Of a stretch of 32,000 nucleotides of DNA, positions 1 to 32,000 are shown one piece after another (positions within the stretch are counted from its first letter, which is position 1; each line of letters starts with the position of its first letter). Below the pieces are notes generated by a model, which was not told the origin of the DNA, did no database searches, and worked only from the letters and a program-made list of their open reading frames with translations. This DNA comes from Balneolaceae bacterium (GTDB taxonomy: Bacteria; Bacteroidota; Rhodothermia; Balneolales; Balneolaceae). The stretch is from positions 1,968,882 to 2,000,881 of the forward strand of contig OZ245886.1 of assembly GCA_965229525.1 (NCBI GenBank), given 5' to 3'. The position numbers and the translations under genes are program-made.

Positions 1-1
1 T

Positions 2-1405
2 GAGCAGATCAACCGAGAGGGTGATTTTAGATTATCAAGTCAAATTAATATCTCGTGGTGGGGTACCGATAGTGATGGATTCATAGTAGGGTATGAGTAC
101 GCGATAAATGATACCTCAGAAAATGCCTGGACATTCACTTCAAAAACTGATAGTACTTTTATTTTACCTATCCAAGAAGGGTTAATCGAAGATGATGTAC
201 TGTTTAAAATCAGAGCGGTAGATAATGAAGGAGCTATAGACCAAATTGGTGCGCGTTTAGTTTTCCCAATTATAAACTCTGCTCCTACCGTAAGTATAAA
301 TTTCACTGAAACACCTCCAGATACTCTATTCTCAATTGCCAGCTTTGGTTGGACAATCGATGATCCCGATGGAATTGGAAATATTGTTTCTACAGAAATT
401 GCTATTAATGACACCGTATCCGGGTGGGTTGATATTCCACTTTCACAGGTTATAGATGGCCGAATTTTTCTAACCCTTGATTTTGATAACACTTCACTCG
501 GAAATGCCGAGGCTGATATATTATTTGGACGATCATTTACTAGAGGTTTGGATTCTCAAGGTAATCCTCTTCAAATTTCAAATATCAACGTAGGTAGTAG
601 AAATACATTTTTTGTAAGAACTACAGATGCTGCAGGGGCTCAGAGTGAACCAGATACAGTTAGTTGGTTTGTTAAACCAAGAACATCAAATGTTTTATTT
701 ATTAATGATTTTAGTGGGGTATCATCTTTTACAAAACAACAATTTCATCTTGAAAATCTTAACGACATAGGCATTCAACCAGATATTTGGCTGATTAACA
801 CAGGAGAAGTAACACAAGACAAAATTGCTTTGTCCGACCAGTTTCCAACAGTCATTAATCCCACTCTAAAAAAGTCGTTATTAGCCTGGGATCATATTTA
901 TTGGATATCAAATGATATAGACAGAAATATTACATATGCATTAGATATCACTTCTGAGTTTGTAGATAATGGCGGTACCATTTTTATAAATATACCAATG
1001 AAGCAGCTGAATCTATCCGACGAGATATTCAATTTCATTCCAGTGGATTCAATTGGGTACTTCCCAACAGGTGGATTTGAAACTGGATTCCTAATTAACG
1101 ATGATGTTGATGTGACCCCCTTACCTGGTATTAATAATATTACTCTTAAGACAAATGCCCGACAAGTTGGCGTTTTACCTATTAAAGAATTGCCTGACGC
1201 AACATTATTATATCAAACGGATTTTAGAGCCACGACTTTAATTGGTCGTACTGTAGACTATACCATTTTTGAAGGTGTTGCAGTAGAAAACAGAGAGAAA
1301 AATTTGATTTACTTCGGTATGGATTTGTCAATACTAGACGGATCAAACAATGTGAATGAACTACTTCAGGATCTTCTTATCAACAGACTAAAATTTAAAC
1401 AATAG
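2..1405 (+). CDS. Secreted or cell-surface repeat protein, 5'-truncated by the window edge (two beta-sandwich-like repeats plus a C-terminal domain of unknown function)
   Basis: The frame is open from nt 2 to the stop at 1403-1405, so the TTG at 548 in the ORF track is internal. Two ~95-aa repeats share a signature: ISWWGTDSDGFIVGYEYAINDT...FKIRAVDNEGAID and FGWTIDDPDGIGNIVSTEIAINDT...FFVRTTDAAGAQSEPD. The stop lies 4 nt before the next gene. Coding status is solid; the product is unknown. Confidence 0.8.
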   Translation, partial: EQINREGDFRLSSQINISWWGTDSDGFIVGYEYAINDTSENAWTFTSKTDSTFILPIQEGLIEDDVLFKIRAVDNEGAIDQIGARLVFPIINSAPTVSINFTETPPDTLFSIASFGWTIDDPDGIGNIVSTEIAINDTVSGWVDIPLSQVIDGRIFLTLDFDNTSLGNAEADILFGRSFTRGLDSQGNPLQISNINVGSRNTFFVRTTDAAGAQSEPDTVSWFVKPRTSNVLFINDFSGVSSFTKQQFHLENLNDIGIQPDIWLINTGEVTQDKIALSDQFPTVINPTLKKSLLAWDHIYWISNDIDRNITYALDITSEFVDNGGTIFINIPMKQLNLSDEIFNFIPVDSIGYFPTGGFETGFLINDDVDVTPLPGINNITLKTNARQVGVLPIKELPDATLLYQTDFRATTLIGRTVDYTIFEGVAVENREKNLIYFGMDLSILDGSNNVNELLQDLLINRLKFKQ

Positions 1406-1409
1406 CATT

Positions 1410-4373
1410 ATGAGGAATACCCTTTTATTCGGCTTCTTTTTTCTATTTGGATTGATTTCAATGGATGCTATTGCACAAAGAGCAGGGACTGGAAATATTA
1501 GTGGAGTTATTACCGAAGCAGGTATTAATGAGCCATTGCCAACTGTGAGTGTTCGAATTCTTGGTTCTAATTCCGGAGCTGCAACCGATTTAGATGGTAG
1601 ATATACCATCCGTAATGTTCGACCAGGAGAATACACCATTGAGATTTCATTTTTAGGATTTAAGCGTGTACAAATAACCGGAGTTCGTGTTGTAGAAGGT
1701 GAAACCACTGAAGTGAATCATGCGCTTGAAGAAGAAGTTTACGAATCAGATCAGGAAGTCGTTGTAATTGGCGAGGCTCCAATTTTTGATGTTGAAAAGT
1801 CTAATACATCGGTTACAATATCAAAACAAGATTTGGAAGCGGCTCCAATACAAAGGGTTGAGGATGCTGTTTCATTACAATCGGGAGTAGTAAAGGATCC
1901 AACAGGATTATACATTAAAGGGGGTAGAGCCTACGAAACAGGGTTTGTTGTTGATGGCGTATCGGCTCAAGATCCGTTGGCAGGTACCGGGTTTGGACTG
2001 GATTTAGGATCAAATTCTTTCTCAAACGTCGAAGTCATCACAGGTGGAGTAGGCGCTGAATATGGTGATGTGACATCAGGTGTTGTTGCTGTACAAACCC
2101 AGAATGGGGGAGATACCTACGAAGGTACTTTCACTCATAAAAGAGACAATGTTGGTTCGAATGTGATGAGCAATCAAGCTAATTTTTTCGAGGACATTTA
2201 TGAGCTTAATCTTGGTGGCCCAAGCTTATTAACTGAAAAATTATTACCGGCTTTGGGGATTAATCTGCCAGGCACCATGACATTTTTCTTAACCGGTCAG
2301 GTTGGCCTTACAGATGGTTATACAAAAATCTCGGCCAATCAAATTAATTCATCAATTGTAGGGAGTGAGTTTTGGTCACCACGTCAAGGTAATCGCTGGA
2401 ACGGCATGCTCAAATTGAATTACAATATTAGACCAGGTCTAAGAGTTCAGGCAGCCTACAATAGATCACTAACGATTAATCAGAATACGCGAATGCTTCA
2501 AATTACCGGGGCTGACACTCAGATACGCCCTGGGTTTCAATTTGCTTTTTCAAATGGGTTTCTGGATAACGCAAATACATATACCCACGACAGTAACCTG
2601 TCTTATATCAAGTGGACCCAAACGATTAGTGAAAGTTCATTTTATGATGTTCAATTCAGTCGGTTATTTACTCGATTAAGAGCAGACGCTAACGGACGAG
2701 ATTGGCGACCCGATAATGTAGATAGTGAATTTGATCCGGAAAGTATCGTTACATCACCGGCCGAAGAATTTCAGGGTACGGAGGATTTTACGTATGTATT
2801 AGCCGGTCCTGGCTATTTTAATAATGGCGGTATAGCTCGGCTTTGGCACGATCATTTTGCAGAAGAGTTAACTCTCAAAACTACTTACACAAAGTTTTTT
2901 GGTGAACGAGTAAATCAAATTGTAATTGGGTTTGAAGCAAAATTCAATGATTATCAGTGGATTGATATTACCAGACCGTGGATTGGCGCTCCGATTCAAA
3001 TTGATGAGAATACGGTATCAGAAACATTTAGAGTAGGCGAGACTTTTGATGCCTGGAGAGTGAAACCCAAACGTGGCGCTCTTTTTATAACCGATAAAGT
3101 TCGCTACAATGGTTTGATAGCTAATATTGGTGCAAGGATTGAATACTGGGCGCCCGGAGCTTATGTTGATAATGCCGTTGAAGATGCATTGGATGAAAAC
3201 TCAATCTCTACGATCCCTCGTTTTATTGCAGAAGATTATCAGAAGAATACAACAGAACTATTTGGATTACGCTACAAATTTAGATTCCTGCCAAAAGTAA
3301 ACGTCTCTTTCCCGGTAAAAGATAACCAGGTACTCTTTTTTAATTACGGTCATTCAGCAAGAGTACCTCACCCTACGTTTATTTATGCGGGTTTAGACCC
3401 ATTCTTCCAGGATCAGTCAGACCTACCTGATTTAGGGAATCCTAACTTGAATCCAGAAATCGATATCTCTTATGAAATAGGGCTTCGAAATCAAATTACT
3501 GCAAATGATGCTTTCAATATATCTGCTTTCTGGCGAGATAAGTACGATTTCGTTACCTCACAACTAATACGTGTACAGGATGTTGACGGTCGTGATGTTT
3601 CTAAGGCATTTCGAATTAATGGAGACTATGCCCGAGCTCGGGGTATTGAAATGTCGTACATCAAGCGATATCGAGATTTACTGCGCGGTCAATTATCATT
3701 CACTTACTCAAGAGCGGAAGGCTTAAGTTCAACTACCGACGACAATTTAAACAGTATAAATGCGCGTCAAAATATTGGAGCAAATGTAGAGACCCCTTTA
3801 GCCTGGGATCGCCCGTTCGATATAAAAGGGAACGTAACGTTTACCTATGACCGAGCCAACCCACTATTTGATCTCGGGATACTAAACGACTTCCAAATGT
3901 TTTTATCAGCAGTGTGGAGAAGTGGTACACGATATACTCCAACGGAACTTGTTGGCTTTCAACGAAATCCTGTGACAGGTATAGAAGATTGGAGACCGAT
4001 CTACGAAACCGTAGATGATCCGGCAAAGAGATTTAGTCGAGTTGGTCCTGCCTGGTTTACCATGGATTTCAACTTCCGAAAGTGGTTTGAAATCAATGGC
4101 GCAAGAATTTCAACTTTTGTAGAAATCACAAACTTATTAAATAACAGAAGTTCAGTAATAGTTAATCCTGTAACAGGGGAGGGCTATAAACAATACCCAA
4201 CTGATCCGGCTACATTAATTGCATTAAGAGATGACCGCAGTTTTGATGTTCCGGGCAATGTTCGAGATCCTCGTTATATAGATCCAACAGATAATAATTT
4301 ACCAGCTTATGATAACCCTGCGAATTACATAGAGCAGAGACATATCATGGTTGGTGTATCGGTTCGTTTTTAA
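1410..4373 (+). CDS. TonB-dependent receptor-like OM barrel with an N-terminal carboxypeptidase-regulatory-like domain
   Basis: Signal peptide MRNTLLFGFFFLFGLISMDAIAQ. CarboxypepD_reg-like motif GVITEAGINEPLPTVSVRILGSNSGAATDLDGRYTIRNVRPGEYTIEISFLGFK. Plug-like segment VEVITGGVGAEYGDVTSGVVAVQT. Long barrel region ending in the aromatic terminus VGVSVRF. 987 aa. Confidence 0.9.
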   Translation: MRNTLLFGFFFLFGLISMDAIAQRAGTGNISGVITEAGINEPLPTVSVRILGSNSGAATDLDGRYTIRNVRPGEYTIEISFLGFKRVQITGVRVVEGETTEVNHALEEEVYESDQEVVVIGEAPIFDVEKSNTSVTISKQDLEAAPIQRVEDAVSLQSGVVKDPTGLYIKGGRAYETGFVVDGVSAQDPLAGTGFGLDLGSNSFSNVEVITGGVGAEYGDVTSGVVAVQTQNGGDTYEGTFTHKRDNVGSNVMSNQANFFEDIYELNLGGPSLLTEKLLPALGINLPGTMTFFLTGQVGLTDGYTKISANQINSSIVGSEFWSPRQGNRWNGMLKLNYNIRPGLRVQAAYNRSLTINQNTRMLQITGADTQIRPGFQFAFSNGFLDNANTYTHDSNLSYIKWTQTISESSFYDVQFSRLFTRLRADANGRDWRPDNVDSEFDPESIVTSPAEEFQGTEDFTYVLAGPGYFNNGGIARLWHDHFAEELTLKTTYTKFFGERVNQIVIGFEAKFNDYQWIDITRPWIGAPIQIDENTVSETFRVGETFDAWRVKPKRGALFITDKVRYNGLIANIGARIEYWAPGAYVDNAVEDALDENSISTIPRFIAEDYQKNTTELFGLRYKFRFLPKVNVSFPVKDNQVLFFNYGHSARVPHPTFIYAGLDPFFQDQSDLPDLGNPNLNPEIDISYEIGLRNQITANDAFNISAFWRDKYDFVTSQLIRVQDVDGRDVSKAFRINGDYARARGIEMSYIKRYRDLLRGQLSFTYSRAEGLSSTTDDNLNSINARQNIGANVETPLAWDRPFDIKGNVTFTYDRANPLFDLGILNDFQMFLSAVWRSGTRYTPTELVGFQRNPVTGIEDWRPIYETVDDPAKRFSRVGPAWFTMDFNFRKWFEINGARISTFVEITNLLNNRSSVIVNPVTGEGYKQYPTDPATLIALRDDRSFDVPGNVRDPRYIDPTDNNLPAYDNPANYIEQRHIMVGVSVRF

Positions 4374-5363
4374 ATGATATCATTGAAATACATATCAACA
4401 ACATTACTTCTGCTCTTTTTTGCAGTACCGCTTTTTGCTCAAGGTGATTTCGGCGAAGATCGAGCAGGAACTGAAGGATTTCAATTCACAAAGATTGCCG
4501 TTGATCCAAGAAGTGCAGCAATGGGAAATTCAAATATGGCCGATGCGTATGATGCATCAAGTTTGTATTGGAACCCAGCTCTTTCTGCTCGCTTAGAAGG
4601 GACGAATGTGATGGTAAGTCATACGGAATATTTTGCTGGAATCACTCAAAATTACATTGCTATTGTTCAACAAGCCGGTACTTTTTCTCTTGGGGGTTCG
4701 CTTCAATATTTAGGTTCGGGCGATATCACAGAAACCACGGAATTTCAACCTTTCGGAACAGGACGAACTTTTAGTACTCATCATATATCAACTGGTTTAT
4801 CAGCTTCACATAGAGTTACCGACTTGTTCAGCTATGGAATCACGGTTCGGTTTTTGATGGAAAAAATTGAGGAAATTCAGTACACAAGTGGGGCAATCGA
4901 TTTTGGATTTTCCTACTTAGTAGGAGACACAGGACTTCGATTTGCGGTTGGAATTAACAATTTCGGATTTGATGCATCACCTACTGGAACTACTACAAGA
5001 AATACCTTAGATGGTGTTATTGAGGTGGAACCGGAAGAACAGCAATCTTTACCAACAAGGTTTTTAATTGGTGCTGCTTACGATTTAATCGACCGTGATG
5101 AGACATCACTTGTAGTTACAGCGCAAATCACCAATCCAAGTGATAATGCTGAACAGTTCAATATTGGTGCTGAATATGGATTTATGAACCAGTTTTTTGT
5201 ACGAACGGGTTATGAATTCGGCATCGAAGAAAGACGTATTCCTAGCCTCGGAGCTGGTGTTAAATTACCAGTTATTAATAGAGAAATCAGAGCAGATTAT
5301 TCATACTCTTTGTACGAGCGTTTAGGTGAAATCCATAGAATTGCAATTAGTGTGTCACTTTGA
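4374..5363 (+). CDS. PorV/PorQ-family (FadL-like) outer-membrane beta-barrel protein
   Basis: The ATG directly abuts the upstream stop (4373|4374). Signal peptide ends in FAQ. The N-terminal motif GTEGFQFTKIAVDPRSAAMGNSNMADAYDASSLYWNPALSA matches the PorV/PorQ family signature as I recall it. The rest has an alternating beta-strand pattern. Confidence 0.7.
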   Translation: MISLKYISTTLLLLFFAVPLFAQGDFGEDRAGTEGFQFTKIAVDPRSAAMGNSNMADAYDASSLYWNPALSARLEGTNVMVSHTEYFAGITQNYIAIVQQAGTFSLGGSLQYLGSGDITETTEFQPFGTGRTFSTHHISTGLSASHRVTDLFSYGITVRFLMEKIEEIQYTSGAIDFGFSYLVGDTGLRFAVGINNFGFDASPTGTTTRNTLDGVIEVEPEEQQSLPTRFLIGAAYDLIDRDETSLVVTAQITNPSDNAEQFNIGAEYGFMNQFFVRTGYEFGIEERRIPSLGAGVKLPVINREIRADYSYSLYERLGEIHRIAISVSL

Positions 5364-6637
5364 TGAATAGATTTTTAAGCATATCACTTTTTCTGGTTGC
5401 AGGTATTTTATTTAGTTCTTGTGACGACATTTTTAATTCAAAAGATAACGTAGATACGAACGAGATCTTTGAAGAAGGTCGAATCGATCCAACGCTTGAA
5501 AATCTGGATGGATATGCACCTGTTCAACCATTCTGGGGTGGATTCGATGCACCCGAAGATGTTCATGTTGGCTTTGATGAGTTTGTTTACGTCTCTGATG
5601 CAAATGGTCTTCACTTACTCGACCGGGCTGATTTATCACCAAGAGTAACTGTGCCACTGAGAGGTGCAAATGCAATCACTCAAGATCGTTTACTAAATGT
5701 GTATGTATCAGCGCGAATAGATACTGTAATCGACAATATTACCTGGGATCTTCCAGCTGTATTTAAGATTAAAAATATGAATGGCGCTGGTCCGCTCACC
5801 TACGTTGATACACTAATTTTTCCATTCGATGATGCTAGTTTAAGTACATCTGCAGCTCAGAATGCCCGACTAAATAGAAGTTCGAATATCAATTATGAGC
5901 GTGTTGAAGTAACCGGTCTTACCGTTTTAGGTGACAATACATTATACGTTACCCGTCGCGGTCCTTTTGATGAAACTACTCAGGTTGCAGCTCCCGATAA
6001 TACGGTTCTAGAGTTTGCCAGAATTAGAGAAAATGGTGTTTTAACAGATAAAATGACAAATGTCCGCCAGATTAGGACACTAAATCCGACGGTACCATCT
6101 CTAAGAAGTGGTATTGGAATGAGTGCAATCGCCTCATTCGTTGCTGCCCCACAGAGAGATTCATTTACTAATGATCGAAGTTTTTTGATTGCCCAAGCTG
6201 ATCAATCTAAACAAATACCATTTCGCGTTCTTTGGATTAATGCAGTTGAAACCGTTGATGGGTTAGTTTTCCAGCAAAATTCAAGTCTCTTAGCACAGGA
6301 TACTACCCAGGCAGATGGCTTTTTGTACGAACCAAACAAGTTCCTTGAACCCTCAGACATAACGTATACTGCGGATGATGACAGTTATATCTTCATCATT
6401 GATGAAGGGCTTAATAAATTGTTTCAGTTCCAAACCAATGGTCAGGAAGGGGTGCCTCCTCCAGCAGGCGCAGAAGATCAGACCCGACAGATTGTAGTAT
6501 CATTTGGTGAATTAGGCGCCGGTCCTAAACAATTTAATCAACCAAGTGGAGTAGCCTACTTTGATAGGGTGGTTTATGTTGCTGATAAAGGCAATAACCG
6601 TATTGCCAGATTTAAGCTAACTTCAGACTTCGAATAA
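5360..6637 (+). CDS. Lipoprotein with C-terminal NHL repeat(s), probably a beta-propeller
   Basis: Starts at TTG 5360 or ATG 5363, which overlaps the upstream TGA (5361-5363) and suggests translational coupling. Lipobox LVAGILFSSC. NHL-type motif FNQPSGVAYFDRVVYVADKGNNRIARF at the C-terminus. Confidence 0.7.
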   Translation: MMNRFLSISLFLVAGILFSSCDDIFNSKDNVDTNEIFEEGRIDPTLENLDGYAPVQPFWGGFDAPEDVHVGFDEFVYVSDANGLHLLDRADLSPRVTVPLRGANAITQDRLLNVYVSARIDTVIDNITWDLPAVFKIKNMNGAGPLTYVDTLIFPFDDASLSTSAAQNARLNRSSNINYERVEVTGLTVLGDNTLYVTRRGPFDETTQVAAPDNTVLEFARIRENGVLTDKMTNVRQIRTLNPTVPSLRSGIGMSAIASFVAAPQRDSFTNDRSFLIAQADQSKQIPFRVLWINAVETVDGLVFQQNSSLLAQDTTQADGFLYEPNKFLEPSDITYTADDDSYIFIIDEGLNKLFQFQTNGQEGVPPPAGAEDQTRQIVVSFGELGAGPKQFNQPSGVAYFDRVVYVADKGNNRIARFKLTSDFE

Positions 6638-6648
6638 ACGCTTGATCT

Positions 6649-7857
6649 ATGAATCGATGGATCGTCCTGAGTCTTTGTTTAGTTCTTGGATGTACTTCAC
6701 CAGATTCTGTTCCTAACAAAGTTCTTCTTGTTTCATTTGATGGATTTCGCCATGACTATCTCTCCAAGACTGATACTCCAAACTTTGATCAACTGGTTGA
6801 AAATGGGGTATTAAGTGAAGGATTGATTCCTATTTATCCTTCTTCAACTTTTCCGAATTACTATGCAATAGCAACAGGATTATATCCCGAGAATAACGGT
6901 TTCATCAGTAATTCGATGTACGACAGTACCATTGGATCCTGGTTTTCTATGGGTGATCGAGCGCAAGTTGAGAATCCTGCATGGTACAGCGGCGAACCAA
7001 TTTGGAATACCGCTGAGAAGCAAGGCGTTCGTGCCGGAACCATGTTTTGGGTAGGATCAGAAGCACCTATACAGAATATGCAACCAACACACTGGAAACC
7101 ATACGACGGTTCTATGCCAAATACAGATAGGATAGATTCTGTGTTATCGTGGATGACTTTAGGAAGTGAAAAGGAAATTGATTTGGGGACACTGTATTTC
7201 TCCTTTGTTGATGGAGTAGGTCACGATTACGGTCCTGAATCCGAGGAAATAATTACGGCAATTCAACAAGCTGATTCGTTGATTGGTTACTTAATGCAGC
7301 AAATCAAAATGGTTGGTTTGCAAGATCAAGTAAACCTAATAATTGTTGCCGATCATGGGATGGCGCAGAATTCAAGAGATAAAATCATCTATATCGATGA
7401 TTATATACACTTTGAAGATTTAGATATTTATTCATGGGGAACTAGTTTTTCACTTCGTGGAGATGCAGAAACTATTAGGGGTCTGTATCAACTATTAAAG
7501 CCAAATGAAGACAGGTTTAAGGTGTATAAAAAAGAAGATATTCCGGATAGATTTCGAGTAAAGAATTCACCTCGATTCCCGGATTTATTAGTTATTCCAG
7601 AGTCGGGCTATTTGATAAGTTCGAGAGGATATGCTGAGTCGAGAGAGAATTACGCAACGGGTGGTTCTCATGGATATGACAACCAGGCCAGAGATATGCA
7701 TGGTTTATTCCTGGTTTATGGACCGGACTTCAAAAATGGCCAAAGTATTAGTGAGATAGAAAATGTACATATCTATGAGTTGATTACTCACCTACTCAAA
7801 ATCGAATCAGCTGGGACTGATGGTTCTTTTGATGCTATAAAATCTGTACTTCGTTAG
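6649..7857 (+). CDS. Ectonucleotide pyrophosphatase/phosphodiesterase (NPP family, alkaline-phosphatase superfamily) lipoprotein
   Basis: Lipobox LVLGC. NPP signature LLVSFDGFRHDYL...TPNFDQL...PSSTFPNYYAIATGLYPENNGF, in which the Thr of TFPN is the expected nucleophile. Metal-site motifs VADHGM and GGSHGYDN. Confidence 0.88.
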   Translation: MNRWIVLSLCLVLGCTSPDSVPNKVLLVSFDGFRHDYLSKTDTPNFDQLVENGVLSEGLIPIYPSSTFPNYYAIATGLYPENNGFISNSMYDSTIGSWFSMGDRAQVENPAWYSGEPIWNTAEKQGVRAGTMFWVGSEAPIQNMQPTHWKPYDGSMPNTDRIDSVLSWMTLGSEKEIDLGTLYFSFVDGVGHDYGPESEEIITAIQQADSLIGYLMQQIKMVGLQDQVNLIIVADHGMAQNSRDKIIYIDDYIHFEDLDIYSWGTSFSLRGDAETIRGLYQLLKPNEDRFKVYKKEDIPDRFRVKNSPRFPDLLVIPESGYLISSRGYAESRENYATGGSHGYDNQARDMHGLFLVYGPDFKNGQSISEIENVHIYELITHLLKIESAGTDGSFDAIKSVLR

Positions 7858-7936
7858 TTATTTGGATTGAATCTAATTCAGTTCAGATAGATATTCGTTT
7901 TTCAAAAAATCATCACACAACTCACTCCAAAATACT

Positions 7937-8272
7937 ATGCCTTACGTTGTAACCGAGCCATGTATCCAATGTAAATACACAAACTGTGCAGCCGTTTGCC
8001 CGGTAGATGCTTTCCGCGAAGGACCAAATTTCCTGGCAATTGATCCAAACGAATGCATCGATTGTGATGCATGTGTATCAGAGTGTCCGGTAGAAGCAAT
8101 ATTCCCGGATGATGAAGTACCTGATAAATGGGAAAGCTACATTGAGTTGAACGAGCGTCTGGCTGAAGCCTGGGAAGATCGTATCATCAACGAAACGAAA
8201 GACGCATTACCAGATGCAGATGAGTGGGCTAACAAAGAAGACAAACTTGGTGATCTGGTCGAAGAATGGTAA
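7937..8272 (+). CDS. fdxA: Ferredoxin, Azotobacter FdI-like 7Fe type ([3Fe-4S][4Fe-4S])
   Basis: [55 protein letters not shown] shows the C-x2-C-x4-C-x3-CP ... C-x2-C-x2-C-x3-CP spacing typical of FdxA. Acidic C-terminal tail. Confidence 0.9.
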
Positions 8273-8277
8273 ACTTC

Positions 8278-8328
8278 GTTAATTGTTAATCGTTATTTGT
8301 AGTTTCCAATTAACGAATAACGATTAAC
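8278..8328. repeat. Imperfect 20-bp inverted repeat (11-nt loop) built from GTTAAT-type heptads, filling the fdxA-folP spacer
   Basis: 8278-8297 pairs with 8328-8309: 17 Watson-Crick pairs, 1 G.T and 2 mismatches, counted by hand. Because of the 7-nt periodicity, alternative perfect registers also exist: 8285-8297 with 8316-8328 (13 bp) and 8277-8285 with 8307-8315 (9 bp). No T-tract follows. Confidence 0.8.
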
Positions 8329-8332
8329 CACT

Positions 8333-9160
8333 GTGTCTTCGAATTTCTCAATTTCTTCCTTTAGTACTCCAATAGTAATGGGAGTGCTTAATGTGACTCC
8401 CGATTCATTCAGTGATGGTGGTAGATACCATTTAGTTTCCAAAGCGATGGATCGTATTCATCGAATGTTGGAAGAGGGGGCCACAATCATAGACGTTGGT
8501 GGTGAATCAACTCGACCAAATGCCGATCCGGTTTCAGAGGAAGAAGAGCTAAGGCGGGTGATTCCAATTATTAAAGAAGCCATGGAGCATTTTCCAGGAG
8601 CCGTCTATTCTGTGGATACTACCAAACTTGAGGTTGCTCGACAAGCTCTTGATTTAGGTGTGCATATTGTAAACGATGTTAGTGGATTAGAAAAGGAACC
8701 TAAATTCGCCGAACTTTGTGCAGAATTTGATGCAACTTATGTGTTAATGCACAGTCAGGGCGATCCCAAAACGATGCAACAAAACCCGACTTATCATCAG
8801 GTTGTCGATGAAATTGAATCATTTTTCGACCAGAAAGTTCAGGTACTTCAAGATGCAGGAGTGGACGATATTATTCTGGACCCGGGGATCGGATTTGGGA
8901 AAAAGCTGGAGCACAATTTAAATTTAATTGCCCATCTTGATACTTTCACAAAAAAGCCGTTCCCTGTATTAGTTGGGGCTTCCCGAAAATCTATGATCGG
9001 ACAAATATTAGACGGCCGTCCACCCGAGGAACGACTTACCGGAACCATTGCAACTCATTACCATGCATTGATAAAAGGAGCAAAAATCCTTCGAGTTCAT
9101 GATGTAAAGGAAGCCAACGATTCAATTCGTATATTCAACGCGATTCAATCTCAAGCTTAA
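8333..9160 (+). CDS. folP: Dihydropteroate synthase
   Basis: MGVLNVTPDSFSDGGRY, IIDVGGESTRP, IVNDVSG, ILDPGIGFGK and GASRKSM are classic FolP motifs. Start is GTG 8333; ATG 8378 is an alternative. Confidence 0.93.
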   Translation: MSSNFSISSFSTPIVMGVLNVTPDSFSDGGRYHLVSKAMDRIHRMLEEGATIIDVGGESTRPNADPVSEEEELRRVIPIIKEAMEHFPGAVYSVDTTKLEVARQALDLGVHIVNDVSGLEKEPKFAELCAEFDATYVLMHSQGDPKTMQQNPTYHQVVDEIESFFDQKVQVLQDAGVDDIILDPGIGFGKKLEHNLNLIAHLDTFTKKPFPVLVGASRKSMIGQILDGRPPEERLTGTIATHYHALIKGAKILRVHDVKEANDSIRIFNAIQSQA

Positions 9161-9172
9161 ACATCTACTTCG

Positions 9173-9988
9173 TTGATCCCTATCGGTTTTCTCGATTTCG
9201 GAATTATGGATTTTGTCGAGACACTGCTTATAGCAGGTGTATTGGTGTATCTATATCAATGGATTAGAGGAACTTTCGCCATCCAGGCAGGAATTGGTAT
9301 TATTTTATTAGTTCTTATCAATTTGGGAATTCGAGTTCTTGGCTTTAATACCATCGATTTTATTCTATCTGGAATATTAGATGTGGGGATTCTGGCCGTA
9401 TTCATCATCTTTCAACCGGAGATTAGAAAACTGCTTTATCGTTTAGGGCAAAACACGAATCTGGATCGGTTTTTTGCACGGACGAATTCTGATGAAATGA
9501 TCGACGAGGTGATTGAAGCCGTGAAAGTGATGTCGAAAGAGAAAATTGGGGCACTTATGGTTTTTGTCCGCTCTTCCGGTTTACAGGATATTATTGATAA
9601 TGGGGTAAATCTTGATTCGAAAATTAATAAAGAGATGATTCTCACCATTTTCCAAAAAGACACTCCGCTTCACGATGGAGCAGTTATCATTCGAAATGAT
9701 CGAATTGTAGCCGCTAGTGCATATCTGCCTATCTCGCAAAACCCGAATATTTCCCAGTCTTTTGGAACCCGACACCGTGCCGCCGTTGGTGTGAGTGAAA
9801 CAAACAATGTTTTTGTGTTAGTGGTATCGGAAGAAACAGGCAGAATCTCGATTTCAAGAAATGGATCCCTAACCTCGGGACTTTCCATCCAAAAACTCCG
9901 TTCCGAAATGGAGGAAACGTTCGGCGTAGAACAATTCGAAGAAGAAGTAGGGTTTGGGTCTTCTCAGACTGAACTGAATCTTAAATAA
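9173..9988 (+). CDS. cdaA: Diadenylate cyclase (c-di-AMP synthase), membrane-anchored CdaA type
   Basis: Three N-terminal TM helices, then the DAC domain with DGAVIIRNDRIVAASAYLP and FGTRHRAAVGVSETNNVFVLVVSEETGRISISRNG. Start is uncertain: TTG 9173 or ATG 9206. Confidence 0.9.
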   Translation: MIPIGFLDFGIMDFVETLLIAGVLVYLYQWIRGTFAIQAGIGIILLVLINLGIRVLGFNTIDFILSGILDVGILAVFIIFQPEIRKLLYRLGQNTNLDRFFARTNSDEMIDEVIEAVKVMSKEKIGALMVFVRSSGLQDIIDNGVNLDSKINKEMILTIFQKDTPLHDGAVIIRNDRIVAASAYLPISQNPNISQSFGTRHRAAVGVSETNNVFVLVVSEETGRISISRNGSLTSGLSIQKLRSEMEETFGVEQFEEEVGFGSSQTELNLK

Positions 9989-10081
9989 GCTAATTCCCAC
10001 CTTCACCCCAAATTCACATAGTTGTTCTTTATTGATTTCGGTTAAAACTCGTACATTCGAGCCATGAAACCGTTTTCATGA

Positions 10082-12235
10082 ATGAAAAAGAGTATTATGT
10101 CGAAAGAAGCAAAATCTAAATGGGAAGCAGCTGTAGAAAAAGCATTAAAGGGGAAGCCAGCTGAATCATTAAATAGAGTGAGTCCTGAAGGTGTAAATAT
10201 TCAGGCATTGTATGGTCAGGCTGATATTGAAGCCAGGGGAATAGAGGATGGGTATCCTGGTCAGTTTCCATTTAAGCGTGGACCATATCCAACCATGTAT
10301 ACTCAGAGACCATGGACGATTCGGCAATATGCAGGATTCTCAACGGCTGAGGAGTCAAATCAGTTTTATCGGGCGGCTTTAGAAAAAGGGCAGAAAGGAT
10401 TGAGTGTGGCATTCGATTTGGCCACTCACCGTGGTTTCGATTCCGACCATCCACGCGTTGTTGGTGATGTTGGAAAAGCAGGTGTAGCCATTGATTCTGT
10501 GGAAGACATGAAGATTCTATTTGATGGTATTCCATTAGATAAGATGTCAGTTTCGATGACGATGAATGGGGCGGTTATCCCAATTTTGGCTGCTTATATT
10601 GTAGCTGCGGAAGAGCAGGGAGTTGATCAGGATGCACTGAGTGGGACCATCCAGAATGATATTCTTAAGGAGTTCATGGTTCGGAATACATATATCTATC
10701 CTCCGCAAGAATCCATGCGTATTGTTTCAGACATCATAGAGTATGCAAGCAAGAATATGCCTCGGTTTAATACTATTTCAATATCTGGCTATCATATGCA
10801 AGAGGCTGGTGCTGATTCGGCTCTTGAGTTAGCATTCACTTTGGCTGATGGTTTAGAGTACGTGAAAGCAGCGACAGATCGAGGCTTAGATGTAGACGCA
10901 TTCGCTCCACGACTTTCCTTTTTCTTTGCGATAGGAATGAATTTCTTGATGGAAGTAAGTAAGCTTCGAGCCGCAAGAATGCTTTGGGCGGAATTAATGA
11001 AGGAGTATTTCGATCCAAAGAATCCAAAGTCAATGATGCTTCGAACGCACTGTCAGACTTCAGGTTGGTCGTTGACAGCACAAGACCCTTTAAATAATGT
11101 GATAAGAACTACCATCGAGGCGATGGCGGCAGTGTTAGGTGGTACCCAATCCTTACATACCAATAGTTACGATGAAGCGATCTCGCTACCAACAGAAACA
11201 TCCTCGCGAATTGCAAGAAATACGCAGACCATCATCCAGGAGGAAACAGATATCACACATACTGTTGATCCTTTGGGCGGTTCTTATGCTATCGAATCAA
11301 TGACACATGATTTAAAAGAACAAGCTCGTGAGATTATTAACGAGGTCTTCGAAATGGGAGGAATGGCAAAAGCTATCGAGCAGGGATATCCAAAAAGAAA
11401 AATAGAGGAAGCAGCTGCCATCAAACAGGCGGGTATAGATAAAGGTGATATTACCATCGTTGGTGTGAATAAATTCATCAATGAAAAAGAAGATCCGGTA
11501 GATATTTTGGATATCGATAATACCGAAGTTCGCATCAAACAAATTGCCCGATTGGATGAAATCAAGAATTCTCGCGACAATCATTCAGTGAAAGAGGCTT
11601 TAGAAGCTATTTACGAAGCCTCAAAATCAGGTGAGGGTAATTTATTAGATTTAGCTGTTGAAGCTACCCGTCGAAGAGCGTCGGTGGGTGAAATTTCCAG
11701 AGCAATGGAACGTGCATGGGGGCGTCATAAAGCAGACAATCAAACGATAAAAGGAGTGTACGAAAGCGTGTATAAAGACGACGAACATTATCAAGAAATC
11801 AAGCATAAAATCGAGGGTTTTGCTAATGAAGAAGGTCGTCGCCCAAGAATTCTTGTTGTAAAAATGGGGCAGGATGGTCACGATCGAGGAGCAAAAGTTG
11901 TTGCCACTGCCTTTGCAGATATGGGTTTTGATGTGGATGTTGGCCCATTGTTCTCTACTCCAGAAGAAGCTGCTAAACAAGCCATAGAAAATGATGTTCA
12001 CGTGATTGGAGTTTCAACACTTGCTGCTGGTCATAAAACATTGATTCCCGAGTTAATCAAGATTTTGAAGGCAGAAGAGGCCGAAGACATCATGATTGTT
12101 GCTGGTGGTGTAATACCGGTGCAGGACTACGAATTCCTTTATGATGCTGGAGTTAAGGCCATATTTGGGCCGGGTACGAACATCCCTAAAGCGGCGTCGG
12201 CTGTAATCGACGAAATTCGGGCGATGAACGTATGA
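10082..12235 (+). CDS. scpA: Methylmalonyl-CoA mutase, single-chain form (substrate barrel plus B12-binding domain)
   Basis: [35 protein letters not shown] and [21 protein letters not shown]. The Tyr in QYAGF and the Arg in MVRN are, as I recall, the residues that separate MCM from isobutyryl-CoA mutase. C-terminal B12 motif [13 protein letters not shown] (DxHxxG). Confidence 0.93.
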
Positions 12236-13200
12236 CCATCGACCAACTGGCCGAAGGTATTCAGGAAGGAAAGAGAAGGTTCTTAGCCAAAGGTATTACA
12301 TTGGTTGAGAGTTCACGTGTTGAAGATCAACAAAAAGCCAGCGAATTAATTAGTGCACTTCCTCGAAAAAATGACACGTTCCGTGTAGGAATCTCTGGGG
12401 TGCCGGGAGTTGGAAAAAGCACGTTCATTGAAAGCCTGGGAAATTATTTAATTGAGAAAGGTCATCGAGTCGCAGTTTTGGCTGTTGATCCGAGTAGCCC
12501 GACTTCAGGTGGTAGTATATTAGGTGATAAGACTCGGATGGAAACTCTATCTTCAAGAGAAGAAGCTTTTATAAGACCATCGCCCACTGCAGGAACATTA
12601 GGGGGAGTCGCAAAACGAACTCGCGAATCCATTCGGCTCTGTGAAGCCGCGGGATATGATATTATTTTGGTTGAGACCGTAGGAGTTGGGCAAAGTGAAT
12701 ACGAAGTGGCCTCAATGGTAGATTGTTTTCTGGTTATGATGTTGCCGGGAGCCGGAGATTCACTTCAAGGAATAAAGAGGGGGATTCTAGAAATCACAGA
12801 TGTTCTTGTTATTAATAAAGCCGATGGTGAACAAAAAAAATTGGCTGATCTTGCCAAATCAGAATATGCGCATGCCTTTCACATGCTGGCGCCGAAATAT
12901 TCAGGTATTCAGGTTTCAATTTTGACAATGAGTGCACTTCAACAAAATGGAATTGATGAGGTATGGAAAGCAATTTTAACATTCCAAGACCAATTACAGA
13001 AGCATAAAATCTTTGAAACGAATCGAAATCGACAAGAATTAGGATGGTTTAAAAGGCTTGTTGAAGATGAAGTAATTCGTGGGATTTGGTCAGGAGAAGA
13101 AGCTGAACAAAGATGTAAAGGCCTGAATCAACAAATATTGAAGGGTAAAATAAGCCCCGCAGAGGCAGCGCAAAGGTTTTTGTCTTTCATAAACAAGTGA
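12232..13200 (+). CDS. meaB: Methylmalonyl-CoA mutase-associated G-protein chaperone MeaB/ArgK
   Basis: ATGA overlap with the mutase stop. P-loop [22 protein letters not shown] and NKADG (NKxD) motifs. Confidence 0.92.
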
Positions 13201-13318
13201 AAGCAAGAGTAGTAAAGTGAAATAATAATTTTTTCAATAATCGGACTTTTTAGTAGTAAAAAAGCGCTTACAATTGTATATTCGCTACGCTCAAAAAAAG
13301 AGAATCTCGAAATAAGTA

Positions 13319-14482
13319 ATGAATCAAATAGAAAACTTTATTCCCCCTTTATCGCAGCTCACAGAAGATGAGCAAATGCTGAGAGACGCAGCTGCGGATT
13401 TTGCCAAGAGTTCGATTGCTCCTTTAGTGCATGAAATGGATGCAGAAGCCAAATTAAACCCAGGCTTAGTAAAAGAATTTTTTGAAATGGGATTAATGGG
13501 GATTGACATCCCAGAACAGTATGCCGGTGCCGGTGGTACTTTTATGATGAGTATTGTGGCTATCGAGCAAATTTCAAAAGTTGATGCATCAGCAGGTGTA
13601 TTTATGGATGTGCAAAATACATTGGTAAATAATGCTTTCATCAATTTTGGTTCAGATTTTCTAAAAGAGAAATATTTGCCGCAATTAGCTACTGAGAAAG
13701 TCGGTGCTTATTGTTTATCGGAAGCAGGTTCAGGTAGCGATGCATTTGCATTAAAATGTTCAGCCAAAGAAATGGATGATCATTTTGTTTTGAATGGTGC
13801 CAAGCTATGGATTACCAATGCAAATGAAGCGGATATCTTTCTGGTATTTGCAAACGTGAATCCAGAATTAGGATACAAAGGAATTACTGCTTTTGTGGTT
13901 GAACGAGGATTTGAAGGATTCTCTGTTTCGAAGAAAGAAGACAAAATGGGAATAAGGGCAAGTTCAACGTGCGAAATTTTACTTGAAGATTGTAAAGTGC
14001 CTAAAGACAATATTCTTGGTGAATATGGGAAAGGATATAAGGTTGCTATTGAAACACTAAATGAAGGTCGTATAGGTATTGGTGCACAAATGGTGGGTAT
14101 TGCTCAGGGCGCTTTTGATGCAGCACTCGATTACATTAAGCAGAGAAAACAGTTTGGGAAAACTCTAAGCGAGTTTCAGGGGGTTCAGTTTCAGTTAGCG
14201 AGAATGGCAACAGATATAGAGACTGCACGACTTTTAGTTTACAACGCTGCCAGAATGAAAATGGCAGGTCAGGCATTTTTAAAAGAAGCCGCAATGGCGA
14301 AGTTCTATTCTTCGGAAGTGGCTGAACGCGTGAGTTCGATGGCCATCGATTTATTTGGTGGCAATGGATACGTGAAAGAATATCCTGTTGAGAAGTTTTA
14401 CCGTGATGCAAAGATCGGTAAAATTTACGAGGGTACGACGAACATGCAGCTAAGCACTATTGCTAAGTTGCTACTTCGATGA
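13319..14482 (+). CDS. Acyl-CoA dehydrogenase (short- or branched-chain type)
   Basis: GAYCLSEAGSGSDA, GAKLWITNA, GIAQGAFDAAL and the C-terminal KIYEGTTNMQ, which contains the expected catalytic Glu. Confidence 0.9.
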   Translation: MNQIENFIPPLSQLTEDEQMLRDAAADFAKSSIAPLVHEMDAEAKLNPGLVKEFFEMGLMGIDIPEQYAGAGGTFMMSIVAIEQISKVDASAGVFMDVQNTLVNNAFINFGSDFLKEKYLPQLATEKVGAYCLSEAGSGSDAFALKCSAKEMDDHFVLNGAKLWITNANEADIFLVFANVNPELGYKGITAFVVERGFEGFSVSKKEDKMGIRASSTCEILLEDCKVPKDNILGEYGKGYKVAIETLNEGRIGIGAQMVGIAQGAFDAALDYIKQRKQFGKTLSEFQGVQFQLARMATDIETARLLVYNAARMKMAGQAFLKEAAMAKFYSSEVAERVSSMAIDLFGGNGYVKEYPVEKFYRDAKIGKIYEGTTNMQLSTIAKLLLR

Positions 14483-14492
14483 GTGAGTGAGG

Positions 14493-14520
14493 AAAGGGGA
14501 ACTTCGGTTCCCCTTTTTTA
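14493..14520. terminator. Bidirectional rho-independent terminator between convergent genes
   Basis: Perfect 10-bp stem aaaggggaac / gttccccttt (14493-14502 with 14507-14516) and a ttcg loop. An A-run precedes it and a T-run follows. It lies between the stops at 14482 (+) and 14522 (-). Confidence 0.85.
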
Positions 14521-14521
14521 T

Positions 14522-15268
14522 TTAGAGTGATTTCGCACATCTAAATCCGATATCCGTGGCTTTTACATCATGTAAAGTTCCTACTCGCCAATAGGTTCTG
14601 GTAGCCATTTCTTCTTCTCCAAAACTCCCGCCACGTATAATGCGAATTCCATCACCTTCATGATCATGCTTCATATCCGGCTCGCTATAAAATTGATAGA
14701 ATTCACCAATCCACTCAAAAACATTTCCGCTCATATCGTACAGACCAAGATCATTTGGGCGTTTAGTGCCTACAATAAAACTGAAGTTAATTCCCGAACT
14801 TCTGATGATTGCATAATCTTTTATGAAATCTAAGTTTGTAGTTCCGGCAATAACCTGATCTTTCCCACCGGATCTTGCAGCATACTCCCATTCGGCCTCT
14901 GTTGGTAATCGATAACCAAGACTCTTGCAAAAGGCTAAAGCATCATCCCAGGTGAGATTTACGACAGCTCTATTTTCTCTTCCATAATTGTCATCATCCG
15001 GGAGTTCTCGCCTCGTTTCCAGTGCAAATTGATCATATTGTTCAAAGGTAACTTCATACTTTCCAATCAAGAATGGTGATATAATTACTTCATGCCTTGG
15101 AAGCGCATCTGAATTCGAGTTTTCGTAAAAATCTCCAATTACAAGAGTACCCCCCTTAACCTCAACCATTTCAGGGGTATATTTTTTTACTGTTTTTTGA
15201 AAATGAAAGCAGCTAGAAAATATTATAATTATTAGGTATACGAGAATAATTGAAACACGATTTCTCAT
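14522..15268 (-). CDS. SUMF1/formylglycine-generating-enzyme-fold protein, probably a lipoprotein and non-catalytic
   Basis: VVNLTWDDALAFCKSLGYRLPTEAEWEYAARSGG, GLYDMSGNVFEWIGEF, RIIRGGSF and DIGFRCAKS. N-terminal anchor with FSSC. The paired active-site cysteines of genuine FGE are not evident after RGGSF. Confidence 0.85.
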   Translation of the reverse strand: MRNRVSIILVYLIIIIFSSCFHFQKTVKKYTPEMVEVKGGTLVIGDFYENSNSDALPRHEVIISPFLIGKYEVTFEQYDQFALETRRELPDDDNYGRENRAVVNLTWDDALAFCKSLGYRLPTEAEWEYAARSGGKDQVIAGTTNLDFIKDYAIIRSSGINFSFIVGTKRPNDLGLYDMSGNVFEWIGEFYQFYSEPDMKHDHEGDGIRIIRGGSFGEEEMATRTYWRVGTLHDVKATDIGFRCAKSL

Positions 15269-15369
15269 TAAATGAGATAAAGATTTAGAAATTTAGAATT
15301 TCATGGAATGATAAGTACATTCCTAAAGTTTTTATGAGATAAAGATGGATTACTAACAAATTTGTATCA

Positions 15370-16251
15370 ATGAGTAACGAAGAAAAACAGATTGTTGAGC
15401 AGCTTAAAGAGTATGCGAAGGATGCTGATTCTTTTAATAAGCTAGAAGAGACTTTTCGTGGGTTATATGCCAAGTACGCTCAGGCTAGTTCACATGTAGA
15501 TTTGCTAGAAAGTGCTATCAGAAATGACTATGATTCAATTCTGATCACTGAGTTAAGCCTTGAAAAACCTGGTCCAAAAATTGTATATGTGAACGATGGA
15601 TTCACAAGGATGACAGGATACACAAAAGAAGAAGCGATTGGTAAAACACCAAGAATGTTACAAGGACCTAAAACGGATCGAGCCATTTTAGATCGCCTTA
15701 AAAGACGTTTAATTGAGGGACAAGCATTCTTTGGGCATACCATTAATTATAGAAAAGATGGTACAGAATTCATTAACCAATGGGATATTCATCCACTAAT
15801 AAATGCAGACGGAGAAGTTACACATTGGGTTTCTTATCAACGTGATGTAACAGAAAAGAAAGAAACAGCGAAAGCAATCTTTAATACCGATTTTGATGAA
15901 TTGCTAAAGCGAAGAGAAGAATTCACCCTCAAGTTTGGATTGTCAGATTCTGATAGCTCCATAGAGTGTAAATTTGTTACAGAGGCTTTTGAAGAAATTA
16001 CAGGTCTTAATAAAGACATATTATTTGAAGCAGGGTTCGAAGCAGTGGTACATGATGACGACATTGAATTAATTACAAATTCGCTAGAAAAAGCATTTAA
16101 AGGCGAAGCATCTGCAGAAACTTGCCGATATTTGACTACATCTGGTGATTATGTAGATATGATTCAATCATTCAAACCAATTTGGGACGACGCGCAAACT
16201 AAAGTTAAACATGTACGATCTGTTGTTAAGCTTGAGTTAAAAGAATCGTAA
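15370..16251 (+). CDS. Stand-alone tandem PAS-domain protein; the first PAS is LOV-like but lacks the adduct-forming Cys
   Basis: PAS-1: IVYVNDGFTRMTGYTKEEAIGKTPRMLQGPKTD...INYRKDGTEFINQWDIHPL...HWVSYQRDVTEKK. PAS-2: IECKFVTEAFEEITGLNKD...YLTTSGDYVDMIQSFKPIWD. No output domain. Confidence 0.8.
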   Translation: MSNEEKQIVEQLKEYAKDADSFNKLEETFRGLYAKYAQASSHVDLLESAIRNDYDSILITELSLEKPGPKIVYVNDGFTRMTGYTKEEAIGKTPRMLQGPKTDRAILDRLKRRLIEGQAFFGHTINYRKDGTEFINQWDIHPLINADGEVTHWVSYQRDVTEKKETAKAIFNTDFDELLKRREEFTLKFGLSDSDSSIECKFVTEAFEEITGLNKDILFEAGFEAVVHDDDIELITNSLEKAFKGEASAETCRYLTTSGDYVDMIQSFKPIWDDAQTKVKHVRSVVKLELKES

Positions 16252-16277
16252 TACAAGAACTAAATTTATACTCTTGG

Positions 16278-16303
16278 AAGCTCACATAGGTGGGCTTTTT
16301 TTG
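16278..16303 (+). terminator. Rho-independent terminator after the PAS gene
   Basis: Stem aagctcac / gtgggctt (16278-16285 with 16290-16297, one G.U pair), loop atag, then a T-run at 16296-16302. Confidence 0.7.
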
Positions 16304-16339
16304 TTTCTTGCAAACAATAATCTGCCTATTATTTTCAGT

Positions 16340-16765
16340 ATGAATATTCAGGATATCCAAACACGAATTATCAAAGAATTCAGTCTTTTCGAAGACTGGA
16401 CCGACAAGTATAAATACATCATTAAATTAGGATCAAAATTAGATGACCTGCCTGAGGAGGACCACATCGACCAACATTTGGTAAAAGGATGCCAAAGTCA
16501 GGTTTGGCTTACTGCCAATATGGAAGGTGATAAACTGATATTTAAGGCGGACAGTGACGCTGCTATAACCAAAGGGTTAGTGGCACTCATGATTCGAATC
16601 TATTCGAATCAAACTCCGGATGATATTCTGCAGAATAATCCTGATTTTTTAAAAAAAATTGGTTTGGCAGAACATCTGTCACCAACCAGGGCAAACGGTT
16701 TGGCTAGCATGGTGAAGCAAATGAAGATTTATGCCATGGCGTTCAAATCAAAATTAACAACATAG
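16340..16765 (+). CDS. sufE: SufE-family sulfur acceptor protein
   Basis: FEDWTDKYKYIIKLG and the hallmark VKGCQSQVWL (active Cys). I place the start at ATG 16340, because the TTG 16274 in the ORF track lies inside the upstream terminator hairpin. Confidence 0.85.
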   Translation: MNIQDIQTRIIKEFSLFEDWTDKYKYIIKLGSKLDDLPEEDHIDQHLVKGCQSQVWLTANMEGDKLIFKADSDAAITKGLVALMIRIYSNQTPDDILQNNPDFLKKIGLAEHLSPTRANGLASMVKQMKIYAMAFKSKLTT

Positions 16766-16797
16766 TTGTCTCATTGTAGATAATTTCTTATCCATAG

Positions 16798-18639
16798 TTG
16801 CGCATGGATCATAAATTTTCACTTACAGGAATTGGTGCCGTTCAAAAAGAGCGAAAGTTCTTTGTTGACCCATTGGAAGAAATTCAGCAACCGGGAATCA
16901 AAATAATGAACCGGGTTTCATTCTTCCTATTACTTGTGTGCGTGTTATTTTTGATTCCCTTCTATTTCAACGACAGCGTTTCTTTAACCTGGTTTTTCCT
17001 TTCAGAAGCTTTAGCATTTGGGTTGATCCCGGTTCTTGCCCGACAAGGATATGTGAACACCGCAAAAATGCTACATATCATTTATATAGATATTGGCATT
17101 GTCATTCTTAGTTCTGTTTTTGGAAGTCAGGCTTTAATTCAGGCATTCTTTATACCCACAATGGGTTTGTCGATTCTTCTTTTTGATGGGAAAAACATCA
17201 GATTAAGAAATGTGTCAATCATTATATCTATTCTCTCATATTTCATTCTTGATTATATCATTTTCGACCAGGTGTATATTTCTGAAAATGGATTTTCAAT
17301 CATCAGGTGGAGTGTTCTTACGGCCGCATTTGTAACTACCTGGTTGATCTTCAATACATTCTCAGAATTTAAAGAGAGTGCCGAAAGTAAAACCAATGAG
17401 TTGCTTGACAAGGAAATTGAGCTAAACCGAGAATTAAGTATCAACCAAAAGAAATTAGAACGATACATTTCTGAATTGGAGGATACACGAATACAATTAG
17501 AACAAAGTACTAAGGCGAAATCGGAATTTTTGGCTACCATGAGTCACGAAATCAGAACCCCGATGAACGCCATTATGGGGATGACACATCTGCTACAGAA
17601 AGACGAACCAAGAGATGATCAACTTGAACCATTAAATATCCTCGATTTTTCTGGCAAGACACTTCTTACTTTAATTGATGATGTTCTCGATTTTTCGAAA
17701 ATAGAGGCGGGCCGACTGGAATTCGAAAAAACCGAATTTGACCTTGAACGACTGTTAGGTACCATCATAGAAACATTTAAAGTGATGGCTATGAACAAAA
17801 ACGTTGACTTGCAAAGTAACGTAGAGGAAGGTATTCACAACATTTTAATAGGAGATCCGGCACGATTAACCCAGATCATCAACAATCTACTTAGCAATGC
17901 TCTTAAATTTACAGAAACTGGTTATGTTAAATTAGGTGTAAAAAAATTGGGTGAAACTGAGAATGAAATTAACCTTCAATTTTCAGTAGAAGATACCGGT
18001 ATCGGAATACCAGAAGATCGTGTAGAAACAATTTTCGAAAGCTTTACCCAGGCTAGCGGGAGCACTAAGCGATTATACGGTGGTACAGGGTTAGGACTTA
18101 CAATCAGTAAGCAATTAACAGAACTACAAGGGGGGGCACTTCAATTAGAAAGTGAAGTTGGAAAGGGAACCACCTTTTTTGTTGATTTAACGTTTGAAAA
18201 AGGTGAATCGACGCAAGTTGAAACTAAAGCTGATATTTCGGCAGAATCCGAAGAAGAAAAACTTAGGGGCATTAGAGTTTTGCTTGCAGAAGACAATATT
18301 GTGAATCAAAAAGTGATGAATAGATTCTTAGAACGTTGGGAGATACATTTATCTATTGTTGAAAATGGAGAAGAAGCTGTTGAATTGGTCAAGAAGGAAG
18401 ATTTCGACCTGGTGTTGATGGATCTTCAAATGCCAATTATGGATGGGTATGAAGCGACAGCTGCTATTCGAAAATTGAAAGACGAAACTAAAAAAGATAT
18501 TCCAATTATTGCGTTGACCGCCGCAGCATTGAAGGAAGTAAAAGAAGAGGTGTATGCTTCGGGTATGAACGATTTCGTTACCAAACCATTCAACCCTGTC
18601 GAATTACGAAATAAAATGGCAGCTCACGTTAGCTCCTAG
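16798..18639 (+). CDS. Hybrid sensor histidine kinase / response regulator with a polytopic membrane N-terminus
   Basis: Five to six TM helices and a coiled coil. H-box SEFLATMSHEIRTPMNAIMGM, N-box LLSNALKFT, G-boxes DTGIGI and GGTGLGL. Receiver domain RVLLAEDN...DLVLMDLQMPIMDG...ALTA...TKPF. Start is uncertain: TTG 16798, ATG 16804 or ATG 16906. Confidence 0.9.
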   Translation: MRMDHKFSLTGIGAVQKERKFFVDPLEEIQQPGIKIMNRVSFFLLLVCVLFLIPFYFNDSVSLTWFFLSEALAFGLIPVLARQGYVNTAKMLHIIYIDIGIVILSSVFGSQALIQAFFIPTMGLSILLFDGKNIRLRNVSIIISILSYFILDYIIFDQVYISENGFSIIRWSVLTAAFVTTWLIFNTFSEFKESAESKTNELLDKEIELNRELSINQKKLERYISELEDTRIQLEQSTKAKSEFLATMSHEIRTPMNAIMGMTHLLQKDEPRDDQLEPLNILDFSGKTLLTLIDDVLDFSKIEAGRLEFEKTEFDLERLLGTIIETFKVMAMNKNVDLQSNVEEGIHNILIGDPARLTQIINNLLSNALKFTETGYVKLGVKKLGETENEINLQFSVEDTGIGIPEDRVETIFESFTQASGSTKRLYGGTGLGLTISKQLTELQGGALQLESEVGKGTTFFVDLTFEKGESTQVETKADISAESEEEKLRGIRVLLAEDNIVNQKVMNRFLERWEIHLSIVENGEEAVELVKKEDFDLVLMDLQMPIMDGYEATAAIRKLKDETKKDIPIIALTAAALKEVKEEVYASGMNDFVTKPFNPVELRNKMAAHVSS

Positions 18640-19049
18640 CTCTGCTTTTTTAAAAAATACGTGGTATATCCAGGTGGCAAGTCGGTTATTTCTCCGCAGA
18701 TTTGATACCCCAATTTTTGATAAAATACAGGTGCTTGAAAACTAGCCGTACTTAAATGATAGGAATAGATGTCTTTTTTGTGAGCTTCCTTTTCAATTGC
18801 ACTCATTAGTTTCAAGCCTATTCCTTTTCCCCTGTAATCAGGATGTACCCATAGTAAGTCAATATACAGCCAGTTCCAGGCAAAATTCCCATATATCCCA
18901 CCAATTAATTCTCCAGTCGGGTCCTCTACAGTGATGTAGCTAGAATCATAACTAAACTCTCCTGCTATATTTTGATTGAAAGCTCTTAGAGCTGCTCGAA
19001 GTTTATCAACTTCTAAATGATCCGGATTTTCATGAGTTGTAAATATCAT
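18636..19049 (-). CDS. GNAT-family N-acetyltransferase
   Basis: Motif A WVHPDYRGKGIGLKLMSAIEKEA. I place the start at ATG 19049-19047 (MIFTTHENPD), because the longer track ORF to 19148 is hydrophobic and overlaps the start of the next gene. Confidence 0.8.
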   Translation of the reverse strand: MIFTTHENPDHLEVDKLRAALRAFNQNIAGEFSYDSSYITVEDPTGELIGGIYGNFAWNWLYIDLLWVHPDYRGKGIGLKLMSAIEKEAHKKDIYSYHLSTASFQAPVFYQKLGYQICGEITDLPPGYTTYFLKKQS

Positions 19050-19134
19050 TCTAAAAACGTTGATTTGATTTGTCCCATTAGGAAAAGGTGATTTGTCATT
19101 ATGATGAACAACAATACTAATCAATGAAAGAACT

Positions 19135-19476
19135 ATGAAAAAATACATGTTAATATTAATGGATAATACAGACAGTTATTCCGAAATGACTCAACAGGAT
19201 TATCAAAATGAGATTGAACTCCATGGAAAGTGGATCCAGGAACTTGGCGACCGTTATGATTCTGGTGAAGCTTTAGAAGAAGACACTAAAATTATTAAGG
19301 GGAAAGAGCTGGTTGTAACGGATGGTCCTTTTATAGAGTCTAAGGAGTTAGTAGGTGGTTTTTACATACTTCGAGCACATAGTTTGGAAGAAGCCACAGA
19401 ACTTGCAAAAGGATGTCCAACGTTACGACTTGGAGGAAGGGTTGAAGTTCGGCCGGTAATGCATTTAGAAATGTAA
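19135..19476 (+). CDS. YciI-like / DGPF-domain protein (paralogue 1)
   Basis: MKKYMLIL..., VTDGPFIESKELVGGFYIL and GGRVEVRPVM. The DGPF motif and ~113-aa size are typical of the family. Confidence 0.85.
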   Translation: MKKYMLILMDNTDSYSEMTQQDYQNEIELHGKWIQELGDRYDSGEALEEDTKIIKGKELVVTDGPFIESKELVGGFYILRAHSLEEATELAKGCPTLRLGGRVEVRPVMHLEM

Positions 19477-19507
19477 ACTAAATAACGTCTATACTAACAA
19501 AGAAACT

Positions 19508-19849
19508 ATGAAGAAATACATGCTAATTTTATTTGAGTCTGGTGAAAGTTATGCTACCATGAGCCCAGAAGATTACCAGAAAGAAATAGAAGCACACAGT
19601 ATTTGGATCCAGAAGTTAGGTGATCACTATGATTCTGGGGAACCATTAGAACGAGGAGCAACCTCTGTTAGGGGTGTTAATAAACTTGTTACCGATGGTC
19701 CATACATAGAATCGAAGGAATTAGTGAGTGGATTCTACATCCTCAACGCAAATAGTCTGGAGCAAGCAACTGAGCTATCAAAAGGTTGTCCAATCCTTCG
19801 ATTGGGTGGATCATTGGAAGTTCGTCCAATTATGCATATATCCATGTAG
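19508..19849 (+). CDS. YciI-like / DGPF-domain protein (paralogue 2)
   Basis: 73 of 113 residues are identical to paralogue 1 in my hand alignment. VTDGPYIESKELVSGFYIL. The TAG stop is immediately followed by the ATG of the sigma gene. Confidence 0.85.
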   Translation: MKKYMLILFESGESYATMSPEDYQKEIEAHSIWIQKLGDHYDSGEPLERGATSVRGVNKLVTDGPYIESKELVSGFYILNANSLEQATELSKGCPILRLGGSLEVRPIMHISM

Positions 19850-21115
19850 ATGACCTCTTCAGCAAAATTAATGGATCATCTTTTTCGCCAACAATCGGGA
19901 AAGATGAATTCCATTCTCATTAATAGTTACGGCTTCGAATATTCCGAATTAATTGATGATGTAATTCAGGAGACTTTCCTAATTGCACTAAAACAGTGGG
20001 GAATGAAAGGGGTGCCGGATAACCCGGAAGGGTGGTTGATGCAGGTATCAAAAAACAAATTCCTGAATGAAATTAATCGCCTTAAAAGACATTGTAAATT
20101 AAACGTAAAATCTATCGAGCATTCTGAATTGGATGGGTTCCCAGAAACCTTGAGCGATAACCGATTCAAACAGGAACAACTAAGAACATTGTTTTCTTGT
20201 TGCACGCCTCAAATATCAGCTAAAGCTCAAATCATGCTCACTTTAAAAATAGTTTCTGGATTTGGGGATCGTGAAATTGCTAAAGCACTATTAATGAAAG
20301 AACAAGCAGTTAGGAAAGCCATCTATCGGGCAAGAAATACTATTAAAGAAATAGGTGAATCTGCACTTGTTGTGTCCCGATCTGATTATAAAGACAGGCA
20401 AGAGATTGTGTTGAAAATACTTTATTTGATGTTTAATGAAGGATATCATTCATCTTCTGGGGACAAACTACTCGATGAGGACATTACTTTCGAAGCGATA
20501 CGATTGACAAGTTGGTTACTTGAAATCGAATATTTAAATCACAGTACAATCCATGCTGTACTAGCTTTGATGTTCTTCAATTTCTCAAGATTTGATGCTC
20601 GATTGAACAAAAATGGAGAGATTATGGATATCGAGCAACAAGATCGAAGTACGTGGAGTAAAGAACTCATCCAAAAAGGTATGTACCATCAAAAGAAATC
20701 AAGAGAAACAGAAGCCTTAACAAATTACCATATAGAAAGTGGAATAGCAGCGGTTCATTGCTTATCACAAAGCTACGATGATACAAATTGGGCACAGATT
20801 GCTAATTATTATGAACGATTAATGACTTTTGATTCATCTTCACAAGTACAGATTAATTTCGCAATTGCCCTTTCCGAAAATGGTGAATCATTACAAGCTC
20901 TCAACATATTAAAAGGTATTGATCAAAAGGGATCAGACAATAAAAGTCTATTATTTGGTGCGATGGCAAGGGTGCATCGAAATTTAAGGCAGATTGAATT
21001 GGCAACATCATACTACAAAGTAGCACTAGATATGACGGAAAATGACAATGAGAGAAAATTCTATGAGGCTAAAATTGCAAATCTGCTTCTAAATACAGAC
21101 CGTCTAAATAATTAA
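19850..21115 (+). CDS. ECF-type sigma-70 family factor with a long C-terminal TPR-like extension (ECF42-like)
   Basis: Region 2: DDVIQETFLIALKQWGMKGVPDNPEGWLMQVSKNKFLNEINRLKR. Region 4: GFGDREIAKALLMKEQAVRKAIYRARNTI. A ~220-aa helical-repeat extension follows: YHIESGIAAVHCLSQSYDDTNWAQIANYYERL...INFAIAL. The DGPF neighbours match the known ECF42 context. Confidence 0.85.
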   Translation: MTSSAKLMDHLFRQQSGKMNSILINSYGFEYSELIDDVIQETFLIALKQWGMKGVPDNPEGWLMQVSKNKFLNEINRLKRHCKLNVKSIEHSELDGFPETLSDNRFKQEQLRTLFSCCTPQISAKAQIMLTLKIVSGFGDREIAKALLMKEQAVRKAIYRARNTIKEIGESALVVSRSDYKDRQEIVLKILYLMFNEGYHSSSGDKLLDEDITFEAIRLTSWLLEIEYLNHSTIHAVLALMFFNFSRFDARLNKNGEIMDIEQQDRSTWSKELIQKGMYHQKKSRETEALTNYHIESGIAAVHCLSQSYDDTNWAQIANYYERLMTFDSSSQVQINFAIALSENGESLQALNILKGIDQKGSDNKSLLFGAMARVHRNLRQIELATSYYKVALDMTENDNERKFYEAKIANLLLNTDRLNN

Positions 21116-21131
21116 TCTTCTTCTATACTGA

Positions 21132-21149
21132 TTGTGGATAAATCCACAA
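21132..21149. promoter_or_regulatory. Perfect 8-bp-arm palindrome ttgtggat-aa-atccacaa, 17 nt after the sigma-gene stop (weak terminator or operator; function unknown)
   Basis: Read directly: 21132-21139 is the reverse complement of 21142-21149. It lies in the AT-rich 214-bp spacer upstream of the FliG-like operon. Confidence 0.4.
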
Positions 21150-21329
21150 AATTTTAGACCATTTTTGTTCATCATTGCAATATGAGCAGTTTTAAGTAGT
21201 TTTTAATCAGTATAAATACGTAGTTTTTAAAATAATAATGTGGAAAACTTAAAAAATTTGTGCATACTTACCCCTCTTTAGTAAAAATTAAAAAATTACA
21301 GGCTCTAATTTACTCTACAGGGGTTTGAA

Positions 21330-23174
21330 ATGGTTGGGAAAACACATAAATGGCTATTAGTACTGGCACTTGCCTTTATCACCAAAGGTTTATTTGCTCA
21401 AACATTACCGGGACAAGTTGTATCACCTGATGTTCAGGAAGAAGCTGCAAAATACGAACAGTATTATGAGGTAGTACTAAATAACGCACTTTCTGATTAT
21501 TATCGGAAAGGTACATTCATTGTTGATGCAAAAGTAACACTCGAGAGAGTACTAGTACCAAGAGGCTATGAAGTTGTAGAAGGTGATGAGCCAATAAGAA
21601 TAGAAAATTTGCCTGGACTTCCTTTTGTTCCACCCAATTTACAGCGTGAGTCGGAAGGAACTACGGATAGTTTAAAAGCTTCAGGCTTTGATGCTCAATT
21701 TAGGCTCACCCAGCTTAACATTACCGTATTGGTAGATACGTCTTACAGTGATGAAGATGTTGACTTCGTTGAAGAAGCTACCATACTAATAGCAAATGCA
21801 GATCCATTTAGGGGAGATATTGTTGCGGTAGATAAAAAAGTGTTTCCAAGAAGTGCCAGAGCAATAGAGCAGGATGTTATGGAGGCAAGACAATCGCCCG
21901 AACCAGAGCCTGTTGAAGAACAAGTTGAACGAATGGGTGCACTTGATGATGTAGCTTCATCGGAGCCTGAACCAAATATGTTTCTCGGAATTGATTGGAA
22001 TAATCCTCAACATTTACTGTATGTAGTTGGGATACTAGCAGCACTATTCTTAATAACTTTACTCTATGCACTGCTAAAACGACCGGATCAAAAAGAAAGT
22101 AGTGCTCAATTACCGTATCCGGCATTCGATGGTGTGAATCCTATGCCAGCTGTTGATCATAAAACGGATGAACCAAAAGGACCAGATGCAAAAACGCTTG
22201 CACAATTTGAAGAAGATAAAACATTCGTAACGAATAACTGCATCAGTCACCCGGATGCCATTGCAGATTTAATTGGACAATGGATTGCGAGCGACGACGA
22301 ACAAGGTATAATTCGATCTGCAAAGTCGTTAGCAGGTGTGGATGAAAAACTAATAAATGTATTAGAACCACATATGAAAGTAGAAACTTTTGATGCGGTT
22401 AAATTTGCAATCAACAATACAGAACCCTCTACTCTTGATGAGAAAATTGAAGAAGTTAAAGCGTTCCGAAAAAGTATTCAGCAGGTTAATACCAAAAATG
22501 GAGCTTCCGATTCTGGCTCCAATCTATTCGATTTTGTATATCAATTAACCGATGTACAACTCCAGCATTTGATTAAAGAAGAATCTGATGAATTAGTTGC
22601 AATTCTTCTCGCACAGATTGCTGGCGAAAGAGCGGGGGTAATTCTTCAAAAACTCGATGACCAAAAAAGAATATCGATTTTGTTGAAGATGGGTAAAATC
22701 AACAATATTCCAATTTCGGTTTATAAGAAAGTTGCCGCCCACTTTTCGAATAAAGCGCTATCCGTTTCTGATATGAAATATGTGGCAGCGGATGGAATTG
22801 ATTCAATCCTTGCGACCATTGAGACCTTACCTCTAAGCGAACAAGATGATTATGTGCGTTCCATCGCCGAACAAGATCTGAATCTTGCAAAACGTATCAA
22901 GAAGTTCTTTATCGGGTTTGATGATCTTCCCAAAGTTAAAGATGAATTATTACAGGGTGCATTAGAAGAAATTCAGACTGATATTATCATTTTGGCTTTA
23001 AAAACAGCACCAGCAGCAGTGCGAGAAAAAGTGTTGAAGGTTCGTCCAAAACGGGAGCAACAGCTTATTCTATCTGAAGTTGATAACCCCGCTGAGGTTG
23101 CAAAAGGGGCGGTCGAGGATGCTCAAAAAACACTGTTATATGCCGTTAGGCGAAAAATGAAAACTGAGGCGTAG
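21330..23174 (+). CDS. Bitopic inner-membrane protein: periplasmic ~200-aa domain, one TM helix and a cytoplasmic full-length FliG-like (N/M/C) region
   Basis: Signal peptide or anchor MVGKTHKWLLVLALAFITKGLFAQ. Periplasmic part with beta-rich segments TFIVDAKVTLERVLVP and RLTQLNITVLVDTSYSDEDVDFVEEATILIANADPFRGDIVAVDKKVFP. P/E-rich linker. TM helix LLYVVGILAALFLITLLYALL (aa ~228-249). FliG_M-like EESDELVAILLAQIAGERAGVILQKLDDQKRISILLKMGKINNIPISV. FliG_C-like AKRIKKFFIGFDDLPKVKDELLQGALEEIQTDIIILALKTAP..VREKVLKVRPKREQQLILSEVD...VEDAQKTLLYAVRR. Confidence 0.7.
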   Translation: MVGKTHKWLLVLALAFITKGLFAQTLPGQVVSPDVQEEAAKYEQYYEVVLNNALSDYYRKGTFIVDAKVTLERVLVPRGYEVVEGDEPIRIENLPGLPFVPPNLQRESEGTTDSLKASGFDAQFRLTQLNITVLVDTSYSDEDVDFVEEATILIANADPFRGDIVAVDKKVFPRSARAIEQDVMEARQSPEPEPVEEQVERMGALDDVASSEPEPNMFLGIDWNNPQHLLYVVGILAALFLITLLYALLKRPDQKESSAQLPYPAFDGVNPMPAVDHKTDEPKGPDAKTLAQFEEDKTFVTNNCISHPDAIADLIGQWIASDDEQGIIRSAKSLAGVDEKLINVLEPHMKVETFDAVKFAINNTEPSTLDEKIEEVKAFRKSIQQVNTKNGASDSGSNLFDFVYQLTDVQLQHLIKEESDELVAILLAQIAGERAGVILQKLDDQKRISILLKMGKINNIPISVYKKVAAHFSNKALSVSDMKYVAADGIDSILATIETLPLSEQDDYVRSIAEQDLNLAKRIKKFFIGFDDLPKVKDELLQGALEEIQTDIIILALKTAPAAVREKVLKVRPKREQQLILSEVDNPAEVAKGAVEDAQKTLLYAVRRKMKTEA

Positions 23175-23177
23175 ATC

Positions 23178-24257
23178 ATGAAAAAGGTTTTCATTTTATG
23201 CGCTAGCCTACTTTTATGTATAAGTGGGCATACGTTTGCGCAAGATCATGAGAGTGGTGTTCCATATCAAATGGGGCAGATTTTTGAGCAAATGGTAGAT
23301 CAGATAAATGATGTGCCGGTAAATATTCGCAGAGTGGCAGTATATAAATTGAATTATAACGCCATGCGATTTACGGTTCAAGAAGTGGAGTTTATTAGAG
23401 GAGAGCTTGAAGCTGCTTTTAGAGAATTTGCCGGATTAACTGTTTTATCACCACCTGAGTTAGAACCCAATGATAAAATGAAGATCATTGGAAACGATAG
23501 TACCTTACAAATTCTCAATATTCAGGGACGATCTCTGGCTGATGTTTCTCCGGAGCTGTTAACTGAAATTGCTTCGAATTATGGGGTACAGGGGTTACTA
23601 GAAGTAAGCATGCAAAAGAGGTCACCAGATGGATTAATTCTTTCATTAAGAATGATAAGTCCACGGTCTCGTGAAATTGTGTGGACTAAAAGTTTTATCT
23701 CAAATCCATTCAGAGTGGAATTAGAAGTCGACAAAGGATTTACTTCGGTACTAAAGTTTGGAGCGGGTACTATTGAAGCAGAGTCTATTACTCGGGCCGA
23801 TACAAGTTTTGCAACCCCAGATACAGCGATAGGTAAACCAGTCGTAAATTATTCTGTATCATTTACCTATCGGCAGCCAATTAATCTAGATAACAGTGCT
23901 TATATAGGTTTTACAGGTGGAGTAAATATCCTTCGGTCTGCAAGTGATAGTAATTTCGACTTAACAATGATAGAACTTGGTGCTACCTATTATCAGGCTA
24001 TCACTGAGAAGAATGAAGACATAAATGACTATCGAGTTATGCTGTTTTTTAATGGTAACATTAAGTTTCCAATTAACAGTACAAAAGGTGAATTCTATTC
24101 ATTTAAACCTGGTGTCATGTTCAATATGAGTAAAAACTTAGGGTTGATACTTTATACTGATTTGATCATATCGGGTGAGACTTTAACATTAGAAAACAAC
24201 GACAAAATTACATACGGTAAGGTTGGATATGGATTACAGGCAGTTGTTAGATTCTAA
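23178..24257 (+). CDS. Outer-membrane protein: periplasmic alpha/beta domain (CsgG/LpoB/FlgO-like pattern) plus a C-terminal small beta-barrel
   Basis: Signal peptide ends in FAQ. N-domain RRVAVYKLNYN...FIRGELEAAF...GVQGLLEVSMQKRSPDGLILSLRMISPRSREIVWTKSF. The C-terminal ~175 aa have alternating amphipathic strands and end in GYGLQAVVRF (terminal Phe). Start is 3 nt after the upstream stop. Confidence 0.6.
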   Translation: MKKVFILCASLLLCISGHTFAQDHESGVPYQMGQIFEQMVDQINDVPVNIRRVAVYKLNYNAMRFTVQEVEFIRGELEAAFREFAGLTVLSPPELEPNDKMKIIGNDSTLQILNIQGRSLADVSPELLTEIASNYGVQGLLEVSMQKRSPDGLILSLRMISPRSREIVWTKSFISNPFRVELEVDKGFTSVLKFGAGTIEAESITRADTSFATPDTAIGKPVVNYSVSFTYRQPINLDNSAYIGFTGGVNILRSASDSNFDLTMIELGATYYQAITEKNEDINDYRVMLFFNGNIKFPINSTKGEFYSFKPGVMFNMSKNLGLILYTDLIISGETLTLENNDKITYGKVGYGLQAVVRF

Positions 24258-24852
24258 ATTATTATTAGCAATACTTTGTATTGGCTTATCGATTTCCGCT
24301 TGTAGATCAGCTGGGAATGTGCAAGAACAAATTGATGCAGCTATTGAGGCAAGTGAACCAACAGAAACCACCGGTAATGTTGAGACTAACTTACTCGAAG
24401 GAGAGGCTCGAAGTAATCCGATTATTGTATCCTATAGAAATGCTAGTTCCAATATTCAGATTTCATTAGACCCAGACCAGGATGAATTTTATTTGGATTT
24501 AAAAGGGATTACCCCAACTGAAAAAGATTCCATAATTGTTGTTGATACTACGATTATTAATAATCGAGCCACCGATATTCAGACGCTATTATCTAGCTAC
24601 AGAAAAGCGCAAGATTTATTCTATTTAGGAGAATATCGAGATGCCTTAGCCGAAGTGGATAAAACTCTGGAAATACAAGAAACGGCAGATGCATATGCTT
24701 TAAAAGGTACCATCTTTTTTATGATGGAAAATCCCTCTGCAGCTAGAGCAAATTGGGATATGGCTGTAAGAATGGATCCAAATATTCCGGTACCAAGTAT
24801 TCCGGAATTGGAAACACTAATTAATGAAATACGTGAGGATGGGGGCCAATGA
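24223..24852 (+). CDS. Lipoprotein with C-terminal TPR repeats
   Basis: Lipobox LSISAC. TPR-like AQDLFYLGEYRDALAEVDKTLEIQETADAYALKGTIFFMMENPSAARANWDMAVRMDPN. Start is ATG 24223, ATG 24229 or TTG 24244; all overlap the upstream gene. Confidence 0.7.
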   Translation: MDMDYRQLLDSKLLLAILCIGLSISACRSAGNVQEQIDAAIEASEPTETTGNVETNLLEGEARSNPIIVSYRNASSNIQISLDPDQDEFYLDLKGITPTEKDSIIVVDTTIINNRATDIQTLLSSYRKAQDLFYLGEYRDALAEVDKTLEIQETADAYALKGTIFFMMENPSAARANWDMAVRMDPNIPVPSIPELETLINEIREDGGQ

Positions 24853-25670
24853 AACTTTCACTAACTAATATACTAGGGGTATTTTTTAGTATAGGGATAC
24901 TAATTTTTGGGATTACAGAGACTTTGGAAGTAACCAGTGTATTGAGCAATATTCCGTTTCTTACCAATTATACCTTTTTAAATCTACCAAGCTTATTTAT
25001 CGTAATGGGCGGTATTCTAAACGCTGTGTTTATAACCTATCAACCAAGATATGTAGGGCAGGCTTTCTTCAATATTTTATTTTTATTTAGTCAGGCCAAA
25101 ACTTCAGCTAGAACTTTAGAAAACGATCTTGGCGAAATGTTGACCTGGAATGATCAGATTAAAAGTGATCGTGTTAAAGCTTTAGGCCGGTTAGAAGAAG
25201 AACATACTGGGCAAGTTGCCGGTTATCTATTTTCTTTAATGAGTACAAATTACTCAAACGAGGATATTAAAGAGTTTGGTTCTAATCATATAGAAGAACA
25301 TTATTTTCGTCAATTAGTTGTTGTTGATGTATTACGTGCAATGGGTGCCGCTGCGCCATCTTTTGGGATGTTCGGTACTTTATTTGGTCTGGTGGTAATG
25401 CTAGGTCAGCTTGAAAACCCATCTGGAATGGGGCCTGGACTTGCAGCCGCATTGATTACGACACTATATGGAATTTCTTTAGCACGATTCATTTTCTATC
25501 CAATCGCGGAAAAAATTAAAAACATAGCGCAATTAAATCGCTTTCGTGAATACTTTATCCTGGAAGGTGTATTATTGATTAATGAGCGCAAATCATCGTT
25601 TTATTTACAGGATCGACTTAGCACGTATCTACGAAGAGATTTCAAAAACAATCAAAAAGCTGAAAATTAG
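24849..25670 (+). CDS. MotA/PomA-type stator ion-channel subunit (MotA/TolQ/ExbB superfamily)
   Basis: ATGA overlap with the upstream gene. Topology is 2 TM, a ~100-aa cytoplasmic loop, then 2 TM. Signature prolines occur in APSFGMFGTLFGLVVMLGQL and ITTLYGISLARFIFYPIAEKI. Confidence 0.88.
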   Translation: MKLSLTNILGVFFSIGILIFGITETLEVTSVLSNIPFLTNYTFLNLPSLFIVMGGILNAVFITYQPRYVGQAFFNILFLFSQAKTSARTLENDLGEMLTWNDQIKSDRVKALGRLEEEHTGQVAGYLFSLMSTNYSNEDIKEFGSNHIEEHYFRQLVVVDVLRAMGAAAPSFGMFGTLFGLVVMLGQLENPSGMGPGLAAALITTLYGISLARFIFYPIAEKIKNIAQLNRFREYFILEGVLLINERKSSFYLQDRLSTYLRRDFKNNQKAEN

Positions 25671-25681
25671 CAGGTGACATT

Positions 25682-26359
25682 GTGATTGGTCGTAATTACA
25701 GTGGAAATTCAGATATCACAGAAGAACACGAAGAGGATCAGGAATGGTTGCTCACCTATAGCGACATGATCACGCTTCTATTAGCCTTCTTTGCAATGCT
25801 GATTGCCGTTTCATATGTAGATCTCAATTTATGGGAGCAAATGAAACAAGGTTTACGGTCAGAGATTTCGAAAGAAGAAAATGTTCGTACACCACTTGCT
25901 GAGGTAAAAGCAGATCTTGATCAATTATTAGCTGTTGAAAAAGCGCAAGGATTAGTAGATATCATTTTAGATAGAGAGGGTATTAAACTGTTTTTCTCAA
26001 GCAGCTCTTTTTATAATTCTGGTGAGGCTGATTTGTTACCTACAGGTCAGGGAATTATTGATAAGGTTACACAAGCCATGAATGCCCTAGATTTCTACAA
26101 TTTCAATGTCGATGTGGAGGGTCATACTGATAATGTGCCGATTAATACGCCAATTTATCCATCAAACTGGGAGTTATCAGTTGCAAGAGCGTCTGGGGTA
26201 GTAAAATATTTTATCGAAGATGGTATAGAAGCAGAACGATTAAAAGCCTCTGGATATGCTGATACGAAACCGGTAGTTCCACATGTTGATGAGCAGGGTC
26301 AAAATATCATAGAAAATCGTGCCCTTAATCGCCGTATTGTAGTTCGAATTTACTATTAA
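25682..26359 (+). CDS. MotB/PomB-type stator subunit with an OmpA-like peptidoglycan-binding domain
   Basis: N-terminal WLLTYSDMITLLLAFFAMLIAVS, with the channel Asp (D28) encoded at 25763-25765. C-terminal GHTDNVPI...SNWELSVARASGVVKYF...ASGYADTKPV...NRALNRRIVVRI. GTG start. Confidence 0.88.
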   Translation: MIGRNYSGNSDITEEHEEDQEWLLTYSDMITLLLAFFAMLIAVSYVDLNLWEQMKQGLRSEISKEENVRTPLAEVKADLDQLLAVEKAQGLVDIILDREGIKLFFSSSSFYNSGEADLLPTGQGIIDKVTQAMNALDFYNFNVDVEGHTDNVPINTPIYPSNWELSVARASGVVKYFIEDGIEAERLKASGYADTKPVVPHVDEQGQNIIENRALNRRIVVRIYY

Positions 26360-26412
26360 TTTCCAGAGGCACTAAATCATAAAAATCAGAGTTAGTAGTT
26401 CTAAACTCGCCT

Positions 26413-29349
26413 ATGCAAAAAAAGCTACTAGTTCTATTATTTTCTCTTCTCGCAAGTGTACATTCGCAAGCTCAGTTTAACACAGATTCTTTATCAAATA
26501 TAGTCAGGGGAAAAAGTCTACTTCAGCAAGACATACTTAGAGTACTTTCAGGAATTCACCCAGGGTTGCAAATTACATCAACAGGCGGTTTGACTGGTTC
26601 AGGGACTAACGCACTCATTAGAGGATATACAAGCCTGAATGCCACAAGCAATCCATTAATAATAGTAGATGGAATTAGGTTCGACGGTCAAAACAATCAA
26701 AATAGCAGCACCTTTACAGGTGGAGGTACGTTAACCACTCCAAATCGAAGTATTGATATTAACGCTTCCGAAATAATAGATATAAAAGTACTAAACTCTC
26801 TATCGGCAACAGTTCGTTATGGGGAGGAAGCCAGAAATGGTGTAATACTGATCACAACCAAAAGATCACAAAATAATCTAAGAGAAGACAAGCTGGAGAT
26901 TTCCTATCAACAGGGTTTCTATAATACGGTAATAAGTAGTCGTCCACACTATCAGAATAAATATGGAATGGGTTTCAATGGTATCAATTCTGGTACTTTT
27001 AGTTCATGGGGACCCGAATTTTTAGTAACGGATGAAGCTAGCTTTAATACAAATTTTGCAGGTTTTGATTCTGATGGAACCGTATTACTTAATCACCCAT
27101 TAACCGGACATGAATTTACAGCATTAGCATTTCCAGAATTTGCGACCGCAACCTACAGATACGAAGCAAAACCCAACGCCATTGACGAATTTTTTAAGAA
27201 TGGATTTGCATCAACAACTCAATTAGGGGCTAATTATCGAACTGGAAATTATTTTTTAAATGTAAATTATGCCGGAAGTTGGGAAGATGGTTTTACCCCA
27301 GAGAATTCATTACAACGGAATAATATTGGAGCAAATTTTAGCTATCCACTAATTGAAAATGTTCACGGAAGATCTTCCTTACAATTAGTCTATACTGATA
27401 TTAAATCGCCAGTTCTAAGTGCAGGTAGTGGTAGCGGCAGGGTTCAAAGCTCGGCCGGGCCTAGCGTTTTTTCTGATGTTTTTTATACACCAAGATCTAT
27501 AGGATTCGATTTCCCCTATCAAAATCCGGATAATGGCGGATCAGCTTATTACAGAGTCGGAAACGATATTCTAAATCCAAGATGGACAATTGACAATACA
27601 AAAAGCATGAATAGTAGTAACAGGATTTTAGGATACACCGAAGTGCTGTTTACTCCAACTGATCGATTTGAAATACTGTACAATTATTCATTCGAAAGCT
27701 ACGATGAAGATCAGGAATATAGATTGAACCCTTCGTTAGCTACCAATTATCCTTTTCCATCAGGGTTATATCAAACGATAGATGTAACCAGAATTTTCTA
27801 TGAGCAATTATTACTCTTTAAACTAAAGAAACTTGAATTTGGGCAACTAACTTTAAATGTAGATGCCGGTTTAAATTATATATCAGAGACTATTGAAGAG
27901 GAGGGTCTTGAAAGTATTGATATTCGCGATTTGGGAATTTTCAAGCACAGTAATTTTAGAACTCAGTTACCTATAAGTTCTTTTACTAGTGAGTTATTTG
28001 CTCGGGAATTCGATCGCAGATCGTTCGCGGTGTTTTCAATGGCTAACCTGGATTTCAAACATATTATTGGCGCAGAAATAGGCATTCGAGGGGTATCAAA
28101 TAAGTCGTTGCAACAGCAGGATTTAAGTGCATGGTATCCATCAATGCAGCTCGCTTACAGACCTATCAACCATTTTGATAAGCCAGTTGGTTTTTTGTCG
28201 GATGCTAAAATCGAGGTAGGATATTCCACATCAGGAAGATCCATTTTTACAGAGCAGGAGATTCTGGTTCAAGATCGTGCAAGTGTACGGGTTAATAACC
28301 AAATAAAGCCAGAGAGGTCTACTGAAAGGCAGTTGAGCTTAACACTGGGTTTTTTTGATAATAGAATCAAAATTCAATCGACATATTACAAGCAAACCCA
28401 TACGGACTTAATATCTAGAATTGCAGATAGTAGCGATCCTACTTTTTCATCCATATTAGACAACTTGATGGAAATTGAATCAGAAGGGCTGGAATTGTCC
28501 TTGTTTGCAATGCCAATTCGGAGAAAAGTTCAGTGGACGATATTCAGTAATTTTTCCAGTATAAACACAGAAGTAAAAGAATACACTGGTTCATTTAATG
28601 CCGTTCAATTAGGTAATAGTTTACCAAGTAGGGGAAATGCCGCATTGATCGACGAGCCGTTCATGGTGATGTATGGTATTCAGATATTGAAAGTTAACGA
28701 GGCCCTGAAAGAATCTAATCCTGATTTTGCCAATGTTGCCATCGGCACCCCGATTATTGATGATTTTGGAAATTATGTGCCAGGCCAGGTTGGAATCATA
28801 GGAAATCCAATCCCTAAATGGAATGCATCCATGATTCATCAGATTTCTTACCAAAATTTGGGGTTAAGTATTCAGCTCGATTATCAACATGGTGGTGATA
28901 TGTATAGCGCATGGATTGCATCGCTACTAGGAAGAGGAGTTGTAACCGAGACAACCAAAGATGATCGAAACGAAATGTTTATAGTCGAAGGTGTTGGATT
29001 TGATGGTGAGCCGAATGACGTAGAAATCAGTTCACAGCAATATTACTTCAATAATATATTGATTGGACCAGATCAGGCGCGTGTTTTTGATATGACTCAT
29101 TTTCGCATTTCTTATATCAGTTTAGATTACGACTTGCCCGGTAAATGGCTAGAAAATAGTAGAATTCAACAGGTAAATATTTCCATTTCGGTAGAAAATG
29201 CCTTTCTAACAATGCCGAATATTCCCGATGGGTTAGGATTTGATCCTAATGTAAATTCAAATGGAGCAGGGGTTAACAATCTAGGTTTTGAGTACTTAAC
29301 GGGGCCAGGTGCGCGAAGATTCGGGGGAGCTATACGTGTGAAATTTTAA
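26413..29349 (+). CDS. SusC/RagA-family TonB-linked OM transporter, orphan (no SusD partner, no N-terminal carboxypeptidase-regulatory-like domain)
   Basis: Signal peptide ends in SQAQ. Plug motifs NALIRGYTSLNATSNPLIIVDGIRFDG and IKVLNSLSATVRYGEEARNGVILITTKR. Long barrel ending in GGAIRVKF. It starts 53 nt after motB, with no hairpin between. Confidence 0.88.
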   Translation: MQKKLLVLLFSLLASVHSQAQFNTDSLSNIVRGKSLLQQDILRVLSGIHPGLQITSTGGLTGSGTNALIRGYTSLNATSNPLIIVDGIRFDGQNNQNSSTFTGGGTLTTPNRSIDINASEIIDIKVLNSLSATVRYGEEARNGVILITTKRSQNNLREDKLEISYQQGFYNTVISSRPHYQNKYGMGFNGINSGTFSSWGPEFLVTDEASFNTNFAGFDSDGTVLLNHPLTGHEFTALAFPEFATATYRYEAKPNAIDEFFKNGFASTTQLGANYRTGNYFLNVNYAGSWEDGFTPENSLQRNNIGANFSYPLIENVHGRSSLQLVYTDIKSPVLSAGSGSGRVQSSAGPSVFSDVFYTPRSIGFDFPYQNPDNGGSAYYRVGNDILNPRWTIDNTKSMNSSNRILGYTEVLFTPTDRFEILYNYSFESYDEDQEYRLNPSLATNYPFPSGLYQTIDVTRIFYEQLLLFKLKKLEFGQLTLNVDAGLNYISETIEEEGLESIDIRDLGIFKHSNFRTQLPISSFTSELFAREFDRRSFAVFSMANLDFKHIIGAEIGIRGVSNKSLQQQDLSAWYPSMQLAYRPINHFDKPVGFLSDAKIEVGYSTSGRSIFTEQEILVQDRASVRVNNQIKPERSTERQLSLTLGFFDNRIKIQSTYYKQTHTDLISRIADSSDPTFSSILDNLMEIESEGLELSLFAMPIRRKVQWTIFSNFSSINTEVKEYTGSFNAVQLGNSLPSRGNAALIDEPFMVMYGIQILKVNEALKESNPDFANVAIGTPIIDDFGNYVPGQVGIIGNPIPKWNASMIHQISYQNLGLSIQLDYQHGGDMYSAWIASLLGRGVVTETTKDDRNEMFIVEGVGFDGEPNDVEISSQQYYFNNILIGPDQARVFDMTHFRISYISLDYDLPGKWLENSRIQQVNISISVENAFLTMPNIPDGLGFDPNVNSNGAGVNNLGFEYLTGPGARRFGGAIRVKF

Positions 29350-29426
29350 TGGCACACAAATTGTATTTAAGTACAAGGAATTCGACCGATAATTAAGGTG
29401 TACGGTGGACGAACCCTAAACCTAAA

Positions 29427-29597
29427 ATGGGGAGAAACATGGACAGAGATATACGAAACATTGTGATGCAGCTAGAGATGCTTCTTGAAGAGTATCCTGA
29501 AGCCAAGTTTTACATTTATAACGGAATTAGAGGAATGGTTTCAGATTTGTTGAATTCTGTAGATTGTGTAGATGACCTACGCGAAGAAGAACGTTAA
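29427..29597 (+). CDS. Possible small acidic protein (56 aa), hypothetical
   Basis: ATG...TAA ORF, too short to appear in the ORF track: MGRNMDRDIRNIVMQLEMLLEEYPEAKFYIYNGIRGMVSDLLNSVDCVDDLREEER. Two terminator-like hairpins follow. No homology recognised. Confidence 0.35.
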   Translation: MGRNMDRDIRNIVMQLEMLLEEYPEAKFYIYNGIRGMVSDLLNSVDCVDDLREEER

Positions 29598-29625
29598 ATA
29601 TGTTCATAAGAACCCCGATACCCCA

Positions 29626-29657
29626 GGCTCGTTTTTTGATTGTGCGAGCCTTTTTGA
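29626..29657 (+). terminator. Weak terminator-like hairpin
   Basis: 7-bp stem aggctcg / cgagcct (29626-29632 with 29646-29652), a 13-nt loop, then ttttt. Confidence 0.45.
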
Positions 29658-29670
29658 TAGATGACCCCAA

Positions 29671-29709
29671 AAGCCTTACTGGAGAGTAAGGCTTTTCTTT
29701 TTTTATTTT
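29671..29709 (+). terminator. Strong rho-independent terminator
   Basis: Perfect 10-bp stem aaagccttac / gtaaggcttt (29671-29680 with 29687-29696), loop tggaga, then tcttttttttatttt. Confidence 0.85.
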
Positions 29710-29733
29710 GTGCCAGAAGTAGTAAATCTATCA

Positions 29734-30255
29734 ATGGCAGAAAAACCAGCACTTGAAATTGTTTTATCAAAACTCTTCAAAGAAGATGTGTTCAAATTTA
29801 TGCAGGAGTATCCCGAGGAATTTGAATCAATTCTTGAATTAAGTATTACCGATGATAAACCAATCTGTTGGCGGGCAGCCTGGGTAGTTCAAAACTTCAT
29901 GGAAAGAGATGATCAGCGGGTGAGACCTTACGTTGATCTCATGCTTGAAATCATTCCTCAAAAAGAAGATGGTCATCAACGAGAATTGCTAAAGATTCTT
30001 TCAAATATGAACCTGGATGATGATCGACAAAGTATTCTGTATGATGAATGTGTGACTATCTGGGAATCTGTTCGAAAAAAACCGGGTACTCGATATATTG
30101 CATTTCTACAAATGGCTAAGATGGTAGAAAAATATCCTGAATTAATTCAGGAAATACACGCTGTTACTCAGCCGCAGCATATAAATACGTTAAGTCCTGG
30201 AGTGAAACAGGGAGTTCTTCGAACATTGGCTGAGTTAGAAACATTAAGTAGTTAA
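29734..30255 (+). CDS. Hypothetical all-helical protein (possibly HEAT/ARM-like)
   Basis: ORF with helical-repeat-like composition: WRAAWVVQNFMERDDQRVRPYVDLMLEIIPQKEDGHQRELLKILSNM. I prefer ATG 29734 to the GTG 29710 in the ORF track, which abuts the terminator T-tract. Confidence 0.55.
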   Translation: MAEKPALEIVLSKLFKEDVFKFMQEYPEEFESILELSITDDKPICWRAAWVVQNFMERDDQRVRPYVDLMLEIIPQKEDGHQRELLKILSNMNLDDDRQSILYDECVTIWESVRKKPGTRYIAFLQMAKMVEKYPELIQEIHAVTQPQHINTLSPGVKQGVLRTLAELETLSS

Positions 30256-30316
30256 GCAAAAATATTAATTTATCTCTTTGTCTCGGCGCCTGTACTGAAT
30301 CTGTTTCTGTTCGTCC

Positions 30317-30886
30317 TTAATCTTCCCAACCCCAGGGAGCATCCGGGGTTGCAACCGTTTGAGTAAGATCAAATTTTATACTAAAATAACGCTCGGTTCC
30401 CAATCTTCTCAGATTATAGGTAAAAAACTCATCTTCCAATTCTATCCACCAGACATTGGTAGCTGCAGCTGGAATTAACTCAGCTGTTTCGACGTCAGCA
30501 GGGAAAAATTGAATGTTGCTTAAACCTGTATTTGGTGAGGTGCCACCATACTGAGTAACTTCATCTTCAGAACCATCCTCATGACGATGATCATGCTTCA
30601 AGGTTAATTGACTTCCGGATTTTGTAAACACCCAAGTTCTTGAACGATCTTCCCCAACGAAAAACGGTATTCTGATTACATTATCGGAGCAAGATCGAAC
30701 ATGCATAACTAATTCCTGACCACGAAAACTATCATTTTCAGGTGCTGCCATTACTTCAGCTGCATATGCATTCCCACATAAAGACTTCAGTTGATTCCAA
30801 AATACTGCATGGGGCTGATCAGCTTGCTGGGCAAATATAGGACTAGAAAGGGAAAAAATAGATATAATAAATAGAAAAAACCGCAT
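30317..30886 (-). CDS. Secreted hypothetical protein
   Basis: Signal peptide MRFFLFIISIFSLSSPIFAQ and a mature part of ~170 aa (TWVFTKSGSQLTLKHDHRHEDGSEDEVTQYGG). No family recognised. Confidence 0.6.
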   Translation of the reverse strand: MRFFLFIISIFSLSSPIFAQQADQPHAVFWNQLKSLCGNAYAAEVMAAPENDSFRGQELVMHVRSCSDNVIRIPFFVGEDRSRTWVFTKSGSQLTLKHDHRHEDGSEDEVTQYGGTSPNTGLSNIQFFPADVETAELIPAAATNVWWIELEDEFFTYNLRRLGTERYFSIKFDLTQTVATPDAPWGWED

Positions 30887-30963
30887 ATACCGGGTGATTT
30901 GAAATGATAAAGTGATATTCAGATCAATGTACTAAAAAGAGATTCATTCATTATTACAAATCC

Positions 30964-31046
30964 GTCATCCTGAACTCGTTTCAGGATCTTGAGAACTTAT
31001 CCAACTCAATTCCTACCAAAAGATGCTGAAACAAGTTCAGCATGAC
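30964..31046. repeat. Pair of inverted 25-nt hairpin-forming repeats (REP/MITE-like) in a divergent intergenic region
   Basis: Copy 1 is gtcatcctgaactcgtttcaggatc (30964-30988). The reverse complement of copy 2 (31022-31046) is gtcatgctgaacttgtttcagcatc, matching at 22 of 25 positions. Each copy is itself a 7-bp-stem hairpin: tcctgaa/ttcagga and tgctgaa/ttcagca. Confidence 0.75.
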
Positions 31047-31122
31047 CTAAATTTGTTAATCTACTTTCCTTTTACTCCTCAACATCACATATTCAATCGC
31101 TTTAATATTTAATTCGATTTCT

Positions 31123-32000
31123 ATGATTCTATCTTCCATAGACTGGGGGATTATTCTTCTCTTCTTTGCAACGATGCTGGGTATCGGTTGGTGGGCATCA
31201 AAAACGGCCGGTAAAAACATCAATGAATACTTTTTAGGTGGTCGCTCGATGCCTTGGTGGTTATTGGGTGTATCAATGGTTGCAACAACTTTTTCGGCTG
31301 ACACGCCAAACCTGGTAACAGGTCTTGTTCGTGAAAACGGGGTGGCCAACAATTGGGCCTGGTGGGCATTTTTAATTACTGGGATGGTCACCGTGTTTAT
31401 TTATGCAAAGCTCTGGCGACGCTCCAACCTGACCACTGATCTGGGAATGTATGAGCTTCGATATGGTGGGAAAGCGGCCTCTTTTTTAAGGGGATTTCGA
31501 GCCTTGTATTTAGGAGTGCTTTTCAATTGTTTGATCATGGGAACCGTAACATTGGCGGCGATCAAAATTGGATCCATCATGTTTGGACTACAGCCTCTCA
31601 CTATTGTTATCACAATTTCAATTATTGTGGTGATTTATTCAGCGCTTGGTGGAATTAAAGGAGTGATATGGGCTGATTTTTTCCAATTCGGAATCTCAAT
31701 GTTTGGGGCTTTTTATGCAGCGTATGTAGTAATTCAAGAACCGGAAATTGGAAGTCTTAGCAATCTGATTACACACCCGAATGTGGTAGATAAGATCAAT
31801 CTGATTCCTGATATCTCGAATCCATCCATCCTAATAAGTCTTTTTATTATTCCAATTGCCGTTCAGTGGTGGGCAGTGTGGTATCCGGGTTCAGAGCCCG
31901 GAGGAGGTGGATATATCGCACAAAGAATGCTGGCAGCAAAAGACGAAAAGAATGCAATCGGTGCAACTCTACTATTTAATTTTGCACATTATGCTCTCCG
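31123..32000 (+). CDS. Sodium:solute symporter (SSF family), 3'-truncated by the window edge
   Basis: Open frame from ATG 31123 to the window end, absent from the ORF track (presumably because it has no stop codon inside the window): MILSSIDWGIILLFFATMLGIGWWASKTAGKNINEYFLGGRSMPWWLLGVSMVATTFSADTPNLVTG...WAVWYPGSEPGGGGYIAQRMLAAKDEKNA. The polytopic hydrophobic pattern and the GGR...S..AT..SA.T motif are typical of SSF. Confidence 0.88.
   Translation, partial: MILSSIDWGIILLFFATMLGIGWWASKTAGKNINEYFLGGRSMPWWLLGVSMVATTFSADTPNLVTGLVRENGVANNWAWWAFLITGMVTVFIYAKLWRRSNLTTDLGMYELRYGGKAASFLRGFRALYLGVLFNCLIMGTVTLAAIKIGSIMFGLQPLTIVITISIIVVIYSALGGIKGVIWADFFQFGISMFGAFYAAYVVIQEPEIGSLSNLITHPNVVDKINLIPDISNPSILISLFIIPIAVQWWAVWYPGSEPGGGGYIAQRMLAAKDEKNAIGATLLFNFAHYAL

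What the first reader, a model, noticed from the sequence alone, without database searches (positions are those of the whole stretch)
21330..26359. Orphan flagellar-motor-like module: membrane-tethered FliG-like protein, OM barrel, TPR lipoprotein and MotA/MotB stator, without any other flagellar gene
Five same-strand genes are packed as an operon: a 3-nt gap at 23174|23178, a 14-35-nt overlap at 24223/24244 against 24257, an ATGA overlap at 24849-24852, and an 11-nt gap to 25682. Genes 4 and 5 are flagellar-type stator subunits rather than ExbBD or TolQR. Gene 4 has four TM helices with a ~100-aa loop between TM2 and TM3 and both signature prolines. Gene 5 has the MotB TM helix with the channel Asp (TYSDMITLLLAFF) and an OmpA-like peptidoglycan anchor. 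The C-terminal ~320 aa of gene 1 read as a complete FliG (details in the next finding). FliG is the only known torque-receiving partner of the MotA cytoplasmic loop. The 32 kb nevertheless contains no fliF, fliM/N, flhA/B, fliPQR, fliI, rod, hook or filament gene. The partners here are instead an OM beta-barrel protein and a TPR lipoprotein. Together these genes could span the cytoplasm, inner membrane, peptidoglycan and OM. I infer an ion-motive-force-driven trans-envelope machine that reuses the FliG-MotA interface for a non-flagellar task. Candidate tasks include energising an OM process, possibly the adjacent orphan SusC-like transporter, or moving a surface structure. Known 5:2 motor families are flagellar MotAB, ExbBD, TolQR, GldLM/PorLM, AglRQS and ZorAB. 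I know of none outside the flagellum that is paired with a FliG-like protein.
Basis: partly seen in the sequence, partly recalled or inferred. Interest (0 to 1): 0.9.

Follow-up and report, generated by a model that had tools for sequence, protein, structure and literature searches.

The report
Flagellar rotor-stator core without a flagellum
Five co-transcribed genes in a marine Balneolaceae bacterium encode the torque-generating core of the flagellar motor plus two outer-membrane partners but no flagellum, and the same undescribed gene set recurs in many bacteria, including a cultured non-motile one.

Summary
ORFs, gaps and overlaps are exactly as stated. Gene 1 carries FliG_C and FliG_M above Pfam cut-offs and aligns over a full FliG. 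Genes 4 and 5 are PomA/MotP- and MotB-type stator subunits with the channel Asp, plug, both prolines and an OmpA domain.

One new point: the periplasmic half of gene 1 is homologous to the FliF MS-ring RBM3 domain. Gene 1 is therefore a natural FliF(RBM3)-TM-FliG fusion, a one-polypeptide rotor.

Gene 2 is an 8-stranded outer-membrane (OM) barrel with a TolB-N/LpoB-like periplasmic domain. Gene 3 is a TPR lipoprotein.

All five genes keep the same order in 31 of 31 Balneolaceae loci, including non-motile Gracilimonas tropica, which is reported to lack flagellar-assembly genes. They also keep it in 6 of 9 loci sampled at 20-35% identity. A Marinimicrobia variant has separate FliF-like and FliG genes. 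The SusC neighbour is not conserved.

All five genes are under purifying selection. I found no description in the literature.

Best reading: an ion-driven (probably Na+) non-flagellar rotor-stator machine coupled to the OM, with unknown output. I could not scan the window's own genome for flagellar genes.

The parts
21330..23174 (+). Gene 1: FliF(RBM3)-TM-FliG fusion protein (614 aa), the putative one-polypeptide rotor subunit
   Evidence: ORF. Full-length homologues at 20-91% identity, with 112 clusters (50% identity level) at E<1e-30, mostly about 600 aa. dN/dS about 0.03-0.04.
21330..21398 (+). Gene 1 signal peptide (aa 1-23), predicted cleavage A23|Q24
   Evidence: Read from the sequence. 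Q24 is invariant in alignment A1, and the 'AQ' is kept in the broad-family consensus. Genes 2 and SusC have the same A|Q site. Cleavage itself is inferred.
21402..21869 (+). Gene 1 periplasmic FliF-RBM3-like ring-building domain (aa 25-180) with an inserted loop carrying the near-invariant LPGLP motif
   Evidence: 34 of 50 family members hit Pfam YscJ_FliF_C, best E 8e-7. The family profile finds only FliF in the PDB, at E 0.008 and 0.018. Foldseek matches FliF S-ring/RBM3, SpoIIIAG and PrgK. The AF2 secondary-structure order is alpha-beta-[loop]-beta-alpha-beta, at low pLDDT.
22014..22079 (+). Gene 1 transmembrane helix (aa 229-250), followed by the K/R-rich start of the cytoplasmic linker
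   Evidence: Hydrophobic stretch LLYVVGILAALFLITLLYALL followed by KRPDQK. AF2 helix 226-249 with pLDDT 75-86.
22185..23171 (+). Gene 1 cytoplasmic complete FliG-like region (aa 286-614: N, M and C domains)
   Evidence: Pfam FliG_C 2.7e-18 and FliG_M 1.5e-7. PDB phmmer matches to Salmonella, Thermotoga and Aquifex FliG. Foldseek E 7e-9 over about 310 columns. The equivalent of FliG R281 (R575) is R or K in 72 of 72 family members.
23178..24257 (+). Gene 2: outer-membrane protein (359 aa). Signal peptide, TolB-N/LpoB-like periplasmic domain (aa 28-175), and 8-stranded beta-barrel (aa 190-359) ending in Phe
   Evidence: AF2 pLDDT 80, barrel above 90. Foldseek matches OmpA-TM, Ail, OmpW and NspA for the barrel, and TolB N-domain and LpoB for the N-domain. 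Homologues follow gene 1 in distant loci, blastp E 1e-18 to 3e-5. No Pfam family; all database names are 'hypothetical'.
24223..24852 (+). Gene 3: TPR lipoprotein (209 aa) with lipobox LSISA-C, an acidic linker, a conserved beta segment (aa 66-95) and C-terminal TPRs (aa 120-190)
   Evidence: Pfam TPR_1 and TPR_2. Homologues in distant loci at E 2e-15 to 6e-8. Conservation profile.
24849..25670 (+). Gene 4: MotA/PomA-type stator A subunit (273 aa)
   Evidence: Pfam MotA_ExbB. NCBIfam best match MotP (1e-32) and PomA (3e-27) over the full length. PDB best match PomA 8bri at 2e-21, against ExbB at 0.009. Equivalents of PomA P151, T158, T186 and P199 are conserved in 37/37 and T185 in 36/37. A K/R stands at the PomA R88 position in 34 of 37, and an acidic cluster E116-E118 is conserved.
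25682..26359 (+). Gene 5: MotB-type stator B subunit (225 aa) with channel Asp28 (codon 25763-25765), plug helix and OmpA-like peptidoglycan-binding domain
   Evidence: Pfam MotB_plug 6e-14 and OmpA 2.6e-15. NCBIfam MotD and MotS. PDB MotB from 6ysf, 8ucs and 6ysl. It is the most conserved of the five genes, at 65-95% identity across Balneolaceae.

Best explanation
The five genes encode a self-contained, non-flagellar rotor-stator machine built from the torque-generating core of the flagellar motor.

Proposed assembly and action:
1. Gene 1 is exported by a cleavable signal peptide and becomes a single-pass inner-membrane protein. Its periplasmic FliF-RBM3-like domain is inferred to oligomerise into an MS-ring-like ring.
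2. Its covalently attached FliG (N, M and C domains) is inferred to form a matching ring under the membrane. The 1:1 FliF:FliG stoichiometry is hard-wired by the fusion.
3. Genes 4 and 5 form PomAB/MotPS-like 5:2 stator units anchored to peptidoglycan. Ion flow through the MotB Asp28 channel probably uses Na+, judging from the PomA-type Thr/Thr/Thr signature and the marine host. The ion flow turns the MotA pentamer, which pushes on the FliG C-domain torque helix.
4. Gene 2 (an outer-membrane (OM) barrel with a periplasmic TolB-N/LpoB-like domain) and gene 3 (a TPR lipoprotein) are the outer-membrane-side partners. They act either as the load driven by the rotor's periplasmic collar or as a scaffold or bushing.

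There is no export apparatus, rod, hook or filament. The FliM-binding EHPQ motif is lost, so no switch complex is expected.

Shown here: domain identities, conserved key residues, strict co-conservation, purifying selection, and presence in a non-motile species reported to lack flagellar genes.

Inferred: ring formation, rotation, ion type, and the physical link to genes 2 and 3. The biological output is unknown.
For: - FliG identity of gene 1.
- FliF-RBM3 identity of its periplasmic domain, from three independent lines: Pfam YscJ_FliF_C in 34 of 50 family members; a profile search of the PDB finding only FliF; and Foldseek matches to FliF S-ring, SpoIIIAG and PrgK.
- A split version in Marinimicrobia has a 628-aa protein with YscJ_FliF_C (E 2e-4) immediately followed by a 309-aa FliG with FliG_N, M and C all above cut-off, in the same cluster as MotA, MotB and TPR genes.
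- The stator is of the flagellar type. All channel residues are conserved.
- The interface is partly kept. The FliG R281 equivalent is R/K in 72 of 72. MotA has K/R at the PomA R88 position in 34 of 37, and its acidic cluster is conserved.
- Co-conservation: 31 of 31 Balneolaceae loci. Among nine loci sampled at 20-35% identity, six have the full five-gene order, two are variants with MotAB, and one lacks adjacent MotAB. Genes 2 and 3 are homologous across these loci.
- Purifying selection: dN/dS 0.02-0.2 with dS saturated.
- Non-flagellate host: G. tropica DSM 19535 carries the locus (L026). It is non-motile with 17 COG-N genes (PMC4642740) and is listed without flagellar-assembly genes (PMC9909488).
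- No other flagellar family was found in the window or in the called genes of nine distant loci.
Against: - No experiment exists; ring formation and rotation are extrapolated from homology.
- The AF2 model of the periplasmic domain has low confidence (pLDDT 30-65). The window sequence alone gives no YscJ_FliF_C hit, and the PDB profile E-values are modest (0.008-0.018).
- Only one of the five classic FliG torque-helix charges (R281) is universal. K264 and R297 are not kept in the broad family, D288 is Ser, and D289 is acidic in 32 of 72.
- The proteins fall well below the NCBIfam equivalog cut-offs for FliG, MotP/PomA and MotB, so they are not orthologues of characterised motor proteins.
- The source genome of the window (a 3.64-Mb contig) could not be scanned for flagellar genes. 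Some Balneolaceae carry (incomplete) flagellar gene sets, and Balneola vulgaris was described as flagellated.
- A ring whose periplasmic face is bound to an OM-embedded barrel could not rotate freely, so the role of genes 2 and 3 is unclear.
Confidence: 0.6

Rival explanations
1. The locus is an accessory part of an ordinary flagellum encoded elsewhere in the genome. On this reading it is an extra stator set with a FliG paralogue and periplasmic scaffold proteins, comparable to the MotX/MotY, FlgT/FlgO/FlgP or PflA/PflB accessories of Vibrio and Campylobacter.
For: Some Balneolaceae (the former Aliifodinibius) carry flagellar-assembly genes, and Balneola vulgaris was described as flagellated. 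I could not scan the window's genome. From my own knowledge, not tested here, TPR proteins, OM proteins and TolB-N-like domains do occur in flagellar periplasmic scaffolds.
Against: The locus is intact and conserved in non-motile G. tropica, which is reported to lack flagellar-assembly genes. It is also very widely represented among Marinimicrobia contigs (365 blocks). Gene 1 brings its own FliF-like ring domain, so it would compete with the flagellar MS ring rather than add to it. The FliM-binding EHPQ motif is lost. No flagellar gene appears in about 20 kb around any of nine distant loci.
Confidence: 0.1
2. The proteins descend from a lost flagellum but no longer rotate. On this reading the module is a static or force-transducing envelope bridge, for example a Tol-Pal-like OM-peptidoglycan-IM tether or a mechanosensor. 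MotAB would energise conformational work on the OM partners through gene 1.
For: Several features parallel Tol-Pal: a 5:2 motor, an OmpA-like peptidoglycan binder, a TolB-N-like domain in gene 2 and a TPR protein (CpoB-like, from my own knowledge). PMC9909488 proposes gradual loss of flagella in Balneolaceae. Most FliG torque-helix charges are not conserved. Attachment to an OM barrel argues against free rotation.
Against: The flagellar-type features that the 2025 MotAB survey ties to rotor engagement are all retained: plug, large cytoplasmic MotA domain, and OmpA-type domain (PMC12505986). So are the ring-building domain and the universal R281 equivalent. The resemblance of gene 2 to TolB is at fold level only (8-9% identity) and lacks the beta-propeller.
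Confidence: 0.2
3. The locus is a decaying, functionless remnant of flagellar genes.
For: Flagellar gene loss is reported in the family.
Against: The ORFs are intact in at least 40 loci. dN/dS is 0.02-0.2 with saturated dS. MotB is 65-95% identical across the family. Catalytic and structural residues are invariant. The module is conserved across phylum-level distances.
Confidence: 0.03
4. The locus is a Zorya-like anti-phage system built on a MotAB-type motor.
For: Gene 5 matches ZorB models in PADLOC, E 1e-19.
Against: Those matches reflect generic MotB homology. Gene 4 has no ZorA hit, there is no ZorC/D/E-like gene, and genes 1-3 have no PADLOC hit. The locus sits in stable chromosomal synteny, not in a defence island.
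Confidence: 0.02

Closest known systems
Flagellar basal-body rotor and stator (FliF MS-ring + FliG + MotAB/PomAB)
   Same: The module has homologous domains for the RBM3 ring-building domain, the full FliG (N, M, C), and a 4-TM MotA with a large cytoplasmic domain and both prolines. MotB has the channel Asp, plug and OmpA-like anchor. The R281-equivalent Arg on the FliG torque helix and the charged MotA loop are conserved.
   Different: There is no export gate, ATPase, rod, hook, filament, FliM/FliN, or FliF RBM1/RBM2. FliF-like and FliG parts are fused in one chain. The EHPQ motif is lost. All scores fall far below equivalog cut-offs. The partners are an OM barrel and a TPR lipoprotein. The module is present in a non-motile species.
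Engineered FliF-FliG fusion proteins (e.g. PDB 8z4d/8z4g, 'Flagellar M-ring protein, FliG')
   Same: MS-ring protein and FliG are covalently linked at 1:1. The PDB fusion chain is matched by gene 1 (E 2.4e-10), and its S-ring region by the model.
   Different: Those fusions are laboratory constructs of complete FliF within a full flagellum. Gene 1 is natural, keeps only an RBM3-like domain, and has a cleavable signal peptide instead of FliF TM1.
Other RBM ring proteins: SpoIIIAG, T3SS SctJ (PrgK/MxiJ)
   Same: The periplasmic or intermembrane ring-building alpha-beta-beta-alpha-beta fold has an insertion, as in RBM3 and SpoIIIAG (weak Foldseek matches).
   Different: None of these is joined to FliG or driven by a MotAB stator.
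Non-flagellar 5:2 motors: ExbBD-TonB, TolQR-TolA(-TolB-Pal-CpoB), GldLM/PorLM, AglRQS, ZorAB, SiiAB
   Same: In each, an ion-driven inner-membrane motor is coupled to a process at or beyond the outer membrane. A TolB-N-like domain, a TPR protein and an OmpA-like domain recall Tol-Pal components.
   Different: Those motors act on an elongated periplasmic transducer (TonB, TolA, GldM, ZorB tail), not on a cytoplasmic FliG ring. Gene 4 matches ExbB and TolQ only marginally (E 1e-3 to 1e-2), and ZorA not at all.
Periplasmic scaffolds of elaborated flagellar motors (Vibrio FlgT/FlgO/FlgP, MotX/Y; Campylobacter PflA/PflB)
   Same: OM-associated proteins, lipoproteins and TPR proteins sit around a rotor-stator core. 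This resemblance comes from my own knowledge and is a lead only.
   Different: No sequence match to these families was found. They always accompany a complete flagellum.

Membership tests
FliG (flagellar rotor/switch protein) | FliG_C and FliG_M domains above Pfam gathering scores | tested here: met
   FliG_C 66.7 bits against 23.3, and FliG_M 32.0 against 25.
FliG (flagellar rotor/switch protein) | Complete N-M-C architecture | tested here: met
   phmmer aligns aa 305-609 to Aquifex FliG 20-319, and Foldseek aligns about 310 columns to full-length FliG. The Pfam FliG_N hit itself is 24.9 against 25 and is misplaced on the M region.
FliG (flagellar rotor/switch protein) | Orthology: NCBIfam TIGR00207 equivalog cut-off | tested here: not met
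   79.2 bits against a cut-off of 226.7.
FliG (flagellar rotor/switch protein) | Charged torque-helix residues (E. coli K264, R281, D288, D289, R297) | tested here: inconclusive
   In the window protein these are K558, R575, S582, E583 and A591. Across 72 family members only the R281 equivalent is universal (R67/K5), and the D289 equivalent is acidic in 32 of 72.
FliG (flagellar rotor/switch protein) | EHPQ motif for FliM binding, and co-occurrence with fliM/fliN | tested here: not met
   EHPQ aligns to ESDE, and only the Glu is conserved. No FliM or FliN is present in the window or in the sampled loci.
FliF (MS-ring protein) | RBM3/collar region (Pfam YscJ_FliF_C) | tested here: inconclusive
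   The window fragment alone gives no hit. 34 of 50 family members hit, best E 8e-7. The family profile finds only FliF in the PDB, at E 0.008 and 0.018. Foldseek probability is 0.99 to FliF S-ring chains, but from a low-pLDDT region.
FliF (MS-ring protein) | RBM1/RBM2 (Pfam YscJ_FliF) and two flanking TM helices | tested here: not met
   There is no YscJ_FliF hit. The periplasmic part is only about 200 aa. The N-terminal hydrophobic segment looks like a cleavable signal peptide.
Flagellar-type stator MotAB/PomAB (the 'FIT' group of PMC12505986) | A subunit: 4 TM helices, large TM2-TM3 cytoplasmic domain, two conserved prolines, best match to flagellar rather than Exb/Tol proteins | tested here: met
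   MotP 1e-32 and PomA 3e-27 over the full length, against TolQ and ExbB at about 1e-3. PDB PomA 2e-21 against ExbB 0.009. P170 and P218 are invariant.
Flagellar-type stator MotAB/PomAB (the 'FIT' group of PMC12505986) | B subunit: channel Asp, plug helix, OmpA-like peptidoglycan-binding domain | tested here: met
   MotB_plug 51.8 bits, OmpA 57 bits, and D28 aligned to the MotB channel Asp.
Flagellar-type stator MotAB/PomAB (the 'FIT' group of PMC12505986) | Orthology to a characterised stator (NCBIfam equivalog cut-offs) | tested here: not met
   113 against 394 (MotP), 96 against 341 (PomA), 157 against 283 (MotD).
Flagellar-type stator MotAB/PomAB (the 'FIT' group of PMC12505986) | Drives a flagellum (genome encodes export apparatus, rod, hook, filament) | not testable with these tools
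   A whole-genome scan of the source genome was not possible. The literature reports no flagellar-assembly genes in G. tropica, which carries the orthologous locus.
Zorya (ZorAB + ZorC/D/E) | ZorA-type A subunit with long tail, plus Zor effector genes | tested here: not met
   PADLOC gives no ZorA hit for gene 4 and no hit for genes 1-3. Only generic ZorB/MotB similarity appears for gene 5.
Tol-Pal | TolQ/TolR/TolA, TolB with beta-propeller, Pal lipoprotein | tested here: not met
   TolQ matches only at E 1.7e-3. Gene 2 shares only the TolB N-domain fold at 8-9% identity and has a barrel, not a propeller. There is no TolA-like gene.

The most novel reading that the evidence does not exclude
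This is a previously unrecognised, widespread class of bacterial rotary machine. A minimal FliF/FliG ring is turned by MotAB-type stators, works without any flagellum, and delivers torque or force to an outer-membrane barrel and TPR-lipoprotein pair. It is found in Balneolaceae, Marinimicrobia (SAR406), Calditrichota-like and 'deltaproteobacterial' lineages.

If the family branches outside, rather than inside, the flagellar FliF, FliG and MotA clades, it could be a surviving relative of the rotor-stator module from which the flagellar motor was assembled, and not merely a leftover of flagellar loss.
Probability: 0.45. Interest if true: 0.95.

Novelty: new variant of a known kind. Interest (0 to 1): 0.82.

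Why it matters
FliG is known only as the torque-receiving part of the flagellum. [quoted passage not shown]

This locus gives that question a concrete, testable object:
- It is a conserved five-gene module in which a FliF-FliG rotor and a flagellar-type stator are partnered with outer-membrane proteins instead of an axial structure.
- It occurs in abundant marine lineages and in a cultured, sequenced, non-motile strain (Gracilimonas tropica DSM 19535), so genetics and cryo-ET are feasible.
- It would add a new output class to the 5:2 motor superfamily.
- It bears directly on how the flagellar motor was assembled in evolution, that is, whether rotor and stator can function without the type III export core.

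Tried and rejected
- Sigma-70 promoter and terminator scans over 20900-26600 were at chance level. They are also not suited to Bacteroidota-type promoters.
- A second large protein search with the diverse family alignment A2 returned essentially the same Balneolaceae set, because of the word-index pre-filter. It added only NCBI names ('FliG C-terminal domain-containing protein', 'hypothetical protein').
afdb50 was not available for the gene 2 model. One contig look-up failed.
- Cluster look-ups gave taxonomy for only a few distant members. The canonical-length 331-aa 'FliG' hits sit on 1.3-1.4-kb contigs; one shares its 90% cluster with a 589-aa member, so they are probably truncated copies of the 600-aa family. 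I could therefore not identify the nearest true flagellar FliG.
- phmmer of the Marinimicrobia 628-aa FliF-like protein against the PDB found nothing useful.
- SusC as a functional partner was rejected, since it is adjacent in only 7 of 31 loci.
- MgtE_N as the identity of the cytoplasmic domain was rejected (11 bits against 66.7 for FliG_C).
- Zorya and Tol-Pal membership were rejected.
- Nine full-text literature searches found no description of a non-flagellar FliG/FliF-MotAB system. The library omits most subscription-journal papers.

Full report
**Observation.**
- 21330-23174 (614 aa), then a 3-nt gap
- 23178-24257 (359 aa), then a 29-35-nt overlap
- 24223-24852 (209 aa), then an ATGA overlap
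- 24849-25670 (273 aa), then an 11-nt gap
- 25682-26359 (225 aa)

Pfam and NCBIfam confirm the domain calls.
- Gene 1 has FliG_C (66.7 bits, cut-off 23.3) and FliG_M (32 bits, cut-off 25).
- Gene 3 has TPRs behind a lipobox.
- Gene 4 is MotA_ExbB. Its best full-length matches are MotP, PomA and MotA, while TolQ and ExbB are marginal.
- Gene 5 has MotB_plug plus OmpA.

All these proteins score far below NCBIfam equivalog cut-offs, so they are divergent paralogues, not the organism's ordinary motor proteins. The other ORFs of at least 100 aa in the window (23 of the 24 were scanned) encode metabolic, regulatory and TonB-receptor proteins and no flagellar family.

**Gene 1 is a FliF-FliG fusion.**
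- *FliG half.* phmmer against the PDB aligns aa 340-612 to Salmonella FliG 51-318 (E 5e-14) and aa 305-609 to full-length Aquifex FliG 20-319. The AlphaFold2 (AF2) model has mean pLDDT 60, with 65-86 in the FliG part. It matches full-length FliG chains over about 310 columns, best E 7e-9.
- *Periplasmic half, structure.* After the FliG hits, the next tier of structural matches is FliF S-ring/RBM3 chains (8z5v_A and 8z4g_1, probability 0.99), then SpoIIIAG and the T3SS inner-ring protein PrgK/MxiJ. The model is poor in this region.
- *Periplasmic half, sequence.* I therefore tested the point by sequence. N-terminal fragments of 50 diverse family members were scanned individually. 34 hit Pfam YscJ_FliF_C ('Flagellar M-ring protein C-terminal'), best E 8e-7, and no other family recurs. 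A profile of the same fragments finds only two PDB sequences, both FliF, at E 0.008 and 0.018. The alignment places the family's invariant RGD..V...FP over FliF's ..RGD..V....F.
- *Secondary structure.* The order is alpha, beta, a roughly 55-residue loop with a near-invariant LPGLP, then beta, alpha, beta. This is the RBM3 pattern with its inserted collar.
- *Topology.* A signal peptide ends in A|Q, the periplasmic RBM3-like domain follows, then one TM helix followed by basic residues, a variable linker, and a complete cytoplasmic FliG.

The FliF:FliG pairing, which is 1:1 and non-covalent in flagella, is thus hard-wired here. RBM1 and RBM2, which in flagella surround the export gate, are absent.

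**Stator.**
- Gene 4 aligns to Vibrio PomA (8bri, E 2e-21), with ExbB only at 0.009.
- Across 37 orthologues, the equivalents of PomA P151, T158, T186 and P199 are invariant and T185 is kept in 36. A Lys or Arg stands at the PomA R88 position in 34 of 37, followed by a conserved acidic cluster E116-E118.
- The Thr triad is the PomA-type pattern. Together with the best matches to Na+ stators and the marine or halophilic host, it makes Na+ the likelier coupling ion. This is inference.
- Gene 5 aligns to MotB of solved stator complexes. It has the channel Asp (D28), the plug helix and the peptidoglycan-binding domain.

**Interface.** On the FliG torque helix:
- The R281 equivalent (R575) is Arg or Lys in 72 of 72 family members.
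- D289 corresponds to E583, acidic in 32 of 72.
- D288 is Ser.
- K264 is kept only within Balneolaceae.
- R297 is lost.
- The FliM-binding EHPQ motif is ESDE.

At most one or two of the classic charge pairs survive, and no switch complex is expected.

**Genes 2 and 3.** Gene 2 has no Pfam family, and every database name for it is 'hypothetical'. Its AF2 model (pLDDT 80) shows an N-terminal alpha/beta domain (aa 28-175) and an 8-stranded C-terminal barrel (pLDDT above 90) ending in Phe. Foldseek matches the barrel to OmpA-TM, Ail, OmpX, OmpW and NspA. It matches the N-domain to the TolB N-terminal domain and the LpoB C-domain. Gene 3 has a lipobox, an acidic linker, a conserved roughly 30-residue beta segment and C-terminal TPRs.

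**Conservation.**
- *Balneolaceae.* A genome-collection scan found gene 1 relatives in 32 species, including Gracilimonas tropica DSM 19535. In all 31 loci long enough, genes 1-5 follow in the same order. MotB is 65-95% identical, MotA 58-90%, gene 1 47-88% and gene 2 37-79%.
- *SusC.* The SusC-like gene is adjacent in only the seven closest loci, so it is not part of the module.
- *Selection.* dN/dS is 0.02-0.2 with synonymous sites saturated.
- *Broader family.* An exhaustive HMMER search of 1.84 billion representatives found 112 clusters at E<1e-30. Most are about 600 aa and align end to end.
- *Distant loci.* I sampled nine at 20-35% identity.
  - Six repeat the order FliFG-like / about 360-aa barrel protein / TPR / MotA / MotB: L033, L034, L035, L039, L040, L041.
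  - One has FliFG-like, a small TPR protein, MotA and MotB, with an OMP/TPR protein upstream: L038.
  - One, from a 'Deltaproteobacteria' MAG, has TPR, FliFG-like and a 217-aa barrel, with no adjacent MotAB: L036.
  - One, from Marinimicrobia, is a split version. Three TPR genes, MotA and MotB are followed by a 628-aa protein with YscJ_FliF_C (E 2e-4) and then a separate 309-aa FliG with FliG_N, M and C all above cut-off: L037.
- *Partners.* Genes 2 and 3 are detectably homologous across these loci.
- *Flanks.* No flagellar family appears in the flanks of any of the nine.

**Is the host flagellated?** I could not scan whole genomes. The literature gives the following.
- G. tropica DSM 19535 is non-motile, and its genome has only 17 COG 'cell motility' genes (PMC4642740).
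- A KEGG comparison of Balneolaceae lists Balneola, Fodinibius, Rhodohalobacter, G. amylolytica and G. tropica as lacking flagellar-assembly genes. The former Aliifodinibius have an incomplete set, and all are non-motile (PMC9909488).
- Balneola vulgaris was originally described with flagella (PMC5167729). I could not resolve this conflict.

The module therefore exists, intact and constrained, in at least one cultured organism without a flagellum. For the window's own genome this is inferred from orthology.

**Mechanism.** The best-supported reading has four steps:
1. Gene 1 forms an MS-ring-like ring carrying a FliG ring.
2. Peptidoglycan-anchored MotA5B2-type units convert ion flow into rotation of the MotA pentamer against FliG_C.
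3. The rotor's periplasmic collar acts on, or turns within, the gene 2 and gene 3 outer-membrane components.
4. There is no axial structure and no switch.

Domain identities, key residues, co-conservation and selection are shown. Ring formation, rotation, ion type and contacts are inferred. The output is unknown.

The main rivals are:
- a non-rotating, Tol-Pal-like or sensory envelope bridge descended from a lost flagellum (0.2);
- an accessory stator and scaffold for a flagellum encoded elsewhere (0.1);
- a dead remnant (0.03);
- a Zorya-like defence system (0.02).

**Comparison and novelty.** The parts are homologous to the flagellar rotor and stator, but the proteins fail every orthology cut-off. 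The system lacks the defining flagellar components. It differs from all other described 5:2 motor systems in acting on a FliG ring.

Nine full-text searches found no description. The 2025 MotAB survey treats flagellar-type features as specific to flagella (PMC12505986). A 2025 survey of flagellar loss explicitly leaves open whether rotor proteins in filament-less species have another function (PMC12199754). Public annotations read 'FliG C-terminal domain-containing protein', 'flagellar motor switch protein FliG' or 'hypothetical protein'.

I rate it a new variant of a known kind (the ion-driven rotor-stator motor) with high interest. The most novel reading not excluded is an independent, possibly ancient, non-flagellar rotary machine.

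Noticed in passing
window 19135-21115: Two tandem YCII-domain paralogues are followed by a sigma-70 family protein (regions 2 and 4) with DUF6596. This trio lies directly upstream of the module in seven of the closest loci and within 10 kb in about 18 of 31 Balneolaceae loci. It could be a regulator of the module or simply conserved synteny.
   Followed up: partly
window 26413-29349 (and 29710-30255): A SusC/RagA-like TonB-linked receptor scores 260 bits against TIGR04056, below the 368 cut-off. It has no SusD-like partner, and the downstream 181-aa ORF has no Pfam hit. It neighbours the module in only the 7 closest relatives.
   Followed up: partly
window 1410-7857: A same-strand cluster encodes a TonB-dependent receptor with a CarboxypepD_reg domain, a PorV/FadL-like OM protein, an NHL-repeat protein and a type I phosphodiesterase.
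   Followed up: no
L037 392-8930 (Candidatus Marinimicrobia; protein P0425 seen in 365 collection blocks): This is a split version of the module: a 331-aa protein, three TPR proteins, MotA, MotB, a 628-aa FliF-like protein with a long charged coiled-coil-like stretch, then a separate 309-aa FliG. It is very widespread in marine Marinimicrobia contigs.
   Followed up: partly
L036 8456-12597 ('Deltaproteobacteria bacterium RIFOXYA12_FULL_61_11'): The most distant variant (20% identity) has TPR lipoprotein, FliFG-like protein and a 217-aa barrel-only protein. No MotAB is adjacent, and a small PilZ-domain gene lies on the opposite strand just upstream.
   Followed up: partly
literature (PMC5167729 vs PMC9909488): Balneola vulgaris is recorded as motile with flagella, yet a KEGG comparison lists Balneola among genera without flagellar-assembly genes. 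The conflict is unresolved.
   Followed up: no
window 21330-21401, 23178-23243, 26413-26475: The signal peptides of gene 1, gene 2 and the SusC-like protein all end in ...A|Q. From my own knowledge, +1 Gln is the pattern typical of Bacteroidota signal peptidase I substrates.
   Followed up: no
window 21877-22125 (- strand): An 82-aa antisense ORF lies wholly inside gene 1. Nothing supports it as a gene, and it is probably spurious.
   Followed up: no
window 24418-24507 (gene 3 aa 66-95): A conserved beta-rich segment (IIVSYRNASSNIQISLDPDQDEFYLDLKG) lies upstream of the TPRs. A recognisable DPxDED-type counterpart occurs in the gene 3 homologues of L033-L035. It may be a docking element.
   Followed up: partly

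What the first reader, a model, noticed from the sequence alone, without database searches (positions are those of the whole stretch)
21330..23174. FliF-FliG-fusion-like architecture: periplasmic ring-building-motif-like domain, one TM helix and a full FliG
The topology read from the sequence has five parts. A signal peptide or anchor covers aa 1-24, and a ~200-aa periplasmic region follows. A Pro/Glu-rich linker (QSPEPEPVEEQVE...SSEPEPN) leads to one TM helix (aa ~228-249, nt ~22011-22076). The cytoplasmic part covers aa ~250-614. The cytoplasmic part aligns with FliG as I remember it, for example from T. maritima. The N-domain-like helix is ISHPDAIADLIGQWI. The M-domain block EESDELVAILLAQIAGERAGVILQKLDDQKRISILLKMGKINNIPISV corresponds to EHPQtiAliLs.L....AaevL..Lpe.l...v..RiA.l..v.Pevl. 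The C-domain block AKRIKKFFIGFDDLPKVKDELLQGALEEIQTDIIILALKTAP..VREKVLKVRPKREQQLILSEVD....VEDAQKTLLYAVRR corresponds to ...MFVFEDi.kLDDRsIQ.vLREVD..dLAlALKGAs.elkekif.NMSkRAA.lLkeDlE...V.eAQq.Ii.iiRR. The torque-helix charges are only partly kept: K-R, then S-E-V-D where E. coli has R281 ... D288 D289. The periplasmic part has beta-alpha-beta stretches such as LNITVLVDTSYSDEDVDFVEEATILIANADPFRGDIVAVDKKVF. These resemble the ring-building motifs of FliF, SctJ and SpoIIIAG. The overall layout thus mimics a miniature MS-ring protein covalently fused to its C-ring partner. Engineered FliF-FliG fusions are known to be functional in Salmonella. A natural, stand-alone version in a non-flagellar operon would be new.
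Basis: partly seen in the sequence, partly recalled or inferred. Interest (0 to 1): 0.8.

Follow-up and report, generated by a model that had tools for sequence, protein, structure and literature searches.

The report
Flagellum-less FliF–FliG rotor with own stator
This gene fuses the ring-building part of the flagellar MS-ring protein FliF to a complete rotor protein FliG, and it sits in a conserved five-gene cassette with its own MotA/MotB stator in bacteria that appear to lack flagella, which suggests a flagellar-type rotary motor used for something other than swimming.

Summary
ORF 21330-23174 (+) encodes 614 aa with the layout signal peptide, periplasmic domain, acidic/Pro linker, one TM helix (aa 229-247) and cytoplasmic domain.

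The cytoplasmic part is a three-domain FliG. Pfam finds FliG_M and FliG_C, and hhalign against a canonical FliG gives 99.4 % probability over residues 7-308 of 322.

The periplasmic domain models confidently (pLDDT 83.6) as an alpha-beta-beta-alpha-beta fold with a long hairpin. Its 18 best PDB matches are all the FliF S-ring/RBM3/collar. hhalign to a canonical FliF RBM3 gives 95 % probability and shares the VVDxxY and RGD motifs.

The gene heads a cassette found in about 47 loci from Balneolaceae, a Bacteroidales MAG and Fibrobacterota MAGs. The order is fusion, outer-membrane beta-barrel protein, TPR lipoprotein, MotA, MotB. No other flagellar gene lies within 10 kb of any locus.

The rotor-stator charge residues are partly kept and change together. 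The FliM-binding EHPQR motif and RBM1/RBM2 are absent.

The most likely reading is a stand-alone ion-driven rotor-stator module without export gate, switch or filament. Ring formation, rotation and output remain inferred.

A different natural FliF-FliG fusion is already published for Chlamydiaceae, so natural fusions as such are not new. I found no description of this family or cassette.

The parts
21330..23174 (+). Gene for the FliF(RBM3)-TM-FliG fusion protein (614 aa), first gene of the cassette
   Evidence: ORF; full-length homologues; strong purifying selection against L001, with pN 0.08 and pS saturated at 0.74.
21330..21401 (+). Signal peptide or N-terminal anchor (aa 1-24; h-region aa 8-26, conserved A-Q at aa 23-24)
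   Evidence: Hydropathy scan; alignment A1. Cleavage was not tested.
21426..21854 (+). Periplasmic FliF RBM3/beta-collar-like domain (aa ~33-175), with the family motifs LPGLP (aa 94-98), VLVDTSY (aa 133-139) and RGD...FP (aa 161-173)
   Evidence: AF2 model with pLDDT 83.6 and core above 95. Foldseek top 18 hits are all FliF S-ring/RBM3. The profile search of PDB sequences reaches only FliF. hhalign to a canonical FliF gives 95 % probability. Conserved columns are listed.
21855..21980 (+). Glu/Pro-rich linker of variable length (aa 176-217)
   Evidence: Composition; low pLDDT; length variation in the alignment.
22014..22070 (+). Single transmembrane helix (aa 229-247), preceded by the Balneolaceae motif FLGIDWNNP and followed by K250 and R251
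   Evidence: Hydropathy 2.55; helix 226-249 in the model.
22302..23168 (+). Complete FliG (N, M and C domains; aa 325-613). R575 corresponds to E. coli R281 and E583 to D289. The EHPQR motif is replaced by EESDE.
   Evidence: Pfam; TIGR00207 alignment; phmmer against PDB FliG; Foldseek; hhalign at 99.4 %; column counts.
23178..24257 (+). 359-aa secreted protein with a conserved periplasmic N-domain and a C-terminal region ending in ...GLQAVVRF. Predicted to be an outer-membrane beta-barrel; the fold was not determined.
   Evidence: Signal peptide. Nearly invariant terminal Phe (9 of the 10 aligned sequences; the one without it is the L042 product, which is split into two ORFs) and a conserved N-domain across distant loci. 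Weak OMP_b-brl_2 hit, E 0.021. Same position in 42 loci. No relatives in PDB or NCBIfam.
24229..24852 (+). TPR lipoprotein (207 aa from ATG 24229; lipobox I-S-A-C). Its start overlaps the preceding gene by 29 nt.
   Evidence: TPR_1, TPR_2 and TPR_16 hits; sequence; conserved position in 44 loci.
24849..25670 (+). MotA/PomA-like stator A subunit (273 aa, 4 TM helices). K105 is at the PomA R88 / MotA R90 position and an acidic cluster lies at aa 116-118. Its start overlaps the TPR gene's stop (ATGA).
   Evidence: Pfam MotA_ExbB; NCBIfam MotP/PomA hits below cut-off; PomA is the best PDB match at 1.9e-21, with both channel prolines aligned; column counts.
25682..26359 (+). MotB/PomB-like stator B subunit (225 aa): plug, one TM helix with an invariant Asp (YSDM), and an OmpA-type peptidoglycan-binding domain
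   Evidence: Pfam MotB_plug and OmpA; PDB MotB at 5.7e-26; Asp kept in every locus.
26413..29349 (+). SusC/RagA-like TonB-dependent outer-membrane transporter. Possibly co-transcribed here, but not part of the conserved core.
   Evidence: TIGR04056 at 260 bits, below its cut-off. Present after MotB only in L001-L005, L007 and L023. No terminator between MotB and this gene; a strong terminator lies at 29669-29696.

Best explanation
The ORF encodes a single-pass inner-membrane protein. Its periplasmic domain is homologous to the S-ring/beta-collar building block (RBM3) of the flagellar MS-ring protein FliF. One TM helix joins that domain covalently to a complete FliG (N, M and C domains).

It is the first gene of a conserved five-gene cassette. 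The other four genes encode a predicted outer-membrane beta-barrel protein, a TPR lipoprotein, and a MotA/MotB stator with an intact ion-binding Asp and a peptidoglycan anchor.

The most likely mechanism has four steps.
1. The fusion protein oligomerises through its RBM3-like domain into a membrane ring with one FliG per subunit (inferred).
2. Ion flow through peptidoglycan-anchored MotA5B2 units turns this ring through electrostatic contacts between the MotA cytoplasmic loop and the FliG_C torque helix (inferred from conserved and co-varying charges).
3. There is no FliM/FliN switch, no RBM1/RBM2 seat for an export gate, and no rod, hook or filament. The motor would therefore be unidirectional and would not drive a flagellum (domain absences shown; absence from the whole genome rests on the literature).
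4. The work is delivered in the periplasm, probably to or through the co-encoded outer-membrane and TPR proteins (speculative).

The physiological output is unknown.
For: Identity of the parts
- FliG.
- FliF RBM3/collar: model pLDDT 83.6; top 18 PDB hits are FliF S-ring, probability 1.0; only FliF is reached by the profile, sharing RGD..F; hhalign 94-95 %, FliF residues 238-421.
- PDB titles show that RBM3 is what builds 33/34-mer S-rings, and one entry (8ftf) is a 33-mer of RBM3.
- An engineered Vibrio FliF-FliG fusion forms S-rings (PDB 8z4d; PMC11481574).

The stator looks functional
- The best PDB matches are PomA and MotB.
- The MotB TM Asp is invariant in all loci.
- MotA has four TM helices and keeps both channel prolines.

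Coupling between rotor and stator
- The FliG R281 equivalent is R in 57 and K in 5 of 62 diverse members.
- The MotA R90 equivalent is K or R in 42 of the 45 family sequences aligned (44 of which have a residue at that position).
- In L041, L043 and L048 the D289 equivalent is Gly, and in the same three loci the MotA R90 equivalent is Gln.

Cassette conservation
- All 39 Balneolaceae-type genome loci with enough flank keep the cassette.
- So do members at 23-33 % identity, including a Fibrobacteres MAG.
- Genes overlap or abut.
- All five genes have pN of 0.05-0.16 while synonymous sites are saturated.

Non-flagellar setting
- tblastn with 15 canonical flagellar proteins finds no rod, hook, export, FliE, FliF, FliL or flagellin gene in 958 kb around 46 loci.
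- Gracilimonas tropica DSM 19535 carries the cassette (L026). It is reported as non-motile (PMC5167729) and as lacking flagellar-assembly genes (PMC9909488).
- The EHPQR FliM-binding motif is not kept.
Against: - No oligomer was modelled or observed, so ring formation is inferred from homology alone. The collar insertion is also shorter than in FliF (136 aligned columns against 184 FliF residues).
- RBM1 and RBM2 are absent, so ring assembly would have to rest on RBM3 alone.
- Of the five classical torque-helix charges, only the R281 equivalent is family-wide. The D289 equivalent is acidic in fewer than half of the diverse members, with a second acidic site two residues later in 42 of 62. The K264, D288 and R297 equivalents are not conserved.
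- The charge co-variation may reflect a single evolutionary event.
- The MotA E98 equivalent depends on a two-residue alignment shift.
- Scores are far below the equivalog cut-offs for FliG, MotA and MotB.
- Absence of flagellar genes at genome level was not tested here. Balneola vulgaris is described as flagellated.
- Nothing links the outer-membrane and TPR proteins physically to the ring. One Bacteroidales locus lacks the beta-barrel gene at that position.
Confidence: 0.6

Rival explanations
1. The fusion protein is a non-rotating docking platform. It is a static membrane scaffold, oligomeric or not, whose FliG_C domain recruits and unplugs MotAB. The stator then works as a regulated ion channel or envelope-stress/mechanosensing device. 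Alternatively, MotA rotation drags single fusion proteins laterally, as in the Agl-Glt or GldLM gliding machines, rather than turning a ring.
For: - Ring formation is untested.
- Several torque-helix charges are not conserved.
- The cassette composition recalls Tol-Pal-type envelope systems more than a flagellum: an inner-membrane motor, an inner-membrane adaptor with a periplasmic domain, a TPR protein, an outer-membrane protein and a peptidoglycan binder.
- An ECF sigma factor and a hybrid kinase lie upstream in this window.
Against: - The periplasmic domain is homologous specifically to the part of FliF whose known role is to build the 33/34-mer S-ring.
- All three FliG domains are kept, including the M and N domains that make ring contacts in the C-ring.
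- The upstream regulators are not syntenic beyond the nearer relatives.
Confidence: 0.2
2. The cassette is an accessory part of a canonical flagellum encoded elsewhere in the genome. It could be a second rotor-like ring, a stator reservoir or clutch, or the regular stator operon with a FliG paralogue.
For: - Balneola vulgaris is described as flagellated, and the family Balneolaceae as 'non-motile or motile by flagella' (PMC5167729).
- Some Aliifodinibius/Fodinibius genomes carry incomplete flagellar gene sets (PMC9909488).
- MotA and MotB resemble flagellar PomA/MotP and MotB/MotS best.
Against: - The cassette is present in G. tropica DSM 19535, which is reported as non-motile and as lacking flagellar-assembly genes.
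- It is also present in Bacteroidales and Fibrobacterales MAGs. These groups are not known to be flagellated; that point is from my own knowledge.
- No flagellar gene lies within 10 kb of any of 46 loci.
- The FliM-binding EHPQR motif is lost.
- A ring without RBM1/RBM2 cannot seat an export gate.
Confidence: 0.1
3. The cassette is a decaying relic of a lost flagellum with no present function.
For: - PMC9909488 interprets the incomplete flagellar pathways in Balneolaceae as remnants of an ancestral motility system.
- In two MAGs a cassette gene is split into two ORFs: L042 (the beta-barrel protein) and L045 (MotA).
Against: - All five genes are intact.
- They are syntenic across lineages that share only 22-33 % identity.
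- They are under strong purifying selection, with pN of 0.05-0.16 and pS saturated.
- Functional residues are invariant, namely the MotB Asp and FliG R575.
- The fusion architecture itself is a conserved innovation with its own motifs, LPGLP and RGD-FP.
Confidence: 0.03

Closest known systems
Flagellar rotor-stator core: FliF MS-ring (RBM3 S-ring/collar), FliG and MotA5B2/PomA5B2
   Same: - The periplasmic domain is homologous to FliF RBM3/collar in fold and at profile level.
- The cytoplasmic part is a three-domain FliG.
- The co-encoded stator has a plug, a TM Asp, a peptidoglycan-binding domain and four-TM MotA.
- The R281 and R90 equivalents are conserved.
   Different: - FliF and FliG form one polypeptide.
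- RBM1 and RBM2 are absent, and the first TM helix is replaced by a signal-peptide-like segment.
- The EHPQR FliM-binding motif is lost.
- No FliM, FliN, export apparatus, rod, hook or filament genes lie nearby.
- Scores are below the NCBIfam equivalog cut-offs.
- The partner genes are an outer-membrane beta-barrel protein and a TPR lipoprotein.
Engineered FliF-FliG fusions (Salmonella deletion-fusion mutants; Vibrio alginolyticus FliFG, PDB 8z4d/8z4g, PMC11481574, PMC10941966)
   Same: FliF and FliG are covalently linked in 1:1 stoichiometry. The engineered fusions assemble S-rings, and the 8z4d/8z4g S-ring is among the best structural matches to the periplasmic domain.
   Different: The engineered proteins are full-length FliF (RBM1-3, two TM helices) joined to FliG in the laboratory, within complete flagellar systems. 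The present protein is natural, contains RBM3 only, and is found in non-flagellar gene neighbourhoods.
Chlamydiaceae natural FliF-FliG fusion (Bergeron 2016, PeerJ, PMC4768692)
   Same: It is a natural fusion of a shortened FliF to FliG sequence in bacteria not thought to be flagellated.
   Different: - As described, the chlamydial protein is ~330 aa and keeps an RBM2-like domain plus a second RBM.
- It lacks the SpoIIIAG-like RBM3 and is fused only to a FliG M-domain-like region.
- It is discussed as a partner of the injectisome, and no MotAB is mentioned.
- The present family has the opposite complement: RBM3 only, a full N-M-C FliG, and a dedicated MotAB.
Other 5:2 ion-driven motor systems that energise the envelope (TolQRA-TolB-Pal-CpoB, ExbBD-TonB, GldLM, AglRQS-Glt, ZorAB)
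   Same: An inner-membrane MotA/ExbB-family motor is encoded together with a membrane-anchored partner that reaches into the periplasm, a TPR protein (compare CpoB), an OmpA-type peptidoglycan binder and an outer-membrane protein.
   Different: - The coupling partner here is a FliG domain on the cytoplasmic face, which is flagellar-type coupling. It is not a TolA/TonB/GldM-type periplasmic rod.
- MotA matches flagellar PomA/MotP far better than TolQ or ExbB: E 1e-32 against 2e-3.
- There are no ZorA, ZorC or ZorD matches.
SpoIIIAG and SctJ/PrgK ring-building-motif proteins
   Same: They share the RBM (alpha-beta-beta-alpha-beta) fold class. PrgK (2y9j_Y) is a weak Foldseek hit at E 1.9e-3.
   Different: FliF RBM3 matches 3-4 orders of magnitude better. 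SpoIIIAG does not appear among the 50 hits listed. No sequence-level signal to either protein was found.

Membership tests
FliG (flagellar rotor / motor switch protein) | FliG_C and FliG_M domains above Pfam gathering scores | tested here: met
   FliG_C scores 66.7 bits against a cut-off of 23.3, and FliG_M scores 32 against 25. The FliG_C fold gives TM 0.84 and 2.0 A to 1qc7.
FliG (flagellar rotor / motor switch protein) | N-terminal (FliF-binding) domain present, giving a three-domain architecture | tested here: met
   The Pfam FliG_N model scores just below its cut-off and maps onto the M region (24.9 against 25). However, hhalign covers canonical FliG residues 7-308 of 322, and phmmer covers Aquifex FliG residues 21-319.
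FliG (flagellar rotor / motor switch protein) | Equivalog-level similarity (TIGR00207) | tested here: not met
   79.2 bits against a cut-off of 226.7.
FliG (flagellar rotor / motor switch protein) | Charged torque-helix residues (E. coli K264, R281, D288, D289, R297) | tested here: inconclusive
   The R281 equivalent is R or K in 62 of 62 members. The D289 equivalent is E or D in 27 of 62, with an acidic residue two positions later in 42 of 62. The K264, D288 and R297 equivalents are not conserved.
FliG (flagellar rotor / motor switch protein) | EHPQR motif of the M domain (FliM binding) and association with FliM/FliN | tested here: not met
   EHPQ is replaced by EESD, and only the first Glu is conserved in the family. 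No other flagellar gene lies in the neighbourhoods. FliM and FliN were not among the 15 tblastn queries. Genome-wide absence was not testable.
FliG (flagellar rotor / motor switch protein) | Soluble cytoplasmic protein bound non-covalently to the FliF C-terminus | tested here: not met
   The FliG part is covalently attached to a TM helix and a periplasmic domain.
FliF (MS-ring protein) | RBM3/beta-collar (S-ring) domain | tested here: met
   The top 18 Foldseek hits are FliF S-ring/RBM3. hhalign gives 95 % probability on FliF residues 238-421 and shares the VVDxxY and RGD motifs.
FliF (MS-ring protein) | Match to the Pfam YscJ_FliF / YscJ_FliF_C models | tested here: not met
   No Pfam family matches the periplasmic region even at E <= 10.
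FliF (MS-ring protein) | RBM1 and RBM2 (the SctJ-homology region that seats the export gate) | tested here: not met
   Only ~150 structured periplasmic residues are present, and all align to RBM3/collar. Nothing aligns to FliF residues 1-237.
FliF (MS-ring protein) | Two TM helices flanking the periplasmic region | tested here: inconclusive
   There is one strong TM helix (aa 229-247). The N-terminal segment looks like a cleavable signal peptide (hydropathy 1.71, followed by A-Q). Cleavage was not tested.
FliF (MS-ring protein) | Self-assembly into a ~33/34-mer ring | not testable with these tools
Flagellar stator MotA/MotB (PomA/PomB) | MotA_ExbB domain with 4 TM helices; MotB plug, TM helix with the essential Asp, and OmpA-type domain | tested here: met
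   Pfam; hydropathy; Asp invariant in all loci; PDB best hits are PomA at 1.9e-21 and MotB at 5.7e-26.
Flagellar stator MotA/MotB (PomA/PomB) | Equivalog-level similarity to MotA/PomA/MotP and MotB/MotS/MotD | tested here: not met
   The best scores are 113 bits against a cut-off of 394 (MotP) and 157 against 283 (MotD).
Flagellar stator MotA/MotB (PomA/PomB) | Charged residues of the cytoplasmic loop that contact FliG (E. coli R90 and E98) | tested here: inconclusive
   The R90 equivalent is K or R in 42 of the 45 family sequences aligned (44 of which have a residue at that position). The E98 equivalent is non-acidic in the direct alignment, but an LE(E/D)E cluster lies 3-5 residues later (E or D in 41 of 45 at window residue 118).
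Chlamydiaceae-type FliF-FliG fusion | ~330 aa; RBM2-like domain, no RBM3; only a FliG M-like region | tested here: not met
   This protein is 614 aa with RBM3 only and a full FliG, in contrast to the description in PMC4768692.
Zorya anti-phage system (ZorAB plus ZorC/D/E) | ZorA with a long tail, plus Zor accessory proteins | tested here: not met
   In PADLOC only the MotB-like protein hits ZorB models, which is generic MotB homology. There are no ZorA, ZorC or ZorD hits.

The most novel reading that the evidence does not exclude
The cassette encodes a previously undescribed kind of bacterial rotary machine in the FCB group (Balneolaceae, Bacteroidales, Fibrobacterota). It would be a filament-less, export-less, switch-less ring of FliF(RBM3)-FliG fusion subunits, turned by its own MotAB stators and coupled through the periplasm to an outer-membrane beta-barrel protein and a TPR lipoprotein. 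On this reading, flagellar-type rotation is used for an envelope function other than swimming. In the strongest form of the reading, this minimal rotor-stator core is not a reduced flagellum. It would be a surviving relative of the pre-flagellar rotary module that existed before the type III export apparatus was recruited.
Probability: 0.4. Interest if true: 0.95.

Novelty: new variant of a known kind. Interest (0 to 1): 0.85.

Why it matters
FliG and the FliF S-ring are known only as parts of the flagellum. [quoted passage not shown]

This family gives that question a concrete and testable object. It is a conserved, selected, self-contained rotor-plus-stator cassette in cultured non-motile strains, namely Gracilimonas tropica DSM 19535 and Balneola sp. 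EhC07.

If it rotates, it would be the simplest natural FliG/MotAB motor. It has one rotor polypeptide, no switch and no export gate. That would make it attractive for structural and single-molecule work on torque generation, and for reconstructing how the flagellar motor was assembled in evolution.

It would also add a new class to the 5:2-motor-driven envelope machines (Ton, Tol, Gld, Agl, Zor). In practical terms, annotation pipelines call these genes 'flagellar motor switch protein FliG', 'MotA' and 'MotB', which can create false 'incomplete flagellar pathway' calls in FCB genomes.

Tried and rejected
- Pfam and NCBIfam gave nothing for the periplasmic domain or for the 359-aa protein. The weak OMP_b-brl_2 (E 0.021) and LpoB (E 0.22, one member) hits are not significant.
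- A profile of the 359-aa family reached no solved structure. hhalign found no relation between it and the FliF-like domain or a canonical FliF. My impression of a CsgG/FlgO/LpoB-like N-domain therefore remains an untested memory.
- The TPR protein has no specific PDB relative; only generic TPR hits above E 0.2 were found. A MotX/PflA-like role is speculation.
- Zorya or another defence system is rejected.
- The SusC-like gene was rejected as a core member, which also rejects an alternative TonB-like energiser for a SusC transporter. The gene follows MotB only in the closest relatives.
- Two 331-aa 'short FliG' hits (P0222, P0234) were examined as possible canonical FliG relatives. They turned out to be contig-end fragments of the fusion.
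- The second homologous-protein run, with the mixed alignment, returned almost only Balneolaceae. A third run with distant members only was needed to obtain taxon names.
- Taxonomy of the distant loci through neighbouring housekeeping proteins gave no names.
- The sigma-70 promoter scan was uninformative, with counts at shuffle level.
- Nine literature searches found no description of this family or cassette. The library covers open-access papers and bioRxiv only.

Full report
**Observation**

The window holds an ATG-started ORF at 21330-23174 (+) of 614 codons. A hydropathy scan finds a signal-peptide-like h-region at aa 8-26, followed by a conserved Ala-Gln. It finds one strong transmembrane segment at aa 229-247, followed by K250 and R251. 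The N-terminal ~200 residues are therefore periplasmic and the C-terminal 365 residues cytoplasmic. The stretch aa 176-217 is Glu/Pro-rich, variable in length among homologues, and of low model confidence.

**The cytoplasmic half is a complete FliG**

- Pfam finds FliG_M (aa 410-481) and FliG_C (aa 511-611) above their gathering scores.
- TIGR00207 aligns aa 396-608 to model positions 108-319. It scores only 79 bits against a cut-off of 227, so this is not an ordinary FliG orthologue.
- phmmer against solved structures returns only FliG entries. Salmonella FliG residues 51-318 and Aquifex FliG residues 21-319 are covered.
- A first AlphaFold model of the whole protein was mediocre (pLDDT 61). 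Even so, its 13 best PDB matches are FliG structures, and the T. maritima FliG C-domain superposes at TM 0.84 and 2.0 A.
- hhalign of a 62-member family alignment against a canonical FliG gives 99.4 % probability and E 3.9e-21. That FliG comes from a genuine flgC-fliE-fliF-fliG-fliH-fliI operon (L049). The alignment pairs aa 325-613 with FliG residues 7-308 of 322, which covers the N, M and C domains.

| E. coli FliG residue | This protein |
|---|---|
| K264 | K558 |
| R281 | R575 |
| D288 | S582 |
| D289 | E583 |
| R297 | A591 |

The EHPQ motif of the M domain, which binds FliM, reads EESD here.

**The periplasmic half is homologous to the FliF S-ring block**

No Pfam model matches this region, even at E <= 10. 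I cut aa 25-228 out of 53 diverse family members and modelled it. The mean pLDDT is 83.6 and the core is above 95. The topology is alpha-beta-beta-alpha-beta, with two ~20-residue strands joined by a loop that carries the invariant LPGLP motif.

- In Foldseek against the PDB, the 18 best matches are all the FliF MS-ring S-ring/RBM3/collar from Vibrio and Salmonella (E 3e-7 to 2e-5, probability 1.0, TM to target about 0.5). OsmC/Ohr proteins and PrgK follow three orders of magnitude weaker.
- The same FliF hits had already appeared at ranks 14-32 with the poor full-length model.
- At sequence level, a profile of the domain reaches only two PDB sequences at E <= 10. Both are FliF, aligned over the alpha2-beta3 segment with a shared RGD...F motif.
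- hhalign against the canonical FliF of L049 gives 95 % probability and E 3.9e-8. It pairs aa 46-182 with FliF residues 238-421 of 531 and matches 'VLVDTSY' to 'VVVDGTY' and 'LDxxRGDxVxIxxxxFP' to 'YDESRGDRIEVVNIPF'.
- Nothing aligns to FliF residues 1-237, so RBM1 and RBM2 are absent.

The protein is therefore FliF (RBM3/collar plus the second TM helix) fused to full-length FliG.

**Context**

The next four genes on the same strand abut or overlap.

- 23178-24257 encodes a 359-aa secreted protein. It has a conserved N-domain, and its C-terminal part ends in ...GLQAVVRF. This is a typical outer-membrane beta-barrel terminus. The final Phe is nearly invariant (9 of the 10 aligned sequences; the one without it is the L042 product, which is split into two ORFs).
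- 24229-24852 encodes a TPR lipoprotein with the lipobox ISAC.
- 24849-25670 encodes a four-TM MotA. Its best matches are MotP/PomA in NCBIfam and PomA in the PDB (E 1.9e-21), and both channel prolines are aligned.
- 25682-26359 encodes a MotB with a plug, a TM helix carrying the Asp, and an OmpA-type domain. The best PDB match is MotB at E 5.7e-26.

A SusC-like transporter follows without a terminator. It is present only in the closest relatives, so it is not part of the core.

The five-gene order is kept in every one of the 39 Balneolaceae-type genome loci with enough flank. These include Gracilimonas tropica DSM 19535 and Balneola sp. EhC07. The order is also kept in members that share only 23-33 % identity (L041, L042, L043, L045, L048). 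A Bacteroidales MAG lacks the beta-barrel gene at that position.

**Breadth and selection**

An exhaustive profile-free search of 1.8 billion cluster representatives finds 112 clusters at E <= 1e-30. Nearly all are ~600 aa and align end to end. Named members come from Balneolaceae, a Bacteroidales MAG, and Fibrobacterales/Fibrobacteres MAGs, one of which is annotated 'FliG-like protein'. Against the closest genome (L001), all five genes have non-synonymous differences of 0.05-0.16 per site while synonymous sites are saturated at ~0.72-0.75. The cassette is maintained by selection and is not decaying.

**Rotor-stator coupling**

- Across 62 diverse members, the R281 equivalent is R (57) or K (5). 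The D289 equivalent is acidic in 27, and a second site two residues later is acidic in 42.
- In the MotA family, the PomA R88 / MotA R90 position is K or R in 42 of the 45 family sequences aligned (44 of which have a residue at that position). An LE(E/D)E cluster sits next to the E98 position.
- In three distant loci (L041, L043, L048) the D289 equivalent has become Gly. In the same three loci the MotA R90 equivalent is Gln. This is the pattern expected for an interacting charge pair, although it may be a single evolutionary event.
- The MotB channel Asp is invariant.

**Non-flagellar setting**

- tblastn with 15 canonical flagellar proteins from L049 against 958 kb around 46 loci hits nothing except the fusion gene itself.
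- The rest of this window encodes housekeeping and transport functions.
- G. tropica is listed as non-motile (PMC5167729). A KEGG-based comparison reports it as lacking flagellar-assembly genes, together with the Balneola genomes (PMC9909488).
- As a caveat, Balneola vulgaris was described as flagellated.

**Mechanism**

*Shown*
- The domain identities.
- The topology, from hydropathy and the positive-inside rule.
- Cassette conservation.
- Intact stator residues.
- Loss of the FliM-binding motif and of RBM1/RBM2.

*Inferred*
- The RBM3-like domain assembles a ring, as RBM3 does in the 33/34-mer S-ring structures that are its best matches.
- Each subunit presents one FliG. This is the 1:1 stoichiometry of engineered FliF-FliG fusions, which assemble S-rings (PDB 8z4d; PMC11481574).
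- Peptidoglycan-anchored MotA5B2 units turn the ring.
- Without FliM/FliN the motor would not switch direction.
- Without RBM1/RBM2 and an export gate it cannot build a rod or filament.

*Speculative*
- The collar or S-ring passes the work to the outer-membrane beta-barrel protein and the TPR lipoprotein. Alternatively, these two proteins scaffold the stator, as the TPR proteins PflA/PflB or MotX do in other motors (from my own knowledge).

**Rivals**

The rivals are a non-rotating docking or sensing platform or a laterally driven adaptor (0.2), an accessory of a canonical flagellum encoded elsewhere (0.1), and a relic (0.03).

**Comparison with what is known**

The closest system is the flagellar rotor-stator core, but membership as FliG, FliF or MotAB orthologues fails the equivalog tests and several defining features (see the membership table). 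Natural FliF-FliG fusion is not unprecedented. Bergeron (2016, PMC4768692) described a ~330-aa chlamydial protein with an RBM2-like domain, no RBM3 and only a FliG M-like region. That is the opposite complement, and no MotAB is mentioned. Zorya is excluded. MotA matches TolQ and ExbB about 30 orders of magnitude worse than MotP/PomA.

Nine full-text searches found no description of this family or cassette. A 2025 preprint explicitly leaves open what rotor proteins do in filament-less genomes.

**Verdict**

This is a natural FliF(RBM3)-FliG fusion that heads a conserved, selected rotor-plus-stator cassette in FCB-group bacteria, outside any flagellar gene context. I rate it a new variant of a known kind, with high interest (0.85). 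The open points are ring formation, actual rotation, the genome-wide absence of flagella and, above all, the output of the machine.

Noticed in passing
window 26413-29349: A SusC/RagA-like TonB-dependent transporter (978 aa, Plug domain at aa 39-144) starts 53 nt after MotB. There is no terminator between the two genes and no SusD-like partner after it. TIGR04056 aligns from model position 112, so the protein seems to lack the usual N-terminal extension. It is kept after the cassette only in the closest relatives (L001-L005, L007, L023).
   Followed up: partly
window 29669-29696: A strong intrinsic-terminator-like hairpin (12-bp stem followed by a T-run) lies 320 nt after the SusC-like gene and just before the ORF at 29710-30255. 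It probably marks the end of the transcription unit that begins at 21330.
   Followed up: no
window 16798-21115: The upstream block holds a hybrid histidine kinase with a weak MASE7 match (below Pfam's cut-off), two tandem YCII-domain genes (19135-19849), and an ECF-type sigma factor carrying DUF6596 (19850-21115). It is syntenic with the cassette only in the nearer Balneolaceae, so a regulatory link is possible but not general.
   Followed up: partly
window 1410-7857: A cluster of a CarboxypepD_reg-type TonB-dependent receptor, a PorV/FadL-like outer-membrane protein, an NHL-repeat protein and a type I phosphodiesterase/nucleotide pyrophosphatase. It looks like an uptake locus for an organophosphate or nucleotide substrate.
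   Followed up: no
window 24229-24257 and 24849-24852: The TPR gene's ATG lies 29 nt inside the end of the 359-aa gene. The MotA start overlaps the TPR stop (ATGA). Both overlaps suggest translational coupling within the cassette. The TTG at 24223 listed by the ORF finder is probably not the real start.
   Followed up: partly
L042 11817-12903; L045 10000-10783: In two distant MAG loci a cassette gene is split into two ORFs: the beta-barrel protein in L042 and MotA in L045. This could be a sequencing frameshift or local decay.
   Followed up: no
L044 8001-11883: The Bacteroidales MAG locus has the fusion, TPR, MotA and MotB genes but no 359-aa-type gene between them. Two unannotated genes (279 and 996 aa) lie directly upstream, and the larger one gives a weak TPR-region BLAST hit.
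   Followed up: no
L045 200-3127: Next to the cassette in L045 lies a separate ExbB-like system on the opposite strand: two MotA_ExbB-domain genes (501 and 204 aa) and a DUF3450 gene. One locus can thus hold two different 5:2-motor systems.
   Followed up: no
literature (PMC9909488) versus loci L026, L031-L035: KEGG-based reports of 'incomplete flagellar assembly / motor switch pathways' in non-motile Balneolaceae may partly be this cassette, annotated as fliG, motA and motB. The same paper lists Balneola as lacking flagellar genes, although B. vulgaris was described as flagellated. This inconsistency is worth resolving.
   Followed up: no
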